From Dehalococcoidia bacterium (GTDB lineage: Bacteria; Chloroflexota; Dehalococcoidia; Lucifugimonadales; UBA3495): 64,000 bases of DNA. The stretch is taken from contig OZ243924.1 of assembly GCA_965213725.1 (NCBI GenBank), positions 303,544-367,543 on the forward strand. The letters run 5' to 3'. Positions within the stretch are counted from its first letter, which is position 1. Every line of letters begins with the position of its first letter. A program made the translations under genes and the position numbers. The notes under the pieces were generated by a model. That model was not told where the DNA came from. It saw nothing but the letters and a program-made list of their open reading frames with translations, and did no database searches. Shown in pieces: positions 1-64,000 of the stretch.

Positions 1-716
1 ACCGGGAAGTGGACGTCGTCATCAACTACCTGCCGGTGGGCAGCGAGCAGGCCACCAAGTGGTACGTGGAGCAGATACTCAACGCCCGCTGCGCCATGGT
101 CAACTGCATTCCGGTATTCCTAGCCCGCGAAGAGTACTGGCGCAACCGCTTTGAGGAACGGGGCGTGCCCATCATCGGGGACGACATCAAGTCCCAGTTG
201 GGGGCCACCATCACGCACCGGGTGCTGACGCGCCTTTTTGAAGACCGGGGCGTGAAGCTGGAGAACACCTACCAGTTGAACTTCGGGGGAAACACTGACT
301 TCCTGAATATGCTGGAACGGGAGCGCCTCACCTCCAAAAAGATTTCCAAGACCACTTCCGTCACTTCGCAGTTGGACAACGAAATAGACCCGGACAGTAT
401 CCACGTAGGCCCCAGCGACCACGTGCCGTGGCTGAAGGACCGGAAATGGTGCTACATCCGAATGGAGGGCCAGATATTCGGCGGCGCGCCCATCACCCTG
501 GAAGCCAAGCTGGAAGTGTGGGATAGCCCCAACTCCGCCGGGGTCGTGGTGGACGCCGTCCGCTGCGCCAAGCTGGCCCTGGACCGGGGCATCGCCGGAG
601 CCATTGAAGGCCCCAGCGCCTACTTCATGAAGTCGCCCCCGGTGCAGCACACCGACGACACGGCCAGGGATATGACCGACGCATTCATAGCCGGAGAGGA
701 GGAATTCAACGGCTGA
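1..716 (+). CDS. ino1: myo-inositol-1-phosphate synthase (inositol-3-phosphate synthase), C-terminal part; 5' end outside window
   Basis: Frame 3 is open from the window edge to the stop at 714-716 (ORF track 9..716). The translation [19 protein letters not shown]...[17 protein letters not shown]...[10 protein letters not shown]...SKKISKT matches the conserved core and C-terminal half of bacterial/archaeal MIPS as I remember it. Confidence 0.85.
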
Positions 717-737
717 AAAACGGCGTTTGCAGGAGGG

Positions 738-1886
738 ATGCCGTTGAAGATTGCGATGGTGTCGCCCTACGACTTCACTTGGCCTGGCGGCGTAACTATC
801 CATGTGTCGCAGTTGGCCCGCGAGTTGGGGCGGTCAGGCCACGAAGTGCAGGTGCTTGCCCCCCATTCGCCCTCGCGCGAGTGCCAGGATCGGGACTTGC
901 TGGTGCCTTTGGGCCGCTCCGTTCCTCTGCCCAGCGGCGGATCCATTGCCCGCGTCTCACTGTCGTGGTGGCTGGCCCGCAGAATCCGGGCGTTGCTGGT
1001 GCGCGAGCAGTATGACGTAATTCACCTGCACGAGCCTATGGCCCCCATCTTGCCTCTTACGGTGCTGGAATACTCCAACACGGTCAACGTGGGCACTTTT
1101 CACGCCTGCCACAACCGCCAGCACCTCTACAAGATGAGCCGCCCGGTCATCAAGCGCTGGCGCAGCCGGCTCCACGGGAGCATCGCAGTCTCCCCGGCGG
1201 CGATGCGTTACGTTAGCCGCACCTTCCCCGGCAACTACGAAATCATTCCCAACGGCATAGACGTTGACCACTTTTCCCGGCAGGCCGCGCCTTGGCCGCA
1301 GTACCAAGACGGCAAGATAAACCTCATCTTCGTGGGGAGGCTGGAAAAGCGGAAGGGGCTGCGTTACTTGCTGGAAGCCTATGGCCGCCTCAAATGGGAT
1401 ATGCCCGGCCTGCGGCTGCTGGTGGTGGGGCCGGGCAACCCCGACAAAGACTCCTACCATGTCCTTAGCTCTCAGAATTTGCAGGATGTGGAGTTCGTGG
1501 GCCGGGTGTCTTACGAAGACCTGCCCCGCTATTACGCCTCGGCCGACATATTCTGTTCACCGGCAACCGGGGCGGAGAGCTTCGGCATCGTCCTGCTGGA
1601 GGCAATGGCCGCAGGCAAACCGGTAGTGGCCTCCGATATCGAGGGCTACCGCGGGGTGATGCAGCACGGCCGCCAAGGGCTGCTTTTCCAGAACAAGGAT
1701 GTCGCATCGCTGTCCGCCCAACTGGAAACGCTGATCCGAGACCCGGAGCGGCGGCGCGCCATGGGCGAGGAAGGCCGGGCAATCGCGCAGCGATACCGCT
1801 GGCAGGTGGTGGCCCGCCAAGTCGAGCAATACTACGAATCCTGCATACAGGTGGCCCATGGTCTTGCCAGGCAGAGAACAGCTTAG
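738..1886 (+). CDS. GT4-family (GT-B) glycosyltransferase, PimA-like mannosyltransferase candidate
   Basis: 382-aa ORF. The N-terminus KIAMVSPYDF..GGV..HV..LARELGRSGHEV and the C-terminal FGIVLLEAMAAGKPVVASD (E-x7-E region) are GT4 hallmarks. SD AGGAGG at 731-736 is only 1 nt from ATG 738. In-frame TTG 744 (giving MKIAMV...) has better spacing and may be the real start. Confidence 0.8.
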   Translation: MPLKIAMVSPYDFTWPGGVTIHVSQLARELGRSGHEVQVLAPHSPSRECQDRDLLVPLGRSVPLPSGGSIARVSLSWWLARRIRALLVREQYDVIHLHEPMAPILPLTVLEYSNTVNVGTFHACHNRQHLYKMSRPVIKRWRSRLHGSIAVSPAAMRYVSRTFPGNYEIIPNGIDVDHFSRQAAPWPQYQDGKINLIFVGRLEKRKGLRYLLEAYGRLKWDMPGLRLLVVGPGNPDKDSYHVLSSQNLQDVEFVGRVSYEDLPRYYASADIFCSPATGAESFGIVLLEAMAAGKPVVASDIEGYRGVMQHGRQGLLFQNKDVASLSAQLETLIRDPERRRAMGEEGRAIAQRYRWQVVARQVEQYYESCIQVAHGLARQRTA

Positions 1887-2481
1887 GGGCGCCGTCCGCA
1901 GCTATTTCGAGGAGCCGGGGGCGCGGTTGTTCCACGCTTTGGGGCTGAACCCCAACGCCATTACCCTGCTGGGCTTCGCGGTATGCGTTGTTTCAGCCTA
2001 CCTCGTGGCTTCGGGGTGGTTGATATGGGGCGGCGCCGTTTTCCTAGCCGGGAGCCTTCTCGACCTGATGGACGGGGCGCTGGCCCGGCTCACCGGGCAG
2101 GGGACTCCTTTCGGCGCGCTGCTGGACTCGGTGTTCGACCGGCTGGGCGAAGCCGCGCTGTTCGTTGGCCTAGGAGTGTACGCCCTGCGCGGAGACCACA
2201 GCGACGATTACCAAGCCCTTTTCATCACGGCCCTGCTGTTGGCCCTCATCTTCTCCCAAGGCGTCAGCTACCTCCGGGCGCGGGGCGAGGGTCTGGGGGT
2301 GTTCACCCGCGCCGGCCTAATGACCCGAACGGAGCGGGTGGCCCTGCTGGGCGTTGGCCTGCTGCTGGGCTGGGTTCCCTGGCTGCTTCCGGGCGTTCTG
2401 GCGCTGATCGCCGCCGTGTCCTGCTTCACCCTCTTCCAACGAATGTTCACCATCCGCAGTATGCTGGACAAAGGCGGCTAG
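1858..2481 (+). CDS. CDP-alcohol phosphatidyltransferase (phosphatidylinositol-phosphate synthase-like)
   Basis: 207-aa polytopic membrane protein. It has the exact family signature D-G-x2-A-R-x8-G-x3-D-x3-D in LDLMDGALARLTGQGTPFGALLDSVFDRL. It overlaps the upstream GT4 gene by 29 nt. Confidence 0.85.
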   Translation: MVLPGREQLRGAVRSYFEEPGARLFHALGLNPNAITLLGFAVCVVSAYLVASGWLIWGGAVFLAGSLLDLMDGALARLTGQGTPFGALLDSVFDRLGEAALFVGLGVYALRGDHSDDYQALFITALLLALIFSQGVSYLRARGEGLGVFTRAGLMTRTERVALLGVGLLLGWVPWLLPGVLALIAAVSCFTLFQRMFTIRSMLDKGG

Positions 2482-2608
2482 GCCGCTCCCTTATCATTCA
2501 CGAAACCGGCGGACGCGAAACCGGCGGGGTTGGCCGTCAGGGTAGCTAAGCGTCGCCCGCGCGTGTAAACTGGCCGTATCATCCCCTCGCCGCCGAGGAG
2601 TTGGCGCC

Positions 2609-3328
2609 ATGACAACTGCCCGTCATTTGCAGCGGGACGGGGAGTCCCTCATACCCGCGCCGGAGAAGGCCCGGCTGAAGCGGGACTTCCGCAAGCACCT
2701 GAAGGGTGATGTCGGCCTGCGTCTCTACACTCAGCGCCCGTCGCCCATCGCCATTCCCGGCCGCGGCTGCCGCTATTGTCCGCAGACTCAACAACTTCTG
2801 GAAGAGTTGTCCGGCCTGTCGCCGAAGCTGAAGCTGGAAACGGTGGACTTTTACGCCGAGCCGGAACGAGCGGAAAAAGAAGGGATCTCCCGGATTCCCG
2901 CCATAGTGCTGGGGCCGGAATCCGGCGGGCGGGCGCGGTTCTACGGCCTGCCGCTGGGTTACGAGTTGCCGGTGTTCATTGACAGCCTCAAGGCGGTGTC
3001 GCGGGGCGCCACCCGGCTGCCGGTGAACGCCCGCAAGCAGTTGCGCCGCGTCAACCGGCCGGTTCACTTGCAGGTCTTCGTAACCCCAGGGAGCGAGGTA
3101 TCAGCCGGGATGGCCCTTTTGGCCCACGCCATGGCGGTGGAGAGCAGGCAAATCATCGCCGACGTTATCGAGGCGGAGGAGTTCCCGGAACTGGCCCGCC
3201 GCTACGGTGTCCGGCAAGTCCCCCTGACCATCATCAACGAGTTCGCCACGGTGGCCGGCATGGTGAGTCAGGAGGAGTTGCTGGAAAGGGTCTTGCAGGC
3301 TGGCGTTCAGCAGTTGCAGGAATCCTGA
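2609..3328 (+). CDS. two-domain thioredoxin-fold protein (glutaredoxin-like / protein-disulfide-oxidoreductase-like)
   Basis: 239 aa. The first half carries CRYC (CxxC) followed by ...QQLLEEL. The second half resembles a thioredoxin fold (VFVTPG..., [20 protein letters not shown]) but has SEVS where a CxxC would be expected. SD GAGGAG lies 8 nt upstream of ATG 2609. Confidence 0.65.
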
Positions 3329-3387
3329 ACCGGACAGCATTCTCTGCCGCGCCGCCAGCTATCCAAACCATAACAGGAGTTCTGATT

Positions 3388-3861
3388 GTGCCCAATGAGA
3401 TTAGGGGCGACATGAACGGGCATGGCCTCAGAGTCGGTATCGCTGTCGCCAAATTCAACGAAATTATCACCAAGCAGCTATTGGAAGGCGCGCTGGAGAC
3501 CCTGAGCCGTTGCGGGGTGCGCGACTCCGATATCACCGTGGCCTGGGTTCCCGGTTCCTTCGAGCTGCCCGTGGTGGCGCGCGCCTTCGCCAAAAGCGGG
3601 AGGTGCGACGCCGTTATCTGCTTGGGCGCAGTCATACGCGGGGAAACCACGCACTACGATATGGTAGCCGGGCAGGCGCAGGGAGGCACGGGTTCCGTTG
3701 GCGTGGAGACCGGCGTGCCCACCATCTTCGGAGTGCTCACCACCGAAAACATGGAGCAGGCCCTGAACCGCGCCGGCGGCAAGTCTGGAAATATGGGAGC
3801 CAACGCCGCCCTCGCCGCCGTGGAAACGGCGGCGGTGATTGCGGCGGTGAACACGGCTTAA
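3388..3861 (+). CDS. ribH: 6,7-dimethyl-8-ribityllumazine synthase
   Basis: 157 aa. [27 protein letters not shown]...[16 protein letters not shown]...[16 protein letters not shown] is the classic RibH sequence. The start is GTG, with AGGAG at 3375-3379. Confidence 0.92.
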
Positions 3862-3867
3862 ACACTT

Positions 3868-3888
3868 CCCTTTTCCTATGGGAAAGGG
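3868..3888 (+). terminator. possible stem-loop after ribH (no U-tract)
   Basis: cccttttcc-tat-gggaaaggg forms a 9-bp stem (one G-U pair) with a 3-nt loop. It starts 7 nt after the ribH stop. No T-run follows, and the LLM gene starts 19 nt later, so it may be only a weak or partial terminator. Confidence 0.25.
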
Positions 3889-3906
3889 CCGTAATGAGGG
3901 CAACAT

Positions 3907-4812
3907 ATGACGCAAATCGGCGTTACCATTCCCAACAACTGGGGCGTGGCCGACCCGCAGCAGGTCCTGGCATTGGGGCCGGAGGCGGAGCGGATGGGCT
4001 ACGACTCCATCTGGGTGATGGACCACCTGTTCAACACCGGCTACATCCGCGAGCGGCTGGAAGACCGCCCCTACTATCACCCCATGGCGATGCTTTCCTA
4101 TATGTCGGCCACCACCAGCCGGGTGACGCTGGCGACATCGGTGCTGGTGCTTCCTTATCACAACCCGGTGGAACTGGCGAAATATGCCGCCACGCTGGAC
4201 CAGATGTCCGGTGGGCGGGTGACGCTGGGCGTGGGCGTGGGCGCGATGACCGAGGAGTTCGAGGCTCTGGGCATCCCCATGGAGCGGCGCGGTTCGCTGA
4301 CCAACGAGTGCATCAACCTGATGCGGGAGCTTTGGGCCAATGCCAAGCCGGAATTCCACAGCCGCAACTGGAGTTTTTCGGATCTGTACTTCTCGCCCAA
4401 GCCGCTGCAACCCAGCATTCCCCTATGGGTCGGAGGCTCATCGCCCGGAGCGTTGCGGCGGACGGCCCGCTTGGGCGACGGCTGGCATCCGACGGGACTT
4501 TCGCCCGAAGACTTCGCCATAGGACACGCCGAAATATCCGCGCTGGCCGAGGCGGCCGGGCGCGACCCGGCGGACATTGCTATGTCGGCTCGCATCGAGG
4601 TGGAGGTGGGCGGCGGCCCGTCCAGCCAGCGCGCCGCCAGCCGCGCCCGGCTTCCCGGCGACGATATGGGCGCCCTTCGCGCGGGTATGGAGGCTTACGG
4701 CGAAGCCGGCGTGGAGCATTTTGTTCTGGCCCTCAACTCTGGCGACATCACCGCCCTCCGCCGCCTGATGGCTGAGATTGCCGAACAGGTGATACCCGAT
4801 TTTCGTCCATAA
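3907..4812 (+). CDS. LLM-class (luciferase-like) F420/flavin-dependent oxidoreductase
   Basis: 301 aa. The N-terminus IGVTIPNNWGVADPQQVLALGPEAERMGYDSIWVMDHL and the later LGVGVGAMTEEFEALGIP are typical of the luciferase-like monooxygenase/F420-dependent family. Confidence 0.8.
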   Translation: MTQIGVTIPNNWGVADPQQVLALGPEAERMGYDSIWVMDHLFNTGYIRERLEDRPYYHPMAMLSYMSATTSRVTLATSVLVLPYHNPVELAKYAATLDQMSGGRVTLGVGVGAMTEEFEALGIPMERRGSLTNECINLMRELWANAKPEFHSRNWSFSDLYFSPKPLQPSIPLWVGGSSPGALRRTARLGDGWHPTGLSPEDFAIGHAEISALAEAAGRDPADIAMSARIEVEVGGGPSSQRAASRARLPGDDMGALRAGMEAYGEAGVEHFVLALNSGDITALRRLMAEIAEQVIPDFRP

Positions 4813-4855
4813 TTCCCTCCGCCGCAGGGTCAGGGCGCGAGGGCGTTGTTATGCG

Positions 4856-6256
4856 TCACTTCTCCGGCGGGTTCTCCCGCAGAAACTCTTCCAGTTCCCG
4901 GTGGCCGGATTCCAGCCGCTCCTGCCGCGCCGGATCTTGCGCGGCAGCGCCATAGTGAGCGTCCTGAAACTCGTCCACTATGCGAGCCACCGGGGCGGCC
5001 GGCAAAACGCCGGAAAGCCCCCGCTGATGCTCTCGGGGCGTTTCCCACGCCTCCTTCGGGCGTCCGGCGCGAGCGGCGAAATCCAGCAGGGCGTGGTAAT
5101 AGTCCCGGGGCGAGCGGGGGCGGCGGGCGGAACGGCTCCGGCCCGGCCTTCCCGGTAACAGGCCGCTTAACGCCTCCCCCAGATCTTCGCCCATTCGCGC
5201 CAGACTGAACAGAGACTCGCGGGTTTCGATGACCTCGCTGTTGCGTCCCTGCCGTCGGCGGGCGCGGAATAGAGCGAAGACGATCCAGGAAAGGGCGGCG
5301 CCTCCCAACGCGGCGGCCGACCACTTCATCACCGTGAACAGGGCGCTGCCCCCAGGCTCCCTTTCCGTTTCCCGCAGGCTCTCGTGGAATTCGTCAAGGC
5401 GGCGCTGAGCCTCGATAAGCCCATCCAAGTTCCCGCCGCCCATGAGGCCGGAAAACCAGTTGCCCAGGCTGACCAAAGCTCCGGCCAGCAGTCCCACGAG
5501 CATCAGCGCCGGCTCCAGCATCCAGTAGCCCGCGGCGCCAATCCCGTTGGCAACCGCGCGGGTTACGTCGTCCAGCCCGCCCAAGCCGAGGCCGCTGATC
5601 AGCAGGCCGAGGAGCAGCACAACGCCAACGCTGGCGGCTATGGGCCACAGCCATTGCGTCGGCATCTCCCGTTCCTCTCCGCTTTCCGACGAGAACCTAG
5701 CCAGCGCCATGCCCGCAAGCCCGACGGCGAAGAAGCCGACCACCAGAAAGCCGTTGACGATGCCTCCGGGAGTGACCGCGTCAATCACCGACGCCGCCAG
5801 CATCACCACCAGCCCAAGCTGAAAGGAAGAGCGCACGACGTCCAGAGTTACTTCCTCCCGGGACATTGAAATCCCGCGCCACCAGATCACCAGCAGGAAT
5901 AGCATTGAGCCGACGAAAAGCCCCACACCGCTCATCCCCTCCGAGACCAGAAGGGAGAAGGGCAGAAGCGCCTTTCCGCCGTTCCAGGCTGTGAGCAGCA
6001 GCAGCGAAGGCGCGCCCAGCGCCAGCCCGGCCAGCCCGCGCAACAGGGGCGTTATCCGCCAGCTCAGTATCCAGGACGAGAGGGCATAACCCCAGACCAG
6101 CGCGGCCAGCGTCAGCCAGAAGGGCATCTGCAACTGCTCGAACTTCGCCAAGTTAGCAAAGACCGCCATGACCAGATAGAGGGCGCAGCCCTCAAGGAAG
6201 AGGGCCACCGCCGTAATCGCCCTATTTCTCCAGGAGAGCGCCATCCAGAGCCTCAC
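4856..6256 (-). CDS. polytopic membrane protein with C-terminal DUF4129-like domain
   Basis: 466 aa. There are many hydrophobic helices in the first ~330 aa, then a soluble tail with ...SPRDYYHALLDFAARAGRPKEAWETPREH..., typical of DUF4129. It overlaps the DUF58 gene by 35 nt and is the third gene of the MoxR operon. Confidence 0.6.
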   Translation of the reverse strand: MRLWMALSWRNRAITAVALFLEGCALYLVMAVFANLAKFEQLQMPFWLTLAALVWGYALSSWILSWRITPLLRGLAGLALGAPSLLLLTAWNGGKALLPFSLLVSEGMSGVGLFVGSMLFLLVIWWRGISMSREEVTLDVVRSSFQLGLVVMLAASVIDAVTPGGIVNGFLVVGFFAVGLAGMALARFSSESGEEREMPTQWLWPIAASVGVVLLLGLLISGLGLGGLDDVTRAVANGIGAAGYWMLEPALMLVGLLAGALVSLGNWFSGLMGGGNLDGLIEAQRRLDEFHESLRETEREPGGSALFTVMKWSAAALGGAALSWIVFALFRARRRQGRNSEVIETRESLFSLARMGEDLGEALSGLLPGRPGRSRSARRPRSPRDYYHALLDFAARAGRPKEAWETPREHQRGLSGVLPAAPVARIVDEFQDAHYGAAAQDPARQERLESGHRELEEFLRENPPEK

Positions 6257-7496
6257 TGATGCCGAATTCCAGGTCGTCGCTGTAGTCCAGGTCCGATTCC
6301 GGGAGGGAGTCCAGCAGGCGGCTCATGCTCGTCACCGGAACCTCGCCAATGCGTTCCGGCGAGTCGCCGTCGCCCGCATACAGCACCAGCACCCGAAAGC
6401 CGTTTGCTTCGATGGCGGCCAATTGGCCCGGCAGCGAGGGGGTGATTGCCCCGGTTACCAACAGCACGGTCGCCCCTTGCGGCAACCGGCTGCGCTCGGC
6501 CCGGAAGACGTCGGGCAACATCGAAACCACGTATGGAGCAGCCATGGCCAAGGCTTCCAGCGTCAGGGCAAGCTGGGCGGCGGACGCGCCGGGCGGTACG
6601 CTCAGCCATTTGCCGGAATACGATGCCACTGCGTTGGAAATCAGGCCGTAGCTATAGCCGAGCCGGTCGGCCAATGAGGCGGCGGAGGCGGCCGCGGTTA
6701 CCGCCCGCTCGAACAGCCGCCGGTTGGTGCCTTGCCAGACGAAATCGCTGGTGGAACCGTTGAGCGCCACCATAATATCCAGCGAGACCGACGGCTCGAA
6801 CACCCGGGTCTGCAACCGTCCCGCCCGTGCCGTAGCCTTCCAGTCTATGTACTTCAGCGGGTCATCGGAGCGGTAGTCCCGCTGTCCCTTCACCCGGGTG
6901 GTGTCGTGATACAACGGCATCCGGCCCCGAATCAGGCCCAGAGGGGCCTGCGGCGGGGTGAACAATTCCTCTATGTCTACGACACGCGGATAGACCAGTA
7001 TATTGTCCACGCTGGTATGCCGTGATTCGGTAGAGGTGAAGCCGAATATGTCTCCGCTGCGCATTCGCACCGGGCCGATGCGATGATAGCCGCGCCGGGT
7101 GCAGCGCATGGAGAATTTCCAGGTTGCCCGCTGGTATGGCATCAGCGAGGTGGTTATGCTGTGGTGGCGGTTGGTTTCCAGGGTCGCGCCGCGCACCACC
7201 GCTCCGGCCAGCTCCAGCCCTTCGGGAAAGGGATCTTGGGACTCAACCCAGATGAGGGGCAGGAGTTTGTCGTTGTTCAGCGCCACGGTGTAGTCAATGG
7301 TGTCGCCGATGAAAGCGCGGCGCCGGCTTAGCTCCCGGCCATAGCTAACCTTGCGGAAGCCGTATCGCTCCCAAATCCGGGCCGCCAGCCAGACCAGCGC
7401 GACCAGCGAGCCGACGACCAGCAGCAGGCCGCTGCTGACCAGCAGTCCAACGAGTACCAGAAGACCGCTGACCAGCGGCCACAGTTCATGGCGCAT
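6222..7496 (-). CDS. DUF58 domain protein (vWA-like, MoxR partner)
   Basis: 424 aa. There are two N-terminal TM helices, and the DUF58 signature block DYRSDDPLKYIDWKATARAGRLQTRVFE is present. It lies 29 nt downstream of the MoxR gene. Confidence 0.85.
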   Translation of the reverse strand: MRHELWPLVSGLLVLVGLLVSSGLLLVVGSLVALVWLAARIWERYGFRKVSYGRELSRRRAFIGDTIDYTVALNNDKLLPLIWVESQDPFPEGLELAGAVVRGATLETNRHHSITTSLMPYQRATWKFSMRCTRRGYHRIGPVRMRSGDIFGFTSTESRHTSVDNILVYPRVVDIEELFTPPQAPLGLIRGRMPLYHDTTRVKGQRDYRSDDPLKYIDWKATARAGRLQTRVFEPSVSLDIMVALNGSTSDFVWQGTNRRLFERAVTAAASAASLADRLGYSYGLISNAVASYSGKWLSVPPGASAAQLALTLEALAMAAPYVVSMLPDVFRAERSRLPQGATVLLVTGAITPSLPGQLAAIEANGFRVLVLYAGDGDSPERIGEVPVTSMSRLLDSLPESDLDYSDDLEFGISEALDGALLEK

Positions 7497-7525
7497 AACC
7501 CATACGAAATCAGGGCGCCCGCCTG

Positions 7526-8518
7526 CTAGACCGGGACTTCCACTTGGGACAGCAGTTCCAGCACCACGTCTCCCGCCGTGCGGCCCCGCAGACGCGCCTG
7601 CGAAGTGAGGATAGTGCGATGGGAAAGGGCGTAGGGAGCAATGACCTTTACGTCGTCGGGCGTTACGTAGCTGCGGCCCCGGATGGCCGCGAAGGCTTGC
7701 GAACAGCGGTACAGCCCGAGAGTGGCCCGCGGGCTGGCCCCCAACTCTACGTCTTCGTGGCGCCGGGTGGCCTGAACCAGCCGGACAACGTAGTTGCTCA
7801 ACACCGGGTCAACATATACGTCCTTGACCCGTTGCTGGCTTTCTACAATGTCATTGCCCCCGGCCACGGGCTGCATGGCGTCTATGGGGTTGGCGGAGTT
7901 GAAGCGGGCCAGCATCTGCTCCTCATCATGCTCATCCGGGTAGCCCAGCCGCAGACGCAGCATGAAACGGTCCAATTGCGCCTCGGGCAAAGGGAAGGTT
8001 CCTTCCAGCTCGATGGGATTCTGGGTGGCTACCAGCACGAAGGGGGCAGGCAGCGGCATAGTGCGGTCATCCACCGTCACCTGTCCCTCGGCCATTGCCT
8101 CCAGCAAGGCCGACTGAGTGCGGGGCGTGGCCCGGTTGATTTCGTCGGCCAGCACCACTTGGGCCAGAATGGGGCCGGGCCGGAACTCAAACTCGCCCAG
8201 CTTCTGGTTGTAATAATGGACTCCGGTAATATCCGAAGGCATCAGGTCGGGGGTGCATTGGATGCGCCGGAAGCTGCAACGCAACGACTCGGCCAGACTG
8301 CGGGCCAGGGTGGTCTTGCCAATGCCAGGCACGTCTTCAATGAGGATATGCCCCCCGCTCAGCAGGGCGGTCAGGACAAGCTCGATGACCGGCTCCTTCC
8401 CGACCAGCACTTGCCCAATGTTGGACTTGACCGCGGCGGCCATCGCCGCCACGCCGGAAGCGCTCTCTTTGGAAGCAACGGATGGGGCAGCAGTTTTACT
8501 CTGGGTCATCAGCACCAC
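7526..8518 (-). CDS. MoxR-family AAA+ ATPase
   Basis: Walker A is DVPGIGKTT and Walker B is VVLADEINRA, with an AAA_3/MoxR-type layout. GTG 8518 comes from the ORF track. ATG 8509 (MTQSK...) is an alternative start. Confidence 0.9.
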   Translation of the reverse strand: MVLMTQSKTAAPSVASKESASGVAAMAAAVKSNIGQVLVGKEPVIELVLTALLSGGHILIEDVPGIGKTTLARSLAESLRCSFRRIQCTPDLMPSDITGVHYYNQKLGEFEFRPGPILAQVVLADEINRATPRTQSALLEAMAEGQVTVDDRTMPLPAPFVLVATQNPIELEGTFPLPEAQLDRFMLRLRLGYPDEHDEEQMLARFNSANPIDAMQPVAGGNDIVESQQRVKDVYVDPVLSNYVVRLVQATRRHEDVELGASPRATLGLYRCSQAFAAIRGRSYVTPDDVKVIAPYALSHRTILTSQARLRGRTAGDVVLELLSQVEVPV

Positions 8519-8531
8519 GTCCCGGCGGCAA

Positions 8532-9245
8532 CTAGGACGCCGCGCCTTCCCCGGCGATAAACTCCTCCGCTCCCCGGAGATCCTTGAAGGAGTCTATGCT
8601 GGTCCAGAATGAGCGGGTCCGGAAAGCGGCGATACGCCCGGCCTGCGCCAGACGCGGGAAGGTCTCCACCTCATGGTCGCCCAGGTCGGGAAACTCAGGA
8701 AATACCTCGCGGTCAAAGACATACACGCCGCCGTTAATCCAGTGGGGCAGCTCGACTTTCTCCCGGAACCCCACCACGCCGCCTGCATCATCCATATCCA
8801 CCAGACCGTAGGGACTGACCATCGGAACGGCCAGCAGGGTCGCCGCCGGCCCGTTGCGCCGGGCCGGGCTTTCCCGGTGGAACTCGATGATTTCCGAAAG
8901 CGGCTGCCGGGTTATGATGTCGCCGTTGGCGACCACCAGCGGGCCATCGCCTGCCGGGGCCAGAGGATAGCCCTGCTTGATGGCTCCGCCTCGACCCAAG
9001 GGCGAATCCTCAACGCTGTATTCGACGCTGACGCCAAAGCCGGAACCGTCGCCGAAGTGGTCGCGGATGGCCTCCCAGCGGTAGCCGGCCAAGAAGACCA
9101 CGCCCTCCACGCCGCCCTCTTTCAGCCACTCGACTTGACGTTCCAGTATGGGCTTGCCGCAAACGGGGGCCATCGGCTTGGGCAGCGTGTCAGTCAAAGG
9201 CCGCAGCCGCTCTCCCTTCCCGCCGGCCAGAATCAACGCATACAT
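8532..9245 (-). CDS. sugar-phosphate nucleotidyltransferase (mannose-1-phosphate guanylyltransferase-like)
   Basis: The track ORF is 8532..9332. The conserved N-terminus MYALILAGGKGERLRPLTDTLPKPM starts at the internal ATG 9245, which gives 237 aa. The GGxGxRL motif and the left-handed nucleotidyltransferase core are recognisable. Confidence 0.8.
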   Translation of the reverse strand: MYALILAGGKGERLRPLTDTLPKPMAPVCGKPILERQVEWLKEGGVEGVVFLAGYRWEAIRDHFGDGSGFGVSVEYSVEDSPLGRGGAIKQGYPLAPAGDGPLVVANGDIITRQPLSEIIEFHRESPARRNGPAATLLAVPMVSPYGLVDMDDAGGVVGFREKVELPHWINGGVYVFDREVFPEFPDLGDHEVETFPRLAQAGRIAAFRTRSFWTSIDSFKDLRGAEEFIAGEGAAS

Positions 9246-9474
9246 AAACCCCTCCACCAGACCGGAGTGGCGTTGCAATGCCCTAATATACCTGCGGCGC
9301 AATGCGAGGGTCAAACACCCGTCAGCGGCCAAGGTGTATAATTATCCCGCACACCAGCCAATAGAGGAGCGGGCGCTTAGGAAAAGCAGGCAGGAGCTGG
9401 CCGGAGGATGGATGGCATAACCGCAAGCGGTCCGCCAAAGTCCGCTTCACCCACAATACAACAGGAGCGAACCT

Positions 9475-10143
9475 ATGGACTATGAAATTCTTCACAAGCC
9501 ATCCTACGCCCTGGCGCGGGTAAGGCTGAACCAACGGGAGCAGCTTCAGGCCGAGGCCGGTGCCATGGTCAGTATGTCGGACAGCGTAAAGATAGAGACT
9601 AGCACTCGAGGCGGCATATTCGGCGGCCTGCGACGGTCGGTGCTGGGCGGCGAGAGCTTCTTCGTCAACACCTTCACCGCCGAGCAGCCGGGCGAGGTGA
9701 CCATTGCCCCAGCGTTGCCGGGGGACATTGAAGCACTGGAGTTGCGGGGCGAGACGGTAATGGTGCAGTCGGGTTCTTTCCTAGCCGCGACTATGAACAT
9801 CGAGGTGGACTCGCAGTGGGGCGGGGCGCGATCCTTCTTCTCCCGCGAAGGTCTGTTCCTCCTGCGTTGCTCCGGGCGCGGGCTGCTGTTCGTTTCGTCC
9901 TATGGCGCAATCCACCGCATTGACCTAGCCCAGGGCGAGCGCTACAACGTGGACAACGGCCACATGGTCGCCTTTGACGAGTCGGTCAGGTATGAAGTGG
10001 GCCGCTCCGGCGGGTGGAAGACCACGCTGCTGGGCGGTGAGGGTCTGGTCTGCAAACTGGAAGGCCCCGGCCGCTTCTTCATGCAAACCCGCAGCGAAGA
10101 CGCCTTCATAGGCTGGCTGGCGCCGAAGGTGGGCAACAAGTAG
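9475..10143 (+). CDS. AIM24 / TIGR00266-family protein
   Basis: 222 aa. MDYEILHKPSYALARVRL...EAGAMVSMS...GGESFFVNTF...GSFLA matches the AIM24 (DUF124) family. Confidence 0.8.
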   Translation: MDYEILHKPSYALARVRLNQREQLQAEAGAMVSMSDSVKIETSTRGGIFGGLRRSVLGGESFFVNTFTAEQPGEVTIAPALPGDIEALELRGETVMVQSGSFLAATMNIEVDSQWGGARSFFSREGLFLLRCSGRGLLFVSSYGAIHRIDLAQGERYNVDNGHMVAFDESVRYEVGRSGGWKTTLLGGEGLVCKLEGPGRFFMQTRSEDAFIGWLAPKVGNK

Positions 10144-10157
10144 GCGCCGAACCTGGG

Positions 10158-10183
10158 CGGGCGGCATTGAACCGCCCGTTTCT
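10158..10183 (+). terminator. intrinsic terminator between convergent AIM24 and puuE-like genes
   Basis: cgggcgg-cattgaa-ccgcccg forms a 7-bp GC stem with a 7-nt loop and is followed by tttct. It lies in the 38-nt gap between the two convergent stop codons. Confidence 0.55.
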
Positions 10184-11075
10184 ACTGCGGCGGGTAGTTC
10201 TCTCTCCACCAGCGGGCGATGTCCAAGCGGCGGGCAAACCAGACGCCCTCCTTTTGGGAGGCGTACTTCAGGAACTGATCCAGCCCGGCGGCCCGGCCCG
10301 GTTTGCCGATAATGCGGCAGTGGAGCCCCACCGACATCATCTTGGGGTGGGTGGCCCCCTCTTCGTACAGCGTGTCGAAAGAAGCCTTGGCTACCTGGAA
10401 GAAATGCTCGGGGGTGAGCAGGTCTCCCCGCCAATACTTGTAGTCATTCACCTCCAGAGAATACGGAACCACCAGCCACGGCTTGCCATCCACCTGAGCG
10501 TAGTAGGGAAGGTCGTCGTTGTAGGAATTACAGTCATACTCGAAGCCGCCTTCCTCCACCACCAGATCGCGCGTGTTGACGCTGGGGCCGTAGCGGGTGT
10601 ACCAGCCCAGGGGCCGCTGGCCGCAAATACGGGTGATGGACTCCACCGCTTTTCGGATGGCCTCCCGCTCAGCGTCGCGGTCCATCTTGTAATACTCTTC
10701 CCAGCGGTGGCCGTGGCCCATCACTTCGTGTCCCCGGCGAATGGCCTCCGGCCCCACCTCCGGGTTGCGCTCCAAGGCCAGAGCGCAGGCGTAGAAGGTG
10801 CCCTTGACGTTATTGCGGGCCAGGATATCCATGATGCGCCATACACCCACCCGGCTGCCGTACTCGAAGAAAGACTCGTTAGCCAGATCCCGCTCGCCGT
10901 GGGGTATGGGAGAGGGCGACTCCCCGGAAGTTTCGCCGCCTGGGTCGCCGTCCAGTATCGAGTATTCGGAGCCTTCCTCGTAGTTCACCACCACCGAGAC
11001 GGCAATCCTGGCTCCGCCGGGCCACCGAACTGAGGGCGGATTGGCGCCATATCCCACAAAGTCGCGTTCCTGCAT
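10182..11075 (-). CDS. puuE: polysaccharide-deacetylase-family allantoinase (PuuE-like)
   Basis: 297 aa. MQERDFVGYGANPPSVRWPGGARIAVSVVVNYEEGSE...LDGD is the characteristic PuuE N-terminus. HGHRWE and the rest fit the NodB-fold family. Confidence 0.75.
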   Translation of the reverse strand: MQERDFVGYGANPPSVRWPGGARIAVSVVVNYEEGSEYSILDGDPGGETSGESPSPIPHGERDLANESFFEYGSRVGVWRIMDILARNNVKGTFYACALALERNPEVGPEAIRRGHEVMGHGHRWEEYYKMDRDAEREAIRKAVESITRICGQRPLGWYTRYGPSVNTRDLVVEEGGFEYDCNSYNDDLPYYAQVDGKPWLVVPYSLEVNDYKYWRGDLLTPEHFFQVAKASFDTLYEEGATHPKMMSVGLHCRIIGKPGRAAGLDQFLKYASQKEGVWFARRLDIARWWRENYPPQ

Positions 11076-11106
11076 CGCGCTTCTCCCTTTCGGTATAATT
11101 TTCCAT

Positions 11107-11148
11107 CAATATCAAGGGCAATTGGGGCAATATCAAAGGCGATTGGGG
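11107..11148. repeat. tandem 21-bp direct repeat (19/21 identical)
   Basis: caatatcaagggcaattgggg (11107-11127) is immediately followed by caatatcaaaggcgattgggg (11128-11148). It lies in the 157-nt spacer between the puuE-like start and the 3' end of tRNA-Gln. Confidence 0.9.
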
Positions 11149-11232
11149 CGGCAAAGAGGGGGCGCTCCGGCGCCAACCGGGGGACGGCATCGTTCGGTGG
11201 GCCGGGCTTCCGGCTCCGGCGCATACAAGCAT

Positions 11233-11306
11233 TGGCTGCCCCGCCTGGGCTCGAACCAGGGATTCCAGCTCCAAAGGCTGGCGTGCTACCGCTACACCAC
11301 GGGGCA
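11233..11306 (-). tRNA. tRNA-Gln (anticodon UUG), CCA encoded
   Basis: The reverse complement folds as a cloverleaf:
- Acceptor stem UGCCCCG/CGGGGCA.
- D arm GUGU-AGCGGUA-GCAC.
- Anticodon stem CCAGC/GCUGG with loop CUUUGGA (anticodon UUG).
- T arm CCUGG-UUCGAGC-CCAGG.
- Discriminator G, then CCA.
The U1-A72 pair is typical of bacterial tRNA-Gln. Confidence 0.9.
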
Positions 11307-11401
11307 TCGGGAGTTCCTGTATTCCATTGTGATTGCCTGCGCAGCAACCGTCAAGGGGCGGACTGGAAACGGCCTTCGGAGAGGGAATACTTGGGCGCTG
11401 G

Positions 11402-11410
11402 TGGTATAAT
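11402..11410 (+). promoter_or_regulatory. putative extended -10 promoter (TGgTATAAT)
   Basis: TG-n-TATAAT lies 34 nt upstream of the GTG start of the CN-hydrolase gene. I could not find a convincing -35 element. Confidence 0.4.
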
Positions 11411-11444
11411 TACGGCAGACTCATCATCGGTCGGGGAGGATTGC

Positions 11445-12209
11445 GTGCGCATTGCCCTGTTGCACATCGCGCCGGTCACCGGGGACATCGAGCATAACCG
11501 TCGGCTGGTAGAGCGAGGCGTGACGGTCGCCGCAGAAGCGGGGGCGCAGTGGGCGATTACGCCGGAACTGTGCATCCCAGGCTATCTGTTCCTCAAGACC
11601 CTCGGCACCGGCTGGATTCAACCCCAGCCCGACCAGTGGATGACGGATTTCTGCGGCATCGCGCGGCAATGCCGCATCACCGTGTTCCTGTCGCACCCGG
11701 AACTGGACCCGGCCGCCGGGCGAATGTACAACACCGTCTTCGTAATCAATTCCGGCGGACAGATAACCGGAAGGCACCGCAAGATTAAGGCCCTAGGCGG
11801 GGCCGAGGCTTGGTCAACCGCCGGCTGGAAAATCAGCCCCTTCGATTGCGACGGGATACAGGCCGGGGTGCTCATCTGCGCCGACGCCTACAAGAACGAT
11901 GTGGCCGAGGTGCTGGTGAGCAAGGGAGCCCAGGTGCTGGTGTCCCCCGTCTCGTGGGGGCCGGGAGGCTGCGGCCCGGACGGGGAATGGGAGGCCCGCT
12001 CCGCCCAGACCGGCCTGCCCATCATAGTCTGCAACCGCACGGGAAGCGAGCCGGAGGAATTGGACTACTACCAAGCCGAGAGCGTGGTAGCCCAACATGG
12101 CCGCCGGTTGCTGGAGGCCAGTTCAGACCGCTCGGTGGTGCTAACCTTCGACTGGGATATGGACACGATGACGCTATTATCTGACGATTTCCAGCGCATT
12201 TATCTGTAA
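11445..12209 (+). CDS. carbon-nitrogen hydrolase (nitrilase-superfamily amidase)
   Basis: The track ORF 11232..12209 overlaps the tRNA. The conserved sequence starts at GTG 11445 (VRIALLHIAP...), with GGAGGA at 11435-11440. The Glu-Lys-Cys triad context is ITPELCIPGY, HRKIKAL and VLICADAY. Confidence 0.8.
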   Translation: MRIALLHIAPVTGDIEHNRRLVERGVTVAAEAGAQWAITPELCIPGYLFLKTLGTGWIQPQPDQWMTDFCGIARQCRITVFLSHPELDPAAGRMYNTVFVINSGGQITGRHRKIKALGGAEAWSTAGWKISPFDCDGIQAGVLICADAYKNDVAEVLVSKGAQVLVSPVSWGPGGCGPDGEWEARSAQTGLPIIVCNRTGSEPEELDYYQAESVVAQHGRRLLEASSDRSVVLTFDWDMDTMTLLSDDFQRIYL

Positions 12210-12251
12210 CGCCAAGGGCAAGACGCCCCAACCCTCGCCAGAGGATGGGGG

Positions 12252-12662
12252 CTATTTATAGTCATCCAGAAAGCGCCGCAGTATCAGCACTGCGGCGGCT
12301 TCGTCCACGGCTCCCCGGTGGCGTGATGGCTCCATCCCGGCATCCCGCAGCAGTCCCTCCGCCTCTATGCTGGTGAACGACTCATCAACAACGTATATGG
12401 GCCGGGATGTTCCTTTCCGCAAGGCGCGTATGAAACCGCGAACCTGCTTCGTTTGCGGACTCTCATCGCCGCCGGGAAGATATGGAACGCCGACCACGAT
12501 GGCATCGGCCTGCCGTTGCCGGGCCGCCTCCAGCACCGCCTGAACGTCAAGGGCCAGCCGCCTGCGCCGCAGAAACCCGGCCGGCAAAGCCGTGCCCAAC
12601 CCGGCAACACCGGAGGCCAAGCCAATGCGCCGTTCCCCAACATCGAGAGCCAGCAGTTTCAT
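12252..12662 (-). CDS. ruvX: Holliday-junction resolvase-like / pre-16S rRNA nuclease RuvX (YqgF)
   Basis: 136 aa. MKLLALDVGERRIGLA... is the RuvX N-terminus. It has the conserved position directly downstream of alaS. Confidence 0.9.
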   Translation of the reverse strand: MKLLALDVGERRIGLASGVAGLGTALPAGFLRRRRLALDVQAVLEAARQRQADAIVVGVPYLPGGDESPQTKQVRGFIRALRKGTSRPIYVVDESFTSIEAEGLLRDAGMEPSRHRGAVDEAAAVLILRRFLDDYK

Positions 12663-12760
12663 CGGAATTCAGCCGCAACGGATTCCCGCCTGCGCCGGGA
12701 TAGCAGGATGACGCAGGAATACCGGCGATGGATCGGGAGGGCCCTGCTGTTCGGCATTAT

Positions 12761-15631
12761 TCAGGACAACGCCGCCTGCACCAAGCCGGGAACGGCGGCT
12801 AGGGCGTCGTTCAGCTTGCCGGGCTGGCGGCCGCCGGCTTGGGCCATCTCCGGCCGCCCGCCGCCGCCGCCGCCCATCAGCTTGGCGGCATCTCGGGCGA
12901 TGTTCCCGGCGTTCAGGCCCCGCTCCACCAGGTCCGGCGTCACCATCGTGACCAGTATGGGGCTGCCCTCGGACAGGGCGCCCAAAGTTACTACGCAACT
13001 GGACAGCTTATCCCGGAGAAAGTCGCTCATCTCGCGCATAGCGTCGGCGTTGTTCGCCGAGGTGCGCCCGGATACTACCCGCACGCCGTTCACGTCGGCC
13101 ACCTGCTGCAACAGCGACTCGGCTTCGGCCCGCAGCAGGGCGCGCTCCACTCCCGACAGCCGACGGCGCAAGTCGCCGGTTTCCTGCATATAGCTGTCGA
13201 GGCGGGACTCCAGGCCGGACACCGGGGTTTGCAGGCGTTGCGCCAAGGCATCCAGCAAGGCCGACTGCTCCACGAACAGGGCTTCGGCGGCGCGTCCGGT
13301 AAGGGCTTCGATGCGCCGCATTCCGCCGCCGATGCCCGATTCGCCCAGCACCAGCAGGGTTCCCACCTGCCCGGTGGCAGCGACGTGAGTGCCGCCGCAA
13401 ACCTCCATGCTGAACGGGCCATCCGCCGGGTCACCGGCCATAGTGACCACCCGCACCACGTCGCCGTAGCGGTCGCCGAAGAAGGCCAGCGCCCCCTGCC
13501 GCACGGCGTCGGCGTAGCTGGTCTCTTGGGCCGACACCAGCAGGTTGGCCCGCACCTTTTCGTTGGCGAGGGACTGCACCGCCAGCAGTTCGTCGCTGCT
13601 GAGCCGTCCGACGTGGCTGAAGTCGAAGCGCAGCCGCTCCGGGGCCACCAGCGAACCGGCTTGGCGCACGTGCGGCCCCAGGGTCGCCCGCAGCGCGGCG
13701 TGCAGGATGTGGGTGCCGCTGTGGTTGCGCGACGAATCCAGCCGCCGCGCCGCATCCACGGCGCAGGCCACCGGGTCGCCCACGGCAATGCGGCCTTCTT
13801 CCACCACGCCCTTCTGCACGATGATCCCGGCCACCGGCGATTGGGTGTCCTCCACCCGGAACGTTCCGTTAGGGCCGCGGATGCGGCCGCGGTCGCCCAA
13901 CTGCCCGCCGCCCTCGGCATAGAAGGGCGTGCGGCTGATGACCGCCTCGGCCTGCTGTCCCTGAACCGCGTGGCCTGCCGGGGCGCCGTCCACCAGCAGG
14001 GCGGCCACCACCGATTCCTGCTCGGTATGGATATGGCCGGTGAACTCGGTGTGGCCCGCGCCCAAGTTTTCATAGGCGGTCAGCATCTCCATGCTGCCCT
14101 CGAACCGCTGACCGGCGCGCGACTGCTCCCGCTGAGCATTCATGGCTCTCTCGAAATCGTCCCAATTCAGACCATTGAGTCCATGCTCCTTGGCAATTTC
14201 CTCAGTAAGCTCGGGAGGGACGCCATAAGTATCCCAAAGCAAGAAAGCATCATCACCCCATATCTGATTAGCCAGTTCAGTCGCTTCTTCTGCTGTCGCA
14301 GCAGCATTCATTACCGATATGCGCCGCGTCCACGATTCAACAAATGCAGGAATGGAAGGCGCCAAACTTGGCACTTCATCAGAAAGGGGAGCATCCGATT
14401 TTTGCCGGGCATTCTCCACAAGCTGTTTTTGTATGGGGATGATATGCTCTTCCAAAAGCGGCAGACCCGTTTCGATGGCTCTACCGAACCGTTCCTCCTC
14501 CAGATTCACCACCCGCAGGATGAAATCGCGGTTCTGCGAAAGCTCTCCGTACACCGCCTGAAACCTGGGTATCACCACCTCCTCCACCTCGCCGAGGAAG
14601 GGGCCGGTCAGTCCTAGGCGGCGGCCGTAGCGGATGGCGCGGCGGATGACGCGGCGCAGCACGTAGCCCCGGCCCTCGTTGCTGGGAACCACGCCGTCGC
14701 CAATGAGGAAGGCGGCGGCGCGGGCGTGTTCCGCCACCACGCGCATGGCGAAGTCGGTATCGGCGTCGGCCCCGTACTCGCGCCCGGTAAGCGCCGACAC
14801 CCTGGCGATGATGGGGGTGAAAAGGTCGGTTTCGTAGATGTTGTTCTTGCCCTGCAATATCACCGCGGCCCGCTCCAGGCCCATGCCGGTATCCACGCTG
14901 GGGGCGGGCAGGGGGGTGCGGTTGCGCTCCGGATCCTGGTAATACTGCATGAATACCAGGTTCCACAACTCCACGAAACGCTCGCAGTCGCAATTGGGGT
15001 GGCAGCCGTCCACTTCGCTTGGCGGCGCGCCGTCGCGCTCCTGCCGCAGTTGGGCCGTGAGAACGTCAACGCCCGCCATCCGCCCGCCGTGGCAGCCCTT
15101 CTCAACGCCGCCGTCGTAGTGGATTTCGGAGCAGGGGCCGGTGGGGCCTTCGGTTCCCGCCGGGCCCCACCAGTTGTCCTTGTCGCCATAGCGGTAGATG
15201 CGCTCGGCGGGAACGCCAACCTGGTCGCGCCAGATGGCGAACGCCTCTTCGTCGTCCAAGTGAATGGTTACGTAAAGCCGGTCAGGGGATAGCCCGAATA
15301 GCTGCGTGACCAGTTCCCAAGCGAACCCGACGGCCCCTTCCTTGAAGTAGTCGCCGATGCTGAAATTGCCCAGCATCTCGAAGAAGGTCAGGTGTTTGTG
15401 GTCGCCCACCTCGTCAATGTCGGTGGTGCGGAAGCTCTTCTGGCTGCTGGTGAGGCGGCGCGAGGGCGGCGTCTGCTCCCCCATGAAGAAGGGCTTGAAA
15501 GGCACCATCCCGGCGCTGGTGAACAGCAGGGTAGGGTCTCCCGCAGGAATCAGCGAGGCTGAGGGCATAGGCTGATGCCCCTTGCTCTCGAAGAATTTAA
15601 TGAAGGAATCCCGAATCTGGTCGCCGTTCAT
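12761..15631 (-). CDS. alaS: alanine--tRNA ligase
   Basis: The track ORF runs to 15748. The conserved N-terminus MNGDQIRDSFIKFFESKGH starts at ATG 15631, giving 956 aa. Class II motifs, the editing-domain HSGTHILH and the C-terminal GGGGGRPEMAQAGG (DHHA1) are present. It is longer than typical AlaS because of an insert (see findings). Confidence 0.95.
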   Translation of the reverse strand: MNGDQIRDSFIKFFESKGHQPMPSASLIPAGDPTLLFTSAGMVPFKPFFMGEQTPPSRRLTSSQKSFRTTDIDEVGDHKHLTFFEMLGNFSIGDYFKEGAVGFAWELVTQLFGLSPDRLYVTIHLDDEEAFAIWRDQVGVPAERIYRYGDKDNWWGPAGTEGPTGPCSEIHYDGGVEKGCHGGRMAGVDVLTAQLRQERDGAPPSEVDGCHPNCDCERFVELWNLVFMQYYQDPERNRTPLPAPSVDTGMGLERAAVILQGKNNIYETDLFTPIIARVSALTGREYGADADTDFAMRVVAEHARAAAFLIGDGVVPSNEGRGYVLRRVIRRAIRYGRRLGLTGPFLGEVEEVVIPRFQAVYGELSQNRDFILRVVNLEEERFGRAIETGLPLLEEHIIPIQKQLVENARQKSDAPLSDEVPSLAPSIPAFVESWTRRISVMNAAATAEEATELANQIWGDDAFLLWDTYGVPPELTEEIAKEHGLNGLNWDDFERAMNAQREQSRAGQRFEGSMEMLTAYENLGAGHTEFTGHIHTEQESVVAALLVDGAPAGHAVQGQQAEAVISRTPFYAEGGGQLGDRGRIRGPNGTFRVEDTQSPVAGIIVQKGVVEEGRIAVGDPVACAVDAARRLDSSRNHSGTHILHAALRATLGPHVRQAGSLVAPERLRFDFSHVGRLSSDELLAVQSLANEKVRANLLVSAQETSYADAVRQGALAFFGDRYGDVVRVVTMAGDPADGPFSMEVCGGTHVAATGQVGTLLVLGESGIGGGMRRIEALTGRAAEALFVEQSALLDALAQRLQTPVSGLESRLDSYMQETGDLRRRLSGVERALLRAEAESLLQQVADVNGVRVVSGRTSANNADAMREMSDFLRDKLSSCVVTLGALSEGSPILVTMVTPDLVERGLNAGNIARDAAKLMGGGGGGRPEMAQAGGRQPGKLNDALAAVPGLVQAALS

Positions 15632-15661
15632 CAGCCTCAACCCTAGCTTAAAATTGCGGCA

Positions 15662-15690
15662 ATTGTATATGGGGGGAAAGAACAGGTCAA
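15662..15690 (-). promoter_or_regulatory. putative sigma70-type promoter of alaS (TTGACC-17 nt-TACAAT)
   Basis: The minus strand reads TTGACC tgttctttccccccata TACAAT. The -10 element ends 30 nt upstream of the alaS ATG. Confidence 0.5.
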
Positions 15691-15871
15691 CGAATTTCGC
15701 TCCGCTCTGACCCTGCGCCACAGGCGGGCTGGCCGGAGGCGCAGGCAACGTCTAAGGGAACGGCCGCCAACAGGATGATACCCGCCGGTATAAGGCTAAA
15801 TCTATGCAAAGGAGTTCTATGTTTCGTAAGTCGCCAGCCATACAATGCCGCCAACCTGAACCGCGGGCGGC

Positions 15872-15901
15872 TTGAAAATTGCAGCCGGAAGTGCGTACAA
15901 T
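15872..15901 (+). promoter_or_regulatory. putative sigma70-type promoter (TTGAAA-18 nt-TACAAT)
   Basis: Near-consensus hexamers lie 80 nt upstream of the SWIM-protein ATG, which has SD AAGGAGG at 15970-15976. Confidence 0.45.
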
Positions 15902-15981
15902 TTAAGGTGGCTGGCTGGCGGCAACCAGTATTGCCGCCGCCGCCGGACGGACAGGCTCACCGGCCAGAGTAAGGAGGTGCG

Positions 15982-16245
15982 ATGAATTCCAGCATCATCG
16001 GCAAGATTGACAAGGCGAGGAAATACGCCGAGGAAAAAGAGCGGGTTAGCATCAACAGCTTTTCGGCGACCTTCCAGGGCAACCACAACAGCTACGACGT
16101 AACTTTCAACGCCGGGGACTGGGGCTGTGAGTGCCACTTCTTCGCCACCCGAGCCGTGTGCAGCCACACCATGGCGCTGCAAAGGATGCTGGACGACGTG
16201 CTGGCCTCTAACGCCGGGCAACCGGAAGCGGCGGAGACGCAGTAA
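15982..16245 (+). CDS. small SWIM-type zinc-finger protein
   Basis: 87 aa. CECHFFATRAVCSHTMAL fits the SWIM C-x-C-x(n)-C-x-H pattern. It has a strong SD, its own promoter-like element and a terminator. Confidence 0.7.
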   Translation: MNSSIIGKIDKARKYAEEKERVSINSFSATFQGNHNSYDVTFNAGDWGCECHFFATRAVCSHTMALQRMLDDVLASNAGQPEAAETQ

Positions 16246-16276
16246 ACCGCGCCGAATTTCCTTGGATTCCCGCGCC

Positions 16277-16304
16277 GGGCCGCGAATATCGTCGCGGCCC
16301 TTTT
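16277..16304 (+). terminator. rho-independent terminator after the SWIM gene
   Basis: gggccgcga-atatcg-tcgcggccc forms a perfect 9-bp GC-rich stem and is followed by tttt. It starts 32 nt after the stop codon. Confidence 0.75.
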
Positions 16305-16568
16305 ACTTTCCAGGCCGGGATGCCTGACTACCGGGCGTTGGCAGCGCAAGGCGGGCCGCCGGAATTATCGCGCCTCGCGGAAATGCCGGGCCTTTCCAAA
16401 GCCGTTGTTATCCGATTTCGGGGGATGTCGGAATGACTTCGGAAGGCTCCGGATTCAGACAAAGACCGGATGCTCTTTGCCCTGCTATTATGTTACCTTC
16501 GCTGATACCCCGACGGGGATGAGAAACGCTATAGGCGTATCCGGGAACTCGACACGAAAGGGGGCAGT

Positions 16569-17621
16569 ATGAAAGTTGTAGCAGTGTTATATCCGGGCGG
16601 GACGGCGGCAGCGGAAACGCCGGAACTGCTGGGGTGCGCCGAGAACGCCCTGGGCCTGCGGGAATGGCTGGAAGGGGCGGGCCACGAGCTGGTGGCGCTG
16701 ACTGACGCCGACGCCGGGCTGGACAGCCACTTGCCCACCGCAGATGTGATCATCGCCACTCCCTTCTGGCCGGCCTACATCGGCCGGGAGCGCATTGAGG
16801 CGGCTCCCAGCCTCAAGCTGCTGCTCACCGCCGGGGTGGGATCCGACCACTTCGATCTGGCCGCCGCCGCCGAGCGCAACATCACCGTGGCGGAAATCAC
16901 CGGCAGCAACGTGGTCAGCGTGGCCGAACACGTGGTGATGCAGATTCTGACGCTGGTGCGCAACTATATGCCCGCCTATCAGGAAGTGCTGGAAGGCGGT
17001 TGGGACATCGGCAAGGTGGCGGCCCGATCCCATGACCTGGAAGATAAGCGGGTGGGCATCGTGGGCTTCGGGCGCATCGGCCAGCGGGTAGCGGCGCGGC
17101 TCAAACCCTTTGACGTGCAGACGCGCTATTTCGACTACCGCCGCCTGCCCCTGACGGAGGAGACCGTGCTGGGGGCGCGGTTTCAGGGCCTGCGGGCGCT
17201 GGTGGCAGAGAGCGACGTAGTCAGCATCAATATCCCGCTGACGCCGACAACCCAAGGGATGTTCGACCGCGAACTGCTGTACAGCATGAAGCCGGGGGCC
17301 TATCTGGTGAACACCGCACGGGGCCGCATCGTGGATACCGACGCGCTGGTGGAAGTGATGGAAGCGGGGCATCTGGCGGGCTACGCCGGCGACGTATGGT
17401 ATCCCCAGCCCGCGCCCGCCAACCACCCGTGGCGGCGGATGCCCAACCACGCCATGACTCCCCACGTGTCGGGAACCACCCTGGAGGCCCAGCGGCGCTA
17501 CGCCGACGGCATTCGCGGGTGCCTGACCGCTTTCTTTGCCGGCGACCCCATAGACCGCGACTACATCATCGTTGACGGCGGCCGGGTTTCCAGCCCCAGC
17601 TACAGCCCGGCTTATCAGTAA
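16569..17621 (+). CDS. fdh: NAD-dependent formate dehydrogenase (D-2-hydroxyacid dehydrogenase superfamily)
   Basis: 350 aa. The sequence is close to Pseudomonas sp. 101-type FDH as recalled: FWPAYIGRERIE...LLLTAGVGSDHFDL...NITVAEITGSNVVSVAEHVVMQILTLVRNY...GYAGDVWYPQPAPANHPWRRMP...MTPHVSGTTL. There is no in-frame TGA. Confidence 0.85.
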   Translation: MKVVAVLYPGGTAAAETPELLGCAENALGLREWLEGAGHELVALTDADAGLDSHLPTADVIIATPFWPAYIGRERIEAAPSLKLLLTAGVGSDHFDLAAAAERNITVAEITGSNVVSVAEHVVMQILTLVRNYMPAYQEVLEGGWDIGKVAARSHDLEDKRVGIVGFGRIGQRVAARLKPFDVQTRYFDYRRLPLTEETVLGARFQGLRALVAESDVVSINIPLTPTTQGMFDRELLYSMKPGAYLVNTARGRIVDTDALVEVMEAGHLAGYAGDVWYPQPAPANHPWRRMPNHAMTPHVSGTTLEAQRRYADGIRGCLTAFFAGDPIDRDYIIVDGGRVSSPSYSPAYQ

Positions 17622-17686
17622 CCGGGGATGATGGAAGAGCAGTGGGCAACGAGAAGCCTCTCATTCCTCGCTGCTGACTTTCTCCC

Positions 17687-17983
17687 CTACCCCGGGAGGG
17701 CCTGGGCCAGTTGGGTCAGGACGGAGCGGGGGCTGTTAACGGACAGCACCAGAATGTCGGCGTCTCGGTTGCGGGCCTCGGTAGCGACATAGCGCCGGTC
17801 GGTCTCGGTCACGCCGCCGCCGATGAGCAGCGCGTCATAGGGTGACGAGCCAATCATGTCAATAGCCACCCCGTCGTTGGTAGTGCTGGCTACAATGTAG
17901 CCGGCGCCCTCCAAAATCCGGGTAAGCCGGTCAATGCCCGCATTCTCCCGCCCCAGGATGACTATGCGTTTGTTGCCGCTCAT
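17687..17983 (-). CDS. hypothetical small protein (flavodoxin/CheY-like fold suspected)
   Basis: The track ORF runs to 18136. A plausible start is ATG 17983 (MSGNKRIVILGRENAGIDRLTRILEGAGYIV...), giving 98 aa. It shows an alternating beta-alpha pattern but no canonical receiver DD..D..K residues that I can identify. Confidence 0.4.
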   Translation of the reverse strand: MSGNKRIVILGRENAGIDRLTRILEGAGYIVASTTNDGVAIDMIGSSPYDALLIGGGVTETDRRYVATEARNRDADILVLSVNSPRSVLTQLAQALPG

Positions 17984-18341
17984 CTGCCTGTTACGCCCTC
18001 GCTTGATAATCTCCCGGTAGCAGGGACGGCGGTAGGAGGGACGGCATTTTGGCACTCTACCTGATGGCCGGTCAGCCCATCCGGCCGTCTCCCTCATATC
18101 TCCCGGCCGCGCGTTGGGAAACAAGTGTAAACGCAAGGGTGGGCGTTAACCAGCCGCTGCGGTCATCAATTCGCGCCAGGGTATTTTCAACCCGTGCTGG
18201 CAACGCGCTATTTCCGCTATTAACCGTCATTCCCGTCCCGCTGCCAACCGAGAATGCCCGCGCCATTGCGCCGGGAACCGCCAGAACCTATATTAAGGCC
18301 CATTGGCGAGCCAATGCGACATATTGGAAAAGGTATTACTG

Positions 18342-19226
18342 ATGCACGGGTATCCTGCTGACGAGTGGACTCGATACGGGGGCCTGCGAATGCACGTCCG
18401 CAACTGGGGCGGGAAGGGCCGGCCCGTGGTGTTGCTGCACGGGTTAGCCTCCACCTGCCGCATCTGGGACTTCGTTGCTCCCCTATTAGCGCGTGATTTC
18501 GCCGTAATCGCCGTTGACCAGAGGGGGCATGGCGACAGCGGCAAGCCGGAGCACGGCTACGATTTCGCCAGCGTGGGCCGGGATGTGGCGGCCTTGCTGG
18601 AAGGCCGGGGCATAGAGCGTCCGGTGCTGGCGGGCCACTCTTGGGGGGCCGACGTCGCGCTGGAGCTGGCGGCGGCTAGGCCGGAGTTGCTGCAAGGCAT
18701 AGTGTTCGTGGACGGCGGCACCATTGACGCCTCGGCCCGATACGATACGCTGGACGATGCCCTAGCGCAGATGGCGCCGCCCGATTTCAGCGGAGTGACC
18801 GTAGCCCAGTTCCTCGAGCGCGTCCGGTCAGGCGGCCAGTGGGCCACGCTCATCTGGCAGCACGGCGCGGCGGCCGAGCAGATTATCCTCGCCAACTTCG
18901 AGACGCTGGAAGACGGAACGCTGCGGGCCAAGCTCTCGCGGGACAACCACCTGCGAATCATACGGGCGCTATGGGAACACCACCCCCGCGAGCTTTACCC
19001 GCAGGTGAATTGCCCGGTGCTGATGCTGCCAGCCCGTCAACAGGCCAACCCCGATGCCTACGAGCGCACTCTGGCCCGTTCCGAATCCATCGCGGCGGCA
19101 GAGAGACTGCTTCCCAACAGCAAGACGGTCTGGCTGGAGCACAGCATCCACGACGTGCCGGTACAACGCCCGGAACTGGTGGCGGGAACTATTCGGGAGC
19201 ATATACTAGCGGGATTCTTCGATTAG
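18342..19226 (+). CDS. alpha/beta-fold hydrolase
   Basis: VVLLHGLASTCRIWDFVAPLLARDFAVIAVDQRGHGDS is present, as is the nucleophile elbow GHSWGA. ATG 18342 is preferred over the track's TTG 18303. Confidence 0.8.
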   Translation: MHGYPADEWTRYGGLRMHVRNWGGKGRPVVLLHGLASTCRIWDFVAPLLARDFAVIAVDQRGHGDSGKPEHGYDFASVGRDVAALLEGRGIERPVLAGHSWGADVALELAAARPELLQGIVFVDGGTIDASARYDTLDDALAQMAPPDFSGVTVAQFLERVRSGGQWATLIWQHGAAAEQIILANFETLEDGTLRAKLSRDNHLRIIRALWEHHPRELYPQVNCPVLMLPARQQANPDAYERTLARSESIAAAERLLPNSKTVWLEHSIHDVPVQRPELVAGTIREHILAGFFD

Positions 19227-19285
19227 CCCGCAACCCCTTCTCCCTCTGAAAAAGGGTTAGGACGGACACCCTGACAAGGAGCGCT

Positions 19286-20050
19286 ATGGCATCAGTGGAT
19301 TACTCGGCGCTGGACCACATCGGCATTTCGATGAACGCCTTCTACCCTCGGAAGAACTGGGCCGCCGCGCCGCCGGGGGCCAGCGACCACGCCGTAGCCG
19401 TGGCGGACGGAATCTCCCTTTCCGGCCGCTTCTTTTCCGCAGCCGTTACAGCTCCGAATATCCTGTTCTTCTACGGCAACGGCGAGACGGCCAGCGACTA
19501 CAACGGCATAGCCCCCCTGTACACCCGGATCGGCGTCAACTTCTTCGTGGCCGACTACCGGGGCTATGGCCGCAGCGGAGGCTGGCCGTCCTTCACCACG
19601 ATGCTGGCCGACTCAGTGAAAGCGCTGGACTACGTGGAGGGGATGCTCCGGTCCCAAGATTACACCGGGGGCATATTCGTCATGGGCCGCTCCATGGGCC
19701 GACATTCCGCCTTCGAGCTGGCCGCCAATCACGGCGGGCGTCTGGGCGGCGTCATCATCGAAAGCGGACGGCCCATCCTCGGCAACTTCGTCTATGGCCT
19801 GCCCCCGCAGGAGGCTGAGGCGCTGGAAACCGCCTACCAGGAAAAAGTGGCCTCCATCGCCATTCCGTCCCTGGTGATTCACGGGGAAGAGGACACCCTC
19901 GCCCCGGTGCAGCAGGCCATCCAGATGCACCGGCTCTTCCAGTCGGAAAACAAGCGCCTGCTCACCATACCCGGCGCAGGCCACAACGACCTGCTGTATT
20001 ATGGAAGGGAAGAATACTTTTCCGCCATCAAAGAGTTCACGGGCGCGTAG
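19286..20050 (+). CDS. alpha/beta-fold hydrolase (S9/S33-like serine hydrolase)
   Basis: 254 aa. YRGYGRSGG, the nucleophile elbow GRSMGR and ...IHGEEDTLAP...GAGHND are present. SD AAGGAG lies upstream of the start. Confidence 0.75.
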   Translation: MASVDYSALDHIGISMNAFYPRKNWAAAPPGASDHAVAVADGISLSGRFFSAAVTAPNILFFYGNGETASDYNGIAPLYTRIGVNFFVADYRGYGRSGGWPSFTTMLADSVKALDYVEGMLRSQDYTGGIFVMGRSMGRHSAFELAANHGGRLGGVIIESGRPILGNFVYGLPPQEAEALETAYQEKVASIAIPSLVIHGEEDTLAPVQQAIQMHRLFQSENKRLLTIPGAGHNDLLYYGREEYFSAIKEFTGA

Positions 20051-20061
20051 GGGGAACCAGG

Positions 20062-20931
20062 ATGCCAAGAGTAGTGCGGGCCGGGCTCATCCAGGCCGGG
20101 ATCGGGCGGGACGCGCCGGAGGATATAGCGGCCCTCAGACGGTTCATGCTCGACAAGCACGTCGCGCTCATCGAAGCTGCGGCCGGGATGAACGTTGAAG
20201 TCCTGTGCCTTCAGGAACTCTTCTACGGCCCCTATTTCCCCGCCGAGCAGCATGACCGCTGGCGGCAGTTGGCCGAGCCTGTTCCCGGCGGCCCGACGGT
20301 AAGGCTGATGCAGGAGTTGGCGCAGAAGTTCCGTATGGTCATGATCGTTCCCGTGTACGAAGAGGAGATGGCCGGCGTGTACTACAACACTGCCGCCGTG
20401 CTGGACTCCGATGGGGCCTACCTCGGCAAATACCGCAAGACCCACTTGCCCCATCTTGCGCCCGGCTTCTGGGAGAAGTTCTACTTCCGGCCCGGCAACT
20501 TGGGCTATCCGGTGTTCGGCACGGCCCGGGGCAAGGTGGGCGTTTATATCTGCTACGACCGCCACTTCCCCGAGGGCGCCCGGGCCCTTGGCCTGGCCGG
20601 CGCCGAGATGGTGTTCAACCCCTCGGCAACCGTCGCCGGGCTGTCGGAACACCTCTGGCGGCTGGAGCAGCCAGCCCACGCCGTAGCCAATGGCTACTTC
20701 GTCGGCGCCATCAACCGGGTGGGCGTGGAGCAGCCGTGGGAAATCGGCGAGTTCTACGGCAACAGCTATTTTTGCAACCCCAGGGGACAGATCATCGCCC
20801 AAGCTTCCCGTGACCGCGATGAGGTAATCGCAGCCAACCTGGACCTGGACGAGATCGCCGAAGTCCGCGCCACGTGGCAGTTCTACCGAGACCGCCGCCC
20901 GGACGCCTATGGGGAGTTGACCGCGCCATGA
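20062..20931 (+). CDS. carbon-nitrogen hydrolase, beta-ureidopropionase / N-carbamoyl-amidase-like
   Basis: 289 aa. VRAGLIQ... is present. The triad contexts are CLQELF (Glu), YRKTHLP (Lys) and VYICYDRHFPE (Cys). Confidence 0.8.
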   Translation: MPRVVRAGLIQAGIGRDAPEDIAALRRFMLDKHVALIEAAAGMNVEVLCLQELFYGPYFPAEQHDRWRQLAEPVPGGPTVRLMQELAQKFRMVMIVPVYEEEMAGVYYNTAAVLDSDGAYLGKYRKTHLPHLAPGFWEKFYFRPGNLGYPVFGTARGKVGVYICYDRHFPEGARALGLAGAEMVFNPSATVAGLSEHLWRLEQPAHAVANGYFVGAINRVGVEQPWEIGEFYGNSYFCNPRGQIIAQASRDRDEVIAANLDLDEIAEVRATWQFYRDRRPDAYGELTAP

Positions 20932-20956
20932 AGCCTCCCGCGGAGTTGGGACCGGA

Positions 20957-22017
20957 ATGCTCGGAGTTATCCCTGCTCCCCGTCAACGTCAAGGTAAAAG
21001 GGAGTCAACGGATTCATCATCGCCAAAGTTCACGTTAGCCCTGGCAGCGCTGACCGTCGCCATCCTGATAGCGGGCGGTTACCTTTGCATCAGGGATTCT
21101 CGGAAAACCGGGTACTGGGCTGCTTGGCGTCCGATCGTCATATTCGGCGGGTTCGCGCTGGCGTACCTTGTCCTGGTTATCACGGCTACGATGTCCGGCT
21201 CTACCCTAGCATGGGATTCAGGCCAGATACCTGACCCCTTTGTACGTTCCGCTGCTGATAGCGGCAGCATTTGCGCTGGAACGGCTCCTTGGCTATGAAC
21301 GGGAAAGAAAGTTGCTGGGAAGCGCCGGAAATCTGCCCCTAATCAGATCATTGGCGCAAGGACGCGGGCAAAACACCAGCTTGCTGGCGGTTATCCTGGT
21401 CATAGCGGCTTCGTTGTGGCTGGCGGGTCAGGTCGCTTCACAGGTCGTCGAAATAAGCCGAGCTAACTCCGAAGGAAGCGGCTACGGCGGAAAACTCTGG
21501 GCCGAGTCCGAGACGCTGCGGTATACCCGGGAGAATCCTTCTCCGGCCAAGTGTGGTCCAACAATCCGGTCGTCTGGAGCCGGTAGCTGAATTGAGCGGC
21601 GGGCTTATATTCCGGGTGAACCGGAATTATGCCGCCTCCTCAAATCCATACCGATTGACCTATGCGGCCATCGCTTCCGGCGATTTCGGAGAACCGGAAG
21701 CTCAATCCGTCTTTGATTTATATCTCAAAGGCGATACTTTGACTTACTTTAAGAGTCCCTGCGGCCCTTCGGACACGGATGCGAAGTTCTTTCTACACCT
21801 GATTCCCGCCAATAGAGATGAGCTGCCCGACGGGCGAAAGCAGCACGGATTTGACAATATCCACTTTGACTTCGACCGGCGCGGAGCGATGTTCAACGGG
21901 AAATGCCTGACGAGCATTCCGCTCCCAAGCTACGATATAATCAGAATCCGCACCGGTCAGGTCATCTATGGCGCCGGGCAGATCTGGAAGGCGGAGTTTA
22001 CATTCCCGCCGGAATGA
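20957..22017 (+). pseudogene. decayed 3' remnant of a membrane glycosyltransferase-like gene (several frame breaks)
   Basis: Three short ORFs in three frames (20957..21298, 21240..21590, 21553..22017) read like one protein. Two TM helices come first. After a frame switch near 21200 comes RYLTPLYVPLLIAAAFALE and a further TM helix. A second break near 21545 follows, where the third frame reads GQVWSNNPVVWSR-stop. Finally a soluble C-terminal domain reads FDLYLKGDTLTYFKSPCGPSDTDAKFFLHLIPANRDELPDGRKQHGFDNIHFDFD...IIRIRTGQ. The N-terminal bulk is absent. The GC of the lines counted is about 48-53 %. Confidence 0.45.
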
Positions 22018-22201
22018 TGAATGCCGTTGCCGCGGCGGCGGCGAACTCCGCCCGCCCCTGCGAGCGCTCAAGAGCGGCTGCAACACCCGCCGGAAAAACA
22101 ACGCAGTCAACCGGCTATGCCGGAAACCATGGCATCGGCGCGCGGCTGACGGCAGCCGCCGGAACCAATGGTTCCCCGTAATAGTTGAGTAACCGGATAC
22201 G

Positions 22202-22210
22202 TGCTACAAT
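22202..22210 (+). promoter_or_regulatory. putative extended -10 promoter (TGcTACAAT)
   Basis: TG-n-TACAAT ends 43 nt upstream of ATG 22254. TTGAGT at 22185-22190 has only a 14-nt spacer, so it is not a proper -35 element. Confidence 0.35.
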
Positions 22211-22253
22211 CGGCGCAGTTCCCCAACTCGGGTATTCAGCCCCGTTCTGGTAA

Positions 22254-23366
22254 ATGATGGTTTCGCATAGCAATAGGGCGCGGCTCCACGAGGTTGACGA
22301 GACCCCGGATGCCATTGAAGAATGCTACCGGCAGGGCTGGACCGACGGCCTGCCGGTGGTGCCGCCAACGCTGGAGCGGGTGGAGGCGATGCTGAAAGCC
22401 GTCTCGCTCCCGCCGGAACAGGTTTTGGGCCAAGTGCCGGTTCGGCGAAGGGCGTTAACCGCCGAGCGGGCCGCGGCCAACGCCGTTATGGCGGGCTGCC
22501 TTCCCGAGCACTTTCCGGTGGTGCTGGCTACGATGGACGCCATGTTCCGGCATGACCCCAACTGCATTCACGAAGCGTCGGCGGCGACCAATTCGCCGGG
22601 TATCCTGATACTGGTCAACGGGCCTATCCGCCACGAAATCGGCCTCAACTGCGCCGGCAACCTGTTCAGCCCCGGAAATCGCGCCAACGCCACCATCGGG
22701 CGGGCCATCCGGCTCATCCTCATCAACGTGTTCGAGCAGCGCCCCAACATCCTCGACCGGGGCTGTATGGGGTCGCTGACCAAGTTTGGCGTCTGCATCG
22801 GAGAGGACGAGGAACGCAGCCCGTGGGAGCCGTTCCACGTTTCCCGGGGCTTCGACGCCGGCCAGTCCACCGTGACGGTGGCGACGGTGCAGGACCCGGA
22901 GATGCTGGGCAACCGCTACGGCGTCACCGCCGAGAGCCTGATGGACGCTACCGCAGATGCAATGTCCAGCCACGGATTGGGAATTTACCTGAATGACGCC
23001 CCCTGGTTCTGGGTGGTGGGCCACTGGCACGCTGAAATGTTGGGACGCCAAGGCTGGAGCCGTCATCAAATCCAAGAATACGTTTACGAGAAAGCGTGGC
23101 GCAGCCGCGCGCAGATGAAGCGGCTGGGCGCGGTCAACGGCCCCATTGTTGACGGCGATGAGGATACCCGCGTCCCCGCCGCGCCCTCGCCGGAGGGCAT
23201 TCTGGTGCTGAAAGCCGGGGGCGACAGCGGCATATACAGCGAGCTGCTGATGAACTATCATGGCCTGCCCGCTATCACCATTCCCATCCGCGATTCATGG
23301 GAAAACTTCAGGGCGCCCGAATCCGATGAGGAAGGGACGCCCCGCCCTATCCCGGGAGGGGAATAA
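22254..23366 (+). CDS. hypothetical protein, 370 aa, family not recognised
   Basis: The codon bias is clean (G/C at third positions). Notable blocks are ECYRQGWTDGLPVVPPT, AANAVMAGCLPEHFPVV and RANATIGRAIRLILINV. There are no TM segments and no motif I can name. Confidence 0.7.
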   Translation: MMVSHSNRARLHEVDETPDAIEECYRQGWTDGLPVVPPTLERVEAMLKAVSLPPEQVLGQVPVRRRALTAERAAANAVMAGCLPEHFPVVLATMDAMFRHDPNCIHEASAATNSPGILILVNGPIRHEIGLNCAGNLFSPGNRANATIGRAIRLILINVFEQRPNILDRGCMGSLTKFGVCIGEDEERSPWEPFHVSRGFDAGQSTVTVATVQDPEMLGNRYGVTAESLMDATADAMSSHGLGIYLNDAPWFWVVGHWHAEMLGRQGWSRHQIQEYVYEKAWRSRAQMKRLGAVNGPIVDGDEDTRVPAAPSPEGILVLKAGGDSGIYSELLMNYHGLPAITIPIRDSWENFRAPESDEEGTPRPIPGGE

Positions 23367-23390
23367 CCCTACCAGCCAAGGGAGGCGCAA

Positions 23391-23948
23391 GTGACTACGG
23401 CAACGCAGCACAAGATTCAACTGGTGGATCCCACCGGAGCCAACCCAGGGCCCAATCCGCTGACCCTAGCGGAACGGCCCGCCGACATCCGGGGCAAGCG
23501 GCTGGCCTTGCTGGACAACTCCAAGGCCAACTCGGACGTAATCCTCCGCGCCATCAGCGACATACTCAACGATGAGTTCGAGTTCGCCCAAGTCTTTTAT
23601 GTCAAGAAGCACAGCGCCTCGCTGCCGCCCAAGCCGGAGGTGATGGCGGAACTGCACCGCCACGCCGACCTGATTGTCACCGGCATTGGCGATTGAGGGG
23701 GCTGCTCGTCGGGCAGTTTGCACGACGGAATCACCCTGGAGCGGCGGGGCTTCCCCACCGCCACCATCATCACCGACGTATTCGTCACCACGGCCCAAGC
23801 CTATACCAAACTGATGGGAGTGCCCGGCTTCCCCTACATCGTCTGCCCGCATCCCATCACCAACGTCGGGGCCATCGGGCTGGAGCGGCGGGCCAAACTG
23901 CTGGCCCCGCAGGTGGCGAAGCTGCTGCAACAAGGCGCGCCGGATTAA
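23391..23948 (+). CDS. candidate selenoprotein, 185 aa, with TGA 23694-23696 read as Sec in a D-U-G-G-C (UxxC) motif
   Basis: The ORFs 23391..23696 and 23718..23948 are in the same frame, with only the TGA between them. The downstream half keeps strong third-position G/C bias from the first codon after the TGA. It has no SD or ATG/GTG start of its own. The GTG 23391 start has a GGGAGG SD. Local context is LIVTGIGD-U-GGCSSGSLHDGITLERRGFPT. Confidence 0.55.
23706..23728 (+). promoter_or_regulatory. candidate bacterial SECIS-like hairpin
   Basis: The fold is UCGUCG-G-GCA-(GUU)-UGC-A-CGACGG. It has a 5-bp lower stem plus a U-G pair, a G/A mismatch, a 3-bp upper stem and an apical GUU loop. The stem base lies 9 nt after the UGA and the loop 20-22 nt after it. 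An alternative, mutually exclusive fold is GGCUGC-UCGUCGG-GCAGUU at 23700-23718. Confidence 0.3.
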
Positions 23949-23964
23949 CCGGCGTCCTTGTCCC

Positions 23965-23994
23965 GGCCCCAAGGCTGACGGCCCCAAGGCTGAC
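23965..23994. repeat. perfect tandem duplication of a 15-mer
   Basis: ggccccaaggctgac occurs at 23965-23979 and again at 23980-23994. It lies in the 77-nt spacer between the candidate selenoprotein gene and the SDR gene. Confidence 0.9.
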
Positions 23995-24025
23995 AAAGGT
24001 ATCAAATCTGGGTTGTGGAGCGCGT

Positions 24026-24856
24026 ATGACGTCTGAGCGAGGAACCCGGTTGAGCAACAAGGTCGCCATTGTCACCGGAGCCGGGGCCACCGGCAGCGGC
24101 GAATTCGTGGGCATCGGGCAGGCCATCTCCATCCTGTTCGCCCGGCAGGGGGCCAGTGTTCTGCTGGTGGACCGGGAGGAGCGCAACGCCGAGACCACCC
24201 TGGCGATGATTCGGGAAGAAGGCGGGGAGGCTTCCATTTTCGCCGGCGACGTCACCAGCAACGATGACTGCCGGGCCATGGGCGATGCCGCCAAGTCCCG
24301 TTACGGCAACGTTAACGTGTTGATAAACAACGTCGGCATCAGCGGCCCAGGCTCGGTCACCGACGTGGCCGAAGACTTCTGGGACACGGTGATGGACGTG
24401 AACCTGAAGAGCGTAATGCTCACCAGCAAGCACGCCATCCCGCAGATGATTGAGGCCGGCGGCGGCTCCATCGTCAACCTGTCGTCCATCGTGGGCCTGC
24501 GGGCCGGCAGCGGGCGGCCCAGCCACCCTTACGCCGCCTCCAAGGGCGGCATCATCGGCCTGAGCAACTCCATGGCAGTGCATTACGGGCGGGACAACGT
24601 GCGGGTCAACTGCATTGCCCCCGGCCACGTCCACAGCCCCATGGTGGCCCGCCACACCTCGCCGGAAATGCTGGACTTGCGCCGCCGCGCCGGGCCGCTG
24701 GGCATCGAAGGCACGCCTTGGGACGTGGCCTACGCCGCCCTGTTCCTGGCCTCCGACGAATCGCGCTGGGTCTCAGGCGTAACGCTGCCGGTGGACGCCG
24801 GACTGCTGGCGGCCACGCCGCTGGCGATGTTCCCCCACCTGCGCGACCCGGAATAG
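24026..24856 (+). CDS. SDR-family oxidoreductase
   Basis: The track ORF 23693..24856 is an artefactual 5' extension. The conserved start is MTSERGTRLSNKVAIVTGAG at ATG 24026. TGxxxGxG-type cofactor motif, NNVG and the catalytic YAASKGG (YxxxK) are present. Confidence 0.9.
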   Translation: MTSERGTRLSNKVAIVTGAGATGSGEFVGIGQAISILFARQGASVLLVDREERNAETTLAMIREEGGEASIFAGDVTSNDDCRAMGDAAKSRYGNVNVLINNVGISGPGSVTDVAEDFWDTVMDVNLKSVMLTSKHAIPQMIEAGGGSIVNLSSIVGLRAGSGRPSHPYAASKGGIIGLSNSMAVHYGRDNVRVNCIAPGHVHSPMVARHTSPEMLDLRRRAGPLGIEGTPWDVAYAALFLASDESRWVSGVTLPVDAGLLAATPLAMFPHLRDPE

Positions 24857-24880
24857 GGGGATATTCGACGCAAGGGCGCA

Positions 24881-25477
24881 ATGACGCAAAGCCGCAGAGA
24901 GGATGCTATGCCCGAAACATCCGAAAGAGCCGACATACCCGAAATTTCCCAAGACCCGGAAACGCCCCCGGCGCCCAAGCCGTACCGCAAGCCCTATCCC
25001 CATATGTTGCACCTGATGGTGCAGGAATTGTGGGATCGGGTGCAGGCGCTGGAGGATGCCAACGAAATCCGCAACCTGAAGGCCGAGTATGCCGCGGCCT
25101 GCGACGACAACTACGACCCCCATCGCATAGCCGCGCTGTTCGTCGAGGACGCCGTATGGGAGAGCGAAGGGCTGGGCCGCTTCGAGGGGCGGGAGGCCAT
25201 CCGCGAATTCTTTCGGGGCATATCCAGCCACTTCGTATTCGCCCTTCACTACGGCCTGAACCCGCACATCGAAGTCACCGGCGACACCGCCCGCGCCCGC
25301 TGGTATCTGTTCATGCCCTGCACCATCGGCGACACCGGCCAAGCGATGTGGCGCGCCGGTATTGACGATGAGGAATATGTCCGCGTCAACGGCAAGTGGA
25401 TGTTCGCCAGCAAGAAGTCGGCCCCTATTTTCAACACCACCTACGAGGAGGGCTGGGCCAAGCAACGGTTCGTCTAG
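24881..25477 (+). CDS. SnoaL-like / NTF2-fold protein
   Basis: 198 aa. ALEDANEIRNLKAEYAAACDDNYDP..IAALFVEDAVWES...GREAIREFF is the typical SnoaL_4/NTF2-like pattern. About 40 residues of low-complexity sequence precede it. Confidence 0.7.
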   Translation: MTQSRREDAMPETSERADIPEISQDPETPPAPKPYRKPYPHMLHLMVQELWDRVQALEDANEIRNLKAEYAAACDDNYDPHRIAALFVEDAVWESEGLGRFEGREAIREFFRGISSHFVFALHYGLNPHIEVTGDTARARWYLFMPCTIGDTGQAMWRAGIDDEEYVRVNGKWMFASKKSAPIFNTTYEEGWAKQRFV

Positions 25478-25514
25478 GAAGCGCCTTGGGGCGGCTGAGT
25501 TGCCGCTCTTCCGC

Positions 25515-26726
25515 TCAGCAGCGTACCGGGGCGGTCGGGTAGGCCATTCCCGCTATCACCCCCAGCCCGGTCAGCGCCGACAGCGCAATCAGGCCGGTCT
25601 GTATCGAGCCGGTTAGTTGGGTCACCACGCCGACCAGCATCGGGCCGACGGCGAATCCGACGCCCATAAAGGTCAGGATGAGTCCGGTCAATACCGCCAC
25701 CTCGCGGGGCAGCACGCCGGGGAACTCGAAGGGCAGCACCTGTATCGCCGGGGTGGCTACCCATACCAAGCCCAGCCCGGTGATAAAGACCATCAGCAGA
25801 GCCGGGGCTTCCGAGAGGGTTATGGCGACACCGAACAGCGTGTTGAGCAGGGCCGGAACGGCCAGCAGCGTCTTGCGGCTGCGCAGCTTCGTCAGCAGCC
25901 ACCCGCCGAGGAATCCCGACGGTATCAGCCCATAGTACAGGAAGCCCAGCAGCGGCCCGCCCAGGGTCAGGGCTACGTCGCGCTCCTCCACCCATAGCGT
26001 CGGCAGGAACGTGACCATCCCGGTCCAGGAGGAAGACAGGAACAGCATCACCACCGCAATCAGCCACCCTTGCGGAAACCGCCGCAACGCCAGCCAAGGC
26101 GACTGTTCTTCCTCTTCGTTGGCCGGAGGCGATGGCGGGGCGCGCTTCTCTCGCGCCACCAGCAGCCAGGCTACAATCTGCGCTGTGAAGAAGCCCCCCA
26201 GAACGGCGTAGGCTATGCGCCAGCTTCCCAACTCCTCGATCACCCACGGGCTGAGACTGACGGCCAGCGCCAGAATCACGCTGTGCTGCGACAGTCCCAC
26301 CGACTGCACCAGCGCGTACTGGCGCGGCGCGCACCACTGACGCAGCAACAGGGCGCGGGCCGGGGTGTTCACCGTATGGAACAGGATGAAACAAAACCGC
26401 CCCACCAAGAGCAGCCAGAATCCGGGGGCCAATGCCTGCACGAAGAGGAACGGCGCGCCCAGCAGCAACGACACCAGCGCCAGCGGCACGGGCCGGAACC
26501 TGGAGAACCACGCCCCGAAAGGCAGTGACAATCCTGCGGCGGTGATCCACCATACCCCTTGCAGCAACCCGGCCTGTAACGGCGTAATCCCCAAGTCTTC
26601 CCGGATAAAGGGCAGGAACAACCCGAAGGTGTAGGAAACCAGGATGACGCTGCTCTGCTGGGCGCGAAACAGCAGCAGCACCGCCCAGCCCCTCGGCGGC
26701 GTCCGTTCCACCTCAGCGTTCATCAC
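25515..26726 (-). CDS. MFS transporter
   Basis: 403 aa with about 12 hydrophobic helices and the MFS-type loop GRFCFILF.../ALLLRQW. It is convergent with the SnoaL gene. Confidence 0.8.
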   Translation of the reverse strand: MMNAEVERTPPRGWAVLLLFRAQQSSVILVSYTFGLFLPFIREDLGITPLQAGLLQGVWWITAAGLSLPFGAWFSRFRPVPLALVSLLLGAPFLFVQALAPGFWLLLVGRFCFILFHTVNTPARALLLRQWCAPRQYALVQSVGLSQHSVILALAVSLSPWVIEELGSWRIAYAVLGGFFTAQIVAWLLVAREKRAPPSPPANEEEEQSPWLALRRFPQGWLIAVVMLFLSSSWTGMVTFLPTLWVEERDVALTLGGPLLGFLYYGLIPSGFLGGWLLTKLRSRKTLLAVPALLNTLFGVAITLSEAPALLMVFITGLGLVWVATPAIQVLPFEFPGVLPREVAVLTGLILTFMGVGFAVGPMLVGVVTQLTGSIQTGLIALSALTGLGVIAGMAYPTAPVRC

Positions 26727-26843
26727 GAATTAGCAAACGCCACGAATTATCAAACGCCGAGTGCGCCGGGAATGTCGAGTCTTCATATATTTTCCCGGCG
26801 AGCTTGACGCGCCAGGCGCTTAATCCGTCCTACTCTTGCCGTC

Positions 26844-27725
26844 CTACTCTTGTAGGAAGGATTTGATGATGGCGTAGCTTTCGTCGGGCATTTCCTCCGG
26901 GATATAGTGGCCGCAGGGCAGGGATTGGCCGCGGACGTTGCCGGCATACTCGCGCCAGACAGCCAGCACGTCTTGAGTCCGTCCCACGTAGCCGGTGGCG
27001 CTCCAGAGGGCGAACATTGGGCAGGCGACCTTGTTGTCAAAGTCCGCGTCGTCGTGGGCCAGGTCAATGCTGGCCCCGGCGCGGTAGTCCTCGCAGGTGG
27101 CGTGGATGGTGCCTGGGTCGCTGAAGCAGCGGGCGTACTCGTCCACCACCTCCGGCGGGAAGGCCCCTTCGGCCTCCGGGTTGCGCCGGAAGGAACGGCG
27201 CACGAAGTAGTCCGGGTCCGCTCCGATGACCCGCTCCGGGAAGTCATAGGGCTGAATCAGGAAAAACCAATGGTAGGTGTTGGTCGCCATTTCCTTGTTG
27301 ACTATCTGGAACATTTTATGCGTCGGTATGATGTCCAGCACCATCAGCTTCTCAACGCGCTGCTGGTGGTCCTTGGTCAGGCGGTGGGACACCCGCGCCC
27401 CCCGGTCGTGGCCCACCAGCCGGAAGGAATCGAAGCCCAGGCTCTGCATCACGTCCACCTGATCCTGGGCCATGGCCCGCTTGGAGTAGTTGTAATGCTC
27501 GGCGTCGCCCGGAACCTTGCTGCTGTCGCCGTAGCCTCGCAGGTCGGGGACGACTACGGTGAAGTCCTCGGCCAGCCTGGGCGCGATCTTGTGCCACATC
27601 AGGTGCGATTGCGGATAGCCGTGGAGCAGCAGGAGCGGCGGCCCATCGCCGCCCTTCACCAGGTTGATGGCCGCGCCGCCGCTGGTGTCTATTTGCAGCC
27701 GCTCAAATCCTTCGTAAAACGCCAT
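26844..27725 (-). CDS. alpha/beta hydrolase of the haloacetate (fluoroacetate) dehalogenase / epoxide hydrolase family
   Basis: Start at ATG 27725 (MAFYEGFERL...). PLLLLHGYPQSHLMWHKIAPRLAEDFTVVVPDLRGYGDS, the Asp-nucleophile elbow GHDRGA, YHWFFL and CEDYRAG closely parallel fluoroacetate dehalogenase as I recall it. Confidence 0.75.
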   Translation of the reverse strand: MAFYEGFERLQIDTSGGAAINLVKGGDGPPLLLLHGYPQSHLMWHKIAPRLAEDFTVVVPDLRGYGDSSKVPGDAEHYNYSKRAMAQDQVDVMQSLGFDSFRLVGHDRGARVSHRLTKDHQQRVEKLMVLDIIPTHKMFQIVNKEMATNTYHWFFLIQPYDFPERVIGADPDYFVRRSFRRNPEAEGAFPPEVVDEYARCFSDPGTIHATCEDYRAGASIDLAHDDADFDNKVACPMFALWSATGYVGRTQDVLAVWREYAGNVRGQSLPCGHYIPEEMPDESYAIIKSFLQE

Positions 27726-27915
27726 TGTTCTCTCCTTGCCTGCGATTGCCGGACGCGGCGGTTTGCCCGCCCCGCATCTGCGATATACTATCACCAAATA
27801 TCCTCTGAATCAGGATTTTCGGGATTGAAGGATTGGCGGTATAACACCGGATAATTCTGAACCTCCTCTAACCCGGCAAGCCCTGATTCGGATAACCGCC
27901 CCGCAGGAGGGTGCT

Positions 27916-29211
27916 ATGAGCAGCAACGGCAAAACACTGGTGATCCGCAACGGAACGCTCATTGACGGCACCGGCAAGCCGGCGTCGCAGAACGATGCGG
28001 TGGTCATTGAAGGCAACCGCTTCTCCAGCGTTGGCGCGCTGCCGCCAAGCCTGAACCTGGAGGACACCGGCAAGTTTGAGGTAATAGACGCCAGAGGCAA
28101 ATGGATAATGCCCGGATTGATTGACGGCCACTGCCACCTGTCCTTCGGCTTCCCGGCGGTGTCGTCCACCAAGTACCCCAGTGGCCGGGGCACCATCAGC
28201 CCCGGATTCAGCGCCCTTCGAGCCGCCCGCAACGCTCAGACGGTGCTGCGCTCCGGCGTTACCAGCATCTCGATACCCGGCGGCACCTGGTTCATTGAGG
28301 TGGGCCTGCGCGACGCCATCAATGCCGGGCTGGTCGAGGGGCCGCGCATCTTCACCGCCGGGCGCTTCATCGTCACCTACGGCAGCATCGGCGACTACGA
28401 GCCGTCGTGGGTCGGCACGCCGGAACACACTCTCGGCGTCCTAGCCAATGATGTCAACGACATGATCACCGAAGTGCGCCGCCAGACCAAGCACGGCGTG
28501 GACTTCATCAAGCTGGCCGACAGCACTTGGGGCGACAACCAGACTATCTCCAAGGAAGAGATTGCCGCCGTGGTCGAAGAAGCTCATCGCCGCAACGCCC
28601 GTGTCGCCATCCACTCCCGGGGCGCCGGCTCCACCAAGGCGTCGGCTGAGGCCGGCGTAGACTGGATTATGCACGCCGACCTGGCCACCGAGGGCGAGCT
28701 GTACGCCGTCGCCGAATCCGGGGTGCGCATAATGCCGACCATGACCTTCCTGTTCGAGGCGCTGGCCGTGGGCCAGGAGCGTGGCCGCAGCGACGAGGAG
28801 CTGGACATCATCCGCCGCAACGCCGAAAGCTCGATGCAGGTATTGGAGACGGCCAGAAACTTCGGCGTCAAAGTTCTCTGCGGCACGGACAGCGGCAACT
28901 CGCCGGTTATGCCCTACGGCACTCTCCACGCCAACGAGGCCGAGGTGATGGTCAAGTACGGCGGCTACACGCCCATGGAAGCCATCGTGGCCAACACCCG
29001 CGAGAACGCCTACGCCGTCGGACTGGAGGGCGAGCTAGGCGTCATCGAGCCCGGCAAGCTGGCCGACCTGCTCATCCTAGACGCCGATCCGCTGGCCGAC
29101 ATCCGCGTCCTGCAAGGCGGCAAGCACCTAGCGGCCGTCATCAAGGACGGCCGCCCGGTAAACCTGAACGGCGCCGCGGAAGAGGATGAAGCCCTGTTGA
29201 CGTTGCGGTAA
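27916..29211 (+). CDS. metal-dependent amidohydrolase (imidazolonepropionase/Xaa-Pro-type amidohydrolase family)
   Basis: 431 aa. LVIRNGTLIDGTG...IDARGKWIMPGLIDGHCHL (HxH metal motif) and the C-terminal GTDSG... and KLADLLILDADPL are present. Confidence 0.8.
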   Translation: MSSNGKTLVIRNGTLIDGTGKPASQNDAVVIEGNRFSSVGALPPSLNLEDTGKFEVIDARGKWIMPGLIDGHCHLSFGFPAVSSTKYPSGRGTISPGFSALRAARNAQTVLRSGVTSISIPGGTWFIEVGLRDAINAGLVEGPRIFTAGRFIVTYGSIGDYEPSWVGTPEHTLGVLANDVNDMITEVRRQTKHGVDFIKLADSTWGDNQTISKEEIAAVVEEAHRRNARVAIHSRGAGSTKASAEAGVDWIMHADLATEGELYAVAESGVRIMPTMTFLFEALAVGQERGRSDEELDIIRRNAESSMQVLETARNFGVKVLCGTDSGNSPVMPYGTLHANEAEVMVKYGGYTPMEAIVANTRENAYAVGLEGELGVIEPGKLADLLILDADPLADIRVLQGGKHLAAVIKDGRPVNLNGAAEEDEALLTLR

Positions 29212-29229
29212 GAAAATACCCCACGGGGG

Positions 29230-30045
29230 CTACCGGCTCAGGTAGGCAAAGCTGGCTTCCAGATGGTTGAAAACATCCGGGTGAGGCGGGATTTCCATTA
29301 TGGCAGCGCCCGAGTAACCCTTGGCGTTGAGGATGTCCCGCAGCTCGCGGCAATCGAGGTCGCCGTCATCCACTGCGGGGATGGCCTCGCCGCCCCGCAT
29401 CTGCTTGAAATGGACGATTTTAAGCAGATCCAGCGGCAATGCTTCGAGGTCCCGCAGAGGATTGGAGTCCGGGAAACGGCGCAGTTGGTTGGTGGGATCC
29501 GGGCAAAGGCCAATGTATTGCCGGTATTCGGCGGGCATCCGCTCGCGGACGGCCTCGACCAGCATCGCCATACTGCCGATGGGCTGCCCGGAGTTCTCCA
29601 TAGACAGTATGACCCCCTGACGCGCTGCCTCCGTAGCCAGTCCCGCGAGCCCCCAAGCCGGCTCGGGAATGTCCCTCGGTGATTCCCACGGGGCGTCGAA
29701 GCCCGAGGGGTCAACGATGCGCAGTTGCGGAGAATCGCCGCCTACCAGCCTGGCCCCGGCAATCGCCGCTTGCCAAGCCTCGCCCCGCGGGTCGGTCTCG
29801 CGCGTGAGGCAGGGCCAAGCCATGGCTAGGTCGAAGGTCAGGCAGGGGTAGGCTTTCACCACCGCCGCCAGCCCCTCCGGCGACGGGCGCCAGCCGTCGC
29901 CTTCGCCCGACTCGCAGGCGCCCAAGCAGGTCTGCCGCAGTTCGATGTGACGCGCTCCCTTCGCCTCGGCCTGTCCAACCAGCGCCGGCAGTTCCTCCGA
30001 TTCCAGTTGCAAACGCCACGAGTTGGTGATTGCGCCGAATATCAT
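29230..30045 (-). CDS. sugar-phosphate isomerase/epimerase (xylose-isomerase-like TIM barrel)
   Basis: 271 aa. The overall pattern (…HIELRQ…, …SMENS…, …HFKQMR…) fits the AP-endonuclease-2/xylose-isomerase-like TIM-barrel family. SD GAGGAG is present. Confidence 0.55.
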   Translation of the reverse strand: MIFGAITNSWRLQLESEELPALVGQAEAKGARHIELRQTCLGACESGEGDGWRPSPEGLAAVVKAYPCLTFDLAMAWPCLTRETDPRGEAWQAAIAGARLVGGDSPQLRIVDPSGFDAPWESPRDIPEPAWGLAGLATEAARQGVILSMENSGQPIGSMAMLVEAVRERMPAEYRQYIGLCPDPTNQLRRFPDSNPLRDLEALPLDLLKIVHFKQMRGGEAIPAVDDGDLDCRELRDILNAKGYSGAAIMEIPPHPDVFNHLEASFAYLSR

Positions 30046-30373
30046 TTTCTTTCTCCTCGTTACGCCTTACGCCATCTTCGCTTCACCGTAACACGAGGCG
30101 GCCTTTTTGTGAACCGCCGGGATTGCCCCGGCGTTCTCAGCACGCGCTGAACGCGCTGATTATGCGTGATTCCGCAGCCGCAATCCGTCATCCCTTCGTA
30201 AGCGGGAATCCCGACGTTGCTGCTTACAGCGAATTCCGTCGGCGCGGCCACCACCTGTTGAGCATGCCGGTTCCCCGCACCGCCAAGGAAATATGGACAG
30301 TTGGACGGCCCCGCGATAATATCAATAGGCTAATTGAGACTTAATTTTGGCTGGAATCATTGTGGAGGCCGTT

Positions 30374-30892
30374 ATGCCTGTCCTGAGCGGAGACGAAGGG
30401 AGCGACAACGAGCGGGAAGTCTTGGCCGTTCTGCCGGTCTGCGGGGCGGAGAACCCTGATGCGGCTTGGTTGCAGCTCGCCATCGGCGGGCTGGCGGCCC
30501 GGCCCCGGGTGCTGGACGTTGACGCGCTGTCCAAGCTATCCCGCGGCGAGATGGTTGACGACTTTCGCTGTGTCAGCGGATGGGTGGCGCCGGACCAGCG
30601 GTGGGAAGGCGTTCCCGTGTCTGACCTGCTGGACGACGCAGGCCCGTTGCCGGAAGCGCAGTATGTGGGCTTCACGTCGGGCGGCTACACCGTGGGCATG
30701 ACCATTGCCGAGGCGCGGGAGTCCGGCGTCATCGTGGCGCTCCGGCACAACGGCGCCCCCCTGACCACCGAACACGGCGGGCCTTGTCGGCTGGCAGTGT
30801 CGGGCCGGGCCGGGCGATGGAGCGTCAAGTGGCTGGAGCGTATCGAGCTGCTGGCCGAGCCTCCCGAAGATACCGGCCACCATCAGCACTAA
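30374..30892 (+). CDS. molybdopterin-binding oxidoreductase domain protein (sulfite-oxidase/YedY-like fold)
   Basis: The track starts at TTG 30347. ATG 30374 has GGAGG at 30364-30368. DFRCVSGWVAPDQRWEGVPVSDLL and NGAPLTTEHGGPCRLAV are typical of the oxidoreductase molybdopterin-binding domain. Confidence 0.65.
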   Translation: MPVLSGDEGSDNEREVLAVLPVCGAENPDAAWLQLAIGGLAARPRVLDVDALSKLSRGEMVDDFRCVSGWVAPDQRWEGVPVSDLLDDAGPLPEAQYVGFTSGGYTVGMTIAEARESGVIVALRHNGAPLTTEHGGPCRLAVSGRAGRWSVKWLERIELLAEPPEDTGHHQH

Positions 30893-30961
30893 GCCTTTCC
30901 CGTCTCTCGCATCTCTCGCACAAACACCGGACGCAGACAAAATTTTGACCGAGGAACTTCA

Positions 30962-31921
30962 ATGCGGACAATTGACATCCACGCCCACATCACACCGGAA
31001 GGGTTCATTCAAGCCTTTCGCAAGGGAGAAAACTGGCACGGCATCACCGCGGGCGTCGTGCCTAATATGCGCTACAACCCCCGCACCACCTGGTCGCCCG
31101 AAGAGCGCATCGCGGACATGAATTCCCTGGGCGTGGACGTTCAGGTTCTCTCAACCAATGCTTTTTTCTACCAGTACGACAAAGACGCCTCCACCGTCGC
31201 CCTAATGGACCAGGAGTGCAACGACTACGTGGCCCAACTGGTGAAAGACCGCCCCGACCGCTTCGCCGGCTTCGCCACCCTGCCGATGCAGGATGTTGCC
31301 GCCTCCGTGGCCGAGCTGGAACGCAGCATGAGCATGGGGCTGAAAGGGGCGATGATTGGCGACCAAGTGAACGGCAAGACTTTCGACGAGCCGGAGTTTA
31401 TGCCGCTCTGGAAGGCGGCGGAAGCCTCCGGCGCGGTTATGCTGATTCACCAGGGCGGCGACACCATCGTCAGCCCGCGCAGCGGCCGCTATCACCTGCC
31501 CAACACCATCGGCAACCTGGCCGACCGCGCCGTCACCTTCGCCTCCTTCGTTTTCGGAGGCGTGATGGATGCCTGCCCCGACCTGCGCGTCTGCCTGTGC
31601 CACGGGGGCGGTTACACCTGCTACGGCATCGGGCGCATGGACCGGGGCTGGCAGGTGCGCCGGGAGGCGCGGACGCACATCACCCAGCCCCCCAGCAAGT
31701 ACTTGGACAAGTTCTATTATGACTGCCTGACCCACAGCGAGGAGGCCCTGCGCTACCTCATAGACAGCGTGGGCATAGACCGGGTGGTCTTCGGCACCGA
31801 CTGGCCCTTCGATATGGCAACGGACTGGCCGGTTTCCTGGATTCTCAGCCTGGAAAGCCTGACCCTCGAAGAGAAAGAAGCCATACTTCACGGAAACTTG
31901 GAGCGGCTGCTGGGCATCTAG
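30962..31921 (+). CDS. amidohydrolase_2 family protein (ACMSD-type decarboxylase/hydratase family)
   Basis: 319 aa. MRTIDIHAHITPEGF, ...MLIHQGG... and ...CHGGG...FGTDWPF fit the metal-dependent ACMSD-like family. Confidence 0.75.
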   Translation: MRTIDIHAHITPEGFIQAFRKGENWHGITAGVVPNMRYNPRTTWSPEERIADMNSLGVDVQVLSTNAFFYQYDKDASTVALMDQECNDYVAQLVKDRPDRFAGFATLPMQDVAASVAELERSMSMGLKGAMIGDQVNGKTFDEPEFMPLWKAAEASGAVMLIHQGGDTIVSPRSGRYHLPNTIGNLADRAVTFASFVFGGVMDACPDLRVCLCHGGGYTCYGIGRMDRGWQVRREARTHITQPPSKYLDKFYYDCLTHSEEALRYLIDSVGIDRVVFGTDWPFDMATDWPVSWILSLESLTLEEKEAILHGNLERLLGI

Positions 31922-31974
31922 GCCGGAGTAAAAGACAAAGGGCCACAGCCAGCCATGGCCGTTGAACAATGGAC

Positions 31975-32011
31975 GGCAGCCCCTGACAGCAATGCTGTCA
32001 ACCGGGCTGCC
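31975..32011 (+). terminator. long imperfect hairpin after the amidohydrolase_2 gene
   Basis: The fold is ggcagccc-c-tgacagc-aat-gctgtca-acc-gggctgcc, with about 15 paired positions. It starts 54 nt after the stop and is followed by gctttat. Confidence 0.45.
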
Positions 32012-32145
32012 GCTTTATGCGCCATGGAAATTTCGGGGTGAAATTCCGGCGCGGCGGCCCGCCCCGGTTGAACGCCCCGCGCCGTTGCCGTATCCTAGCG
32101 GTGCTATTCGCGTTTCAATCCCATTCTTTCGTTGCAGGTGCGGGT

Positions 32146-33690
32146 ATGAAGTATGATGTGATTGTTGTGGGGGCCGGGTCGGCCGGATGCGCTCTCGCGG
32201 CGCGGCTGTCGGAAGATCCCGAACGGTCGGTGTTGCTGCTGGAAGCCGGGCCCGACTATCCCGACATTGAAACCTATCCCGAATCCCTCAAGAACGGCTA
32301 CCAGTCCGAGTTGGCTTCATTGCACGGCTCAGAGCACAACTGGTCCTTCGTCGGCAAGCCCACCCCTGACCGCCCCAATGATATGTACGCGCCCAGAGGC
32401 AAGGTGGTGGGCGGCACCAGCGCCATCAACGGCCAAGTGTTCCTGCGCGGGCTGCCGGAGGACTACGATTCGTGGGCCGCTGCGGGAAACGACGAGTGGG
32501 AATACATCAAGCTGCTCCCCACTTTCCGCCGCATGGAAAACGACCTGGACATCCGGGACGACTTCCACGGCAACGACGGCCCCATGCGGGTGCGCCGGCA
32601 CAAGGAAAAGGCGTGGGAGCCGCTGATGCACGCCTTCCACGCGGCCTGCGTGGCCGAGGGATTCGCGGCCGGGCAGGATATGAACAACCCTGATTCCTCC
32701 GGGGTGGCCCCGTTGCCGATGAACAACGTGGACGGCGTCAGGTTGAGCACCGCCTTGTCGTATATCAACCCGATCCGGCACCGGCTCAACCTGACCATCC
32801 GCCCCAACGCTCTGACCACCCGCGTACTGTTCAATGGCAAGAAAGCCGTCGGCGTTGAGGTGGAGAGCGGCGGCGAAACTTTCGTTGTGGAAGGCGAGTT
32901 GATTGTCCTGTCCTCCGGGTCCATCGCCTCTCCGCACATACTCATGCACTCCGGGGTGGGGCCGCGGGCCCACCTCGAGAGCGTGGGCATTCCGGTCGTT
33001 CACGACCTGCCCGGAGTCGGCCAGAACTACCGCGACCATCCGCAGGTGGGAATCGCCTTCAGCGCCCAGGATGGCTTCCCGTTGAACTTCGAGGCGTCGC
33101 GGACTCAGTTGGGCCTGCGTTACACCGCGACCGGCTCCGGCTTGCGCAACGACATGGTGCTTTTCCCAACCACTTTCTCCACCCCGATGGGAGACCTTAC
33201 CGGGCCCGGGGAAGACTTCCGTATGTCGGTCATCCTGAACCTTGCCCAAGGTCATGGGCAGGTTACGCTGACTTCATCCAATCCCCACGATCAGCCCCTG
33301 CTGGAGTACCGCTTCCTGGAAAACGACAGCGACCTCGATCGGCTGCGGGACGGCGTCCGGCTGGTGGTGCGGCTGACCGAAAGCGACGCCTACCGGGCCA
33401 TTATGAAAGAACGGCTGGATCCCACTGACGAGGATCTGGCTTCCGACGAAGCGCTGGACGCCTGGCTCCACAAGATGGTTCGCACCTCTCAGCACCTGGT
33501 CGGAACTTGCAAGATGGGCCCGGCGTCGGACCCCATGGCAGTGGTGAACCAGTATGGCCGGGTTCACGGCGTGGATGGGCTGAGGGTGTGCGATGCCTCC
33601 GTCATGCCCGACACCCCCCGGGCAAACACCAACGTCAGCACCATAATGATTGCCGAAAAAATTTCCGACTTCATCAAGGAGGGCAAGTAG
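32146..33690 (+). CDS. GMC-family FAD-dependent oxidoreductase (choline-dehydrogenase-like), copy 1
   Basis: The conserved start is MKYDVIVVGAGSAGCALAARLSED at ATG 32146. The GMC signatures GGTSAINGQVFLRG and the C-terminal HLVGTCKMG...VHGVDGLRVCDASVMP are present. Confidence 0.9.
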   Translation: MKYDVIVVGAGSAGCALAARLSEDPERSVLLLEAGPDYPDIETYPESLKNGYQSELASLHGSEHNWSFVGKPTPDRPNDMYAPRGKVVGGTSAINGQVFLRGLPEDYDSWAAAGNDEWEYIKLLPTFRRMENDLDIRDDFHGNDGPMRVRRHKEKAWEPLMHAFHAACVAEGFAAGQDMNNPDSSGVAPLPMNNVDGVRLSTALSYINPIRHRLNLTIRPNALTTRVLFNGKKAVGVEVESGGETFVVEGELIVLSSGSIASPHILMHSGVGPRAHLESVGIPVVHDLPGVGQNYRDHPQVGIAFSAQDGFPLNFEASRTQLGLRYTATGSGLRNDMVLFPTTFSTPMGDLTGPGEDFRMSVILNLAQGHGQVTLTSSNPHDQPLLEYRFLENDSDLDRLRDGVRLVVRLTESDAYRAIMKERLDPTDEDLASDEALDAWLHKMVRTSQHLVGTCKMGPASDPMAVVNQYGRVHGVDGLRVCDASVMPDTPRANTNVSTIMIAEKISDFIKEGK

Positions 33691-33691
33691 A

Positions 33692-35233
33692 ATGAAGTAT
33701 GATGCCATCGTAATCGGGGCCGGTTCCGGCGGCTGCGTGGTCGCCTCGCGGCTGGCCGAGGACTCCGGCCGCTCGGTGCTGCTGCTGGAGGCCGGGCCGG
33801 ACTACCCGGACTACCAGTATTACCCCGAAGACCTGAAGTACGGCTACAAGCCCGACGCCTCGGCCCAAGGCGCGCCCCACAACTGGACTTGGTGGGCGCA
33901 GGGTTCCGCCGAGCAGTCAGAGATGATCCCGGCGCCTAGGGGCAAGGTAGTCGGCGGCACCAGCGCCATCAACGGCCAGGTGCTGCTGCGCGGCGTGCCG
34001 GAGGATTATGACGGCTGGGCCGCCGAGGGCAACGACGAATGGAAGTACATTGATTGCCTCCCTTTCCTCCGCAAGCTGGAGACGGACATGGACATCACCG
34101 ACGACTTCCACGGCAACGAAGGCCCCATCCCGGTGCGCCGCTTCAAGAAGGAAGACTGGCTGCCCTTCCAGCAGGCTTTCGTCCAAGCGTCCCTTCAGGC
34201 GGGCTACCCCGAGGACTATGACATGAACGCCCCCGATTCGGGCGGCGTCGGCCCCATTCCAATGAACAACCCCGAAGGCGTGCGCATGAGCACCGCCCTC
34301 ACCTTCCTCAGCGCAGTGCGCCACAAGCTGAACCTGACCGTCCGGGCCAACGTGGTTGTCCGCCGCATCCTGTTCGAGGGCAAAAAGGCCGTCGGCGTTG
34401 AGGTGGAGAGCGGCGGCGAGGTCTATCAGGTCGAAGCCGACCAGATTGTTCTCAGCGCCGGAGCCATGGCCTCGCCGCAAATCCTGATGCTCTCGGGCGT
34501 CGGCCCGGCGGATCACCTGAGCGAGATGGGCATTCCGGTGGTGCACGAACTGCCCGGCGTCGGGCAGAACCTTCGCGACCACCCCATCGTGGCGGTCATC
34601 TGCGAGGTGCGCGATGACCACGAGCAGGATCCCCTCGCCCCGCGAACCCAGACCGGCCTGCGCTACACCGCCTCCGGCTCGCCCGACCGCAACGATATGC
34701 AGATTACGGCGTCGTCCTTCTCCACCCCCATCGGCGGCGCCGATCCCTTTGAGCCGGGCGGAGTGCGCATCCAGTGCATCCTGGAACTGGCCGACGGCGC
34801 GGGCGAGGTGCGGCTCGCGGCCAACGACCCCCAGGTACAGCCGTCGTTGAACTACCGCTACCTGGAAGAGCGGCGCGACGTGGAGCGGCTGCGGGAGGCG
34901 GTGCGAATCAGCATAAAGCTGCTGGAGCACGAATCCTTTTCCTCCATTGTGGACAAGGTGATTCAGCCCTCGGAAGAAGACCTCGCTTCCGACGAAGCAC
35001 TGGACGCTTGGATGCGCCGCACGGTGTTCAACACCACCCACGCCTCCGGCACCTGCAAGATGGGGCCGGCCAGCGACCCCATGGCGGTGGTTGACCAGCG
35101 CCTGAGCATCCACGGGCTGGAGGGCATCAAGGTGGCCGATGCCTCGGTGATGCCCAACGTCATCCGCGCCAACACCAACTGCACCACCATCATGATCGGC
35201 GAGCGCTGCGCCGAATGGATCCGGAACGGCTGA
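33692..35233 (+). CDS. GMC-family FAD-dependent oxidoreductase, copy 2 (tandem paralogue)
   Basis: The start is MKYDAIVIGAGSGGCVVASRLAED at ATG 33692, 1 nt after the stop of copy 1. The motif set matches copy 1 (GGTSAINGQVLLRG, HASGTCKMG, IHGLEGIKVADASVMP). Confidence 0.9.
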   Translation: MKYDAIVIGAGSGGCVVASRLAEDSGRSVLLLEAGPDYPDYQYYPEDLKYGYKPDASAQGAPHNWTWWAQGSAEQSEMIPAPRGKVVGGTSAINGQVLLRGVPEDYDGWAAEGNDEWKYIDCLPFLRKLETDMDITDDFHGNEGPIPVRRFKKEDWLPFQQAFVQASLQAGYPEDYDMNAPDSGGVGPIPMNNPEGVRMSTALTFLSAVRHKLNLTVRANVVVRRILFEGKKAVGVEVESGGEVYQVEADQIVLSAGAMASPQILMLSGVGPADHLSEMGIPVVHELPGVGQNLRDHPIVAVICEVRDDHEQDPLAPRTQTGLRYTASGSPDRNDMQITASSFSTPIGGADPFEPGGVRIQCILELADGAGEVRLAANDPQVQPSLNYRYLEERRDVERLREAVRISIKLLEHESFSSIVDKVIQPSEEDLASDEALDAWMRRTVFNTTHASGTCKMGPASDPMAVVDQRLSIHGLEGIKVADASVMPNVIRANTNCTTIMIGERCAEWIRNG

Positions 35234-35259
35234 CCCCTCTTCGCAAAAGCCGTTTCGCT

Positions 35260-35287
35260 GGGCCGCAGTGATAGTATCCTGCGGCCC
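35260..35287 (+). terminator. GC-rich hairpin after the GMC pair (no U-tract)
   Basis: gggccgcag-tgatagtatc-ctgcggccc forms a perfect 9-bp stem 27 nt after the stop codon. Confidence 0.45.
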
Positions 35288-35363
35288 CGCGTCATTGTCA
35301 GGCCAAACCCGCAAGGATTGTGGCCCGCGAGTCTTCCCGCAAGTCTTATGGTATGTTGTGAGC

Positions 35364-38300
35364 ATGAACAGCCAAGGGAGACACAAAGGAATCCTGGTTG
35401 TAGACCGGCAGTCCCCGCAATTGAAAGATGCCCTCTGGCGGCTGGTGGAAGAAGCGAAACGGGAAGGCGGTATGCTCGCCCCGGTTACCGTAGTCGGGCC
35501 ATCGCAGTACGCCAACCTGAGCTTGCGGCAGGAACTGGGACGCCGGGGATTCGTCAATGTCCGTTTCATCCTGTTTCCCATGCTGGCGGAATTTCTGGGC
35601 GGGGCCGCAATGGCCGGAGCCGGGCGCAGACCTCTCACCCCGGTTCTCGAAACCGTGGCGGTGCAGACCATATTGAGGCAGGCCGGGGAACCCTTGTCCC
35701 AAGTTCGGGAACACCGCTCCACCCAGTCCGGCGTGCGCGAATCTTTCAGGCAGTTGCGCCAAGTATCCGGCGCAGTGTTGTCGGAACTGGAAAAGACGGG
35801 GGGAGTCCGCCGGGAGGTTGTCTGCCTGTATCGCAAATTCCGTCAACTCACCGGAGACGGCTGGTACGACGGCGAGGACTTGGCGGAGGCCGCAGCGGCC
35901 GATGTAAACGCCGGCGCTGCCCCGGCCCTGCGAGAGTTGGGCCTGATGGCGTTCTACCTGCCCCGCGACCTTTCTCCGGGTCAGGTGCATCTGATCAGCG
36001 CCCTCGCGCGCCGAGGCCCTTGCGCCGTACTGCTCGGCCTTACGGGAGACAGTGAGGCCGACGCCCCGGCGGATCAATTGGCCGGCACGCTCCAGCCCCT
36101 GCTGGGAGAACCCCAAAGGGCGGGCGGCGACAGATCGGAAACGCCGCTGCTTCCCGGCCAAGCCGGTCTTCACGTCGCGCCGGACGCCCACGAGGAAATC
36201 CGGCGGGTGATTCGCTCCATAATGGCGAACGCTGAATCAGGAATTCCGTTACACCGGATGGCAGTGCTATACCGGGCTGACCCTCCGTATAGCTCGCTGG
36301 TGCGCGATGAGCTGGAGCTGGCCGGCATTCCCATGGCCGGGCCGGGCCGGAAACCGCTGGGCGGCACCGCCGCCGGACGGACGCTGGCCGGGATGCTGCG
36401 GCTGTCCTCCGCTCTGGGCACTGAGGACGCCCTGCGGCGCGACGACCTTATGGCCTGGCTCACGGGGAGTCCCATCCGGCGGCCCCGGAACATCAGGCGC
36501 GAGGACTTCAGCCCGGCCCGATGGGACGCCATCAGCAGGAAAGCGGGAGTAGTCCGGGGACTCGGCCAGTGGCGCAAGGAATTGACCGTCTACGCCAGCC
36601 ACAAGGAAAGCGAGGCCGAGGGGGCCTACGAGGAGGTTTCGGAGGCCCGCGTCGAGGGTATGCGCGCGGACGCTCAGGCGGCCGGCGCAGCGCTCCTTTT
36701 CGTCGAAGAGCTGGCGAAAGACCTTCGTCCGCCCCGAAGGGCCGGGTGGAGAGAGTTCTGCCGCTGGGCCGAAGGACTCCTGCGCAAGTACCTGCGCCGC
36801 ACCCTATCCGAGGATGAGTTGACGGCCAGGGACCATATCGAACGGATGCTGCGGGAACTGTCGGCGGCCGACAGCCTCAGCTCGGAGGCCACTCTGACGG
36901 CTTTCCGGCAAGTGGTTGAAGATTATTTTCAGAGGCCGGAGGGACATATAGGCACTACCGGAGAAGGCGTGTTTGTCGCCCCCTCCGCCGCCGCAGCAGG
37001 AATGAGCTTCGATGCTGTGTGGATGGCGGGAATGATGGAAGGCTCCGTGCCGCCGCCGCCAAAGGAGGACCCTCTGCTCCCGGAAGATGACTGGCAAAAG
37101 GCGGGCGGGCCGCCCGTTTTGGACCAGCGGAGATCCCAGGAGCGCTACGACTACCTGTCCGCCTTGGCCGCTGCGCCTTGCCGGGCGCTCTCCTTTCCGG
37201 TTTCCGACCCTCAACTGAGGCGCCGGGCCTTCCCTTCTCCGTGGCTCCTGGAGCAGGCGTCAGCTCTGGAAGGCGAGGCGGTGACCTCAGACAGCCTCAC
37301 CAGGCTGGGTCGTCCGTGGCTCACCGTCGCCGTCTCGCTGGAAGACTCCCTGTCGAGGGTCGAAGTTCCGGCGGATCGCCACGAATATGACTTGCAACGG
37401 CTGCTGCAATGGAAGCGTGAGCCTTCGGAGGGCGTCAGCATCCAGCACCCGCTGGTAAAAGAAGGCCCGTTGGCGCGGGCGGCGCAAATGGGCCGCGGCC
37501 GGGCCAGCCGCTCCCTTACGGAGTTCGATGGCAACCTGTCATCGGTGGCCGAAGAGGCGCGGTTTGCCCTGAACCTGAGCCGTTACCCTCTATCTTCCAC
37601 CAGTTTGGAAACCTGGGCCGTGTGCCCCTTCCGCTATTTCCTTGGGCGCGTGCTCTATCTGAGCGCCCTGGACGACCCGGAGGAGGAAACCACCATCAGC
37701 CGAATGAACCGGGGCAGCCTGATACATGAGATTTTCGAGAGGTTCTTCAAGGAAGCCGAGCAGGGCGGCAGCCTGCCCGTGGACGGTCGGGCCTGGAGTG
37801 AAGAAAGCACCCGGCGACTCCGGCATATCGCGCATGACGTGTTCCGGGATTACGAAGGGCGGGACTTGACCGGCAAACAACTGCTGTGGCAAGCGGAAAA
37901 GCAGAAAATCCTAGCCCACCTGGATTTATTTCTGCAAAAAGACGCGGAACTTCGAGGGGAGTACGGTTCGGTTCGCACCACCGTAGAGACCAAGTTCGGC
38001 GATGGGGGGGAATGGCAGGAAGCCGTTGACGAAGCCACGCAAACCAGGTTCCGGGGGGCCATTGACCGGGTTGACCTTAACGCAAGCGGCGCTCCGGCGC
38101 TCATCATAGACTACAAGGTCGGCAAGCCGGATTCGTACAAAGCGCTGGAAAACGATCCGATAGACCACGGGAAACGCCTCCAGTTGAGCATCTACTCCCT
38201 AGCGGCAAAGCGGCATTTCCCCAATGCCGGGAGTTTGTCGGCCATCTATTGGTTCTTGAATGCCGAAGAGCAAGATTCCCAAAAGAAGTTCCAGCGCGTT

Positions 38301-38600
38301 CCAGACGAGCCTTTCGACATCAACAACCCTGAAACACTGAAAAGGTTCCGCGAAGGCGTATCCGCGATTACCGAAGGAATTCGCGGCGGCGTGTTTCCCG
38401 CCAACCCCGGCCCGCCGGGGTGGAGCAACAACTGTACCTACTGCGACTTCGACACACTGTGCCAGTCGCGCCGGACACGGCTTTGGGAAGAGAAGAAAAG
38501 GGATGAACTGGTATCGGGCTACCTGTCGCTCACCGGCGAAGCGCCGAAGCCGTCCGGTGAGGCCAGCGCGGAGTCCGGCGAAGAAGGGGAATGGCAGTGA
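35364..38600 (+). CDS. AddB-like helicase-nuclease subunit (PD-(D/E)XK nuclease with Fe-S staple)
   Basis: Start at ATG 35364 (MNSQGRHKG...), giving 1078 aa. The C-terminal nuclease block is GAIDRVDL...LIIDYKVGK. The cysteines WAVCPFRYF plus NNCTYCDFDTLC (C-x2-C-x5-C) are arranged like the AddB iron-sulfur cluster. I saw no canonical Walker A in the N-terminal region. Confidence 0.7.
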   Translation: MNSQGRHKGILVVDRQSPQLKDALWRLVEEAKREGGMLAPVTVVGPSQYANLSLRQELGRRGFVNVRFILFPMLAEFLGGAAMAGAGRRPLTPVLETVAVQTILRQAGEPLSQVREHRSTQSGVRESFRQLRQVSGAVLSELEKTGGVRREVVCLYRKFRQLTGDGWYDGEDLAEAAAADVNAGAAPALRELGLMAFYLPRDLSPGQVHLISALARRGPCAVLLGLTGDSEADAPADQLAGTLQPLLGEPQRAGGDRSETPLLPGQAGLHVAPDAHEEIRRVIRSIMANAESGIPLHRMAVLYRADPPYSSLVRDELELAGIPMAGPGRKPLGGTAAGRTLAGMLRLSSALGTEDALRRDDLMAWLTGSPIRRPRNIRREDFSPARWDAISRKAGVVRGLGQWRKELTVYASHKESEAEGAYEEVSEARVEGMRADAQAAGAALLFVEELAKDLRPPRRAGWREFCRWAEGLLRKYLRRTLSEDELTARDHIERMLRELSAADSLSSEATLTAFRQVVEDYFQRPEGHIGTTGEGVFVAPSAAAAGMSFDAVWMAGMMEGSVPPPPKEDPLLPEDDWQKAGGPPVLDQRRSQERYDYLSALAAAPCRALSFPVSDPQLRRRAFPSPWLLEQASALEGEAVTSDSLTRLGRPWLTVAVSLEDSLSRVEVPADRHEYDLQRLLQWKREPSEGVSIQHPLVKEGPLARAAQMGRGRASRSLTEFDGNLSSVAEEARFALNLSRYPLSSTSLETWAVCPFRYFLGRVLYLSALDDPEEETTISRMNRGSLIHEIFERFFKEAEQGGSLPVDGRAWSEESTRRLRHIAHDVFRDYEGRDLTGKQLLWQAEKQKILAHLDLFLQKDAELRGEYGSVRTTVETKFGDGGEWQEAVDEATQTRFRGAIDRVDLNASGAPALIIDYKVGKPDSYKALENDPIDHGKRLQLSIYSLAAKRHFPNAGSLSAIYWFLNAEEQDSQKKFQRVPDEPFDINNPETLKRFREGVSAITEGIRGGVFPANPGPPGWSNNCTYCDFDTLCQSRRTRLWEEKKRDELVSGYLSLTGEAPKPSGEASAESGEEGEWQ

Positions 38601-41600
38601 CCAGTCAATTCATTCCCGGCGACATTGCCGCCCGCCAGAAAATCAGCGAACGGTTGGACGAAACCCTGTTCGTCGAGGCCAGCGCCGGCACCGGCAAGAC
38701 GACCAGCCTGGTGCAGCGGGTAGTGAACCTCGTGGCGTCGGGGCGGGCGACCATAGGGAGCATTGCCGCCATTACCTTCACGGAAGCCGCCGCCGCCGAG
38801 CTGCGCGACCGCGCCCGCCAAGAGTTGGAAAAGGCCGCCAGCGACCAGTCCCGCAGCGAAGCGGAACGCTCCCGCTGCCGCCAGGCCGCCGATGGTCTGG
38901 GCCAAGCCTACTTCCAGACCCTCCACTCCTTCGCCTCGGCCCTGCTCCACCAGCGCCCGCTGGAAGCCCGGCTGCCGCCCGGATTCGAGACCACCGACGC
39001 CATAGCCGCCGAACTCCGGTTCGATGCCGCTTGGAACGACTGGCTGGGCCGGCAACTGGAGGGGGATACTGCCATTGCCCCGAACCTGACCATGACGTTG
39101 GCCTTGGGAATGACAGTCAAAAATCTCCGTGACGTGGCAAACGCATTCCACTTGAACTACGACGGACTGCAAGACGCGGAGTTCAGCGACACGCTCCCGG
39201 ATTGCGAACCGGCAACCGGGCCGCATCAGCAGGCGGTGGCGGCGCTGATCAACGGGCTGGAAACCCTGCTGGATTTCTGCGAGAAACCGGGGGCCGAAGA
39301 CAGGCTGTACCACTACATAAACGAAAAGTTGGAAGAATGCCTTCACCTTGCGGAAGAAGACTTGGGAGTGCTGGGAGTTTGCCGCCGCATCACCGAGATT
39401 CTGCCCCTCAAGCCCGGCAACATAGGAAGCAGATCAAACTGGAGCATTCCGCCCAAGGAAGTTCGAGACCAATTGCAGCAAATCGAGGCCGCAGCGCGCT
39501 CAGCGGCTCTGCCGCCCATCCTTCGGGAGTTGCAGAAATTCGTTCTGGACTATGCCGTAACCCGGCGCGAGGCCGAGGGCCGGGCCGAGTTTCAGGATCT
39601 GCTGGTCTGGGCCCACGAGCTGCTGCGCGACAACATCGAAGTGCGCGACTATTTTCGTAGCCGTTTCACCCACCTGCTGATTGATGAGTCACAGGACACC
39701 GACCCGATACAGGCCGAGATAGCGATGTTCCTAGCCGAGGATGTGGCTCCCGGCGTCGAACCCGGCGACCGGCCCAAGGATTGGGGCAAGATTATCCCGG
39801 AGAAAGGCAAGCTGTTCGTAGTTGGCGATCCCAAGCAGTCCATCTACCGTTTCCGCCGCGCCGACGTGAACCAGATGTACGAACTGCGAAACCGGATGCG
39901 CGGGGAAACGGTGGAGTTGACCCAAAACTTCCGCTCCCAGGAACCGGTCACCGCCTGGGTGAACTACCTCTTTGAGAAGTGGTTGGGCGAAGGCGACGCG
40001 GACAGCGAGGGCCGCATCCAAGCCGCCTACCCCGAGGGCGGTATGGATGCCCGGTGGAAGGCGAGCACGCCCCACCAATACAAGCCCCGGGTCTGGGCGC
40101 TGGCCGACGAAGCGACCGGCGACAGCATGGACTCCGTCCGCGAAATCGAATCAGCAGACATTGCGCGGCTGATACACCACATCACCCGCAGCCCCTGGCA
40201 GGTGCTGGATCAAGGGGCGGACAACAGCACGGGCGAAACATACCGCCCCGCCACCTACGCCGACATTTGTATCCTGATGCCGCGGCGCACCGGGCTGCGT
40301 CAACTGGAACTGGCCCTGGAGGACGCCAACGTTCCCTATCGTCTGGAAAGCGCGTCGCTGATTTTCGAGACTCAGGAAATTCTCGATTTGATGAACTGCT
40401 TCAAGGCCATTGACAACCCTTCCGATCAGGTGGCGACGGTGGCCGCCCTGCGCTCTCCCGCCTTCGGTTGCAGCGACGTCGAACTGTTCCTCCATCACGA
40501 AAACGGAGGGAGCTTCAACTACCGGGCCCGTCGGAAACAGCCTCGGCCGGGGCCGGTGGCCGATGCTCTGGATGTGCTGGATGACTACCACCGCAGGCGA
40601 GTTGAGGATTCCCCCGGCGCCCTCATAGACCGGTTCATCCGCGAGCGTCTGCTTATGGAGGCGGCGGTATCCCACCCCCGAATGCGGGAGCAGTGGCGGC
40701 GTTACCGCTTCATGGTGGAGCAGGCCCGGCTATTCAGCGAGGCTGTCGAGTCCGGCAGAAACTCCCTGCGGAGCTTCCTCGAATGGTTGCAGAATCAAAT
40801 GGAGCAGGACGCGCGGGTAACGGAAATGCCGGTCCCGGAAGAAGACGAAGAAGCAGTGCGGGTAATGACTGTTCACGGCGCCAAGGGGCTGGAATTTCCG
40901 GTAGTGGTACTGACGGGCATCAATTCCCCTCCCCGGCACACTGTTGGCCCGGCGCTCTTCGACCGGAACAACAGGCGCGTAGAGGTCGGCGTCGGCCCCC
41001 AGCAGAACCGCATCGCCACGCCGGGTTACGCAGAAATGTCGGAGCGGGAGCGGTTGATGCAGCAAGCGGAGCAGGTTCGCCTGATGTACGTGGCAAGCAC
41101 CCGCGCCCGCGACCATCTCGTGCTCAGCCTGCGCCGTACCGCCAAGGGGGGCGGAAGCAGTGCCGCCGCGAAGATTTCGGAATATCTGAAAGGCAGCGCC
41201 GGGCTGTGGGAAGCCGCGCCCGCCGGACAGCCGGAAACGCCGCCCGCGGAAGACCGCCCGGCCATGGCCGCCCCTCTCGACCATTCTCTGGAGGGCCGCC
41301 GACAGTGGGTGGAGCAGCGGAAGAAACTGCTGAAAGAGATGGGCCGCCCGTCATTCGTTGCCGCTACAGCCCTGGATCGCAAAGATGCCGACAGAAATCA
41401 GGATTCGGAATACGACGCCAAGCCGGAACGGGATCCTGCGGAACCATGGCGCAGAGGACGCGCCGGCACCTTGATCGGCCGCGCCCTCCACGGCGTGCTG
41501 CAATCGGCAGACCTGGAAACGGGGAGCGATATTGATGTCTGGGCAAAGGCTCAGGCCATTGTTGAGGAGATTCCCGACAGCGAGAAGGATATAGCGCAAT

Positions 41601-41986
41601 TGGCGCGCCGGGCGATAGGAAGTCCTGCGGTGCGCCGGGCCGTGGGCAGCGGCCGCTACTGGCGGGAGGTTCCGGTCGCCATGCCCGCAGGCGGAGGCTC
41701 CATACAGGGCTTCATAGACCTGCTGTTTGAGGAAGACGGGGAACTGACGGTAGTGGACTACAAGACTGACGACGTGCGCGAAGGAGCCGAGACCGCCTTG
41801 GAGCGCTACCGGATGCAGGGCGCGGCCTATGCCCTAGCCTTGGAACGAGCCACCGGCAAGACGGTCAAGGAAGTGATCTTCCTCTTCCCTCGGCCCGAAC
41901 CCGTCATAGAAGCGACGCTCACCAACTTGGCCTCGCTCAGAGACGAAGCTGAAGCCTTAGCACTGGAGCGGCTGGGCCGCGGGTAA
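38591..41986 (+). CDS. AddA/RecB-like UvrD-family helicase with C-terminal PD-(D/E)XK nuclease
   Basis: 1131 aa. It overlaps the upstream stop by 10 nt. Walker A is ASAGTGKTTSL, and the UvrD motifs (LLIDESQDTDPIQ, VGDPKQSIYRFRRAD, VMTVHGAKGLEFPVVVL, LMYVASTRARDHLV) are present. The nuclease motif is GFIDLLFEE...LTVVDYKTD. Confidence 0.85.
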   Translation: MAVTSQFIPGDIAARQKISERLDETLFVEASAGTGKTTSLVQRVVNLVASGRATIGSIAAITFTEAAAAELRDRARQELEKAASDQSRSEAERSRCRQAADGLGQAYFQTLHSFASALLHQRPLEARLPPGFETTDAIAAELRFDAAWNDWLGRQLEGDTAIAPNLTMTLALGMTVKNLRDVANAFHLNYDGLQDAEFSDTLPDCEPATGPHQQAVAALINGLETLLDFCEKPGAEDRLYHYINEKLEECLHLAEEDLGVLGVCRRITEILPLKPGNIGSRSNWSIPPKEVRDQLQQIEAAARSAALPPILRELQKFVLDYAVTRREAEGRAEFQDLLVWAHELLRDNIEVRDYFRSRFTHLLIDESQDTDPIQAEIAMFLAEDVAPGVEPGDRPKDWGKIIPEKGKLFVVGDPKQSIYRFRRADVNQMYELRNRMRGETVELTQNFRSQEPVTAWVNYLFEKWLGEGDADSEGRIQAAYPEGGMDARWKASTPHQYKPRVWALADEATGDSMDSVREIESADIARLIHHITRSPWQVLDQGADNSTGETYRPATYADICILMPRRTGLRQLELALEDANVPYRLESASLIFETQEILDLMNCFKAIDNPSDQVATVAALRSPAFGCSDVELFLHHENGGSFNYRARRKQPRPGPVADALDVLDDYHRRRVEDSPGALIDRFIRERLLMEAAVSHPRMREQWRRYRFMVEQARLFSEAVESGRNSLRSFLEWLQNQMEQDARVTEMPVPEEDEEAVRVMTVHGAKGLEFPVVVLTGINSPPRHTVGPALFDRNNRRVEVGVGPQQNRIATPGYAEMSERERLMQQAEQVRLMYVASTRARDHLVLSLRRTAKGGGSSAAAKISEYLKGSAGLWEAAPAGQPETPPAEDRPAMAAPLDHSLEGRRQWVEQRKKLLKEMGRPSFVAATALDRKDADRNQDSEYDAKPERDPAEPWRRGRAGTLIGRALHGVLQSADLETGSDIDVWAKAQAIVEEIPDSEKDIAQLARRAIGSPAVRRAVGSGRYWREVPVAMPAGGGSIQGFIDLLFEEDGELTVVDYKTDDVREGAETALERYRMQGAAYALALERATGKTVKEVIFLFPRPEPVIEATLTNLASLRDEAEALALERLGRG

Positions 41987-41988
41987 AA

Positions 41989-42621
41989 CTACGGCCCAAG
42001 CTGACTCAGAAAGGCGGCAAGATGTTGCAGCGCGGGGGAGTTCCAGTTCCAAACGCCGGCGTCGGCCGCTTCTCCCAAGCGGCGCCCCGGTTCCTCAGCG
42101 ACGGCCAGATAGGTATGCAATTTTGCCTTGCTGAGAGCGCCAGCGGAAATGCCGCCCGGATTTCTGCAAGCCACGTAGGTATCTACACACTGCAAGGCCG
42201 ATGCGTCGCCAATAGAGCGAAGGCACAAGTCCTCCAAATTACCGCACGATTTCCCGTCAGGCAGTATCGCTAAGGAAATGTACGGCTGACCTGTTGCTGA
42301 GACCTGAAAGGGCGCGGGCGGAACCGGAAGGCCAGCGCCGCCGAGGGCGCTTCGCAAACTCTGATACGCTGCTTGAGCGTCGCTGTCAGCATCACGAACC
42401 AGCGCCAGTCGCCGCAAGTTGGGATACCCTCTGGCCGTGACCAGCGTGTTTTTCAGGAATAGCGCAAAGTTGTTCACGCCATTAACCGACGCAATCTGAA
42501 CTTGGCACAGGTTTAGCTGTCGAAGGAAGGCGTTAAAAAACCTGGCATCATCCGCTCCTTCCACCAATAGGAGGGCCTCGCCTTCTACATCCCTGAATTG
42601 ATACCGGCCTAGGCTGACCAT
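41989..42621 (-). CDS. small Toprim-like protein (DUF3226 / DUF4435 / RloB-type), partner of the upstream ATPase
   Basis: 210 aa. An N-terminal acidic motif ALLLVEGADDARFFNAFL is followed by LALVRDADSD, which matches the Glu ... DxD arrangement of Toprim/OLD-type nuclease domains. Its ATG overlaps the ATPase stop codon (TGATG, 1 nt shared). Confidence 0.55.
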   Translation of the reverse strand: MVSLGRYQFRDVEGEALLLVEGADDARFFNAFLRQLNLCQVQIASVNGVNNFALFLKNTLVTARGYPNLRRLALVRDADSDAQAAYQSLRSALGGAGLPVPPAPFQVSATGQPYISLAILPDGKSCGNLEDLCLRSIGDASALQCVDTYVACRNPGGISAGALSKAKLHTYLAVAEEPGRRLGEAADAGVWNWNSPALQHLAAFLSQLGP

Positions 42622-43751
42622 CAGCGAAGCTCTGCTCCGTAAGACAGCGTGAAGTCAAGGGCCTCGAATGAGTAAGTAGTGGCAACGATTCCGCTATCCC
42701 TGCGGTCTAGACGGTGGATGTGCAAGTCCTGCTGCTCTGCGGCGGCAAAGGCATCGCGGGCCGCTGCCATACACTCGTAGCTATGGGTAGTGGCGAACAC
42801 CTGGACGTTGAAGCGTTGCGAAAGGCGGTTAAGGTTTTCCCAAACCCCTTTAAGCGCACTGTGATGCAAGCCGTTTTCCACTTCGTCAATGAATATCATA
42901 CCATTTCTGGCCCCATGGAATGACAACGCCATTGACAACAGCCTCCCTACGCCGTCGCCCAAAAATCCCATGGGCACCGGGCGGCCCAAGCCAACATCCG
43001 CGTAAATCATCGGGGCCGGCGGTGCAGCGATGGTGGTCAGCCGCTGAATTCTCGGATCTACTGTCTTCAGGCAGTTGACAATACTGTCGGCAAATCCTTC
43101 CAGCTCTATATCTCCAAATCTGGCGACTTCCTCTTCTGACCTGTTGCGGTGGCGAGCGCTCAAAAAGACTCCTGCGGGACGCACAGGCATATTTGCTCGA
43201 TTCATTGCCATGCCTTCGCTCGATATCGCCAACTGAACAAATGGCATTGAATTGAGCATCGGGCCATCAGATTTAGTCCACCATCCCGTCGAAGCAAAGT
43301 GCTGGCCGTCTTCATCAGTGTAGTCCAACGATATTTCGGTGTCGGAGACGGCCGATACATTCGCTTCCCGAAGCAATCCGGGGATCGGCAGTTCTTCTTC
43401 GGACGCCTGCGGCACAAATACTTTGGTGTTTCTAGGCTGCAACTTGATTTTCAGAGAGCGCTGGGAGTTGTTCCAATCCCCCTTTGCCTCCAACGCAATG
43501 GTTCGCTGCGGATCGAAATCGCGGAACAGGTCATGGAGCAGCCGGCGCGGGTCCGGCCCGGCGATGCCGCGAAAGCTGTTTAACCGCAGGCCCAGATCCG
43601 GCGAGTTAGGCCCGGAGTGAAGCCACAGCGCCTCCAGCAGGGCAGTCTTGCCAGTGTTGTTTTCACCGCAAATCAGGTTGACCCGGGCCAGTGGCTCGAC
43701 GGTAAGATGCTCAAAGCAGCGGAAATTTTGGATAGCGAATGAGGTGTACAT
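42621..43751 (-). CDS. ABC-type AAA ATPase (AAA_21/AAA_15-like, OLD/AriA/RloA-like)
   Basis: 376 aa. The N-terminus is MYTSFAIQNFRCFEHLTVEPLARVNLICGENNTGKTALLEAL (Walker A). A signature-like GDGVGRLLSMAL, Walker B MIFIDEVENGLH and H-loop FATTHS are present, with a long insertion between Walker A and the signature. Single lines counted give about 45-55 % GC. Confidence 0.8.
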   Translation of the reverse strand: MYTSFAIQNFRCFEHLTVEPLARVNLICGENNTGKTALLEALWLHSGPNSPDLGLRLNSFRGIAGPDPRRLLHDLFRDFDPQRTIALEAKGDWNNSQRSLKIKLQPRNTKVFVPQASEEELPIPGLLREANVSAVSDTEISLDYTDEDGQHFASTGWWTKSDGPMLNSMPFVQLAISSEGMAMNRANMPVRPAGVFLSARHRNRSEEEVARFGDIELEGFADSIVNCLKTVDPRIQRLTTIAAPPAPMIYADVGLGRPVPMGFLGDGVGRLLSMALSFHGARNGMIFIDEVENGLHHSALKGVWENLNRLSQRFNVQVFATTHSYECMAAARDAFAAAEQQDLHIHRLDRRDSGIVATTYSFEALDFTLSYGAELR

Positions 43752-43785
43752 GCCAAACGCCTGCCTCTAGCTTACTTTGACCGGC

Positions 43786-44592
43786 CTATTTCCTCGTGGC
43801 CCGGCCCTTGAGGGCCATCAGAGATAAGCCAATGCTCAAAACGCCCACTGCCGCCACGGCGATTATACCATCACGAATGGCCTGGGCATCCCAACCCCCG
43901 TAGATCAGCGAGCGCAGGGCCGCCAGTACGTAGGTCACCGGGTTGTAGTCCGCAGCGGCGGAGAGCCAACCGGTCATGGCCTCCTGCGGCACGAACAGCG
44001 AGGTCATAAACAGGAAGGGAAAGAACAACAAGAAGCTGGTGTTTACCGCCGCCGCGTTGCCCGTCTTGAAGGCGATAGCGTAGGGAAAGCCGGAGAATAC
44101 CAGCCCCCAGATGCCCGCCAGCAACATGAACGCCAGTATTCCCAATATGCCGGTCTCAAACCCCACTCCGGCGATGAACCCCATGATGATGACCGGAAGG
44201 GTTAACGCCACGACCAAGAAGAAGTCGGCCACCATCAGGCCCAACAGCAACGCCAGCCGGTTGACCGGCGTCATCACCAGCCGGTCGAAATAACCGCTCT
44301 GGATGTCGGCCACCACGGTGGTGGCGCGGGAGATGCCGGTTACGGCGAACAGCACCGCCACCGGCAGTTGGAAGGCGCGGTAGTCCAACCCCGGGATGCT
44401 CTCGGCGAAATCCTCCAGCGCCCCGACCGTCATTATGAACATGAAGACTGGTATCACCAGGGCGGGTATCGTTGTTTCCGGGTCTCTGGCTACCGACCTT
44501 AGCGCCCGCTCGGAAACTGAAATGAGGTCCGGGATAAAGCCTGCCTTCCGGCCCTGTATGGTCTGCCGGTGCCGGGCGGTGGACGTAGCCAT
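43786..44592 (-). CDS. ABC-2-type transporter permease
   Basis: Start at ATG 44592 with an AGGAG SD; the track ORF extends to 44745. The product is 268 aa with 6 TM helices and lies downstream of a DrrA-like ATPase. Confidence 0.8.
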   Translation of the reverse strand: MATSTARHRQTIQGRKAGFIPDLISVSERALRSVARDPETTIPALVIPVFMFIMTVGALEDFAESIPGLDYRAFQLPVAVLFAVTGISRATTVVADIQSGYFDRLVMTPVNRLALLLGLMVADFFLVVALTLPVIIMGFIAGVGFETGILGILAFMLLAGIWGLVFSGFPYAIAFKTGNAAAVNTSFLLFFPFLFMTSLFVPQEAMTGWLSAAADYNPVTYVLAALRSLIYGGWDAQAIRDGIIAVAAVGVLSIGLSLMALKGRATRK

Positions 44593-44644
44593 TCGTTTCT
44601 CCTGGTAATTGCAGTTTAACGGAGCCTTTTGCCGGGCTGAGGCA

Positions 44645-45655
44645 TTACCCGGCGGGCAGTTGGCCCGTCGCGCCGTCGGAAGCAACCTGGGACGAGCCAT
44701 CACTTTGGAAGCGGGATCCGGTGACTTGCAGGAATACGTCGTCAAGGGTCGGGGTTCGCAGTGTGAGCTCCTGCACCGTCAGCCCGGATTCGTTCAGCCG
44801 CAGGGCCACTACGCTGATTACAGACGCGCCGTTTTCCACGCTGACGGCTATTTCGCTGCCATGGGCCTCCAGGGACATGACCGCCGGTATCCCGGCCAAT
44901 GCCTCCACGGCAACGCTGGCGTCACCCTCCAAGCGGGCCACGATAAGGTCGGAACCACGGGCCCGCTTCAATTCGTTGGGCGATCCTTCAGCGGCCAGTC
45001 TTCCTTGGTCAATGATTCCGACGCGCTCGGCCAGGGCGTCGGCTTCCTCCAGATATTGAGTGGTCAGGAATATGGTCACGCCCAAGTTGGCGTTTATGCT
45101 ACGCACCTCTTCCCAAATGCGCGCGCGGCTGATGGGGTCGAGGCCGGTGGTCGGCTCGTCCAGAAACAGCACGTCGGGAGAGTGGATCAGCGCGGCGGCC
45201 AAGTCGAGGCGGCGTTTCATTCCGCCGGAATAGGTGCCGATCAATCTATCCATAGCCTCGCCGATGTCCACCAGGCCGGAGAGTTCTTCAATGCGGCGGG
45301 CGGATTCCCGTCGGCCCAGTCCGTACAGTTGCCCTTGGAGCCGCAGCAGTTCCCGCCCGGTCTGCTTGTTGTCCAGCGCGGCCTCCTGGAGGGCCACGCC
45401 GATGCGGCTGCGAACCTGATCGGCCTCGCGCATAACGTCGTATCCCGCCACCCTGATGCGCCCGCCGGTGGGGGCCAGCAGGGTTACCAGCATTCGGATG
45501 ACGGTGGTTTTCCCAGCGCCGTTGGGGCCCAGGAACCCGTAAATTTCGCCTTGCCGCACGGTCAGGTCAACGCCGTCCACGGCTCGCACCGCTCCGAACC
45601 GGCGCACCAGCCCCTCGGTTTCGATGGCGTTGGAATCGTAAGCAACAGCGTTCAT
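44645..45655 (-). CDS. ABC transporter ATP-binding protein (DrrA/ABC-2 exporter type)
   Basis: 336 aa. Walker A is GPNGAGKTT, the signature is [12 protein letters not shown] and Walker B is [14 protein letters not shown]-terminal accessory domain is present. Confidence 0.9.
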
Positions 45656-45809
45656 TGAAGCATCCTGACCTGGAAAATACTGCTCAAAATGCCTTTGGCA
45701 GTACGGATTTCGTACTATTCAATAAATGATAGCATAGCCCCAACAGTAAATTCGCCCGGCGAAAGTCAGGAATTTGCCAGTTGCGGGCGGGCAGTCAAGG
45801 CGGGCGGAG

Positions 45810-46625
45810 ATGAGACGAAGGCTTTACGAAATTCTGGAGACCGGGCAAAGGGGCGACTGGGTGAGCCAGGTCGTGGATACGGCGTTGATGCTGCTGATTA
45901 TCGGCAACGTGGCGGCCCTGGTTATCAGCACCGATGAGCGAGTCCACGCCGCCGCGCCCGGTTTCTTCACTTATTTCGAGGGAGTGTCCTTCAGCATATT
46001 CGCCGTTGAGTATCTGTTGCGGCTCTGGGCTTGCACTGCCGAACCCCGGTTTGCCCATCCGGTCGCTGGGCGGCTGCGCTATATGCTCCGGCCGCTGATG
46101 GTGGCCGATGCGGTAGCGGTACTGTCGTATTTCATCATTCTGCTGCTGCCGGCCGCGGGGCTGGATTTGGGGGCCTTCCGGGCGCTGCGTCTGGTGAGCC
46201 GAATGGCGCGGCTGGCCCGTTACTCACCGGGGCTGCAAGCCTTGGCTTTAGCCATTTCGGGGCGAAAAAACGAACTGCTGGCGGTGGTGTCCGTGCTGGG
46301 CGCTCTGCTGGTGCTGGCTTCGTCGCTGATGTATTTCGCCGAAGAGGCAGCGCAGCCGGACAAGTTTTCCAGCATTCCCGCGGCGATGTGGTGGAGCATC
46401 ATTACGGTCACCACCGTCGGCTATGGCGACGTTGCGCCCATCACGCCTCTAGGCCGTCTGCTGGCCGGTATAATCGCGCTGCTGGGCATCGGGATTTTCG
46501 CCCTGCCGGCCGGTATTCTAGGCTCCGGCTTTATGGAGCAAGTCAACCAGCGGCGCCATCTCCCCGCCATCAGAACGTGCCCGCACTGCGGGCGGGAAAT
46601 TGAGGGCGACTCGCCGCCAGGTTAG
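45810..46625 (+). CDS. potassium channel (ion-transport family, TVGYGD selectivity filter)
   Basis: Start at ATG 45810 (MRRRLYEILE...). There are several TM helices, including an Arg-spaced segment FRALRLVSRMARLARY (S4-like). The pore is WWSIITVTTVGYGDVAP, and the C-terminal tail contains CPHCGREIEG. Confidence 0.85.
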   Translation: MRRRLYEILETGQRGDWVSQVVDTALMLLIIGNVAALVISTDERVHAAAPGFFTYFEGVSFSIFAVEYLLRLWACTAEPRFAHPVAGRLRYMLRPLMVADAVAVLSYFIILLLPAAGLDLGAFRALRLVSRMARLARYSPGLQALALAISGRKNELLAVVSVLGALLVLASSLMYFAEEAAQPDKFSSIPAAMWWSIITVTTVGYGDVAPITPLGRLLAGIIALLGIGIFALPAGILGSGFMEQVNQRRHLPAIRTCPHCGREIEGDSPPG

Positions 46626-46694
46626 TGGCATTCACGCGAGAGAGAGGGATAGAATCGGGACGCTTTCTGAAATGGACGCGACAGGAGCGCGCCT

Positions 46695-47915
46695 TTGGAA
46701 CGTTGGATTGCTGTGCTGGGGCTGGCGGTCATCATTGGGCTGGCTTGGCTGATTGGCGACCGCAACCGGAGAATCAACTTTCGGATTGTGGCGGGCGGGC
46801 TGCTGCTTCAGTTTGCTCTGGCGGCTTTCATCCTGAAAACATCGGTAGGCGTCGGCATATTTCAGGCCGTGGGCGATTTTTTCGCCGCCATTCTGTCCTT
46901 TACCGACGCTGGCACCGAGTTCGTTTTCGGAGGGGAGTTTTCCCACCATTTTGTCGCCTTCCGGGTGTTGCCGACCATAATTTTCACGTCTTCGCTTACC
47001 GCGATTCTCTATCACGTGGGTATCATACCTCGGATTGTCGGCGCTTTTGCTTGGGTTATGCGGCGCACTCTGGCAACGTCCGGCTCCGAAACTCTGGCGG
47101 CCTCGGCCAACGTGTTTATGGGACAGACGGAAGCGCCGTTGGTGGTGCGGCCCTACGTGAGCAGCATGACCCGTTCCGAACTGATGGCGCTGATGACCGG
47201 CGGGTTCGCCACCATCGCGGGCAGCGTCTTCGCGGCTTACGTTGCCATGGGCATAGACGCCGGACATCTGGTATCGGCGTCGGTAATATCGGCCCCGGCG
47301 GCATTGGCGATTGCCAAGCTGATGGTCCCCGAAACGGAACTTTCGGTTACCATGGGCCGGGTGGAAATGCCGGTGGAGAAAGTCCACGGCAACGTGATCG
47401 ACGCGGCGGCCGAGGGGGCTCTGGACGGGCTGCGGCTGATGCTGAATGTGGCGGCGCTGCTCATCGCCGTCTTGGCGCTGGTGGCGATGGTGGACGCGGC
47501 GCTGGGCCTGGTCGGCGGCTGGTTCGGGCAATCGCGGGAATGGTCGCTGTCGGCGGCCTTCGGCTACGTTTTCGCCCCCTTTGCTTGGCTGATGGGCATA
47601 CCGTGGAGCGAATCCCTGCGGGCCGGGGAGCTGCTGGGCATGAAAGTGGCCCTCAATGAATTCATCGCCTACGCCACGCTCTCCGAGTGGTCTCAGCCGG
47701 ATTCCGGCATAATGTTGAGCGAGCGAACCAAGACGATTCTGACCTACGCCTTATGCGGATTCGCCAATTTCAGCAGCATCGGCATACAGATAGGCGGCAT
47801 CGGCGGCATCGCCCCGGAACGGCGGCTGGATCTGGCGAAGCTGGGTTTTCCGGCGATGCTGGGCGGCACTTTCGCAATGATGATGACCGCCTGCGTAGCC
47901 AGCCTGCTGGTCTGA
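46695..47915 (+). CDS. nupC: NupC/CNT-family nucleoside transporter
   Basis: 406 aa. The start is TTG, with AGGAG 7 nt upstream. RWIAVLGLAVIIGLAWLIGDRNRRINFRIVAGGLLLQFALAAFILKT and the C-terminal LCGFANFSSIGIQIGG are typical CNT blocks. Confidence 0.85.
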   Translation: MERWIAVLGLAVIIGLAWLIGDRNRRINFRIVAGGLLLQFALAAFILKTSVGVGIFQAVGDFFAAILSFTDAGTEFVFGGEFSHHFVAFRVLPTIIFTSSLTAILYHVGIIPRIVGAFAWVMRRTLATSGSETLAASANVFMGQTEAPLVVRPYVSSMTRSELMALMTGGFATIAGSVFAAYVAMGIDAGHLVSASVISAPAALAIAKLMVPETELSVTMGRVEMPVEKVHGNVIDAAAEGALDGLRLMLNVAALLIAVLALVAMVDAALGLVGGWFGQSREWSLSAAFGYVFAPFAWLMGIPWSESLRAGELLGMKVALNEFIAYATLSEWSQPDSGIMLSERTKTILTYALCGFANFSSIGIQIGGIGGIAPERRLDLAKLGFPAMLGGTFAMMMTACVASLLV

Positions 47916-47956
47916 TTAAGGCGCGGGTAGCTTTTAATGAAGCCTGTTTATCATTA

Positions 47957-47981
47957 GACTGGCTCAGGAGACTGGCTCAGG
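47957..47981. repeat. tandem 13-bp direct repeat
   Basis: gactggctcagg-a (47957-47969) is followed by gactggctcagg (47970-47981). It lies in the spacer upstream of the first FtsX-type permease gene. Confidence 0.85.
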
Positions 47982-48051
47982 GCGAACGGGTTTCGTTCCC
48001 CCTTTCCGAAACCGCCGGGCCGCAGCGTGAGCAGGCCGTTATAATCTGGGC

Positions 48052-51000
48052 ATGATACAGCTATTCCGGCTTTCCTTGTGGGTGATGCGGCGGCGGTTGC
48101 GCGGCTCTTGGGGGCTGTCATCCGTGACCGCCCTGGGCATCCTGACCGCCGTGGTGCTGCTGAGCGCCGCCGCCCTCTACTCGATAGTTCTGGCGGAGGC
48201 CGGGGTGCGTCACGCCATGTTCAGCGCGCCGTCAGGTTCACTGCACGTACAGGTCTTGACCCACAACCGTCCCCTGGGCCCGGAAGATTACGGCGAACTC
48301 CGCGACATTGCCGAGAAGACGGCGCAGCGGAGAATCGGCTTTATGACGGTGGGCCAAGAGCGTTTCGGCCGCACCCAGGTTGGGATGGCCGTCTCCACCA
48401 ACCCCGAACCCCGCATCCCCCCCTTGGCCGCCCCTTCGGGCAGGCCCTTCTTTATGACCGGATTCACGGAGCATTCCCGGATCCTTGAAGGAAGCTGGCC
48501 CCGCACCGGCGGCACCAGCGCGGGAGGCGGAGCTGCCGGGCCTAGCGGGGTTCAGCTGGAGGCCGTCGTGGGGCGGCGCGTCGCCAGGGATATGGGCTAC
48601 AAGGTAGGCACAAAGCTCTTCATCACGCCCTTCAGAACCTCGCCGGAAGAGCGCATCATCCTCAACATTGTAGGAATCGCCGACCCTATTGACCCCAGGG
48701 GAGAGTACTGGATGGGAGCGCCCAACCAGTTCAGCGTCCAGACCGTCGGGGAGATGCTGGTCGTGCCGGCCTACGTCACCGAGGACGACTTTCTGCAAGT
48801 CATGGGACGCCGTTTTCCCACGGCGGTGGGGGATTTCGGTTTCAACCTTTTTGTTGACCCTGCGGTAATCACTGCCGGGACGGTGGACGCCACTCAGGAA
48901 GCCTTGGCCGGTTTGGAAACCGACCTCAACAAAACCTACCCGCGAACTTTCGTTTTCAGCAGGCTGACCCTGACTCTGGAAGAGTTCGAGAAAGACTTGA
49001 CGCTGGCCCGGGTGCCGGTCTATGTGTTCATTTCCTTGGTCTTTGTCATAGTCCTGTATTTTCTGGCGTTGATTACCGGAATACTGGGCCGCACCCAAGC
49101 CGACGAACTTGGCCTGATGCGCAGCCGGGGCGCCAGCGTCATCCAGGTATGCGGAGCATTGCTCTTGGTCGAGGGCTTTATTGCGCTGGCGGCGGTAGCC
49201 ATTGGCCCGCTGCTGGCATGGCTGATTGTCCGGTTCCTTCTTCTGCCCACCTTCGGCGAACTGGATGGCGGGCCCATCCAAGTAGTTCTGTCTGGCGACA
49301 TATACTGGATTGGGGCAATCGGCGCAGTCCTGTCTGTATTCGTATTGACCATCTCGGTAGCCGGGCGGGCGCGGACAGGGATGGCCGATGCGCAAGCCGG
49401 CCGCTCTCGTCCCCCCGCGGTCTCTTTCTTTCATCGCTACTACCTGGACCTGCTGGCCGTCTTGGTCGCCGGACTGGTCTGGTGGCAGTTCCAGCAGCGG
49501 GACGGCTTTGCGTCCCGCGCCTTGGCGTCGCGCGGCCTTGAAGTGGATCCGGCGCTGATTCTCGCCCCGGTGCTGGCGCTGCTGACGGCGGCGCTGCTCC
49601 TGATGCGGGTTCTGCCCTTGCTGGTTCGCTCGCTGGTATGGCTGTTCCCCCCTCTCGGCTCCAATGCCGTGGCCGGGCCGGGGTGGTCTTCCGTCACGCT
49701 GGCCCGCTTGGCCCGCGACCCGGTGTTGCCTTCCTCGCTGGCGGTACTGTTGATGTTGGCCGCGGCCCTGGGCGTGTTCGGCGCCACCTTTCAATCCAGT
49801 CTGTCGAGAAGTCAAAGCGACCAGACCCTCTACCGGATTGGCGGCGACGCCGTGGTTTCCGGCGCAGGGGTCACCCCGGCCCTCGCCGAACGCTTGACAT
49901 CCGTGCCGGGAGTGCAAGCGGCAACGCCCGTTCTGCGGGATTCGGTCAGTTTAGTCCAAGGGCACACAACCATACCCGCTTTGCTGATTGCCGCCGATCC
50001 TCAAGCAATGGCCCAGTCGGCCTGGTTTAGAGAGGACTTCGCCAGCGTCACGCTACCGGAGTTGGCTTCATACATCCGCCCGTCCCACGACGGTCACGGC
50101 CCGCGCTCCGGCACAAATAACGACGCGGTTGGCGTCCCCCTTCCGTCCGGCGCAGACGGAATTGGCGTATGGCTGGAAACAGGAGACCTGACTGAGCGGG
50201 AACTGCAATCCGACATCAACGTATGGGCGCGGCTGGCCGATGCCGATGGGCGATACCGAAACGTGTCTCTCGGCGGGTTCGGCGGCCCGGCGGACGACAC
50301 CGGTGCAGGATGGCGGTTTATGGAGGGCGAACTGCCCCGGCGGGCAGCGGCGGGCGATAGTCAGTTGTTTCTGACAGCGGTTTTTTTCAGCACCAGTTCC
50401 TTCGTAAGCGTGGATGCGGCCCGCATCAGCATAGACGGCTTCACCGCCTTCGGCCCGTCGCTCCCGCAGGAAGGGGTCGTGCTGGAAGAGTTCGATACCC
50501 TCGGCCATTGGAACCCCCTGGTCACCACCGGGATCATCCCGGACAACCTGGCAGCCGGCGCCCCTCGTCCCCGCCAGGACCAGGCCAACCCATCCCCGGA
50601 GCCTGCCGAGGGGGCGGCCAGCCTCACTTTTTCTTGGGAAGAGCCTTTCCAGGGAGAGCATCGGGGCATTCACATCCCGCCGGTCTCCCTTCCCCTTCCG
50701 GCCATCGGCGGCGCCGGACTGCGCCAAGGGCAAATCCTGCGCATAGGACACGGGCGGGCTTCCATCCCGGTAGAGGTGGCAGGAGTGAGCGATTTGTTCC
50801 CCACGGTGACCAGCTTCCGCCGCCCATTTCTGCTTATGGACATCAACGCCTACCTTGCCTACTTGCGTTTTCTCCCTCCGGGCAGCGCCCAGACTTCTCC
50901 ACAGGAAATTTGGCTCTCCCTGGACCCGGCATACGACCGCAAGAGCGTGACCGCCGAGGTTGCGGAGCAACTGCCCCCTCTCGTTTCTGTAACCGACCGG

Positions 51001-51483
51001 CAGGAGGCGGCAACCGCCGCTTCCACCAATCCTCTGGCCGGAGGAGGGTGGAATGGACTCACCGGCCTGAGCATGACCGGGATAGGGCTGGTTGTCTTGA
51101 CTGCCCTGCTGCTCCACAGCGGCGCCCCGTATCTTTACAACTACGGGCGGGCCGGGGGCGTGGATACTGCCGTCGCTAGGGCCCTCGGTATGTCCAAACC
51201 CCAGCTTTTCCTGTCACTGGGGGCCGAAAAGTGGCTGATGGGAGGCACGGCCATCATTATCGGGGCAGCAATCGGTTACTGGCCCGGATTGGCGCTCGTG
51301 AGGCTTCTCGACCCAACTTCACAAGGCGCCGGGCCGGTGCCGCCCCTGATTCCCGAGGTACACGGCGTGCTGCTGTTCTCGATCCTGATTGGCTTGACGG
51401 CTGCCCTGACTGCCTCGGCAGTCTTTGCAGCGTTCCTAGCCCACCGCGCCAGACCCGTAGACGTGCTGCGGGGAGGGAGCTAG
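48052..51483 (+). CDS. very large FtsX-family ABC permease, 1143 aa (two FtsX modules)
   Basis: An N-terminal TM helix is present. FtsX-type helical bundles lie around LMRSRGASVIQVCGALLLVEGFIALAAVAIGPLLAWLIV and ARALGMSKPQLFLSLGAEKWLMGGTAIIIGAAIGYWPGLALV. Long soluble segments lie between them. There is no SD, and TATAAT ends 6 nt before the ATG. Confidence 0.8.
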   Translation: MIQLFRLSLWVMRRRLRGSWGLSSVTALGILTAVVLLSAAALYSIVLAEAGVRHAMFSAPSGSLHVQVLTHNRPLGPEDYGELRDIAEKTAQRRIGFMTVGQERFGRTQVGMAVSTNPEPRIPPLAAPSGRPFFMTGFTEHSRILEGSWPRTGGTSAGGGAAGPSGVQLEAVVGRRVARDMGYKVGTKLFITPFRTSPEERIILNIVGIADPIDPRGEYWMGAPNQFSVQTVGEMLVVPAYVTEDDFLQVMGRRFPTAVGDFGFNLFVDPAVITAGTVDATQEALAGLETDLNKTYPRTFVFSRLTLTLEEFEKDLTLARVPVYVFISLVFVIVLYFLALITGILGRTQADELGLMRSRGASVIQVCGALLLVEGFIALAAVAIGPLLAWLIVRFLLLPTFGELDGGPIQVVLSGDIYWIGAIGAVLSVFVLTISVAGRARTGMADAQAGRSRPPAVSFFHRYYLDLLAVLVAGLVWWQFQQRDGFASRALASRGLEVDPALILAPVLALLTAALLLMRVLPLLVRSLVWLFPPLGSNAVAGPGWSSVTLARLARDPVLPSSLAVLLMLAAALGVFGATFQSSLSRSQSDQTLYRIGGDAVVSGAGVTPALAERLTSVPGVQAATPVLRDSVSLVQGHTTIPALLIAADPQAMAQSAWFREDFASVTLPELASYIRPSHDGHGPRSGTNNDAVGVPLPSGADGIGVWLETGDLTERELQSDINVWARLADADGRYRNVSLGGFGGPADDTGAGWRFMEGELPRRAAAGDSQLFLTAVFFSTSSFVSVDAARISIDGFTAFGPSLPQEGVVLEEFDTLGHWNPLVTTGIIPDNLAAGAPRPRQDQANPSPEPAEGAASLTFSWEEPFQGEHRGIHIPPVSLPLPAIGGAGLRQGQILRIGHGRASIPVEVAGVSDLFPTVTSFRRPFLLMDINAYLAYLRFLPPGSAQTSPQEIWLSLDPAYDRKSVTAEVAEQLPPLVSVTDRQEAATAASTNPLAGGGWNGLTGLSMTGIGLVVLTALLLHSGAPYLYNYGRAGGVDTAVARALGMSKPQLFLSLGAEKWLMGGTAIIIGAAIGYWPGLALVRLLDPTSQGAGPVPPLIPEVHGVLLFSILIGLTAALTASAVFAAFLAHRARPVDVLRGGS

Positions 51484-51487
51484 GGAA

Positions 51488-54400
51488 ATGGCTTCGCTCC
51501 TGAGATTCGCCTACGTGATGGCCGCCGGACGCTTTCACCCCTTCAAGAGCGGGAGCGGCTGGAGGCTGGAGGCGGTGCTGTTCGGCAGCATCCTCTTGGC
51601 CGTCGCCCTGATGTCCAGCGGTGTCATCTTCTCCAACCTGCTCGCCAACGCCGCGCTGCGCGGAGAGCTGGTGCAAGCGGCGCCGGAAGACGTTAACTTC
51701 CGGGTGCGCTCCTTCAGCAGCCGCGACGACCCCCAGGATGTCCAAGGCCGCCGCCAAGCGTTCAAGGAGCGGGAAGTCTTCGTGGAGCAACGGCTCATCG
51801 AGCCTTTTGTCCCATATCTCAAGGAGCATTCCCGCTATCTGGAAACCGCCACCTTTTTCTTTCAGGGGCGCCCCAACCTGGAATTGGACAAAGACACTAG
51901 GCCCAGGGGGTCTATCGCCTATCTCAGCAACATTTCCGGCCGGATTAGAGTGGTGGAGGGGCATTGGCCGGAAGGAGCCGCCATTCCGGGCCGCCCGCTG
52001 GACGTGGCAGTGGACCGGCTGGGAGCGGAACTGCTTCAACTGGGAGTAGGCGACGTTATGGAAGTCTTCCCGGCAACATCATTCTCCGAATGGCCCCCGT
52101 CCGAAGTGCGCATCGCCGCCATATTCGAGCGGGTGGACCCCTCGGATGAATTCTGGCACGGCCTCTCCTCTGCCGTCAGCAGGCAGGATGACCGATGGAC
52201 GCTGATACCTCTTTTCGCCGACGAGGACGCTCTGATTGAGAGAGTCCTGGGAACGTATCCTTCGCTGTACACCGATACGACCTGGCATTTCTTCCCTGAC
52301 CGGCGGAAGATGCGCGCCAGCGAAATCGAAGACGTGCAGGCAATACTCGCCAACATCCAGGGTTCGCTCTCCAGCGGACTCAAGAACTCCAGCTATTCGA
52401 TACGGCTGGACAATCTGCTTCGCAGCTTTGAAGAGCAGCTCCTGCTGGCTCGTTTGCCGTTGTATCTCGTGCTGTTCTTGGTGACTGGCATCCTGGTCTA
52501 CTACCTGGCTCTGGTGGCGGGTCTCATCGTCCGGTCCAGGTCAGGCGAAATCGCCATGCTCAAGAGCCGGGGAGCCATGGGCTGGCAGCTCGGCGTTCTC
52601 GGCTTTGGCGAAGGGCTGCTATTGGCCGTCCCTGCTGTGATTGCAGGCCCCTTCCTCGCGTTGGGAGTGGTCAAGCTGCTGGGCGTGATATTCTTTGAGC
52701 TGAGCGGATCCTCCGAGGCGTTGGCCGGAGTGCCGGCGGGCGTTTCCGCCGAAGCCTTCCTGCTGGGTCTGGCCGGGGGCGGGCTGGCGGTGGCGGTCTT
52801 TACCGTGGCTACCCTGGCTGCGGCCCGCCGCGGCAGCATCGAAGCGCGACAGGCCGGAGCGCGTCCTCCCACCGCCAGCCTGCTCCACCGCTACTACTTG
52901 GACTTGGTCCTGCTCGCCTTGATTGGACTGCTATGGTGGCAGCTCCAGAGCCGGGGCACGTTCCTTTTGCAGTCCCTGGGCAGCCGCGAGTTGACCATTG
53001 ACTACAGCCTGTTGCTGGGGCCGGCCCTGGGGCTGACCGCTGCCGGGCTGATTGTGCTGCGTCTGTTTCCCTGGGCCGCAGCGGTACTGGCCCGCGCCGC
53101 CGGGCCAGTGGGGCCCACCTGGCTGGTGCACGTTCTGCGGCATCTGGCCCGCGACCCCTTGACGCCTGCAATGCTTATTGTCTTGGTGATGCTCTCCACC
53201 GCCTTGGGCGTAGTGGGCAGCGCCTTCTCTTCCACCCTGGAGCGCGGCCAGCAGGAACGGGCCTTGTATGAAGCCGGCGCGGAGCTGCGCATCCAGCACG
53301 GCGGCTGGAATCAGGACGAGGAGCCGGCCCGCCATCTTAAGACCGTGGAGTCCCTAGAGGGACTGGGGGCGGCGGCCGAGGCATTCCGCTCCCCGGGCTA
53401 CCTCACGACCACCGGCTTCAGCACCTCCGGCACGCTCTTGGCCGTTGACGCCGACAGCATCGCCGACGTCGCGTGGTTCCGCAAAGACTTTGCCGACGGC
53501 CGCTCCCTCGATGACCTGTCGCTAACGCTGAGGCGCGGCATCTCAGGCACGCTTCCGCCGCTGGCGGAAGACGGGCTTCTCCTGCCGCCAGGCGCAACGG
53601 CCCTAGCGGTCTGGGCCAGACCGGGCGGTTCCGCCCGGGGCGTTGACCTCTGGGCTAGGTTCAGGGACTCGGAGGGGCGCGTCGCAGACGCCCGGTTGGG
53701 CGCCCTGCAAGACACGCAGTGGTCGCGCTTCGTCTTCGACCTGGCTACTCCGGTGTCGAACAATGAAGGCATAGCAGGAAGGAGGCAAAGCACCGCCTTG
53801 AAGCCTCCCTTGAATCTGATTTCTATCTCGGCCCGCAGCCGCCTCCATGAAGGCGCAGGAGGGGCGGTATTCCTCGGAAGGGTGGAGGCGGAAACTCCGG
53901 GCGGGATAAGAACAATACACGACTTCAGTGCCACGAATGGCTGGCATGTCATTGAGGACTTTCGCAAGCCCGGTCTGTATTCCCTGGATCTCAGTCAGTC
54001 CGCCGCTGGCGGGGAGTTCGACGTAACCAGCCGGTTCAGTTGGGCCTCCGGGGGCGTTGGCCTTAACGGCATCAGGGCCGGAGGAGCGGACGAACCGCTC
54101 CCGGCGCTGGTCAGCTCGCAGTTCCTGGAAGTCACGGACGCCGAAGTTGGCGATACCATCATCCTGGGTATGTCCACCTATGCCCTGCTGCTGGAAGTGG
54201 CCGCCGAGGTGGAATTTTTCCCGACACTGAATCCGGACGACCGGCCCTTTGCCGTGGTGGACCTATCCCGGTTTACCCAGGCGGCCATCCGGTACAGCCC
54301 GCGCCCGCCCCGGGGGGCCAATGAACTGTGGCTGGCCGGCCCTGACCCTCTCCCGGAAGGGCCGGGAATTGGCGCGGCCGATGCTGAAGCGGCGTCGGCG

Positions 54401-54913
54401 GAGTTGCGTGAGCAGGGCGTAAGCGTCAGGAAAGTCCTGCACGCCCCGACCATGGTGGCCTTGCGGGTTGAGCAGCCGCTGGTCAACGCCGGGTGGGGCG
54501 CTCTGCTCGTCCTGCTGTTCTTGGCGGTAGCCTTGGCCAGCGCCTCGGGCCTGCTGCTGTTCTCTCACCTGGACGCCCGGGAAAGGCAGACGGAGTTTGC
54601 CTTACTCCGCACTCTGGGAATTTCCCGGGGACAGATGCAGCGCATCCTCTGGCTCAACCTGTTCCTTATAGCCGCCTGCGGCGTGGGGTTGGGAACCCTG
54701 CTCGGCTGGCTCATCGGCGCCAGCGTACTCCCCCTCATGGAGGTCGTCGAGGAAGGCGCCCGCGCCACTCCTTCGCTGGCGCTGACTACCGACTGGCGCC
54801 GCTTGCTGGTATCCTACGTTGTCTTGGCCGCAGTAACCGGCCTTTGCGGCCTCTGGCTGACCTGGCTGACCGCAAAGCTGCAACTGCAACAGGTACTCCG
54901 CATGGGAGAATAA
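51488..54913 (+). CDS. very large FtsX-family ABC permease, 1141 aa (paralogue of the previous gene)
   Basis: FtsX modules lie around LKSRGAMGWQLGVLGFGEGLLLAVPAVIAGPFLALGVV and LRTLGISRGQMQRILWLNLFLIAACGVGLGTLLGWLIG. It shares HRYYLDL...WWQ blocks with the previous permease. SD GGAGGGAG lies upstream. Confidence 0.8.
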   Translation: MASLLRFAYVMAAGRFHPFKSGSGWRLEAVLFGSILLAVALMSSGVIFSNLLANAALRGELVQAAPEDVNFRVRSFSSRDDPQDVQGRRQAFKEREVFVEQRLIEPFVPYLKEHSRYLETATFFFQGRPNLELDKDTRPRGSIAYLSNISGRIRVVEGHWPEGAAIPGRPLDVAVDRLGAELLQLGVGDVMEVFPATSFSEWPPSEVRIAAIFERVDPSDEFWHGLSSAVSRQDDRWTLIPLFADEDALIERVLGTYPSLYTDTTWHFFPDRRKMRASEIEDVQAILANIQGSLSSGLKNSSYSIRLDNLLRSFEEQLLLARLPLYLVLFLVTGILVYYLALVAGLIVRSRSGEIAMLKSRGAMGWQLGVLGFGEGLLLAVPAVIAGPFLALGVVKLLGVIFFELSGSSEALAGVPAGVSAEAFLLGLAGGGLAVAVFTVATLAAARRGSIEARQAGARPPTASLLHRYYLDLVLLALIGLLWWQLQSRGTFLLQSLGSRELTIDYSLLLGPALGLTAAGLIVLRLFPWAAAVLARAAGPVGPTWLVHVLRHLARDPLTPAMLIVLVMLSTALGVVGSAFSSTLERGQQERALYEAGAELRIQHGGWNQDEEPARHLKTVESLEGLGAAAEAFRSPGYLTTTGFSTSGTLLAVDADSIADVAWFRKDFADGRSLDDLSLTLRRGISGTLPPLAEDGLLLPPGATALAVWARPGGSARGVDLWARFRDSEGRVADARLGALQDTQWSRFVFDLATPVSNNEGIAGRRQSTALKPPLNLISISARSRLHEGAGGAVFLGRVEAETPGGIRTIHDFSATNGWHVIEDFRKPGLYSLDLSQSAAGGEFDVTSRFSWASGGVGLNGIRAGGADEPLPALVSSQFLEVTDAEVGDTIILGMSTYALLLEVAAEVEFFPTLNPDDRPFAVVDLSRFTQAAIRYSPRPPRGANELWLAGPDPLPEGPGIGAADAEAASAELREQGVSVRKVLHAPTMVALRVEQPLVNAGWGALLVLLFLAVALASASGLLLFSHLDARERQTEFALLRTLGISRGQMQRILWLNLFLIAACGVGLGTLLGWLIGASVLPLMEVVEEGARATPSLALTTDWRRLLVSYVVLAAVTGLCGLWLTWLTAKLQLQQVLRMGE

Positions 54914-54959
54914 CGACTTCCCTCCCCCTTCGGGTGAGGATCAGGGTGAAAGCCGAAAC

Positions 54960-55940
54960 ATGGACTCGCAAATCCAGTATCGCAACGCCCCGGCCGCATC
55001 CCTCCCGCTCCCCCAAGGAGAGGGCCGGGGTGAAGGCGCCCCCGGGCCGTTCATCCTTTGCCGTGACTTGTTCAAGATCTACAAACGGGCCGATCTGGAG
55101 GTTGTGGCGTTGCGAGGGCTGGACCTGACGATCCAACAGGGCGAACTCGTCGCCATCGTCGGGGCCAGCGGCAGCGGCAAGAGCACTCTGCTCAACATCC
55201 TGGCCGGCCTGGACCGGCCATCGGCGGGGCAGGTCCAGGTGGGCCAGCGCGACCTGCTGGACATATCGGAGCAGGGGCTGGTGGAATACCGCCGGAAGGA
55301 CGTTGGTTTCGTCTGGCAGGCCACTGCCCGCAACCTGCTGCCCTATCTGAGCATAGCCGACAACATTGAGCTTCCCATGGCCTTGGCCGGACAGCCCGGA
55401 GGCCGCCGCAGAGGCTGGGCCGTGACATTGCTGGAAGCCCTGGGCGTCGGAGACAAGGCGGATCGGATGCCCCACCAGCTTTCCGGCGGCGAGCAGCAAC
55501 GCGCCGCCATCGGCGTCGCCCTCGCCAATCAGCCGCCCTTGCTGCTGGCCGACGAGCCTACCGGCGAGCTGGACACCGCCAACGCCGTGCTGGTGTTCGA
55601 GATGCTGCGAACCCTGAACCGCAACTTCGGCGTTACCGTCATCATTGTCACCCACTATCCGGCGGTCTCTCAGTACGTAGACCGGGTGGTGCATATACGC
55701 GATGGGCGCATCAGCTCGGAAACTGTCTCGGCCGCTTCGTACCGGCCTGACGGCACGCGCACCGAGGACGAGTTTCTGGTGGTGGACGAGGCCGGACGCC
55801 TGCAACTGCCCGAGGAATACGCCCACCGCTTCCGCCGCCGGGGACTGGCCCGCATTGGCTTGGAAGACGGACGCATTACCCTCTTGCCGCCCGACGGCCA
55901 TGACCATAACGGATCCCTTCCTCCCCAGGAAGAGGGTTAG
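54960..55940 (+). CDS. ABC transporter ATP-binding protein (MacB/LolD-type) with C-terminal extension
   Basis: Walker A is GASGSGKSTLLN, the signature is [15 protein letters not shown] and Walker B is [12 protein letters not shown]. About 90 extra residues follow the ATPase core. The first ~30 codons (…LPLPQGEGRGEGAPG) come from a repeat-like element, so the true start is uncertain. Confidence 0.8.
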   Translation: MDSQIQYRNAPAASLPLPQGEGRGEGAPGPFILCRDLFKIYKRADLEVVALRGLDLTIQQGELVAIVGASGSGKSTLLNILAGLDRPSAGQVQVGQRDLLDISEQGLVEYRRKDVGFVWQATARNLLPYLSIADNIELPMALAGQPGGRRRGWAVTLLEALGVGDKADRMPHQLSGGEQQRAAIGVALANQPPLLLADEPTGELDTANAVLVFEMLRTLNRNFGVTVIIVTHYPAVSQYVDRVVHIRDGRISSETVSAASYRPDGTRTEDEFLVVDEAGRLQLPEEYAHRFRRRGLARIGLEDGRITLLPPDGHDHNGSLPPQEEG

Positions 55941-55956
55941 GGCGGAGGCGTCCCTG

Positions 55957-56643
55957 GTGAAGGACGGAATTATCTCCATCTCCGCTTCATCCCTGACCCG
56001 CGCCTTCGAGAGCGGCGGCTCGATGGTCTGGGCGGTGAACGGCGTAGACCTAGACGTAAGAGCGGGCGAAATGCTGGCGGTAACCGGGCGCTCCGGATCC
56101 GGCAAGACCACCCTGCTCAACCTGCTTTCGGGGCTGGACCGTCCCACCGGCGGCGTGGTCGCCTTCCGGGGCGAAGACCTGTCGCAGCTGCCCGAGAGGG
56201 AACTGGTGGAGCTTCGCCGCTGGAAAATCGGGTTTGTCTTCCAGTCATTCGGGCTGATGCCGTTGCTGTCGGCCCAAGAAAACGTGGAACTGCCCCTTCA
56301 CATCAACGGCGTTTCTTGGCGGGAGCGGCGGAGGCGGGCCCAGCAGGTACTGGACTCGGTGGGACTAGGCAGCCGGGCCCGGCACAGGCCCTATGAACTG
56401 TCCGGCGGAGAACAGCAGCGGGTATCCATCGCCCGCGCGCTGGTGACGCAGCCCGAGGTGGTCTTCGCCGACGAGCCTACCGGGGAGCTTGACACCACTA
56501 CCGCGCGCGCCATCACTGCCATCCTGCGGGAAATCTCCGCCAACGGCACCACTGTAATCACCGCCACTCACGATATGTCGCTGGCAGAGGCCGGAGACCG
56601 GCGCCTGGAAATGATGGACGGCTCCCTGATATCCTGCGATTAG
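55957..56643 (+). CDS. ABC transporter ATP-binding protein (MacB/LolD-type), second ATPase
   Basis: In-frame GTG 55957 has GGAGG at 55944-55948 and lies just after the previous stop. ATG 55900, which would overlap by 41 nt, is the alternative. Walker A is [12 protein letters not shown], the signature is [15 protein letters not shown] and Walker B is [12 protein letters not shown]. Confidence 0.85.
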
Positions 56644-56647
56644 GGGT

Positions 56648-56809
56648 ATGGATGTGGGTTTCGACGAACCCAGTCGTTGCCAGACGGCCGCCGAGTCCGA
56701 AAACCTCAGCCTCGGCGGTCAGTCCGCGCTCAATGGCTGCGATACGCCCAGTCTGGATGCCAATATCAACCGGAGCCGCGTCCGCTCCGTCCGTGATTTC
56801 GTCATCCCG
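56648..56809 (-). pseudogene. N-terminal stub (~54 codons) of a cytosine-deaminase-like amidohydrolase, no start codon
   Basis: The minus-strand frame directly after the aminotransferase stop reads DDEITDGADAAPVDIGIQTGRIAAIERGLTAEAEVFGLGGRLATTGFVETHIH. This is the usual amidohydrolase N-terminus ending in the HxH metal motif. The similarity stops 5 nt from the stop codon of the ABC ATPase gene on the other strand. There is no in-frame ATG/GTG/TTG. Confidence 0.55.
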
Positions 56810-58153
56810 TTAACGGTGGCTTATCAGGCCCTCGTCCATCATCGCCTTGATTGCGCCGTCGAAGGCTTCCAGCGAGAGGTCTATGTCGGACTCCGTGTGC
56901 ACGCCGGACAGAACCCCGCTGGTGCGGGACATCAGGTCCACGCCGCGCACTTGCAGGGCTTGGCGGAAGCTGGTCTGAATCTCGGAGGATATGCCCTTGA
57001 GCACGTGAGCATCCAGCCCTTCGATGGAACGCGCTCCGAAATAGATGTGGAAAGTGGAAGACTCGCCATAAACAGAGGCCGCCACTTCGTAGCGGTCAAC
57101 GACTTCCTGTAGTCCCGTGCGCAGCCGCGCGGCCATGGCGTCGGCCTGGGCCTGCATCTCCCCGGTAGCCACGATGCGCAGGGCGGCGTTGCCGGTGGCG
57201 GCGCAGTAGGGGTTGGCGTTGAAGGTGCCGCCGTGGTAGACCCGCTGGAAGCGGTCGTGATGCGCGTCTCCCCTTTGCTCCATCACCGACATTACGTCAT
57301 CCCGGCCGGCCACTGCGCCGCCCGGCAGTCCGCCGGTGAGAATCTTGGCCATGGTGCAAAGGTCGGGGCGGATGTTCAGTGCCTCTTGCAGTCCGCCGGG
57401 GCTCCAGCGGAACCCGGTGATAACCTCGTCGAGAATCATCACCACGCCGTATTTCTCCGTCAGTTCCCGGACGCCCTCCACGAAGCCGGGCTGGCGGGGA
57501 ACCGTTCCGTAGGACGCTCCCGAGCCTTCCGTTATGACCCCGGCTATGTCGTTGTCCGTGGACAGCGCGCGCTCCAGGGCGTCCAGGTCGGGCGGCAACA
57601 CCACCACGGAGTCCACCGTACCCTTGGGAATCCCGGTGGATGAAGGCACGTCGAAAGGAGCCAGGTTGCCGGGCATAACGTAGTCATGCCATCCGTGGTA
57701 ATGGGACTGCCAGCGAACGATCTTGTCCTTGCCGGTGTAGGCCCGGGCCACACGCATCGCCAAGGAAGTGGCCTCGGCGCCCGACCCCACGAACCGCACC
57801 TTGTCGGCGCAGGGCATCAGGTTGCAGACCCGTTCGCCCCACTCCAGCACCGTCTCCACCGGGGAGCCGTAGTGCGACCCCGCCGGGGCAGCCCGCACCA
57901 GGGCCTCCACCACCTCCGGGTGGGAGTGGCCCAGCAGCAGCGAAGCGGAGCCCAGCCCGTAGTCTATGTACTCGTTGCCGTCCACGTCCCACTTGCGCGG
58001 GCCTTGACCCCGCTCTATGGTGATGGGAAACGGGTCGGCCACGTAACCGTCGTGACCGGCGCCGCCGGACGGAAAATGCTGCTGGAAACGGGGAAACAGG
58101 GCCGCCGACTTGGGGTTTCTGCGAATATATGCCTCGCGGATTGTCTCGGCCAT
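56810..58153 (-). CDS. class-III (PLP, fold type I) aminotransferase, glutamate-1-semialdehyde-aminomutase-like
   Basis: Start at ATG 58153 with an AGGAGG SD, giving 447 aa. ...GSGAEATSLAMRVARAYTGK..., ILDEVITGFR and MAKILTGGLPGGAV (Lys in AK) fit the aminotransferase class-III family. Confidence 0.8.
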   Translation of the reverse strand: MAETIREAYIRRNPKSAALFPRFQQHFPSGGAGHDGYVADPFPITIERGQGPRKWDVDGNEYIDYGLGSASLLLGHSHPEVVEALVRAAPAGSHYGSPVETVLEWGERVCNLMPCADKVRFVGSGAEATSLAMRVARAYTGKDKIVRWQSHYHGWHDYVMPGNLAPFDVPSSTGIPKGTVDSVVVLPPDLDALERALSTDNDIAGVITEGSGASYGTVPRQPGFVEGVRELTEKYGVVMILDEVITGFRWSPGGLQEALNIRPDLCTMAKILTGGLPGGAVAGRDDVMSVMEQRGDAHHDRFQRVYHGGTFNANPYCAATGNAALRIVATGEMQAQADAMAARLRTGLQEVVDRYEVAASVYGESSTFHIYFGARSIEGLDAHVLKGISSEIQTSFRQALQVRGVDLMSRTSGVLSGVHTESDIDLSLEAFDGAIKAMMDEGLISHR

Positions 58154-58322
58154 CGTATTCCTCCTGCCCTTGGGCGTCTGGTATATGACCTGAGCGCATT
58201 CTACCGCATCGGCGTCCCCTTCGGGGGCAATTGCCAGGTGCATTACAATACGGGACGGGCCAGAAATCAGATCCCGTCCGGCAGCTCAGCTACCAGACTC
58301 GAAAGAGGTCTGTCTGCTGAGG

Positions 58323-58351
58323 TTGACGTTTCAAGAGTCAATGAGTATACC
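58323..58351 (+). promoter_or_regulatory. putative sigma70-type promoter (TTGACG-17 nt-TATACC) plus leader hairpin
   Basis: The hexamers lie 54 nt upstream of ATG 58405. The leader contains a perfect 8-bp hairpin gccttcac-gcct-gtgaaggc at 58359-58378, 11 nt before the AGGAGG SD. Confidence 0.4.
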
Positions 58352-58404
58352 TGTTGGTGCCTTCACGCCTGTGAAGGCCGCTAATGCTCAGGAGGAAAAT
58401 CAAG

Positions 58405-58914
58405 ATGGCGGAACTTAGCCCGGCCCGAGTTCTGGAGGAACTGAAGAACAACGGCGTAACCCATGTGGTCTGGCTGCCGGACAGCGAGACCAATTTTCTC
58501 TACGTGTTGATGCGAGACGAACCGACCCTCGACCTCGTGCCCGTCAGCCGCGAGGGTCACGCCTTCTCCACCGCCGCCGGGCTGGCCGCCGGAGGCAAGA
58601 AACCGGTCATTCTGATCCAGAACACCGGCATGATGGAGTCGGGAGACTCCCTTCGCGGCTGGGGCTTAGGCATGAACACCCCGGTCGTAATGATGGTGGG
58701 CTATCGCGGCTGGACCCGCCACGGCGTCATCAACGACACCGCCGCCTTCTACACCGAGAGGTTCCTGCACGCCTTCAACATCAACTACTACCTCGTGGAA
58801 TCGGATGAGGACGCCGACCGCATATCGGTGGCTTTCGCCGAAGCCTCCCGGGAAAGGCGGCCGGTAGCCGTGCTGGTCGGCGACGAATACCACGGATTCA
58901 ACGTGAGCCGGTAA
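58405..58914 (+). CDS. thiamine-diphosphate enzyme, N-terminal (PYR) domain subunit; sulfopyruvate/phosphonopyruvate decarboxylase alpha-like
   Basis: Start at ATG 58405 (MAELSP...), 9 nt after AGGAGG. VTHVVWLPDSETN...VSREGHAFSTAAGLAAGGKKPVILIQNTGMMESGD is a TPP_enzyme_N-type sequence. The protein is stand-alone at 169 aa. Confidence 0.7.
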   Translation: MAELSPARVLEELKNNGVTHVVWLPDSETNFLYVLMRDEPTLDLVPVSREGHAFSTAAGLAAGGKKPVILIQNTGMMESGDSLRGWGLGMNTPVVMMVGYRGWTRHGVINDTAAFYTERFLHAFNINYYLVESDEDADRISVAFAEASRERRPVAVLVGDEYHGFNVSR

Positions 58915-58943
58915 AGGCACTTGAGCTGAGGAAGTGATTGGCA

Positions 58944-59534
58944 ATGATGAAGACGGCAGAAATGCTGGAGGTTTTCAACCAAGTTCGCGGAGACGCCATT
59001 GTGATACCGGGCCGGGGCGGGCGTCATTGGGTCAATATGAGCCAACAGCCCGACCGCGACCTTCCCTTGGGCGACCCGGCCATGGGCGGACACGCATCCT
59101 TCGCCCTGGGCCTTGCGCTGGCCCTGCCCGAGGAACGGGTGGTCCTGTTTGACTCCGAGGGCGACGTCCTGATGGGAATGGGCGCGCTGCCCACCATCGC
59201 CGAGAAGGCCCCCAAGAACCTGTATCACTTCATGCTGGATAACGGTGTCTACGCCACCACCGGCGGCCAGCCCGTGCCCAACGCCGAGGTGATGGCTTAC
59301 GACATCGTGGCCCAAGGCTGCGGCTATCCGGCCGCTTACTCCATAGACAACCTGGAGGACTTCAGCAGTCAGCTTGAAGAAATCCTCAGCCAGCCCGGCC
59401 CGGTTTTCGTGGCGCTGAAAATCGACCCCGAAATCATCAACGAGCCCATCAATGCCCGCCCGCAGTGGCAGCGCAAGACCCGCAACCAAGCGGTGGCCGA
59501 CATGAAGGCCGAACTGGGAATCCCGCAGCAATAG
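58944..59534 (+). CDS. thiamine-diphosphate enzyme, C-terminal (PP) domain subunit; sulfopyruvate/phosphonopyruvate decarboxylase beta-like
   Basis: Start at ATG 58944; the track gives TTG 58938. GDPAMGGHASFALGLALALPEERVVLFDSEGDVLMGMGALPTI...FMLDNGVYATTGGQ contains the GD-x(24-27)-N TPP/Mg motif. Confidence 0.7.
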   Translation: MMKTAEMLEVFNQVRGDAIVIPGRGGRHWVNMSQQPDRDLPLGDPAMGGHASFALGLALALPEERVVLFDSEGDVLMGMGALPTIAEKAPKNLYHFMLDNGVYATTGGQPVPNAEVMAYDIVAQGCGYPAAYSIDNLEDFSSQLEEILSQPGPVFVALKIDPEIINEPINARPQWQRKTRNQAVADMKAELGIPQQ

Positions 59535-59547
59535 CGAGGGCGTCTCG

Positions 59548-59574
59548 CCCGGCAACGCAAATGGCGATGCCGGG
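59548..59574 (+). terminator. possible hairpin terminator after the decarboxylase genes
   Basis: cccggca-(13 nt)-tgccggg forms a 7-bp stem 14 nt after the stop. The loop is large and there is no clear U-tract. Confidence 0.3.
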
Positions 59575-59582
59575 CCCTCTGT

Positions 59583-59663
59583 TCTGCGGCCTATGCGGGC
59601 GGGGCTGCCTGCGGATGTTGACCAGGACGCTCTGGAAGTTGCTCTGCGGCCTATGCGGGCGGG
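59583..59663. repeat. two perfect 21-bp direct repeats 60 bp apart
   Basis: tctgcggcctatgcgggcggg occurs at 59583-59603 and again at 59643-59663. The second copy ends exactly at the stop codon (59664-59666) of the minus-strand M20 gene. Confidence 0.9.
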
Positions 59664-60908
59664 CTACTTGGGCAGGCTGCAAACGTCCAGCGCGGTGAGG
59701 GCCAACACCTTGGCGACCTGCTCCATGTCGCTGATGCGGCTGTACTCGTCGGGAATGTCCGCGGATTCCGAGCCTCCGCCCGGCCCATACAGCAGGCACG
59801 GCACGCCCGCCGCCCACAGGTGGCAGGTGTCGTCCCCGGTGTATGAGCCGGGCAGCACGGTTCCCACGCCGTCCGGTTCCCGCCCGGTCACCGTGCGGTA
59901 CTGCCGCAGCACTGAATCCAAGATGTACTCGTCCTTGGGCAAGTCGAAAGGCTCCATCACCACGGTGAACACCCGGTGCTTCGGGTGCGGCGGCATCTCA
60001 ATCTCATACTGGAAGTCCGGGTCTTCCGCCTTGATCCCGTCGAGGACGCGTTCGATGTCCGCTTTGACCGAAGCCGAGGTCATACCGGGCAGGAAGCGCA
60101 CGTCCACCAGCACGGTGCAGAAGTCGGAAACGAAATTAGGCCCCCGCAGGTCGTAGTCCCGCCCCCGCCCGCCGATGATCGCGCCGACGTTTATTCGCGG
60201 CAGGCCGGGCAGATCCTCGCGGGGGGTGTAGGTGAACTCCACCCCGTCAATGGCGGGAACGGCCTGGCACATCTTGGCGATAGCGTCAACGCCCTCCTCC
60301 TTGCGGCTGATGTGCCGGGAGTTGCCCAGCACATGCACCGCCAGCTCCAAAACGCCGGCGTGAACCGTAAGGATGTTGTTGGCCCCAAAGGGTTCGGGGA
60401 CAACCGCCATATCGGTCAGCGGCCCGTTTCGGCAGAGGTAGGTGGTGCCAACGCCGCCCTGCAACTCCCCGACCACGCAGGCCAGCACCAGGTCGCCATC
60501 CAAGGCAACGCCCGACTTTCGGACGGCTTCGGCTGCCGTAATCAAGGAGGACACGCCGCTCTTCATGTTGCGGATGCCCGCGCCAAAGATGAGATCGCCC
60601 TCTATGCTGGGCGTCCACGGGTCCCGTTTCCAGCCCATGGCCAAGGGGTCAATATCTATGTGGCCGTTCAGCATCAGGGATTTTCCGCCGCCGCTGCCCC
60701 TGAGCGTAGCAATGGTCTGAAACCGCCCCGGCTCCACTTCCTGCAACTGCACTTCGTAGCCGCGCTGGCCCAGGTACTCGCCCAAGAAACGAGCTACGTC
60801 GCTCTCCTCGGTCTTGAAGCTGGGTATTCTGATAAGCTCTTGGGCTAGGCGCAGCAGTTCCCCGGTGTCAATGCTGTCCAGAATCCTTTGAGTTGCGTCT
60901 CCGTCCAC
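59664..60908 (-). CDS. M20-family metallopeptidase (ArgE/DapE/ACY1-like deacylase)
   Basis: 414 aa. The start is GTG, with a GAGGTG SD. LAQELIRIPSFKTEE, ...LMLNGHIDIDP..., ...GAGIRNMKSG... and ...VVPEPF fit the M20 zinc-ligand and dimerisation-domain layout. Confidence 0.8.
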   Translation of the reverse strand: MDGDATQRILDSIDTGELLRLAQELIRIPSFKTEESDVARFLGEYLGQRGYEVQLQEVEPGRFQTIATLRGSGGGKSLMLNGHIDIDPLAMGWKRDPWTPSIEGDLIFGAGIRNMKSGVSSLITAAEAVRKSGVALDGDLVLACVVGELQGGVGTTYLCRNGPLTDMAVVPEPFGANNILTVHAGVLELAVHVLGNSRHISRKEEGVDAIAKMCQAVPAIDGVEFTYTPREDLPGLPRINVGAIIGGRGRDYDLRGPNFVSDFCTVLVDVRFLPGMTSASVKADIERVLDGIKAEDPDFQYEIEMPPHPKHRVFTVVMEPFDLPKDEYILDSVLRQYRTVTGREPDGVGTVLPGSYTGDDTCHLWAAGVPCLLYGPGGGSESADIPDEYSRISDMEQVAKVLALTALDVCSLPK

Positions 60909-60933
60909 GTTTCACCTCAGAGCGCCCTGTCTG

Positions 60934-61800
60934 CTAGTTGCCGAGTCCTGCCTGCCAGTAGCGCCTGCCAGCGCGGCGGACGACCTTCCCGAATCCCGGC
61001 GCAGGAAAGTGGCAGGAAATGACCGGCGTACCCCGGGCTTCCGCGTCGGCCAGCATCTGCCTGCGGGTCTCGGTGGCTACCGGCCAGTCGAAATCGAAGT
61101 GGCAGTTCCAGCCGTCCTCGGTTACCTGCGCCGGGTGCACCAGCACGTCGCCCTGAATCAGCGCTTCCTGCCCCTCTGAGGCCACCAGGATACTCATATG
61201 GCCGGGCGTGTGGCCCGGAGTGTGCAGCGCCCGCACTTCCCCGGTCAGGTTGGCGTCCTCAGTCAGAGTGTCGAGCAGGCCCATACCGGCAATGGATTCC
61301 AGGCACCTGTCCATGAAAGGAAACGTCGAAGCCGCCTGCACGTCCGCCCGGCGAAAGTGGGCCAAGTCTGCCTGATGCGCCATGTACCGGGCGTTGGGAA
61401 AGGCCGGCGCGAGCTTGCCATCCCGCTCCACCACGTTCCAGCCCACGTGGTCGGAATGAAGGTGCGAGAGAAAGACCGTATTGACCTCCCCGGGGTTGAT
61501 GCCCTTGGCGGCCAGGTCGTCCATAAGCTCGCCCCGCCGCCCTCCGATGGCCTCAATAGGGCCTTCACCATACCCGGTATCCACCAAGATGGTCTGACCC
61601 TCGGAACGCACTAGGTAGCACCCGATTTCAATGAGCATATGGTCCTGCTCGAAGGCGTCCGGGTAAAGCTCCTTGTAGGGCGCCCAAACCTCGGGCGACG
61701 TGGCGGGAAAAAGCTGCGTGAGGGGCATGGGGAAGGGCAGGTTCATATCCGAGAGGGCGACTATCTCCACAGCGCCCACCCTCAAGACGAAATCAGACAT
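60934..61800 (-). CDS. MBL-fold metallo-hydrolase (lactonase-like)
   Basis: Start at ATG 61800 (MSDFVLRVG...). The HxHxDH motif is in FLSHLHSDHVGW, followed later by HTPGHTPGH. Confidence 0.8.
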   Translation of the reverse strand: MSDFVLRVGAVEIVALSDMNLPFPMPLTQLFPATSPEVWAPYKELYPDAFEQDHMLIEIGCYLVRSEGQTILVDTGYGEGPIEAIGGRRGELMDDLAAKGINPGEVNTVFLSHLHSDHVGWNVVERDGKLAPAFPNARYMAHQADLAHFRRADVQAASTFPFMDRCLESIAGMGLLDTLTEDANLTGEVRALHTPGHTPGHMSILVASEGQEALIQGDVLVHPAQVTEDGWNCHFDFDWPVATETRRQMLADAEARGTPVISCHFPAPGFGKVVRRAGRRYWQAGLGN

Positions 61801-61870
61801 AACCGCTCCCGATACCAACCAATGAAGGCTATGACCATTGACGAAATTGCGGGAACCTGTTTGTTTTTGC

Positions 61871-64000
61871 CTAAGCCTCCGCCGCGCGCAGGGCCGCCGC
61901 GTCTAGGCCGTAGTCGTCCGGCTCTCGGCCCTGCATGGCGGCCAACACCCTCTCCGGGCTTAGGGGCAGAGTGCGTATGCGAACTCCAACGGCGTCGTAG
62001 ATGGCGTTGGCGATGGCCGCGGGCGGGCCGAACCCCGGCGGTTCGGCCACGGCGCGGAGCCCGAAAGGCCCATCCTCGCTGGGCACCTCCACCAGCACAT
62101 TCTCGATTTCCGGCATATCTATGGCTAGGGGCATCAGGTAGGCTGCCAGCGATGCGTTGCGAACCTGACCGGTGTCGGAGTCTATCTGTATTTCTTCGCT
62201 CAGCGCCCGTCCTATGCCCTGCACCGCGCCGCCTTCGAGCTGCCCCGCCACGCCCATCGGGTTCACTGCAAGCCCCACGTCCTGGGCCTGCACGAACCGG
62301 GTCACCTTCACCTGCCCGGTCTCGCGGTCAACTACGACCTCAGCGCCTTGGGCGTTGAACACCGGATTGTAGGGCATACTGGACAGTGACGCCGCGCCAA
62401 TTATGGGGCCGCCCCGTGAAGACAAGCTCATCCTCGCCAATTGACCCAGCCCGATGGACTGCTGCGGGTTGTCCATTACGTAGACCGCGCCGCCCTCGCA
62501 TCCCAGGGCATCGGCCTGCACCCCCAATCTGTCGGCGGCCAGCCCCAGCAGCTTGTCCCGCGCGTCCTCGGCGGCCATCTGCACTGCTTTGCCTTGGCTG
62601 TACACGATGCGGCTGCCCCCGCTGGGGCCGGTAAACGGAGCCAGGTCGGTGTCCCGCTTGGCGACGATCACCTGCTCCATTTCCAAGCCCAGCACCTCGG
62701 CGGCGATTTGCGCCAGCGAGGTATCGCTGCCCGAGATGTCCACCGAGCCGGTCAGCAGGCCCACCGTGCTATCCTCGTTGACGCTGATGGCGGCGGTGGA
62801 GGGGCCGCTGCCGCTGCGCCACTCGCCGACGGCAAGGCCCACGCCGCGCGCCAGCCTTCCATCCGTTCCGCCGGATTCCGCCCCGGCCCGTGGCAGGCCC
62901 ATCTTCTCTTCCAGCGCCGCCATGACCTCGGCGAGGCCGTGGCGGGGAATTCGCGCCCCGCTGACGCTTATATCCCCTTCCCTCAGCGCGTTCTTCTTTC
63001 GGAACTCCAAGGGGGCAATGCCCAGCTTGTGGGCGATGACGTCCATGTGCGACTCTACGGCGAAGGTCATGTCGGCCACGCCGGAGGCTCGGTAGGAACC
63101 GACGTACACCTTGTTGGTGTACACGCCATACGAACGCAGCCGGAAGTTGGGGATGTCGTAGGCGCCCAATCCATGTCCGACGCCCGAGTTAGGCCCCGCC
63201 CCTAGGTACGCCCCCACGTCGAACACGCTGCGGGCCTCCCGCGCAGTGATGCGTCCGTCGCCGGTCACTGCGGTCTTGAGGTAGATGTTGGTTTCCAAGC
63301 GCGGGCCGTTGAGGGTGAAGGTTTCCTCGCGGGTGTTGACCAGCTTGACCGGACGGTGCGTCTTCATTGCCAGCAGCGCGGGGAAGGCTTCCAGCGCCAG
63401 CCGCAGCTTGGCCCCAAACCCTCCGCCCAGCTCCATGGCGATGATCTTGATGTTGCCGATGGGCATATCCAGCACCGAGGCCAGTTGCTGCCGCACCTGA
63501 TACGGCCCCTGCGTCGAGGCCCAGACCGTGAGCCTTCCGTTGGCTTCCAGGTTGGCGACACAGGCCATTGGCTCCAGGAACCCCTGATTGATGGGCTGTG
63601 TGTGGTAAGTCTCTTCGATGACGTGATCCGCCGCTGCGAAAGCCTTATCCACGTCACCCCGGTCGGCGTCCAGCATGGTGCAGTTGTTGCCGCCCAGAGC
63701 GAAACCGTACCCCTCGAAGTCCTCCAGGTCATCGTGAACAATAGCCGTGTCCCTCGTCAGGGCCGCCACTGGATCAACTACTCGCTCCAGGTCTTCGTAT
63801 TCCACGCGGATCAGAGACAGCGCTTCCACTGCCGTTATTTCGTCGTCGGCGGCCACCGCGGCCACCGGCTCGCCGACGTAAAACACCTCGTCCCGGGCCA
63901 TTACCCGACGGTCCCGGAGCGCGCCGGAGCCGAAGAAGACATCAGGAAAGTCCTTGCCGGTGATAACGCCCCGCACGCCGGGCAATGCCTCGACCTCACT
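61871..64000 (-). CDS. xanthine-dehydrogenase-family molybdopterin-binding large subunit; N-terminus outside window
   Basis: More than 704 aa. The frame stays open to the window edge (…EVEALPGVRGVITGKD). The aldehyde-oxidase/XDH a/b-hammerhead and MoCo-binding blocks are present (GGGFG in ELGGGFGAKL, ...GQLEGGAVQGIG...). Confidence 0.85.
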   Translation of the reverse strand, partial: SEVEALPGVRGVITGKDFPDVFFGSGALRDRRVMARDEVFYVGEPVAAVAADDEITAVEALSLIRVEYEDLERVVDPVAALTRDTAIVHDDLEDFEGYGFALGGNNCTMLDADRGDVDKAFAAADHVIEETYHTQPINQGFLEPMACVANLEANGRLTVWASTQGPYQVRQQLASVLDMPIGNIKIIAMELGGGFGAKLRLALEAFPALLAMKTHRPVKLVNTREETFTLNGPRLETNIYLKTAVTGDGRITAREARSVFDVGAYLGAGPNSGVGHGLGAYDIPNFRLRSYGVYTNKVYVGSYRASGVADMTFAVESHMDVIAHKLGIAPLEFRKKNALREGDISVSGARIPRHGLAEVMAALEEKMGLPRAGAESGGTDGRLARGVGLAVGEWRSGSGPSTAAISVNEDSTVGLLTGSVDISGSDTSLAQIAAEVLGLEMEQVIVAKRDTDLAPFTGPSGGSRIVYSQGKAVQMAAEDARDKLLGLAADRLGVQADALGCEGGAVYVMDNPQQSIGLGQLARMSLSSRGGPIIGAASLSSMPYNPVFNAQGAEVVVDRETGQVKVTRFVQAQDVGLAVNPMGVAGQLEGGAVQGIGRALSEEIQIDSDTGQVRNASLAAYLMPLAIDMPEIENVLVEVPSEDGPFGLRAVAEPPGFGPPAAIANAIYDAVGVRIRTLPLSPERVLAAMQGREPDDYGLDAAALRAAEA

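Follow-up and report, generated by a model that had tools for sequence, protein, structure and literature searches.

The window analyzed here, a 64-kb stretch (64,000 nucleotides) of a Dehalococcoidia chromosome, carries on its + strand a gene of 185 codons at 23391..23948. The gene starts with GTG, ends with TAA at 23946-23948 and contains one UGA that must be read through. A Shine-Dalgarno-like GGGAGG can be read directly from the sequence at 23380..23385, 5 nt 5' of the GTG. In the frame set by the GTG at 23391, the TGA at 23694-23696 is the sole stop before the TAA, so that the ORF at 23391..23696 and the in-frame ORF that follows it are separated by no further stop, as the first-pass annotation had described. 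Its reading of a 185-aa read-through protein with a GIGD-U-GGC-SS (U-x-x-C) motif is likewise correct: the conceptual product around the TGA is ...LIVTGIGD-U-GGC-SSGSLHDG..., and the peptide that crosses the UGA is GIGD-U-GGCSSGSLHDGITLER. The UGA occupies residue 101. It is directly preceded by an Asp codon (23691..23693, +) and followed by the TGC of Cys104 (23703..23705, +), the proposed resolving cysteine of the U-x-x-C motif.

The G/C bias at third codon positions continues right after the TGA, in agreement with the earlier description: GC3 is 0.82 in the 40 codons 5' of the TGA and 0.85 in the 40 codons 3' of it. The downstream half had also been said to possess neither a Shine-Dalgarno sequence nor an ATG or GTG start. 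The first start-type codon past the TGA, TTG 23718, indeed has no Shine-Dalgarno sequence, but ATG and GTG are absent only from the first 39 codons, and in-frame starts occur later, at ATG 23814 and GTG 23820. In the public protein collection the two halves are recorded as separate proteins of the same 3.62-Mb contig, P0002 (101 aa) and P0391 (76 aa), which is the split that had been expected of automatic annotation. A scan of other TGA-joined ORF pairs in the window gave no further convincing selenoprotein candidate, and nothing informative came from promoter or terminator scans of the cassette's surroundings.

Family models were searched with the 185-aa product in which U was replaced by C. 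The product scored 130.9 bits against NCBIfam NF041046, "UGSC family (seleno)protein" (curated cutoff of 125), and 179.8 bits against Pfam PF24696, "UGSC" (cutoff of 25). With both cutoffs passed, a relationship that had been tentatively suggested at first pass is now documented. The Pfam match extends over residues 11-180 of the product and 2-171 of the 172 profile positions; therefore, one domain model spans the TGA. The [U/C]-G-x-C motif after a G-[IV]-G-D strand is present as GIGD-U-GGC.

Matches among 5.8 billion searched proteins were almost all 101-aa fragments ending in ...G[IV]GD, and more than 100 database clusters terminate at the TGA column. We retrieved 80 genomic loci with 54-92% identity from Dehalococcoidia/SAR202, other Chloroflexota, Ca. 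Entotheonella and Ca. Binatia MAGs; these and the gene studied make up the 81 close genes. All 81 have TGA at this column, after which the relatives continue for 81-96 in-frame codons. Seven divergent metagenomic Sec-type genes, recovered via their post-TGA fragments and 32-48% identical in the C-terminal half, also have TGA at the same column (7/7); gene callers break these genes in two as well, leaving the same 21-nt gap. With the exact C-terminal half as query, an exhaustive HMMER search recovered full-length relatives of ~175-200 aa that carry GD-C-G-[SA]-C at the TGA column, and in metagenomic Cys-type loci the codon there is TGC in 80 of 80 cases. The column thus holds either TGA or a cysteine codon, the pattern by which the first-pass annotation had proposed to judge its case, and it is this conservation, together with the alignment to a Cys codon, that marks the UGA as a probable selenocysteine codon.

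The residues around the column are equally constrained. The motif takes the form GD-U-G[GAS]C in Sec-type relatives (D-U-SSC in locus L086) and GDCG[SAG]C in Cys-type ones, and GD-U-G-x-C-S-S-G-S is invariant among the close Sec-type genes. Cys104 is invariant both in the 81-sequence clade alignment and in the Cys-type alignment A6, where it corresponds to C102 of P0133. The Asp codon before the column shows a context bias: it is GAT in 81/81 close and 4/7 divergent Sec-type genes, whereas it is GAC in 67/68 Cys-type genes. This contrast could be an effect of UGA context, or it could reflect lineage codon bias, the Cys-type set coming from other, GC-rich organisms. Across the downstream half, entropy in the 81-sequence alignment is 0.50, 0.37 and 1.25 at codon positions 1, 2 and 3, respectively; this signature and the invariant motif show that the half is conserved, a point on which the earlier proposal had been made to depend.

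Immediately after the UGA lies a hairpin, UCGUCG-G-GCA-GUU-UGC-A-CGACGG (23706..23728, +), which we assign as a SECIS element from its fold, the freezing of its synonymous sites and covariation. Its stem has 9 positions and one G.A mismatch. The conserved core stem pairs 23710-23715 with 23719-23724 (+) around the apical loop GUU (23716-23718). The hairpin begins 9 nt past the UGA, and the UGA-to-loop spacing is 19 nt. The minimal hairpin (23706-23728) has an MFE of -10.0 kcal/mol (z = -3.7), a stability equalled by 1 of 200 shuffles; the hairpin with an apical GUU loop noticed at first pass is therefore real as a fold. The longer fold of 23694-23760 (67 nt), proposed at the same time as a check, was no better than that of shuffles (z = -0.48), and only the minimal hairpin stands out. 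The bSECISearch criteria, as quoted in PMC13188914, call for a loop of 3-9 nt, an upper stem of 4-16 bp, a G in the first two loop positions, a UGA-to-loop distance of 16-37 nt and an MFE of ≤-7.5 kcal/mol; the hairpin falls within all of the loop, stem, spacing and energy limits quoted there. Rfam returned no match at gathering thresholds, and permissive thresholds gave only chance-level matches, all on the opposite strand.

Synonymous choice is frozen across this hairpin. At codons +4 to +11, the 81 close genes use TCG (81), TCG (81), GGC (81), AGT (81), TTG (75), CAC (78), GAC (79) and GGA (76). Normalized synonymous entropy is 0.061 in the hairpin codons, as opposed to 0.718 ± 0.170 in the rest of the gene, and none of 200,000 random 8-codon subsets was as low. 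Covariation was nil in the close clade (76 sequences) because the hairpin never varies there. The divergent Sec-type genes show compensatory double changes at pairs 18:30, 19:29 and 20:28, and the covariation score, which rests on these 7 divergent sequences, is 0.171; shuffles gave 0.063 ± 0.018, with none of 500 reaching that value, and slid controls gave 0.005-0.073. Pairs C17-G31, C21-G27 and A22-U26 and loop residues G23 and U24 are invariant in 16 aligned Sec-type sequences. A potential lower helix containing the UGA (23693-23700 with 23734-23740) showed one-sided changes only and 8 broken cells, and we do not claim it.

Distant Cys-type genes served as a control. Among 63 distinct genes, 3-6 of the 9 pairs are in register and a G-U loop is never found, whereas among 68 Sec-type genes the G-U loop is universal and 8-9 pairs form in 64. 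MFE alone does not separate Sec-type from Cys-type genes in this GC-rich sequence. The hairpin thus agrees with the bSECIS criteria, carries frozen synonymous sites, covaries and is missing from distant Cys-type genes, as expected of a SECIS element. Like the E. coli fdhF-type SECIS and the bSECIS consensus, it is part of the coding sequence, closely follows the UGA and has a small loop beginning with G-U. Unlike in fdhF, the loop is a 3-nt G-U-N triloop whose closing A-U and C-G pairs are invariant across the family, and the hairpin sequence is unrelated.

We conclude, with a probability of roughly 0.9, that 23391-23948 is one gene for a predicted 185-residue UGSC-family selenoprotein in which TGA 23694 encodes Sec. 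The family HMMs, the TGA/Cys column, the conservation of the downstream half and the SECIS element all favor the selenoprotein that the first-pass annotation had proposed.

The full-length protein might also be made free of selenium, if the UGA were reassigned (to Trp or Gly), read by near-cognate suppression or used to insert Cys. The 64-kb window contains no homologue of SelA, SelB or SelD and no tRNA-Sec, its sole tRNA being tRNA-Gln, and one database translation, P0001, has W at the column; the latter presumably comes from a gene caller that used a UGA=Trp code. By ARAGORN, tRNA-Sec is absent from the window and from 60 related loci. However, TGA ends 7 of the 36 long, high-GC3 ORFs of the window and 25 of the 81 UGSC genes (the genuine terminators of which are TAG in 36, TGA in 25 and TAA in 20); UGA is therefore not reassigned. 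The column aligns with Cys rather than with Trp or Gly in homologues, and simple suppression would have no use for a conserved, covarying hairpin whose G-U loop lies at SECIS spacing. In addition, related Dehalococcoidia MAGs encode a Sec-type SelD less than 10 kb from the UGSC cassette (L050:6762-7829, -, and L044:13950-14933, -). These two SelD proteins are 43-44% identical to E. coli SelD and have TGA at the Cys17 column (SHCAG-U-AAKLS), and GC-rich hairpins with GUG or GGUCA loops lie 3' of the TGA in both genes. The best 120 database relatives of the Sec-type SelD, at most 72% identical, are all 308-328 aa long versus 347 aa for E. coli SelD, a length such as N-terminal truncation at a Sec-TGA would produce. 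Since two related MAGs have a Sec-type SelD, decoding of Sec by this lineage is plausible, and we regard selenium-free read-through as quite unlikely.

Could the nucleotide conservation past the UGA reflect amino acid and codon constraints on CSSGSLHDG instead of an RNA element? The two nearest Cys-type genes (L093:3001-3546 and L094:277-837) retain 8 of 9 pairs, with loops of GCC or CGG and no G-U; therefore, the pairing could partly stem from the peptide motif, or it could be a fossil SECIS. With a sample of two, we read these remnants as resembling a fossil SECIS left after Sec-to-Cys conversion. The lack of covariation within the close clade would also fit a peptide constraint. Against it, the four- and sixfold-degenerate codons TCG, TCG, GGC and AGT are fixed in 81/81 genes while neighboring codons vary freely, and distant Cys-type genes lose both register and loop. 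Moreover, the post-UGA peptides of divergent Sec-type genes differ (SSSVLD, AASLAD, SRSMRD, ACSVQD and SSSMDD), and pairing is kept by compensatory changes. Peptide constraint as the whole cause is accordingly very improbable.

The public records P0002 and P0391, two entries on one contig, would be correct if the locus held two separate small genes, encoding 101 aa and, from TTG 23718, 76 aa. Yet a single Pfam model covers both halves, and Cys-type homologues are contiguous single proteins. No Shine-Dalgarno sequence precedes the TTG, which is itself inside the conserved hairpin, and the 7 codons between TGA and TTG are invariant as protein (G-x-C-S-S-G-S). We give this arrangement hardly any credence. 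A pseudogene created by nonsense mutation, with a decaying downstream half, has as its sole argument the in-frame stop at which gene callers end the protein, and its chance is negligible: the stop is always TGA, never TAA or TAG (81/81 close genes, 7/7 divergent ones), the downstream 83 codons still bear a coding signature along with invariant motifs, the Pfam domain is intact throughout, and none of 80 relatives has a frameshift or extra stop downstream.

Under the selenoprotein reading, and by the established bacterial mechanism, the mRNA hairpin at 23706-23728 would fold and present its G-U-N triloop. SelB with GTP and Sec-tRNA(Sec) would bind the hairpin, and with UGA 23694 in the ribosomal A site, selenocysteine would be inserted instead of termination by release factor 2. 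Judging from the position of the motif, U101 and C104 would form a selenol/thiol redox pair that cycles via a selenenylsulfide.

As a fold model we used the AlphaFold prediction for the Cys-type homologue P0125, standing in for the protein studied. The model (pLDDT 94.7, pTM 0.87) consists of repeated beta-alpha units and places the [U/C]xxC motif between strand 90-96 and helix 99-114. The PDB matches listed by Foldseek for P0125 are weak (TM mostly 0.3-0.5) and are led by TIR and flavodoxin-like domains; the list includes no protein of the thioredoxin fold. In this model, the UGSC domain looks like a flavodoxin-like alpha/beta domain. A Trx-like fold was suggested for UGSC in 2008 (PMC2398784). 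That suggestion is unsupported here because the P0125 model and its Foldseek matches are flavodoxin/TIR-like, and we do not classify the protein as a thioredoxin-fold oxidoreductase: the model is one of repeated beta-alpha units with no Trx-fold match listed. What UGSC does have in common with the thioredoxin fold is a motif at the N terminus of a helix.

A PDB profile search with UGSC returned only weak flavodoxin-like and TIR-like matches and neither GrdB nor PrdB. Membership in the GrdB/PrdB selenoprotein B family (PF07355) was rejected, PF24696 being the only Pfam match at E ≤ 1 and no PDB profile relative having been found. With UxxC/CxxC redox proteins, including GrdB and PrdB, UGSC shares a U-x-x-C at a strand-to-helix junction and a probable co-operation with a larger second subunit, which is an analogy and not membership. 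The motif of PrdB is listed as UxxC in the GOS table (PMC2398784). Four Cys-type UGSC proteins (P0177, P0189, P0207 and P0262) have a C-terminal extension of ~90 aa with a CxxC; that of P0177 scores 26.5 bits against Pfam NifU (cutoff of 27), a hint at Fe-S or thiol chemistry.

Upstream of the UGSC gene, on the same strand and ending 24 nt 5' of it, is a gene for a 370-aa protein of an uncharacterized family (22254..23366, +), which we call the partner. It adjoins UGSC on the same strand in 79 of 80 Sec-type loci. In Cys-type loci the partner is found directly downstream in 69/80, or in 30/32 of those where the flank suffices on both sides; in divergent Sec-type loci it may be on either side of UGSC. 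No third gene is universally linked to the pair. The two genes here are probably on one transcript. Natural UGSC-partner fusions also exist (P0159, P0262, P0164 and P0195), and the partner is homologous to the C-terminal domain of P0159 (E, 3e-51) and P0262 (E, 1e-49). The 'UGSC/Unknown_1' fusion of 2008 (PMC2398784) may contain the same domain.

At least 7,998 database proteins belong to the partner family; those with a name are all "hypothetical," and not one carries a Pfam domain. The partner itself matched neither a Pfam nor an NCBIfam model, and no convincing PDB relative was found by sequence or fold. Its structural model has a pLDDT of 82.5, and the best Foldseek TM is ≤0.29. Matches to de novo TIM barrels were discounted because they covered a single 45-residue beta-alpha unit. 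Invariant residues of the partner include C82, its one invariant Cys (in an AANAVMAGC motif), and a cluster of Arg and Asn residues with R143, N145, R150 and R153.

Motif position, synteny and fusions suggest that UGSC probably works with the 370-aa partner. We propose from the synteny and the fusions that the partner would be a substrate-binding or catalytic subunit and UGSC a redox-active subunit or dedicated reductant. Whether the pair constitutes an undescribed two-subunit seleno-/thiol-dependent enzyme, widespread in marine, sponge-associated and soil bacteria, is in our estimate about an even bet; a catalytic domain with a fold outside the PDB would then come from the partner, and the Sec/Cys redox centre from UGSC.

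Downstream, a 77-nt spacer separates the UGSC stop codon from an SDR-family gene (24026-24856). Within the spacer, at 23965-23994, is a perfect 15-nt tandem duplication in which GGCCCCAAGGCTGAC occurs twice. An SDR gene follows UGSC in 36 of 80 loci, and in P0209 the C-terminal part of UGSC is joined to an SDR domain, either as a genuine fusion or through an artifact of assembly or frame. The wider context is ordinary chromosomal, with alanyl-tRNA synthetase (12764-15748, -), two tandem GMC oxidoreductases (32017-35230, +), an AddAB-like nuclease and UvrD-helicase pair (35268-41983, +) and two tandem proteins of ~1,140 aa with FtsX-like permease domains (48052-54910, +).

The UGSC-containing family was described from Sargasso Sea, Olavius symbiont and GOS metagenomes by Zhang and Gladyshev (PMC2398784, PMC1976440). 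UGSC, with its UxxC motif, was among the most abundant GOS selenoproteins, with 255 Sec versus 21 Cys forms (PMC2398784), and it has been reported from 26 sequenced organisms (PMC5029168). Its function was still listed as uncharacterized in reviews of 2022 and 2026 (PMC9312934, PMC13188914). The family has thus been known since the metagenome surveys of 2005-2008, and the present locus is a new member and not a new kind of system. It shares with the described family the scores above both HMM cutoffs, the [U/C]-G-x-C column, the predominance of Sec forms over rare Cys forms and a SECIS after the UGA. It differs in that its motif is U-G-G-C rather than U-G-S-C, and in its host, a Dehalococcoidia/SAR202-like member of the Chloroflexota, with relatives in Ca. 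Entotheonella and Ca. Binatia. What is added here is the demonstration of the SECIS element, the evidence against a thioredoxin fold and a robust UGSC-partner module.

For annotation there is a direct gain, since public gene calls split or truncate the UGSC gene: a corrected annotation would restore the full-length selenoprotein and point to likely Sec use by this Dehalococcoidia lineage. New members can be sought with a specific pattern, the family-wide SECIS core C-N-N-N-C-A-G-U-N-U-G-N-N-N-G from 13 nt past the UGA. The near-obligate pairing and occasional fusion of UGSC with a large family that has no model offer a concrete target for biochemistry and a lead to UGSC function. If true, the two-subunit enzyme would be the first functional handle on a highly abundant orphan selenoprotein family of ocean metagenomes.

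Follow-up and report, generated by a model that had tools for sequence, protein, structure and literature searches.

A translationally coupled, OLD-like ABC-ATPase/Toprim gene pair of the candidate PDC-M38 type, with a replaced central ATPase domain, at the addA/ABC-2 junction of a Dehalococcoidia bacterium

Between a convergent addA-like gene and the genes of an ABC/ABC-2 transporter, in a 64,000-nt stretch of a Dehalococcoidia bacterium genome (GCA_965213725.1 OZ243924.1:303544-367543; the whole stretch is referred to here as the window), lie two open reading frames, both on the minus strand. The upstream gene encodes an ABC-type ATPase of 376 aa (42621..43751; AAA_15/AAA_21, AbiLi-like, PDC-M38A) and the downstream gene a Toprim-fold protein of 210 aa (41989..42621; DUF3226/PDC-M38B), a putative nuclease effector. 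They meet in a TGATG stop/start overlap indicative of translational coupling (42619..42623, minus strand), where the junction reads CGC TGA TGG and a single base is common to the ATPase TGA and the downstream ATG. The TGATG junction is identical in four related loci (L003, L004, L005 and L006), the stop and start overlap by at least 1 nt in three others (L007, L009 and L014), and in L010 the two codons abut with no overlap. The two convergent stops are 2 nt apart, that of the addA-like gene ending at 41986 and that of the small gene beginning at 41989, and terminator-like or promoter-like sites in this gap are not above shuffle expectation. At the other end, a leader of 34 nt runs from the ABC-2 permease stop to the ATPase start (43752..43785, minus strand); a promoter scan of this leader detected no module-specific promoter. 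The permease-to-ATPase spacing is 33-34 nt also in L111, L112 and L003, and the leader sequence of L003 is recognisably similar to that of the window. Expression of the module is probably by read-through from the upstream ABC/ABC-2 transporter operon. The open reading frames, the motifs, the TGATG overlap and the 2-nt addA gap claimed in a preliminary description of this DNA are all present in the sequence.

The 376-aa product belongs to the SMC/Rad50/OLD type of ABC ATPase, an assignment based on its conserved motifs, on Pfam matches above cutoffs to AAA_15 (1.7e-21) and AAA_21 (6.4e-18), and on SMC-head-like structural matches. Conservation was judged across 33 homologues, and the motif coordinates that follow are all on the minus strand. 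Within the Walker A motif, or P-loop, GENNTGKT (residues 29-36, 43644..43667), G29, G34 and T36 are invariant and K35 is found in at least 90% of homologues. The ABC signature-like motif LGDGVGR (residues 264-270, 42942..42962), positioned by alignment with L111, has invariant G265, G267 and R270 within GDGVGR (residues 265-270). The Walker B region and the residues following it, FIDEVENGLH (residues 287-296, 42864..42893), include invariant E290, E292, N293 and H296 and a D289 found in at least 90%, and all four of T321, T322, H323 and S324 are invariant in the H-loop ATTHS (residues 320-324, 42780..42794). The AlphaFold2 (AF2) model of the protein (pLDDT 83.9) has a beta-rich insert with a disordered loop at 114-131. 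Foldseek matched it to SMC and Rad50 heads, Thermus OLD (6p74), GajA and PtuA with E values of 1e-12 to 1e-10, and also to RecN heads and retron ATPases; no PARIS chain was among the 50 best ATPase matches listed from the PDB search. The strongest PADLOC match was to the AbiLi model PDLC02336 (6.6e-56, residues 1-376 against profile positions 1-340 of 340), and five PDC-M38A models matched (PDC-M38A, 3.6e-53), whereas two AriA HMMs matched much more weakly (1.2e-23 and 6.3e-21). The N-terminus has a weak similarity to RecF (TIGR00611, 7e-11, far below cutoff).

The preliminary description could not place the 210-aa partner in any one family. It proves to be a full-length DUF3226 protein (PF11536; 4.4e-34, 118.5 bits against a cutoff of 27, profile positions 2-206 of 208), with a predicted Toprim fold and an intact acidic site. 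PF11536 is present in 71 of 71 small-protein homologues, and PADLOC recognised PDC-M38B in residues 16-208 (8.6e-15 and 5.6e-13). The Toprim assignment is drawn from the conservation of an E...DxD layout, from the beta/alpha core of the model and from structural matches to OLD proteins. Across 32 homologues, E21 and G22 are invariant in the first acidic motif, LLVEGADD (residues 18-25, 42547..42570, minus strand), where E21 ends beta-strand 1; in the DxD motif VRDADSD (residues 75-81, 42379..42399, minus strand), at the end of beta-strand 3, D77 and A78 are invariant and R76 and D79 are kept in at least 90%. A third invariant acidic residue, E130 (codon at 42232..42234, minus strand), lies in NLEDLCL together with an invariant C133. 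The AF2 model (pLDDT 94.5, pTM 0.90) places strands at 16-20, 42-45, 71-77 and 114-120 with helices between, so that the structure prediction proposed earlier as a check returns a Toprim-type fold with conserved acidic residues, and the protein is a putative metal-dependent nuclease acting through an E21 / D77-x-D79 / E130 site. Its top Foldseek matches are the C-terminal regions of class 2 OLD proteins (6njv, 6njx, 6njw and 6nk8; probability 0.99-1.00, E 1.8e-4 to 1.5e-3), followed by the retron Eco2 Toprim effector (0.98) and Thermus OLD (0.89). The TM-scores of the OLD Toprim-region matches, 0.41-0.49, are borderline, slightly under the usual same-fold mark of 0.5, and this is a point against the overall reading of the pair. 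The Pfam OLD-like_TOPRIM profile fell below threshold (0.0027; 18.6 bits against 23.2), no match at E<=1 was found to DUF4435 (PF14491), to any AbiLii model or to Pfam RloB, and the AriB HMM reached E=0.025 over residues 17-82 only. Nothing in BFVD matched the small protein at E<0.05; its weak matches there were enriched for the Toprim domains of primases and topoisomerases.

Association of the two genes is a regular feature of the family. An AAA_15/AAA_21 ATPase lies directly upstream of a DUF3226 gene in all nine cellular loci examined, the DUF3226 gene being intact in eight and fragmented, beside a DDE transposase, in the ninth (L008). Of 22 IMG/VR loci recovered with the ATPase profile, 12 also have the pair; in four of the ten viral loci without DUF3226 the downstream partner ORFs were scanned and had no Pfam assignment. 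Same-strand adjacent genes that match both HMMs fit the PADLOC candidate type PDC-M38, a call that rests on HMM matches and adjacency rather than on PADLOC's system-calling rules. PDC-M38 is a computational candidate, defined by 'guilt-by-embedding' within loci for BREX, DISARM and type I R-M (bioRxiv 10.1101/2024.01.29.577857), and full-text literature searches on DUF3226 and PDC-M38 found no experimental report. The core of the earlier reading, a split OLD-type pair of ABC ATPase and Toprim-like protein that is a candidate for defence, is borne out by HMMs, residue conservation and structure alike. The label 'PARIS/AbiL-like' attached to it holds for architecture and fails for membership, there being no DUF4435, AriB, RloB or AbiLii partner.

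The module differs in composition from its surroundings. Its GC content of 56.4% compares with a window mean of 63.3% (sd 1.9%, 1763-nt windows) and falls within the lowest 0.6% of such windows, the window-wide GC minimum lies inside it, and the GC3 of its genes is 0.62-0.64 as against 0.73-0.81 in the neighbours. The low GC reported earlier is correct in direction, and the range then given, 45-55%, exaggerates the drop. GC3 is 10-30 points under that of the flanks in all eight loci measured, and since seven of these come from other genomes the deficit is beyond chance. Four related Chloroflexi genomes have the pair at the same addA/ABC-2 junction, the convergent near-abutment with addA being kept in four genomes with 0-23 nt between the stops, and the lineage that has the pair at this exact junction spans AddA identities of 98% to 58%, the same-site module being found also in genomes with AddA only 58-67% identical. 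One syntenic junction, in L002, is empty: on pairwise alignment, homology with the window stops at 41975 and restarts at 43786, so that 41976..43785 is absent, the addA and permease stops are 13 nt apart, and addAB is retained. Because this empty-site genome is nested among pair-carrying relatives, loss is the simplest reading, and the module was probably lost once in the lineage. Vertical conservation in all relatives with host-like composition, which the preliminary description had set against its own reading, is not what was found.

Recent insertion of the whole module is rejected by its same-site presence across deep AddA divergence, and no integrase, tRNA or obvious flanking repeat was seen at the module boundaries. 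The module has long resided at the addA/ABC-2 junction of this Chloroflexi lineage, and the earlier statement that it was horizontally acquired is too simple, the recent import being confined to the central domain of the ATPase. In a metagenome scan anchored on the ABC-2 permease, 80 loci were recovered, of which 61 extend at least 600 nt downstream of the permease, and none of the 61 has the module or addA; these loci are not syntenic and are therefore uninformative on insertion versus loss, so the sole lesson of the scan is to show that the module-transporter link is lineage-specific. A caution for genome scans is that low GC beside housekeeping genes does not in itself amount to recent acquisition.

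Such stable residence beside a recombination gene invites a different explanation, namely a cellular role in DNA repair or chromosome maintenance linked to AddAB, either RecF/RecR-like or Cran1-like. RecF/RecR consists of an ABC ATPase plus a Toprim protein. The pair adjoins addA/addB in four genomes, the ATPase has its weak N-terminal RecF similarity and matches SMC, Rad50 and RecN heads structurally, and the OLD-family nickase Cran1, which is needed for the cell cycle (PMC12796447), provides a precedent. The setting agrees with this: the window flanks encode AddAB, the ABC/ABC-2 transporter, an ion channel, a nucleoside transporter, FtsX permeases, GMC oxidoreductases and amidohydrolases, and the region around the module is not a defence island. 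Against it stand L002, which keeps addAB without the module; the unrelated contexts in which the pair is found elsewhere (CoA-transferase genes, a ribosomal-protein/MazG region and prophages); its absence from every one of the 61 metagenome loci, anchored on the permease, that extend at least 600 nt downstream; its lastingly atypical composition; the failure of the ATPase/Toprim pair to reach any NCBIfam equivalog cutoff; and an allelic replacement of the central domain that would be out of the ordinary in a core repair factor. On balance a repair role is quite unlikely. An alternative that accommodates both the neighbour and immunity is a defence module guarding AddAB, set off by phage inhibition or overloading of that enzyme, much as P2 OLD reacts to cells with compromised RecBCD. 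The convergent, near-abutting layout with addA would accord with such a function, P2 OLD kills recB-deficient cells, in which it responds to DNA defects (bioRxiv 10.64898/2026.07.10.737580), and RecBCD inhibitors have been cited as OLD triggers (bioRxiv 10.1101/2024.01.29.577857). The adjacency is lineage-specific, however, with five other cellular loci and 12 of 12 viral-contig pairs not beside addAB, and the genes, being convergent, are not co-regulated, which leaves the guard proposal improbable.

Elsewhere the pair keeps company of a different kind. In a lambdoid prophage (L014) it sits between O/P-like replication genes and a Q-like antiterminator, in L010 it adjoins a DNA methyltransferase, and 4-8 kb upstream of it in L004 and L008 are type I R-M genes together with M78+DUF4411 genes, so that the defence-related contexts called for in the preliminary description do occur among relatives (prophage, a neighbouring DNA methyltransferase, type I R-M genes 4-8 kb away). 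Residence in a defence island, found in some relatives, does not apply to the window, where the neighbours are housekeeping genes. Most cellular loci likewise have housekeeping neighbours and no defence island, and this counts against a defence role, as does stable inheritance beside addAB across deep divergence, which also fits a cellular role. A tblastn search with the small protein gave no match in 50,697 phage records or 72,556 plasmids, and the protein has no PHROGs family; the lack of a cultured-phage or plasmid homologue is a further point against defence.

What is new here is the replacement of the central domain of the ATPase between the window strain and L111; PDC-M38 itself was already catalogued. 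L111 is a near-identical strain, with flanking proteins 98-99.8% identical and almost isogenic over the 13 kb compared. Codons 97-288 of the ATPase gene (42888..43463, minus strand), a tract that takes in the signature-like motif as well as the beta-rich insert and reaches four residues (M285-I288) into Walker B, nevertheless share only 67% DNA identity with L111 (187 mismatches in 574 nt, no indels), as compared with 9 mismatches in 557 nt over the rest of the gene. The breakpoints are sharp, and the replacement is a clean, in-frame one of 192 codons. Within the tract dS is 2.17 and dN 0.24, outside it dS is 0.04-0.08, and the dN/dS of 0.11 places both tract alleles under purifying selection; dN/dS elsewhere in the ATPase is at most 0.07. 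The substitutions comprise all 12 classes (97 transitions, 90 transversions), 110 of the 187 fall at third codon positions, and the GC3 of the tract, 0.59, is the lowest in the module. The best match to the window insert allele among 120 homologues is 68%, a tract-only database search returned matches of at most 59% over the full tract (the window's own protein not being among them), and core and insert identities are decoupled across the ATPase family. By these comparisons the tract is an ancient allele imported by recombination. In-situ hypermutation, the action of a diversity-generating retroelement (DGR) and positive selection were rejected in view of the saturated synonymous sites, the dN/dS of 0.11 and the unbiased spectrum; a DGR target test found no adenine-specific bias, and no reverse transcriptase domain was seen among the neighbouring genes. 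An assembly chimera is unlikely, each ATPase allele being present on two contigs.

The same measurements speak to the proposal that the pair is an inactive, decaying remnant of a once-mobile module. No module-specific promoter was detected and the module has been lost or broken in some relatives, as a remnant might be, but both frames are intact, every catalytic motif is kept, the stop/start overlap is conserved, and the dN/dS values (0.11 in the tract, no more than 0.07 across the remainder of the ATPase) are those of constrained genes. Decay is a very improbable account of this locus.

Bacterial immunity draws repeatedly on ABC-ATPase/Toprim pairs, as in OLD, Gabija, PARIS and AbiL. The locus is best described as a translationally coupled, OLD-like ABC-ATPase/Toprim pair of PDC-M38 type whose role is likely to be defence; an anti-phage function of the abortive-infection type is the most likely one, a view held with moderate confidence. 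The two folds, the retention of catalytic motifs, the strict pairing of the genes, the accessory distribution, the lasting AT-rich composition, carriage on viral contigs and the domain replacement all favour it. Weighing against it, in addition to the genomic settings already described, HEC-01, a comparable ATPase and TOPRIM pair, gave no defence in the assays of Payne et al. (bioRxiv 10.1101/2024.01.29.577857), and Cran1 shows that an OLD-family protein can have a non-defence role (PMC12796447). One plausible mechanism, modelled on PARIS and P2 OLD, is that an ATPase oligomer would hold the DUF3226 Toprim nuclease inactive until the central domain (residues ~97-288, the beta-rich insert plus the signature region) sensed a phage-derived trigger in an ATP-dependent manner, whereupon the nuclease would be freed or activated, would cut nucleic acid through its E21 / D77-x-D79 / E130 metal site, and would thereby arrest the infected cell. 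The substrate might be tRNA, as for AriB and P2 OLD, the latter reported to be a tRNase (bioRxiv 10.64898/2026.07.10.737580), or DNA, as for class 2 OLD. Complex formation, trigger, substrate and defence phenotype are in each case inferred for this pair. The central domain is marked out as a putative trigger-recognition region by its replacement between near-identical strains, and it has been suggested that the trigger specificity of ABC ATPases is determined by their inserts (bioRxiv 10.1101/2024.01.29.577857).

A selfish toxin-antitoxin (addiction) module would look similar in several respects. On that account the Toprim protein would be a toxin and the ATPase its antidote, with no dedicated anti-phage role, and the pair would persist since its loss is costly. 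A tight two-gene operon with a start/stop overlap, solitary occurrence in housekeeping settings at the 3' ends of co-directional operons, and long persistence at one locus are all in keeping with this, and PARIS itself behaves like a type II toxin-antitoxin system (PMC13064643). Loss is tolerated, however, as the clean loss in L002 and the broken nuclease beside an intact ATPase in L008 attest; exchange of the central domain is expected of a sensor of a changing external ligand and not of an antidote; and one copy of the pair lies in the accessory region of a prophage. A purely selfish module is rather unlikely, and toxin-antitoxin and defence readings can both hold.

Under the anti-phage reading, the tract swap bears on how ABC-ATPase defence sensors choose their triggers, and it supplies two natural alleles for specificity-swap work. 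The DUF3226-partnered branch is a large family (6,649 DUF3226 clusters at 50% identity) for which no experimental or literature record was found, and its placement in PDC-M38, together with a Toprim fold that retains its acidic site, provides a mechanism for the family that can be tested. It is possible, and is suggested here only tentatively, that DUF3226-partnered ATPases form a distinct, widespread split OLD-like immune class with an exchangeable central specificity cassette that is swapped between strains. If so, strains ~98-99% identical would swap ancient insert alleles by recombining through the conserved core, one Toprim effector could be re-targeted to other phage triggers, and the process would parallel the shuffling of target-recognition domains in the HsdS subunits of type I R-M systems.

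Among known systems PDC-M38 is the closest in organization, sharing gene order, adjacency and the combination of an ABC ATPase with a small DUF3226-type protein; its defining loci are embedded in BREX, DISARM or type I R-M, whereas the window pair is not so embedded, and the window ATPase scores slightly higher on the AbiLi model than on PDC-M38A (6.6e-56 versus 3.6e-53). The only solved structure found by sequence profile for the small protein is PH0156 of Pyrococcus horikoshii (PDB 2P62, E=5e-4), deposited as 'Hypothetical protein PH0156' and absent among the 50 best Foldseek matches listed; the alignment spans the LxVEGxxD and VRDxD motifs. AbiL of Lactococcus (AbiLi and AbiLii) has the two-gene ABC ATPase and Toprim architecture in common with the window pair, but the window Toprim partner comes from a different Toprim-fold family, DUF3226, and with an AbiLi-type ATPase whose partner lacks an AbiLii or RloB match the pair is not AbiL. 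AbiLii has been reported to superimpose on the OLD structure 6NJV (PMC13064643), which is also the top structural match of the window small protein. Single-chain OLD proteins (P2 and Thermus in class 1; GajA, Burkholderia and Xanthomonas in class 2) share the E...DxD acidic layout, the small protein being nearest to class 2 Toprim regions and the ATPase matching Thermus OLD 6p74 and GajA, with the OLD-like_TOPRIM sequence match remaining sub-threshold. OLD classes 1-3 require a fusion of ATPase and Toprim, and the window has two separate ORFs. Class 2 adds GajB, and class 3 adds a reverse transcriptase and a non-coding RNA. There is no UvrD-like (GajB) partner in the module, the convergent addA being a host gene that is kept in the module-less L002, and a search of Rfam found no retron RNA or other family. 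PARIS (AriA/AriB), which is class 4 OLD, has a split ABC ATPase and Toprim nuclease in common with the window pair. The AriB-type DUF4435 partner is absent, so the pair is not PARIS: AriB is a DUF4435 protein of ~35 kDa whereas the window partner is a DUF3226 protein of 210 aa, and the AriA inserts are helical, forming a coiled-coil bundle (PMC11464382), whereas the window insert is predicted to be beta-rich. PARIS is nonetheless the best-understood mechanistic model for such pairs, one in which an AriA hexamer sequesters AriB, the Ocr trigger frees AriB in an ATP-dependent manner, and the released AriB cleaves tRNA-Lys (PMC11464382).

The module consists of two minus-strand genes, one encoding a 376-aa ABC-type ATPase (42621..43751) and the other a 210-aa small protein (41989..42621), with a junction that reads CGC-TGA-TGG on the minus strand, one base being common to the ATPase stop and the downstream ATG. 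The addA-like gene ends at 41986 and the small gene's convergent stop codon lies at 41989, leaving 2 nt between them, and 34 nt separate the stop of the ABC-2 permease gene from the ATPase start. The open reading frames, the quoted motifs, the TGATG overlap and the 2-nt gap to addA are all present as the preliminary description reported them. Since promoter- and terminator-like sites in 41800-45900 show no excess over shuffled sequence, the simplest model is that the module would be expressed by read-through from the upstream ABC/ABC-2 operon.

The ATPase matches Pfam AAA_15 (1.7e-21) and AAA_21 (6.4e-18), reaches no NCBIfam cutoff, and in the PADLOC library is matched by AbiLi (PDLC02336, 6.6e-56, full length) and PDC-M38A (3.6e-53), with AriA (1.2e-23), GajA, PtuA and Old all far below these two. 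Across 33 homologues the Walker A residues G29, G34 and T36, the Walker B residue E290, the signature-like G265, G267 and R270 and the H-loop from T321 to S324 are invariant, and at least 90% of the homologues keep K35 and D289. Foldseek matches the AlphaFold model (pLDDT 83.9) to SMC/Rad50 heads, Thermus OLD, GajA, PtuA and retron-associated ATPases at E values of ~1e-12 to 1e-10. The model places a predicted beta-rich insert of ~110 residues between the Walker A and signature helices, residues 114-131 forming a disordered loop, whereas the inserts of AriA form a helical coiled-coil (PMC11464382).

The small protein is a full-length DUF3226 protein (PF11536, 4.4e-34; 118.5 bits, the cutoff being 27) with a sub-threshold match to OLD-like_TOPRIM (0.0027). 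Residues E21, G22, D77, A78, P121, E130 and C133 are invariant in 32 homologues; at least 90% of these also have D79. In the predicted structure (pLDDT 94.5, pTM 0.90), four strands alternate with helices and are followed by a C-terminal helical bundle, E21 lying after strand 1 and D77-x-D79 after strand 3. In Foldseek its top PDB matches come from class 2 OLD proteins, from their C-terminal Toprim regions (6njv, 6njx and 6njw, E 1.8e-4 to 4.2e-4; 6nk8, 1.5e-3; probability 0.99-1.00), with borderline TM values of 0.41-0.49; the retron Eco2 Toprim effector and Thermus OLD rank next, and the sole solved relative by sequence profile is the uncharacterised PH0156 (2P62). Because motif layout, conservation and structure agree, the Toprim reading is supported, with the TM values remaining borderline, and the essentials of the original proposal, a split, OLD-like defence candidate that pairs an ABC ATPase with a Toprim-like protein, are borne out. 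In the helices past the Toprim core, three cysteines (C133, invariant, and C145 and C152, each in at least 90% of the 32 homologues) could form a putative metal or redox site; they are missing from the most distant members, P0068, P0070 and P0071. In a profile search of 1.84 billion representatives, 6,649 DUF3226 clusters passed E<=1e-3 and 1,448 of them E<=1e-30; almost all are stand-alone proteins of 195-250 aa.

The pairing of the two genes is conserved and their distribution accessory. An AAA_15/AAA_21 ATPase gene lies directly 5' of the DUF3226 gene in every cellular locus examined, and wherever the latter is intact the two genes overlap, the TGATG being kept in closer relatives. One cellular locus, L008, has the same gene order with a fragmented DUF3226 gene; there (9131-11196) the gene is in 35-aa and 112-aa pieces with a DDE_3 transposase gene immediately downstream and the ATPase intact, suggesting that in one lineage the nuclease gene is decaying. 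The pair occupies the addA/ABC-2 junction in the window and in the related genomes L111, L112 and L003, a site between CoA-transferase and short-chain dehydrogenase genes in L004, L005 and L008, a position after the ribosomal-protein/MazG region of an Anaerolineaceae MAG (L006), and a place among small hypothetical genes in L007. Type I R-M and M78+DUF4411 genes lie 4-8 kb upstream of the pair in L004 and L008. These stretches (L004 1137-5014, L008 1-4599) hold N6_Mtase/Methylase_S genes, with a ResIII helicase too in L008, and then Peptidase_M78 and DUF4411; L004 also has a HicB-like gene, and a Zeta_toxin/AAA_33 gene is found nearer the module in L004, L005 and L008. On IMG/VR viral contigs a DUF3226 gene is downstream of 12 of the 22 ATPase relatives. 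One of these contigs is a lambdoid prophage (IMGVR_UViG_2721755834_000004, 3304-11206); its pair is distantly related (ATPase 26% identical) and is flanked on one side by O-like/P-like replication genes and on the other by a Q-like antiterminator, in a region that commonly carries accessory and defence cargo. Of two further viral loci, a DNA methyltransferase gene adjoins the pair in L010, and L009 has an Amidase_2 protein.

In the window itself the module is surrounded by housekeeping genes and does not lie in a defence island; the neighbours encode AddAB, a transporter, an ion channel, a nucleoside transporter, FtsX permeases, GMC oxidoreductases and amidohydrolases. The conserved addAB adjacency could reflect a functional link, though the adjacency is lineage-specific. 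The addB-like product (35268-38600, 1110 aa) has a C-terminal PDDEXK_1 domain as its only Pfam match, with no helicase domain, and its gene overlaps addA by 10 nt. At 48052-55940, two very large permease genes with FtsX domains (1143 and 1141 aa) stand in tandem and are followed by an ABC_tran ATPase gene (54960-55940), an arrangement kept in L001, L111 and L112. Apart from a tRNA-Gln (TTG) gene at 11233-11306 on the minus strand, which is far from the module and unassociated with it, no RNA gene was detected in the 64-kb window.

The history of the junction can be read from relatives that carry the pair and one that does not. In the Chloroflexi MAG SB0662_bin_29 (L002, VXOI01000011.1), the sole genome-collection relative found with AddA (79% identical), the convergent addA and ABC-2 permease stops are 13 nt apart (13397-13415) and there is no trace of the module; in alignment, homology with the window stops at 41975 and restarts at 43786, and the final few AddA codons differ. 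The pair is present at the identical junction, with a 33-34 nt leader, in L111 (AddA 98%), L112 (67%) and L003 (58%). Because L002 is nested among these carriers by AddA identity, one loss in L002 is more parsimonious than several site-specific gains. Identities of 72-83% for the ATPase and, within the clade, 82-89% for its core (the protein outside codons 97-288) are inside the host-gene range, which together with the shared site makes the module an old resident rather than a recent arrival. Recent insertion of the whole module is rejected by its occupancy of the same junction across AddA identities from 98% to 58%, and the preliminary claim of horizontal acquisition needs qualifying, the recent import being limited to the tract at codons 97-288, which arrived by recombination. 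The small protein departs from the host phylogeny, the window copy being 61% identical to that of L112 and 69% to that of L003 even though L112 is the nearer host (AddA 67% vs 58%; ATPase core 89%; L112 small gene 9131-9769, ATPase 8001-9131); the nuclease gene may have been exchanged too, or may be fast-evolving.

Low GC had been offered in favour of foreign origin, and its direction stands: the module has 56.4% GC against 63.3% for the window, placing it in the lowest 0.6% of 1763-nt windows with the window-wide minimum inside it; the earlier figure of 45-55% is somewhat exaggerated. GC3 is 0.62-0.64 in the module genes and 0.73-0.81 in their neighbours. Module GC3 lies 10-30 points under the flanks in all eight loci measured, including one 49%-GC host; low GC is characteristic of this gene family and does not date the module's arrival. 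The tract has the lowest GC3 of the module (0.59 in the window and 0.48 in L111, against 0.69 in the rest of the ATPase), and much of the composition signal noticed earlier is therefore located in the exchanged domain.

It is the comparison with the near-identical strain L111 that isolates this tract. Protein identity between the two is 98.1% for AddA, 99.4% for the ABC protein, 99.6% for the permease, 98.9% for the ion channel and 99.8% for the nucleoside transporter, and the small protein is 95.2% identical, yet the ATPase is only 82.7% identical. The two share ~95-100% of their DNA over the surrounding 13 kb, and in 100-nt windows nucleotide identity there is 0.89-1.00, with the exception of one block at ~42,900-43,500 where it falls to 0.59-0.84 with zero gaps. 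The block has sharp breakpoints and spans gene nt 290-863, codons 97-288 (window 42,888-43,463; L111 8289-8864), with 187 mismatches in 574 nt (67% DNA identity) against 9 in 557 nt of the remaining ATPase gene. Its dS of 2.17 is saturated, with dN 0.24 and dN/dS 0.11, compared with a dS of 0.04-0.08 in the rest of the gene and in flanking genes, and its substitutions comprise all twelve classes (97 transitions, 90 transversions), predominantly at third codon positions. The saturated dS, the low dN/dS and the full set of substitution classes exclude in-situ hypermutation, recent positive selection and a diversity-generating retroelement; an assembly chimera is argued against by the record of each ATPase allele on two contigs. 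The rates and spectrum together show that homologous recombination via the conserved core imported a functional central-domain allele of ancient divergence. The L111 tract, like the L111 core, is 81-87% identical to clade relatives, whereas the window tract finds a best match of 68% among 120 homologues despite 99% core identity to L111; the copy that underwent replacement is therefore that of the window, and its donor is unsampled. A tract-only protein search returned no donor, but this word-seeded 191-aa search also failed to recover P0072, the full-length protein of the window itself, so that a missing match there is no sign of absence.

Across 7,021 homologue pairs the median identity is 62.5% for the core and 49.7% for the tract, with extremes in which a core at ~70% accompanies a tract at ~25% and a core at 71% a tract at 93%, and this single protein alignment suggests that tract exchange is general across the ATPase family. 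The small proteins of the window and L111 (41989-42621 and 9131-9763) differ by 10 amino-acid changes, none at catalytic residues, and the gene's dN is 0.022, compared with 0.001-0.003 for flanking genes whose dS is similar; these changes may be compensatory to the tract swap.

Precedents for how such a pair might work are available. In PARIS an AriA hexamer sequesters AriB, and the trigger Ocr causes its ATP-dependent release, after which AriB cuts tRNA-Lys (PMC11464382); P2 OLD is reported to be a tRNase activated when its oligomer is destabilised (bioRxiv 10.64898/2026.07.10.737580). On the strength of these two systems we propose that the DUF3226 nuclease would be kept inactive by an ATPase oligomer, that a phage-derived trigger would be sensed through the ATPase's exchangeable central domain, and that the nuclease, once freed or activated, would cut tRNA or DNA at its E/DxD/E metal site. 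The folds of both proteins, their motifs, the gene pairing, its accessory occurrence and the exchange of the domain are shown, whereas complex, trigger, substrate and phenotype are inferred here by analogy. Another ATPase and TOPRIM pair, HEC-01, gave no defence in the assays of Payne et al. (bioRxiv 10.1101/2024.01.29.577857), and Cran1 illustrates that an OLD-family protein may have a cellular role (PMC12796447). Of all the results, the clean exchange of the central domain by two near-isogenic strains is of most use, as it nominates the ATPase tract as the specificity determinant and provides a direct experiment.

By sequence profile the pair corresponds to PADLOC's PDC-M38, a catalogued candidate type, the small protein matching PDC-M38B at 8.6e-15. 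Payne et al. (bioRxiv 10.1101/2024.01.29.577857) drew 145 phage defence candidates, which they call untested, from cassettes located within BREX, DISARM and type I R-M loci, and their supplementary file 8 holds two PDC-M38 cassettes; a full-text literature search found no paper on DUF3226 or PDC-M38. In the AAA15/21 tree of Burman et al. (PMC11464382) the partners are TOPRIM-Old, DUF4435, RloB and DUF4276, DUF3226 not being among them. Judged by its Toprim partner, the module belongs to neither of the two systems to which it was first likened: in Pfam and PADLOC HMM searches the small protein has no match to DUF4435 and scores only 0.025 with AriB, which sets it apart from PARIS, and it matches neither AbiLii nor RloB, which sets it apart from AbiL. 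What stands of that likeness is the architecture, a split ABC-ATPase/Toprim pair common to this module, PARIS (class 4 OLD) and AbiL, with the Toprim partner here placed as DUF3226.
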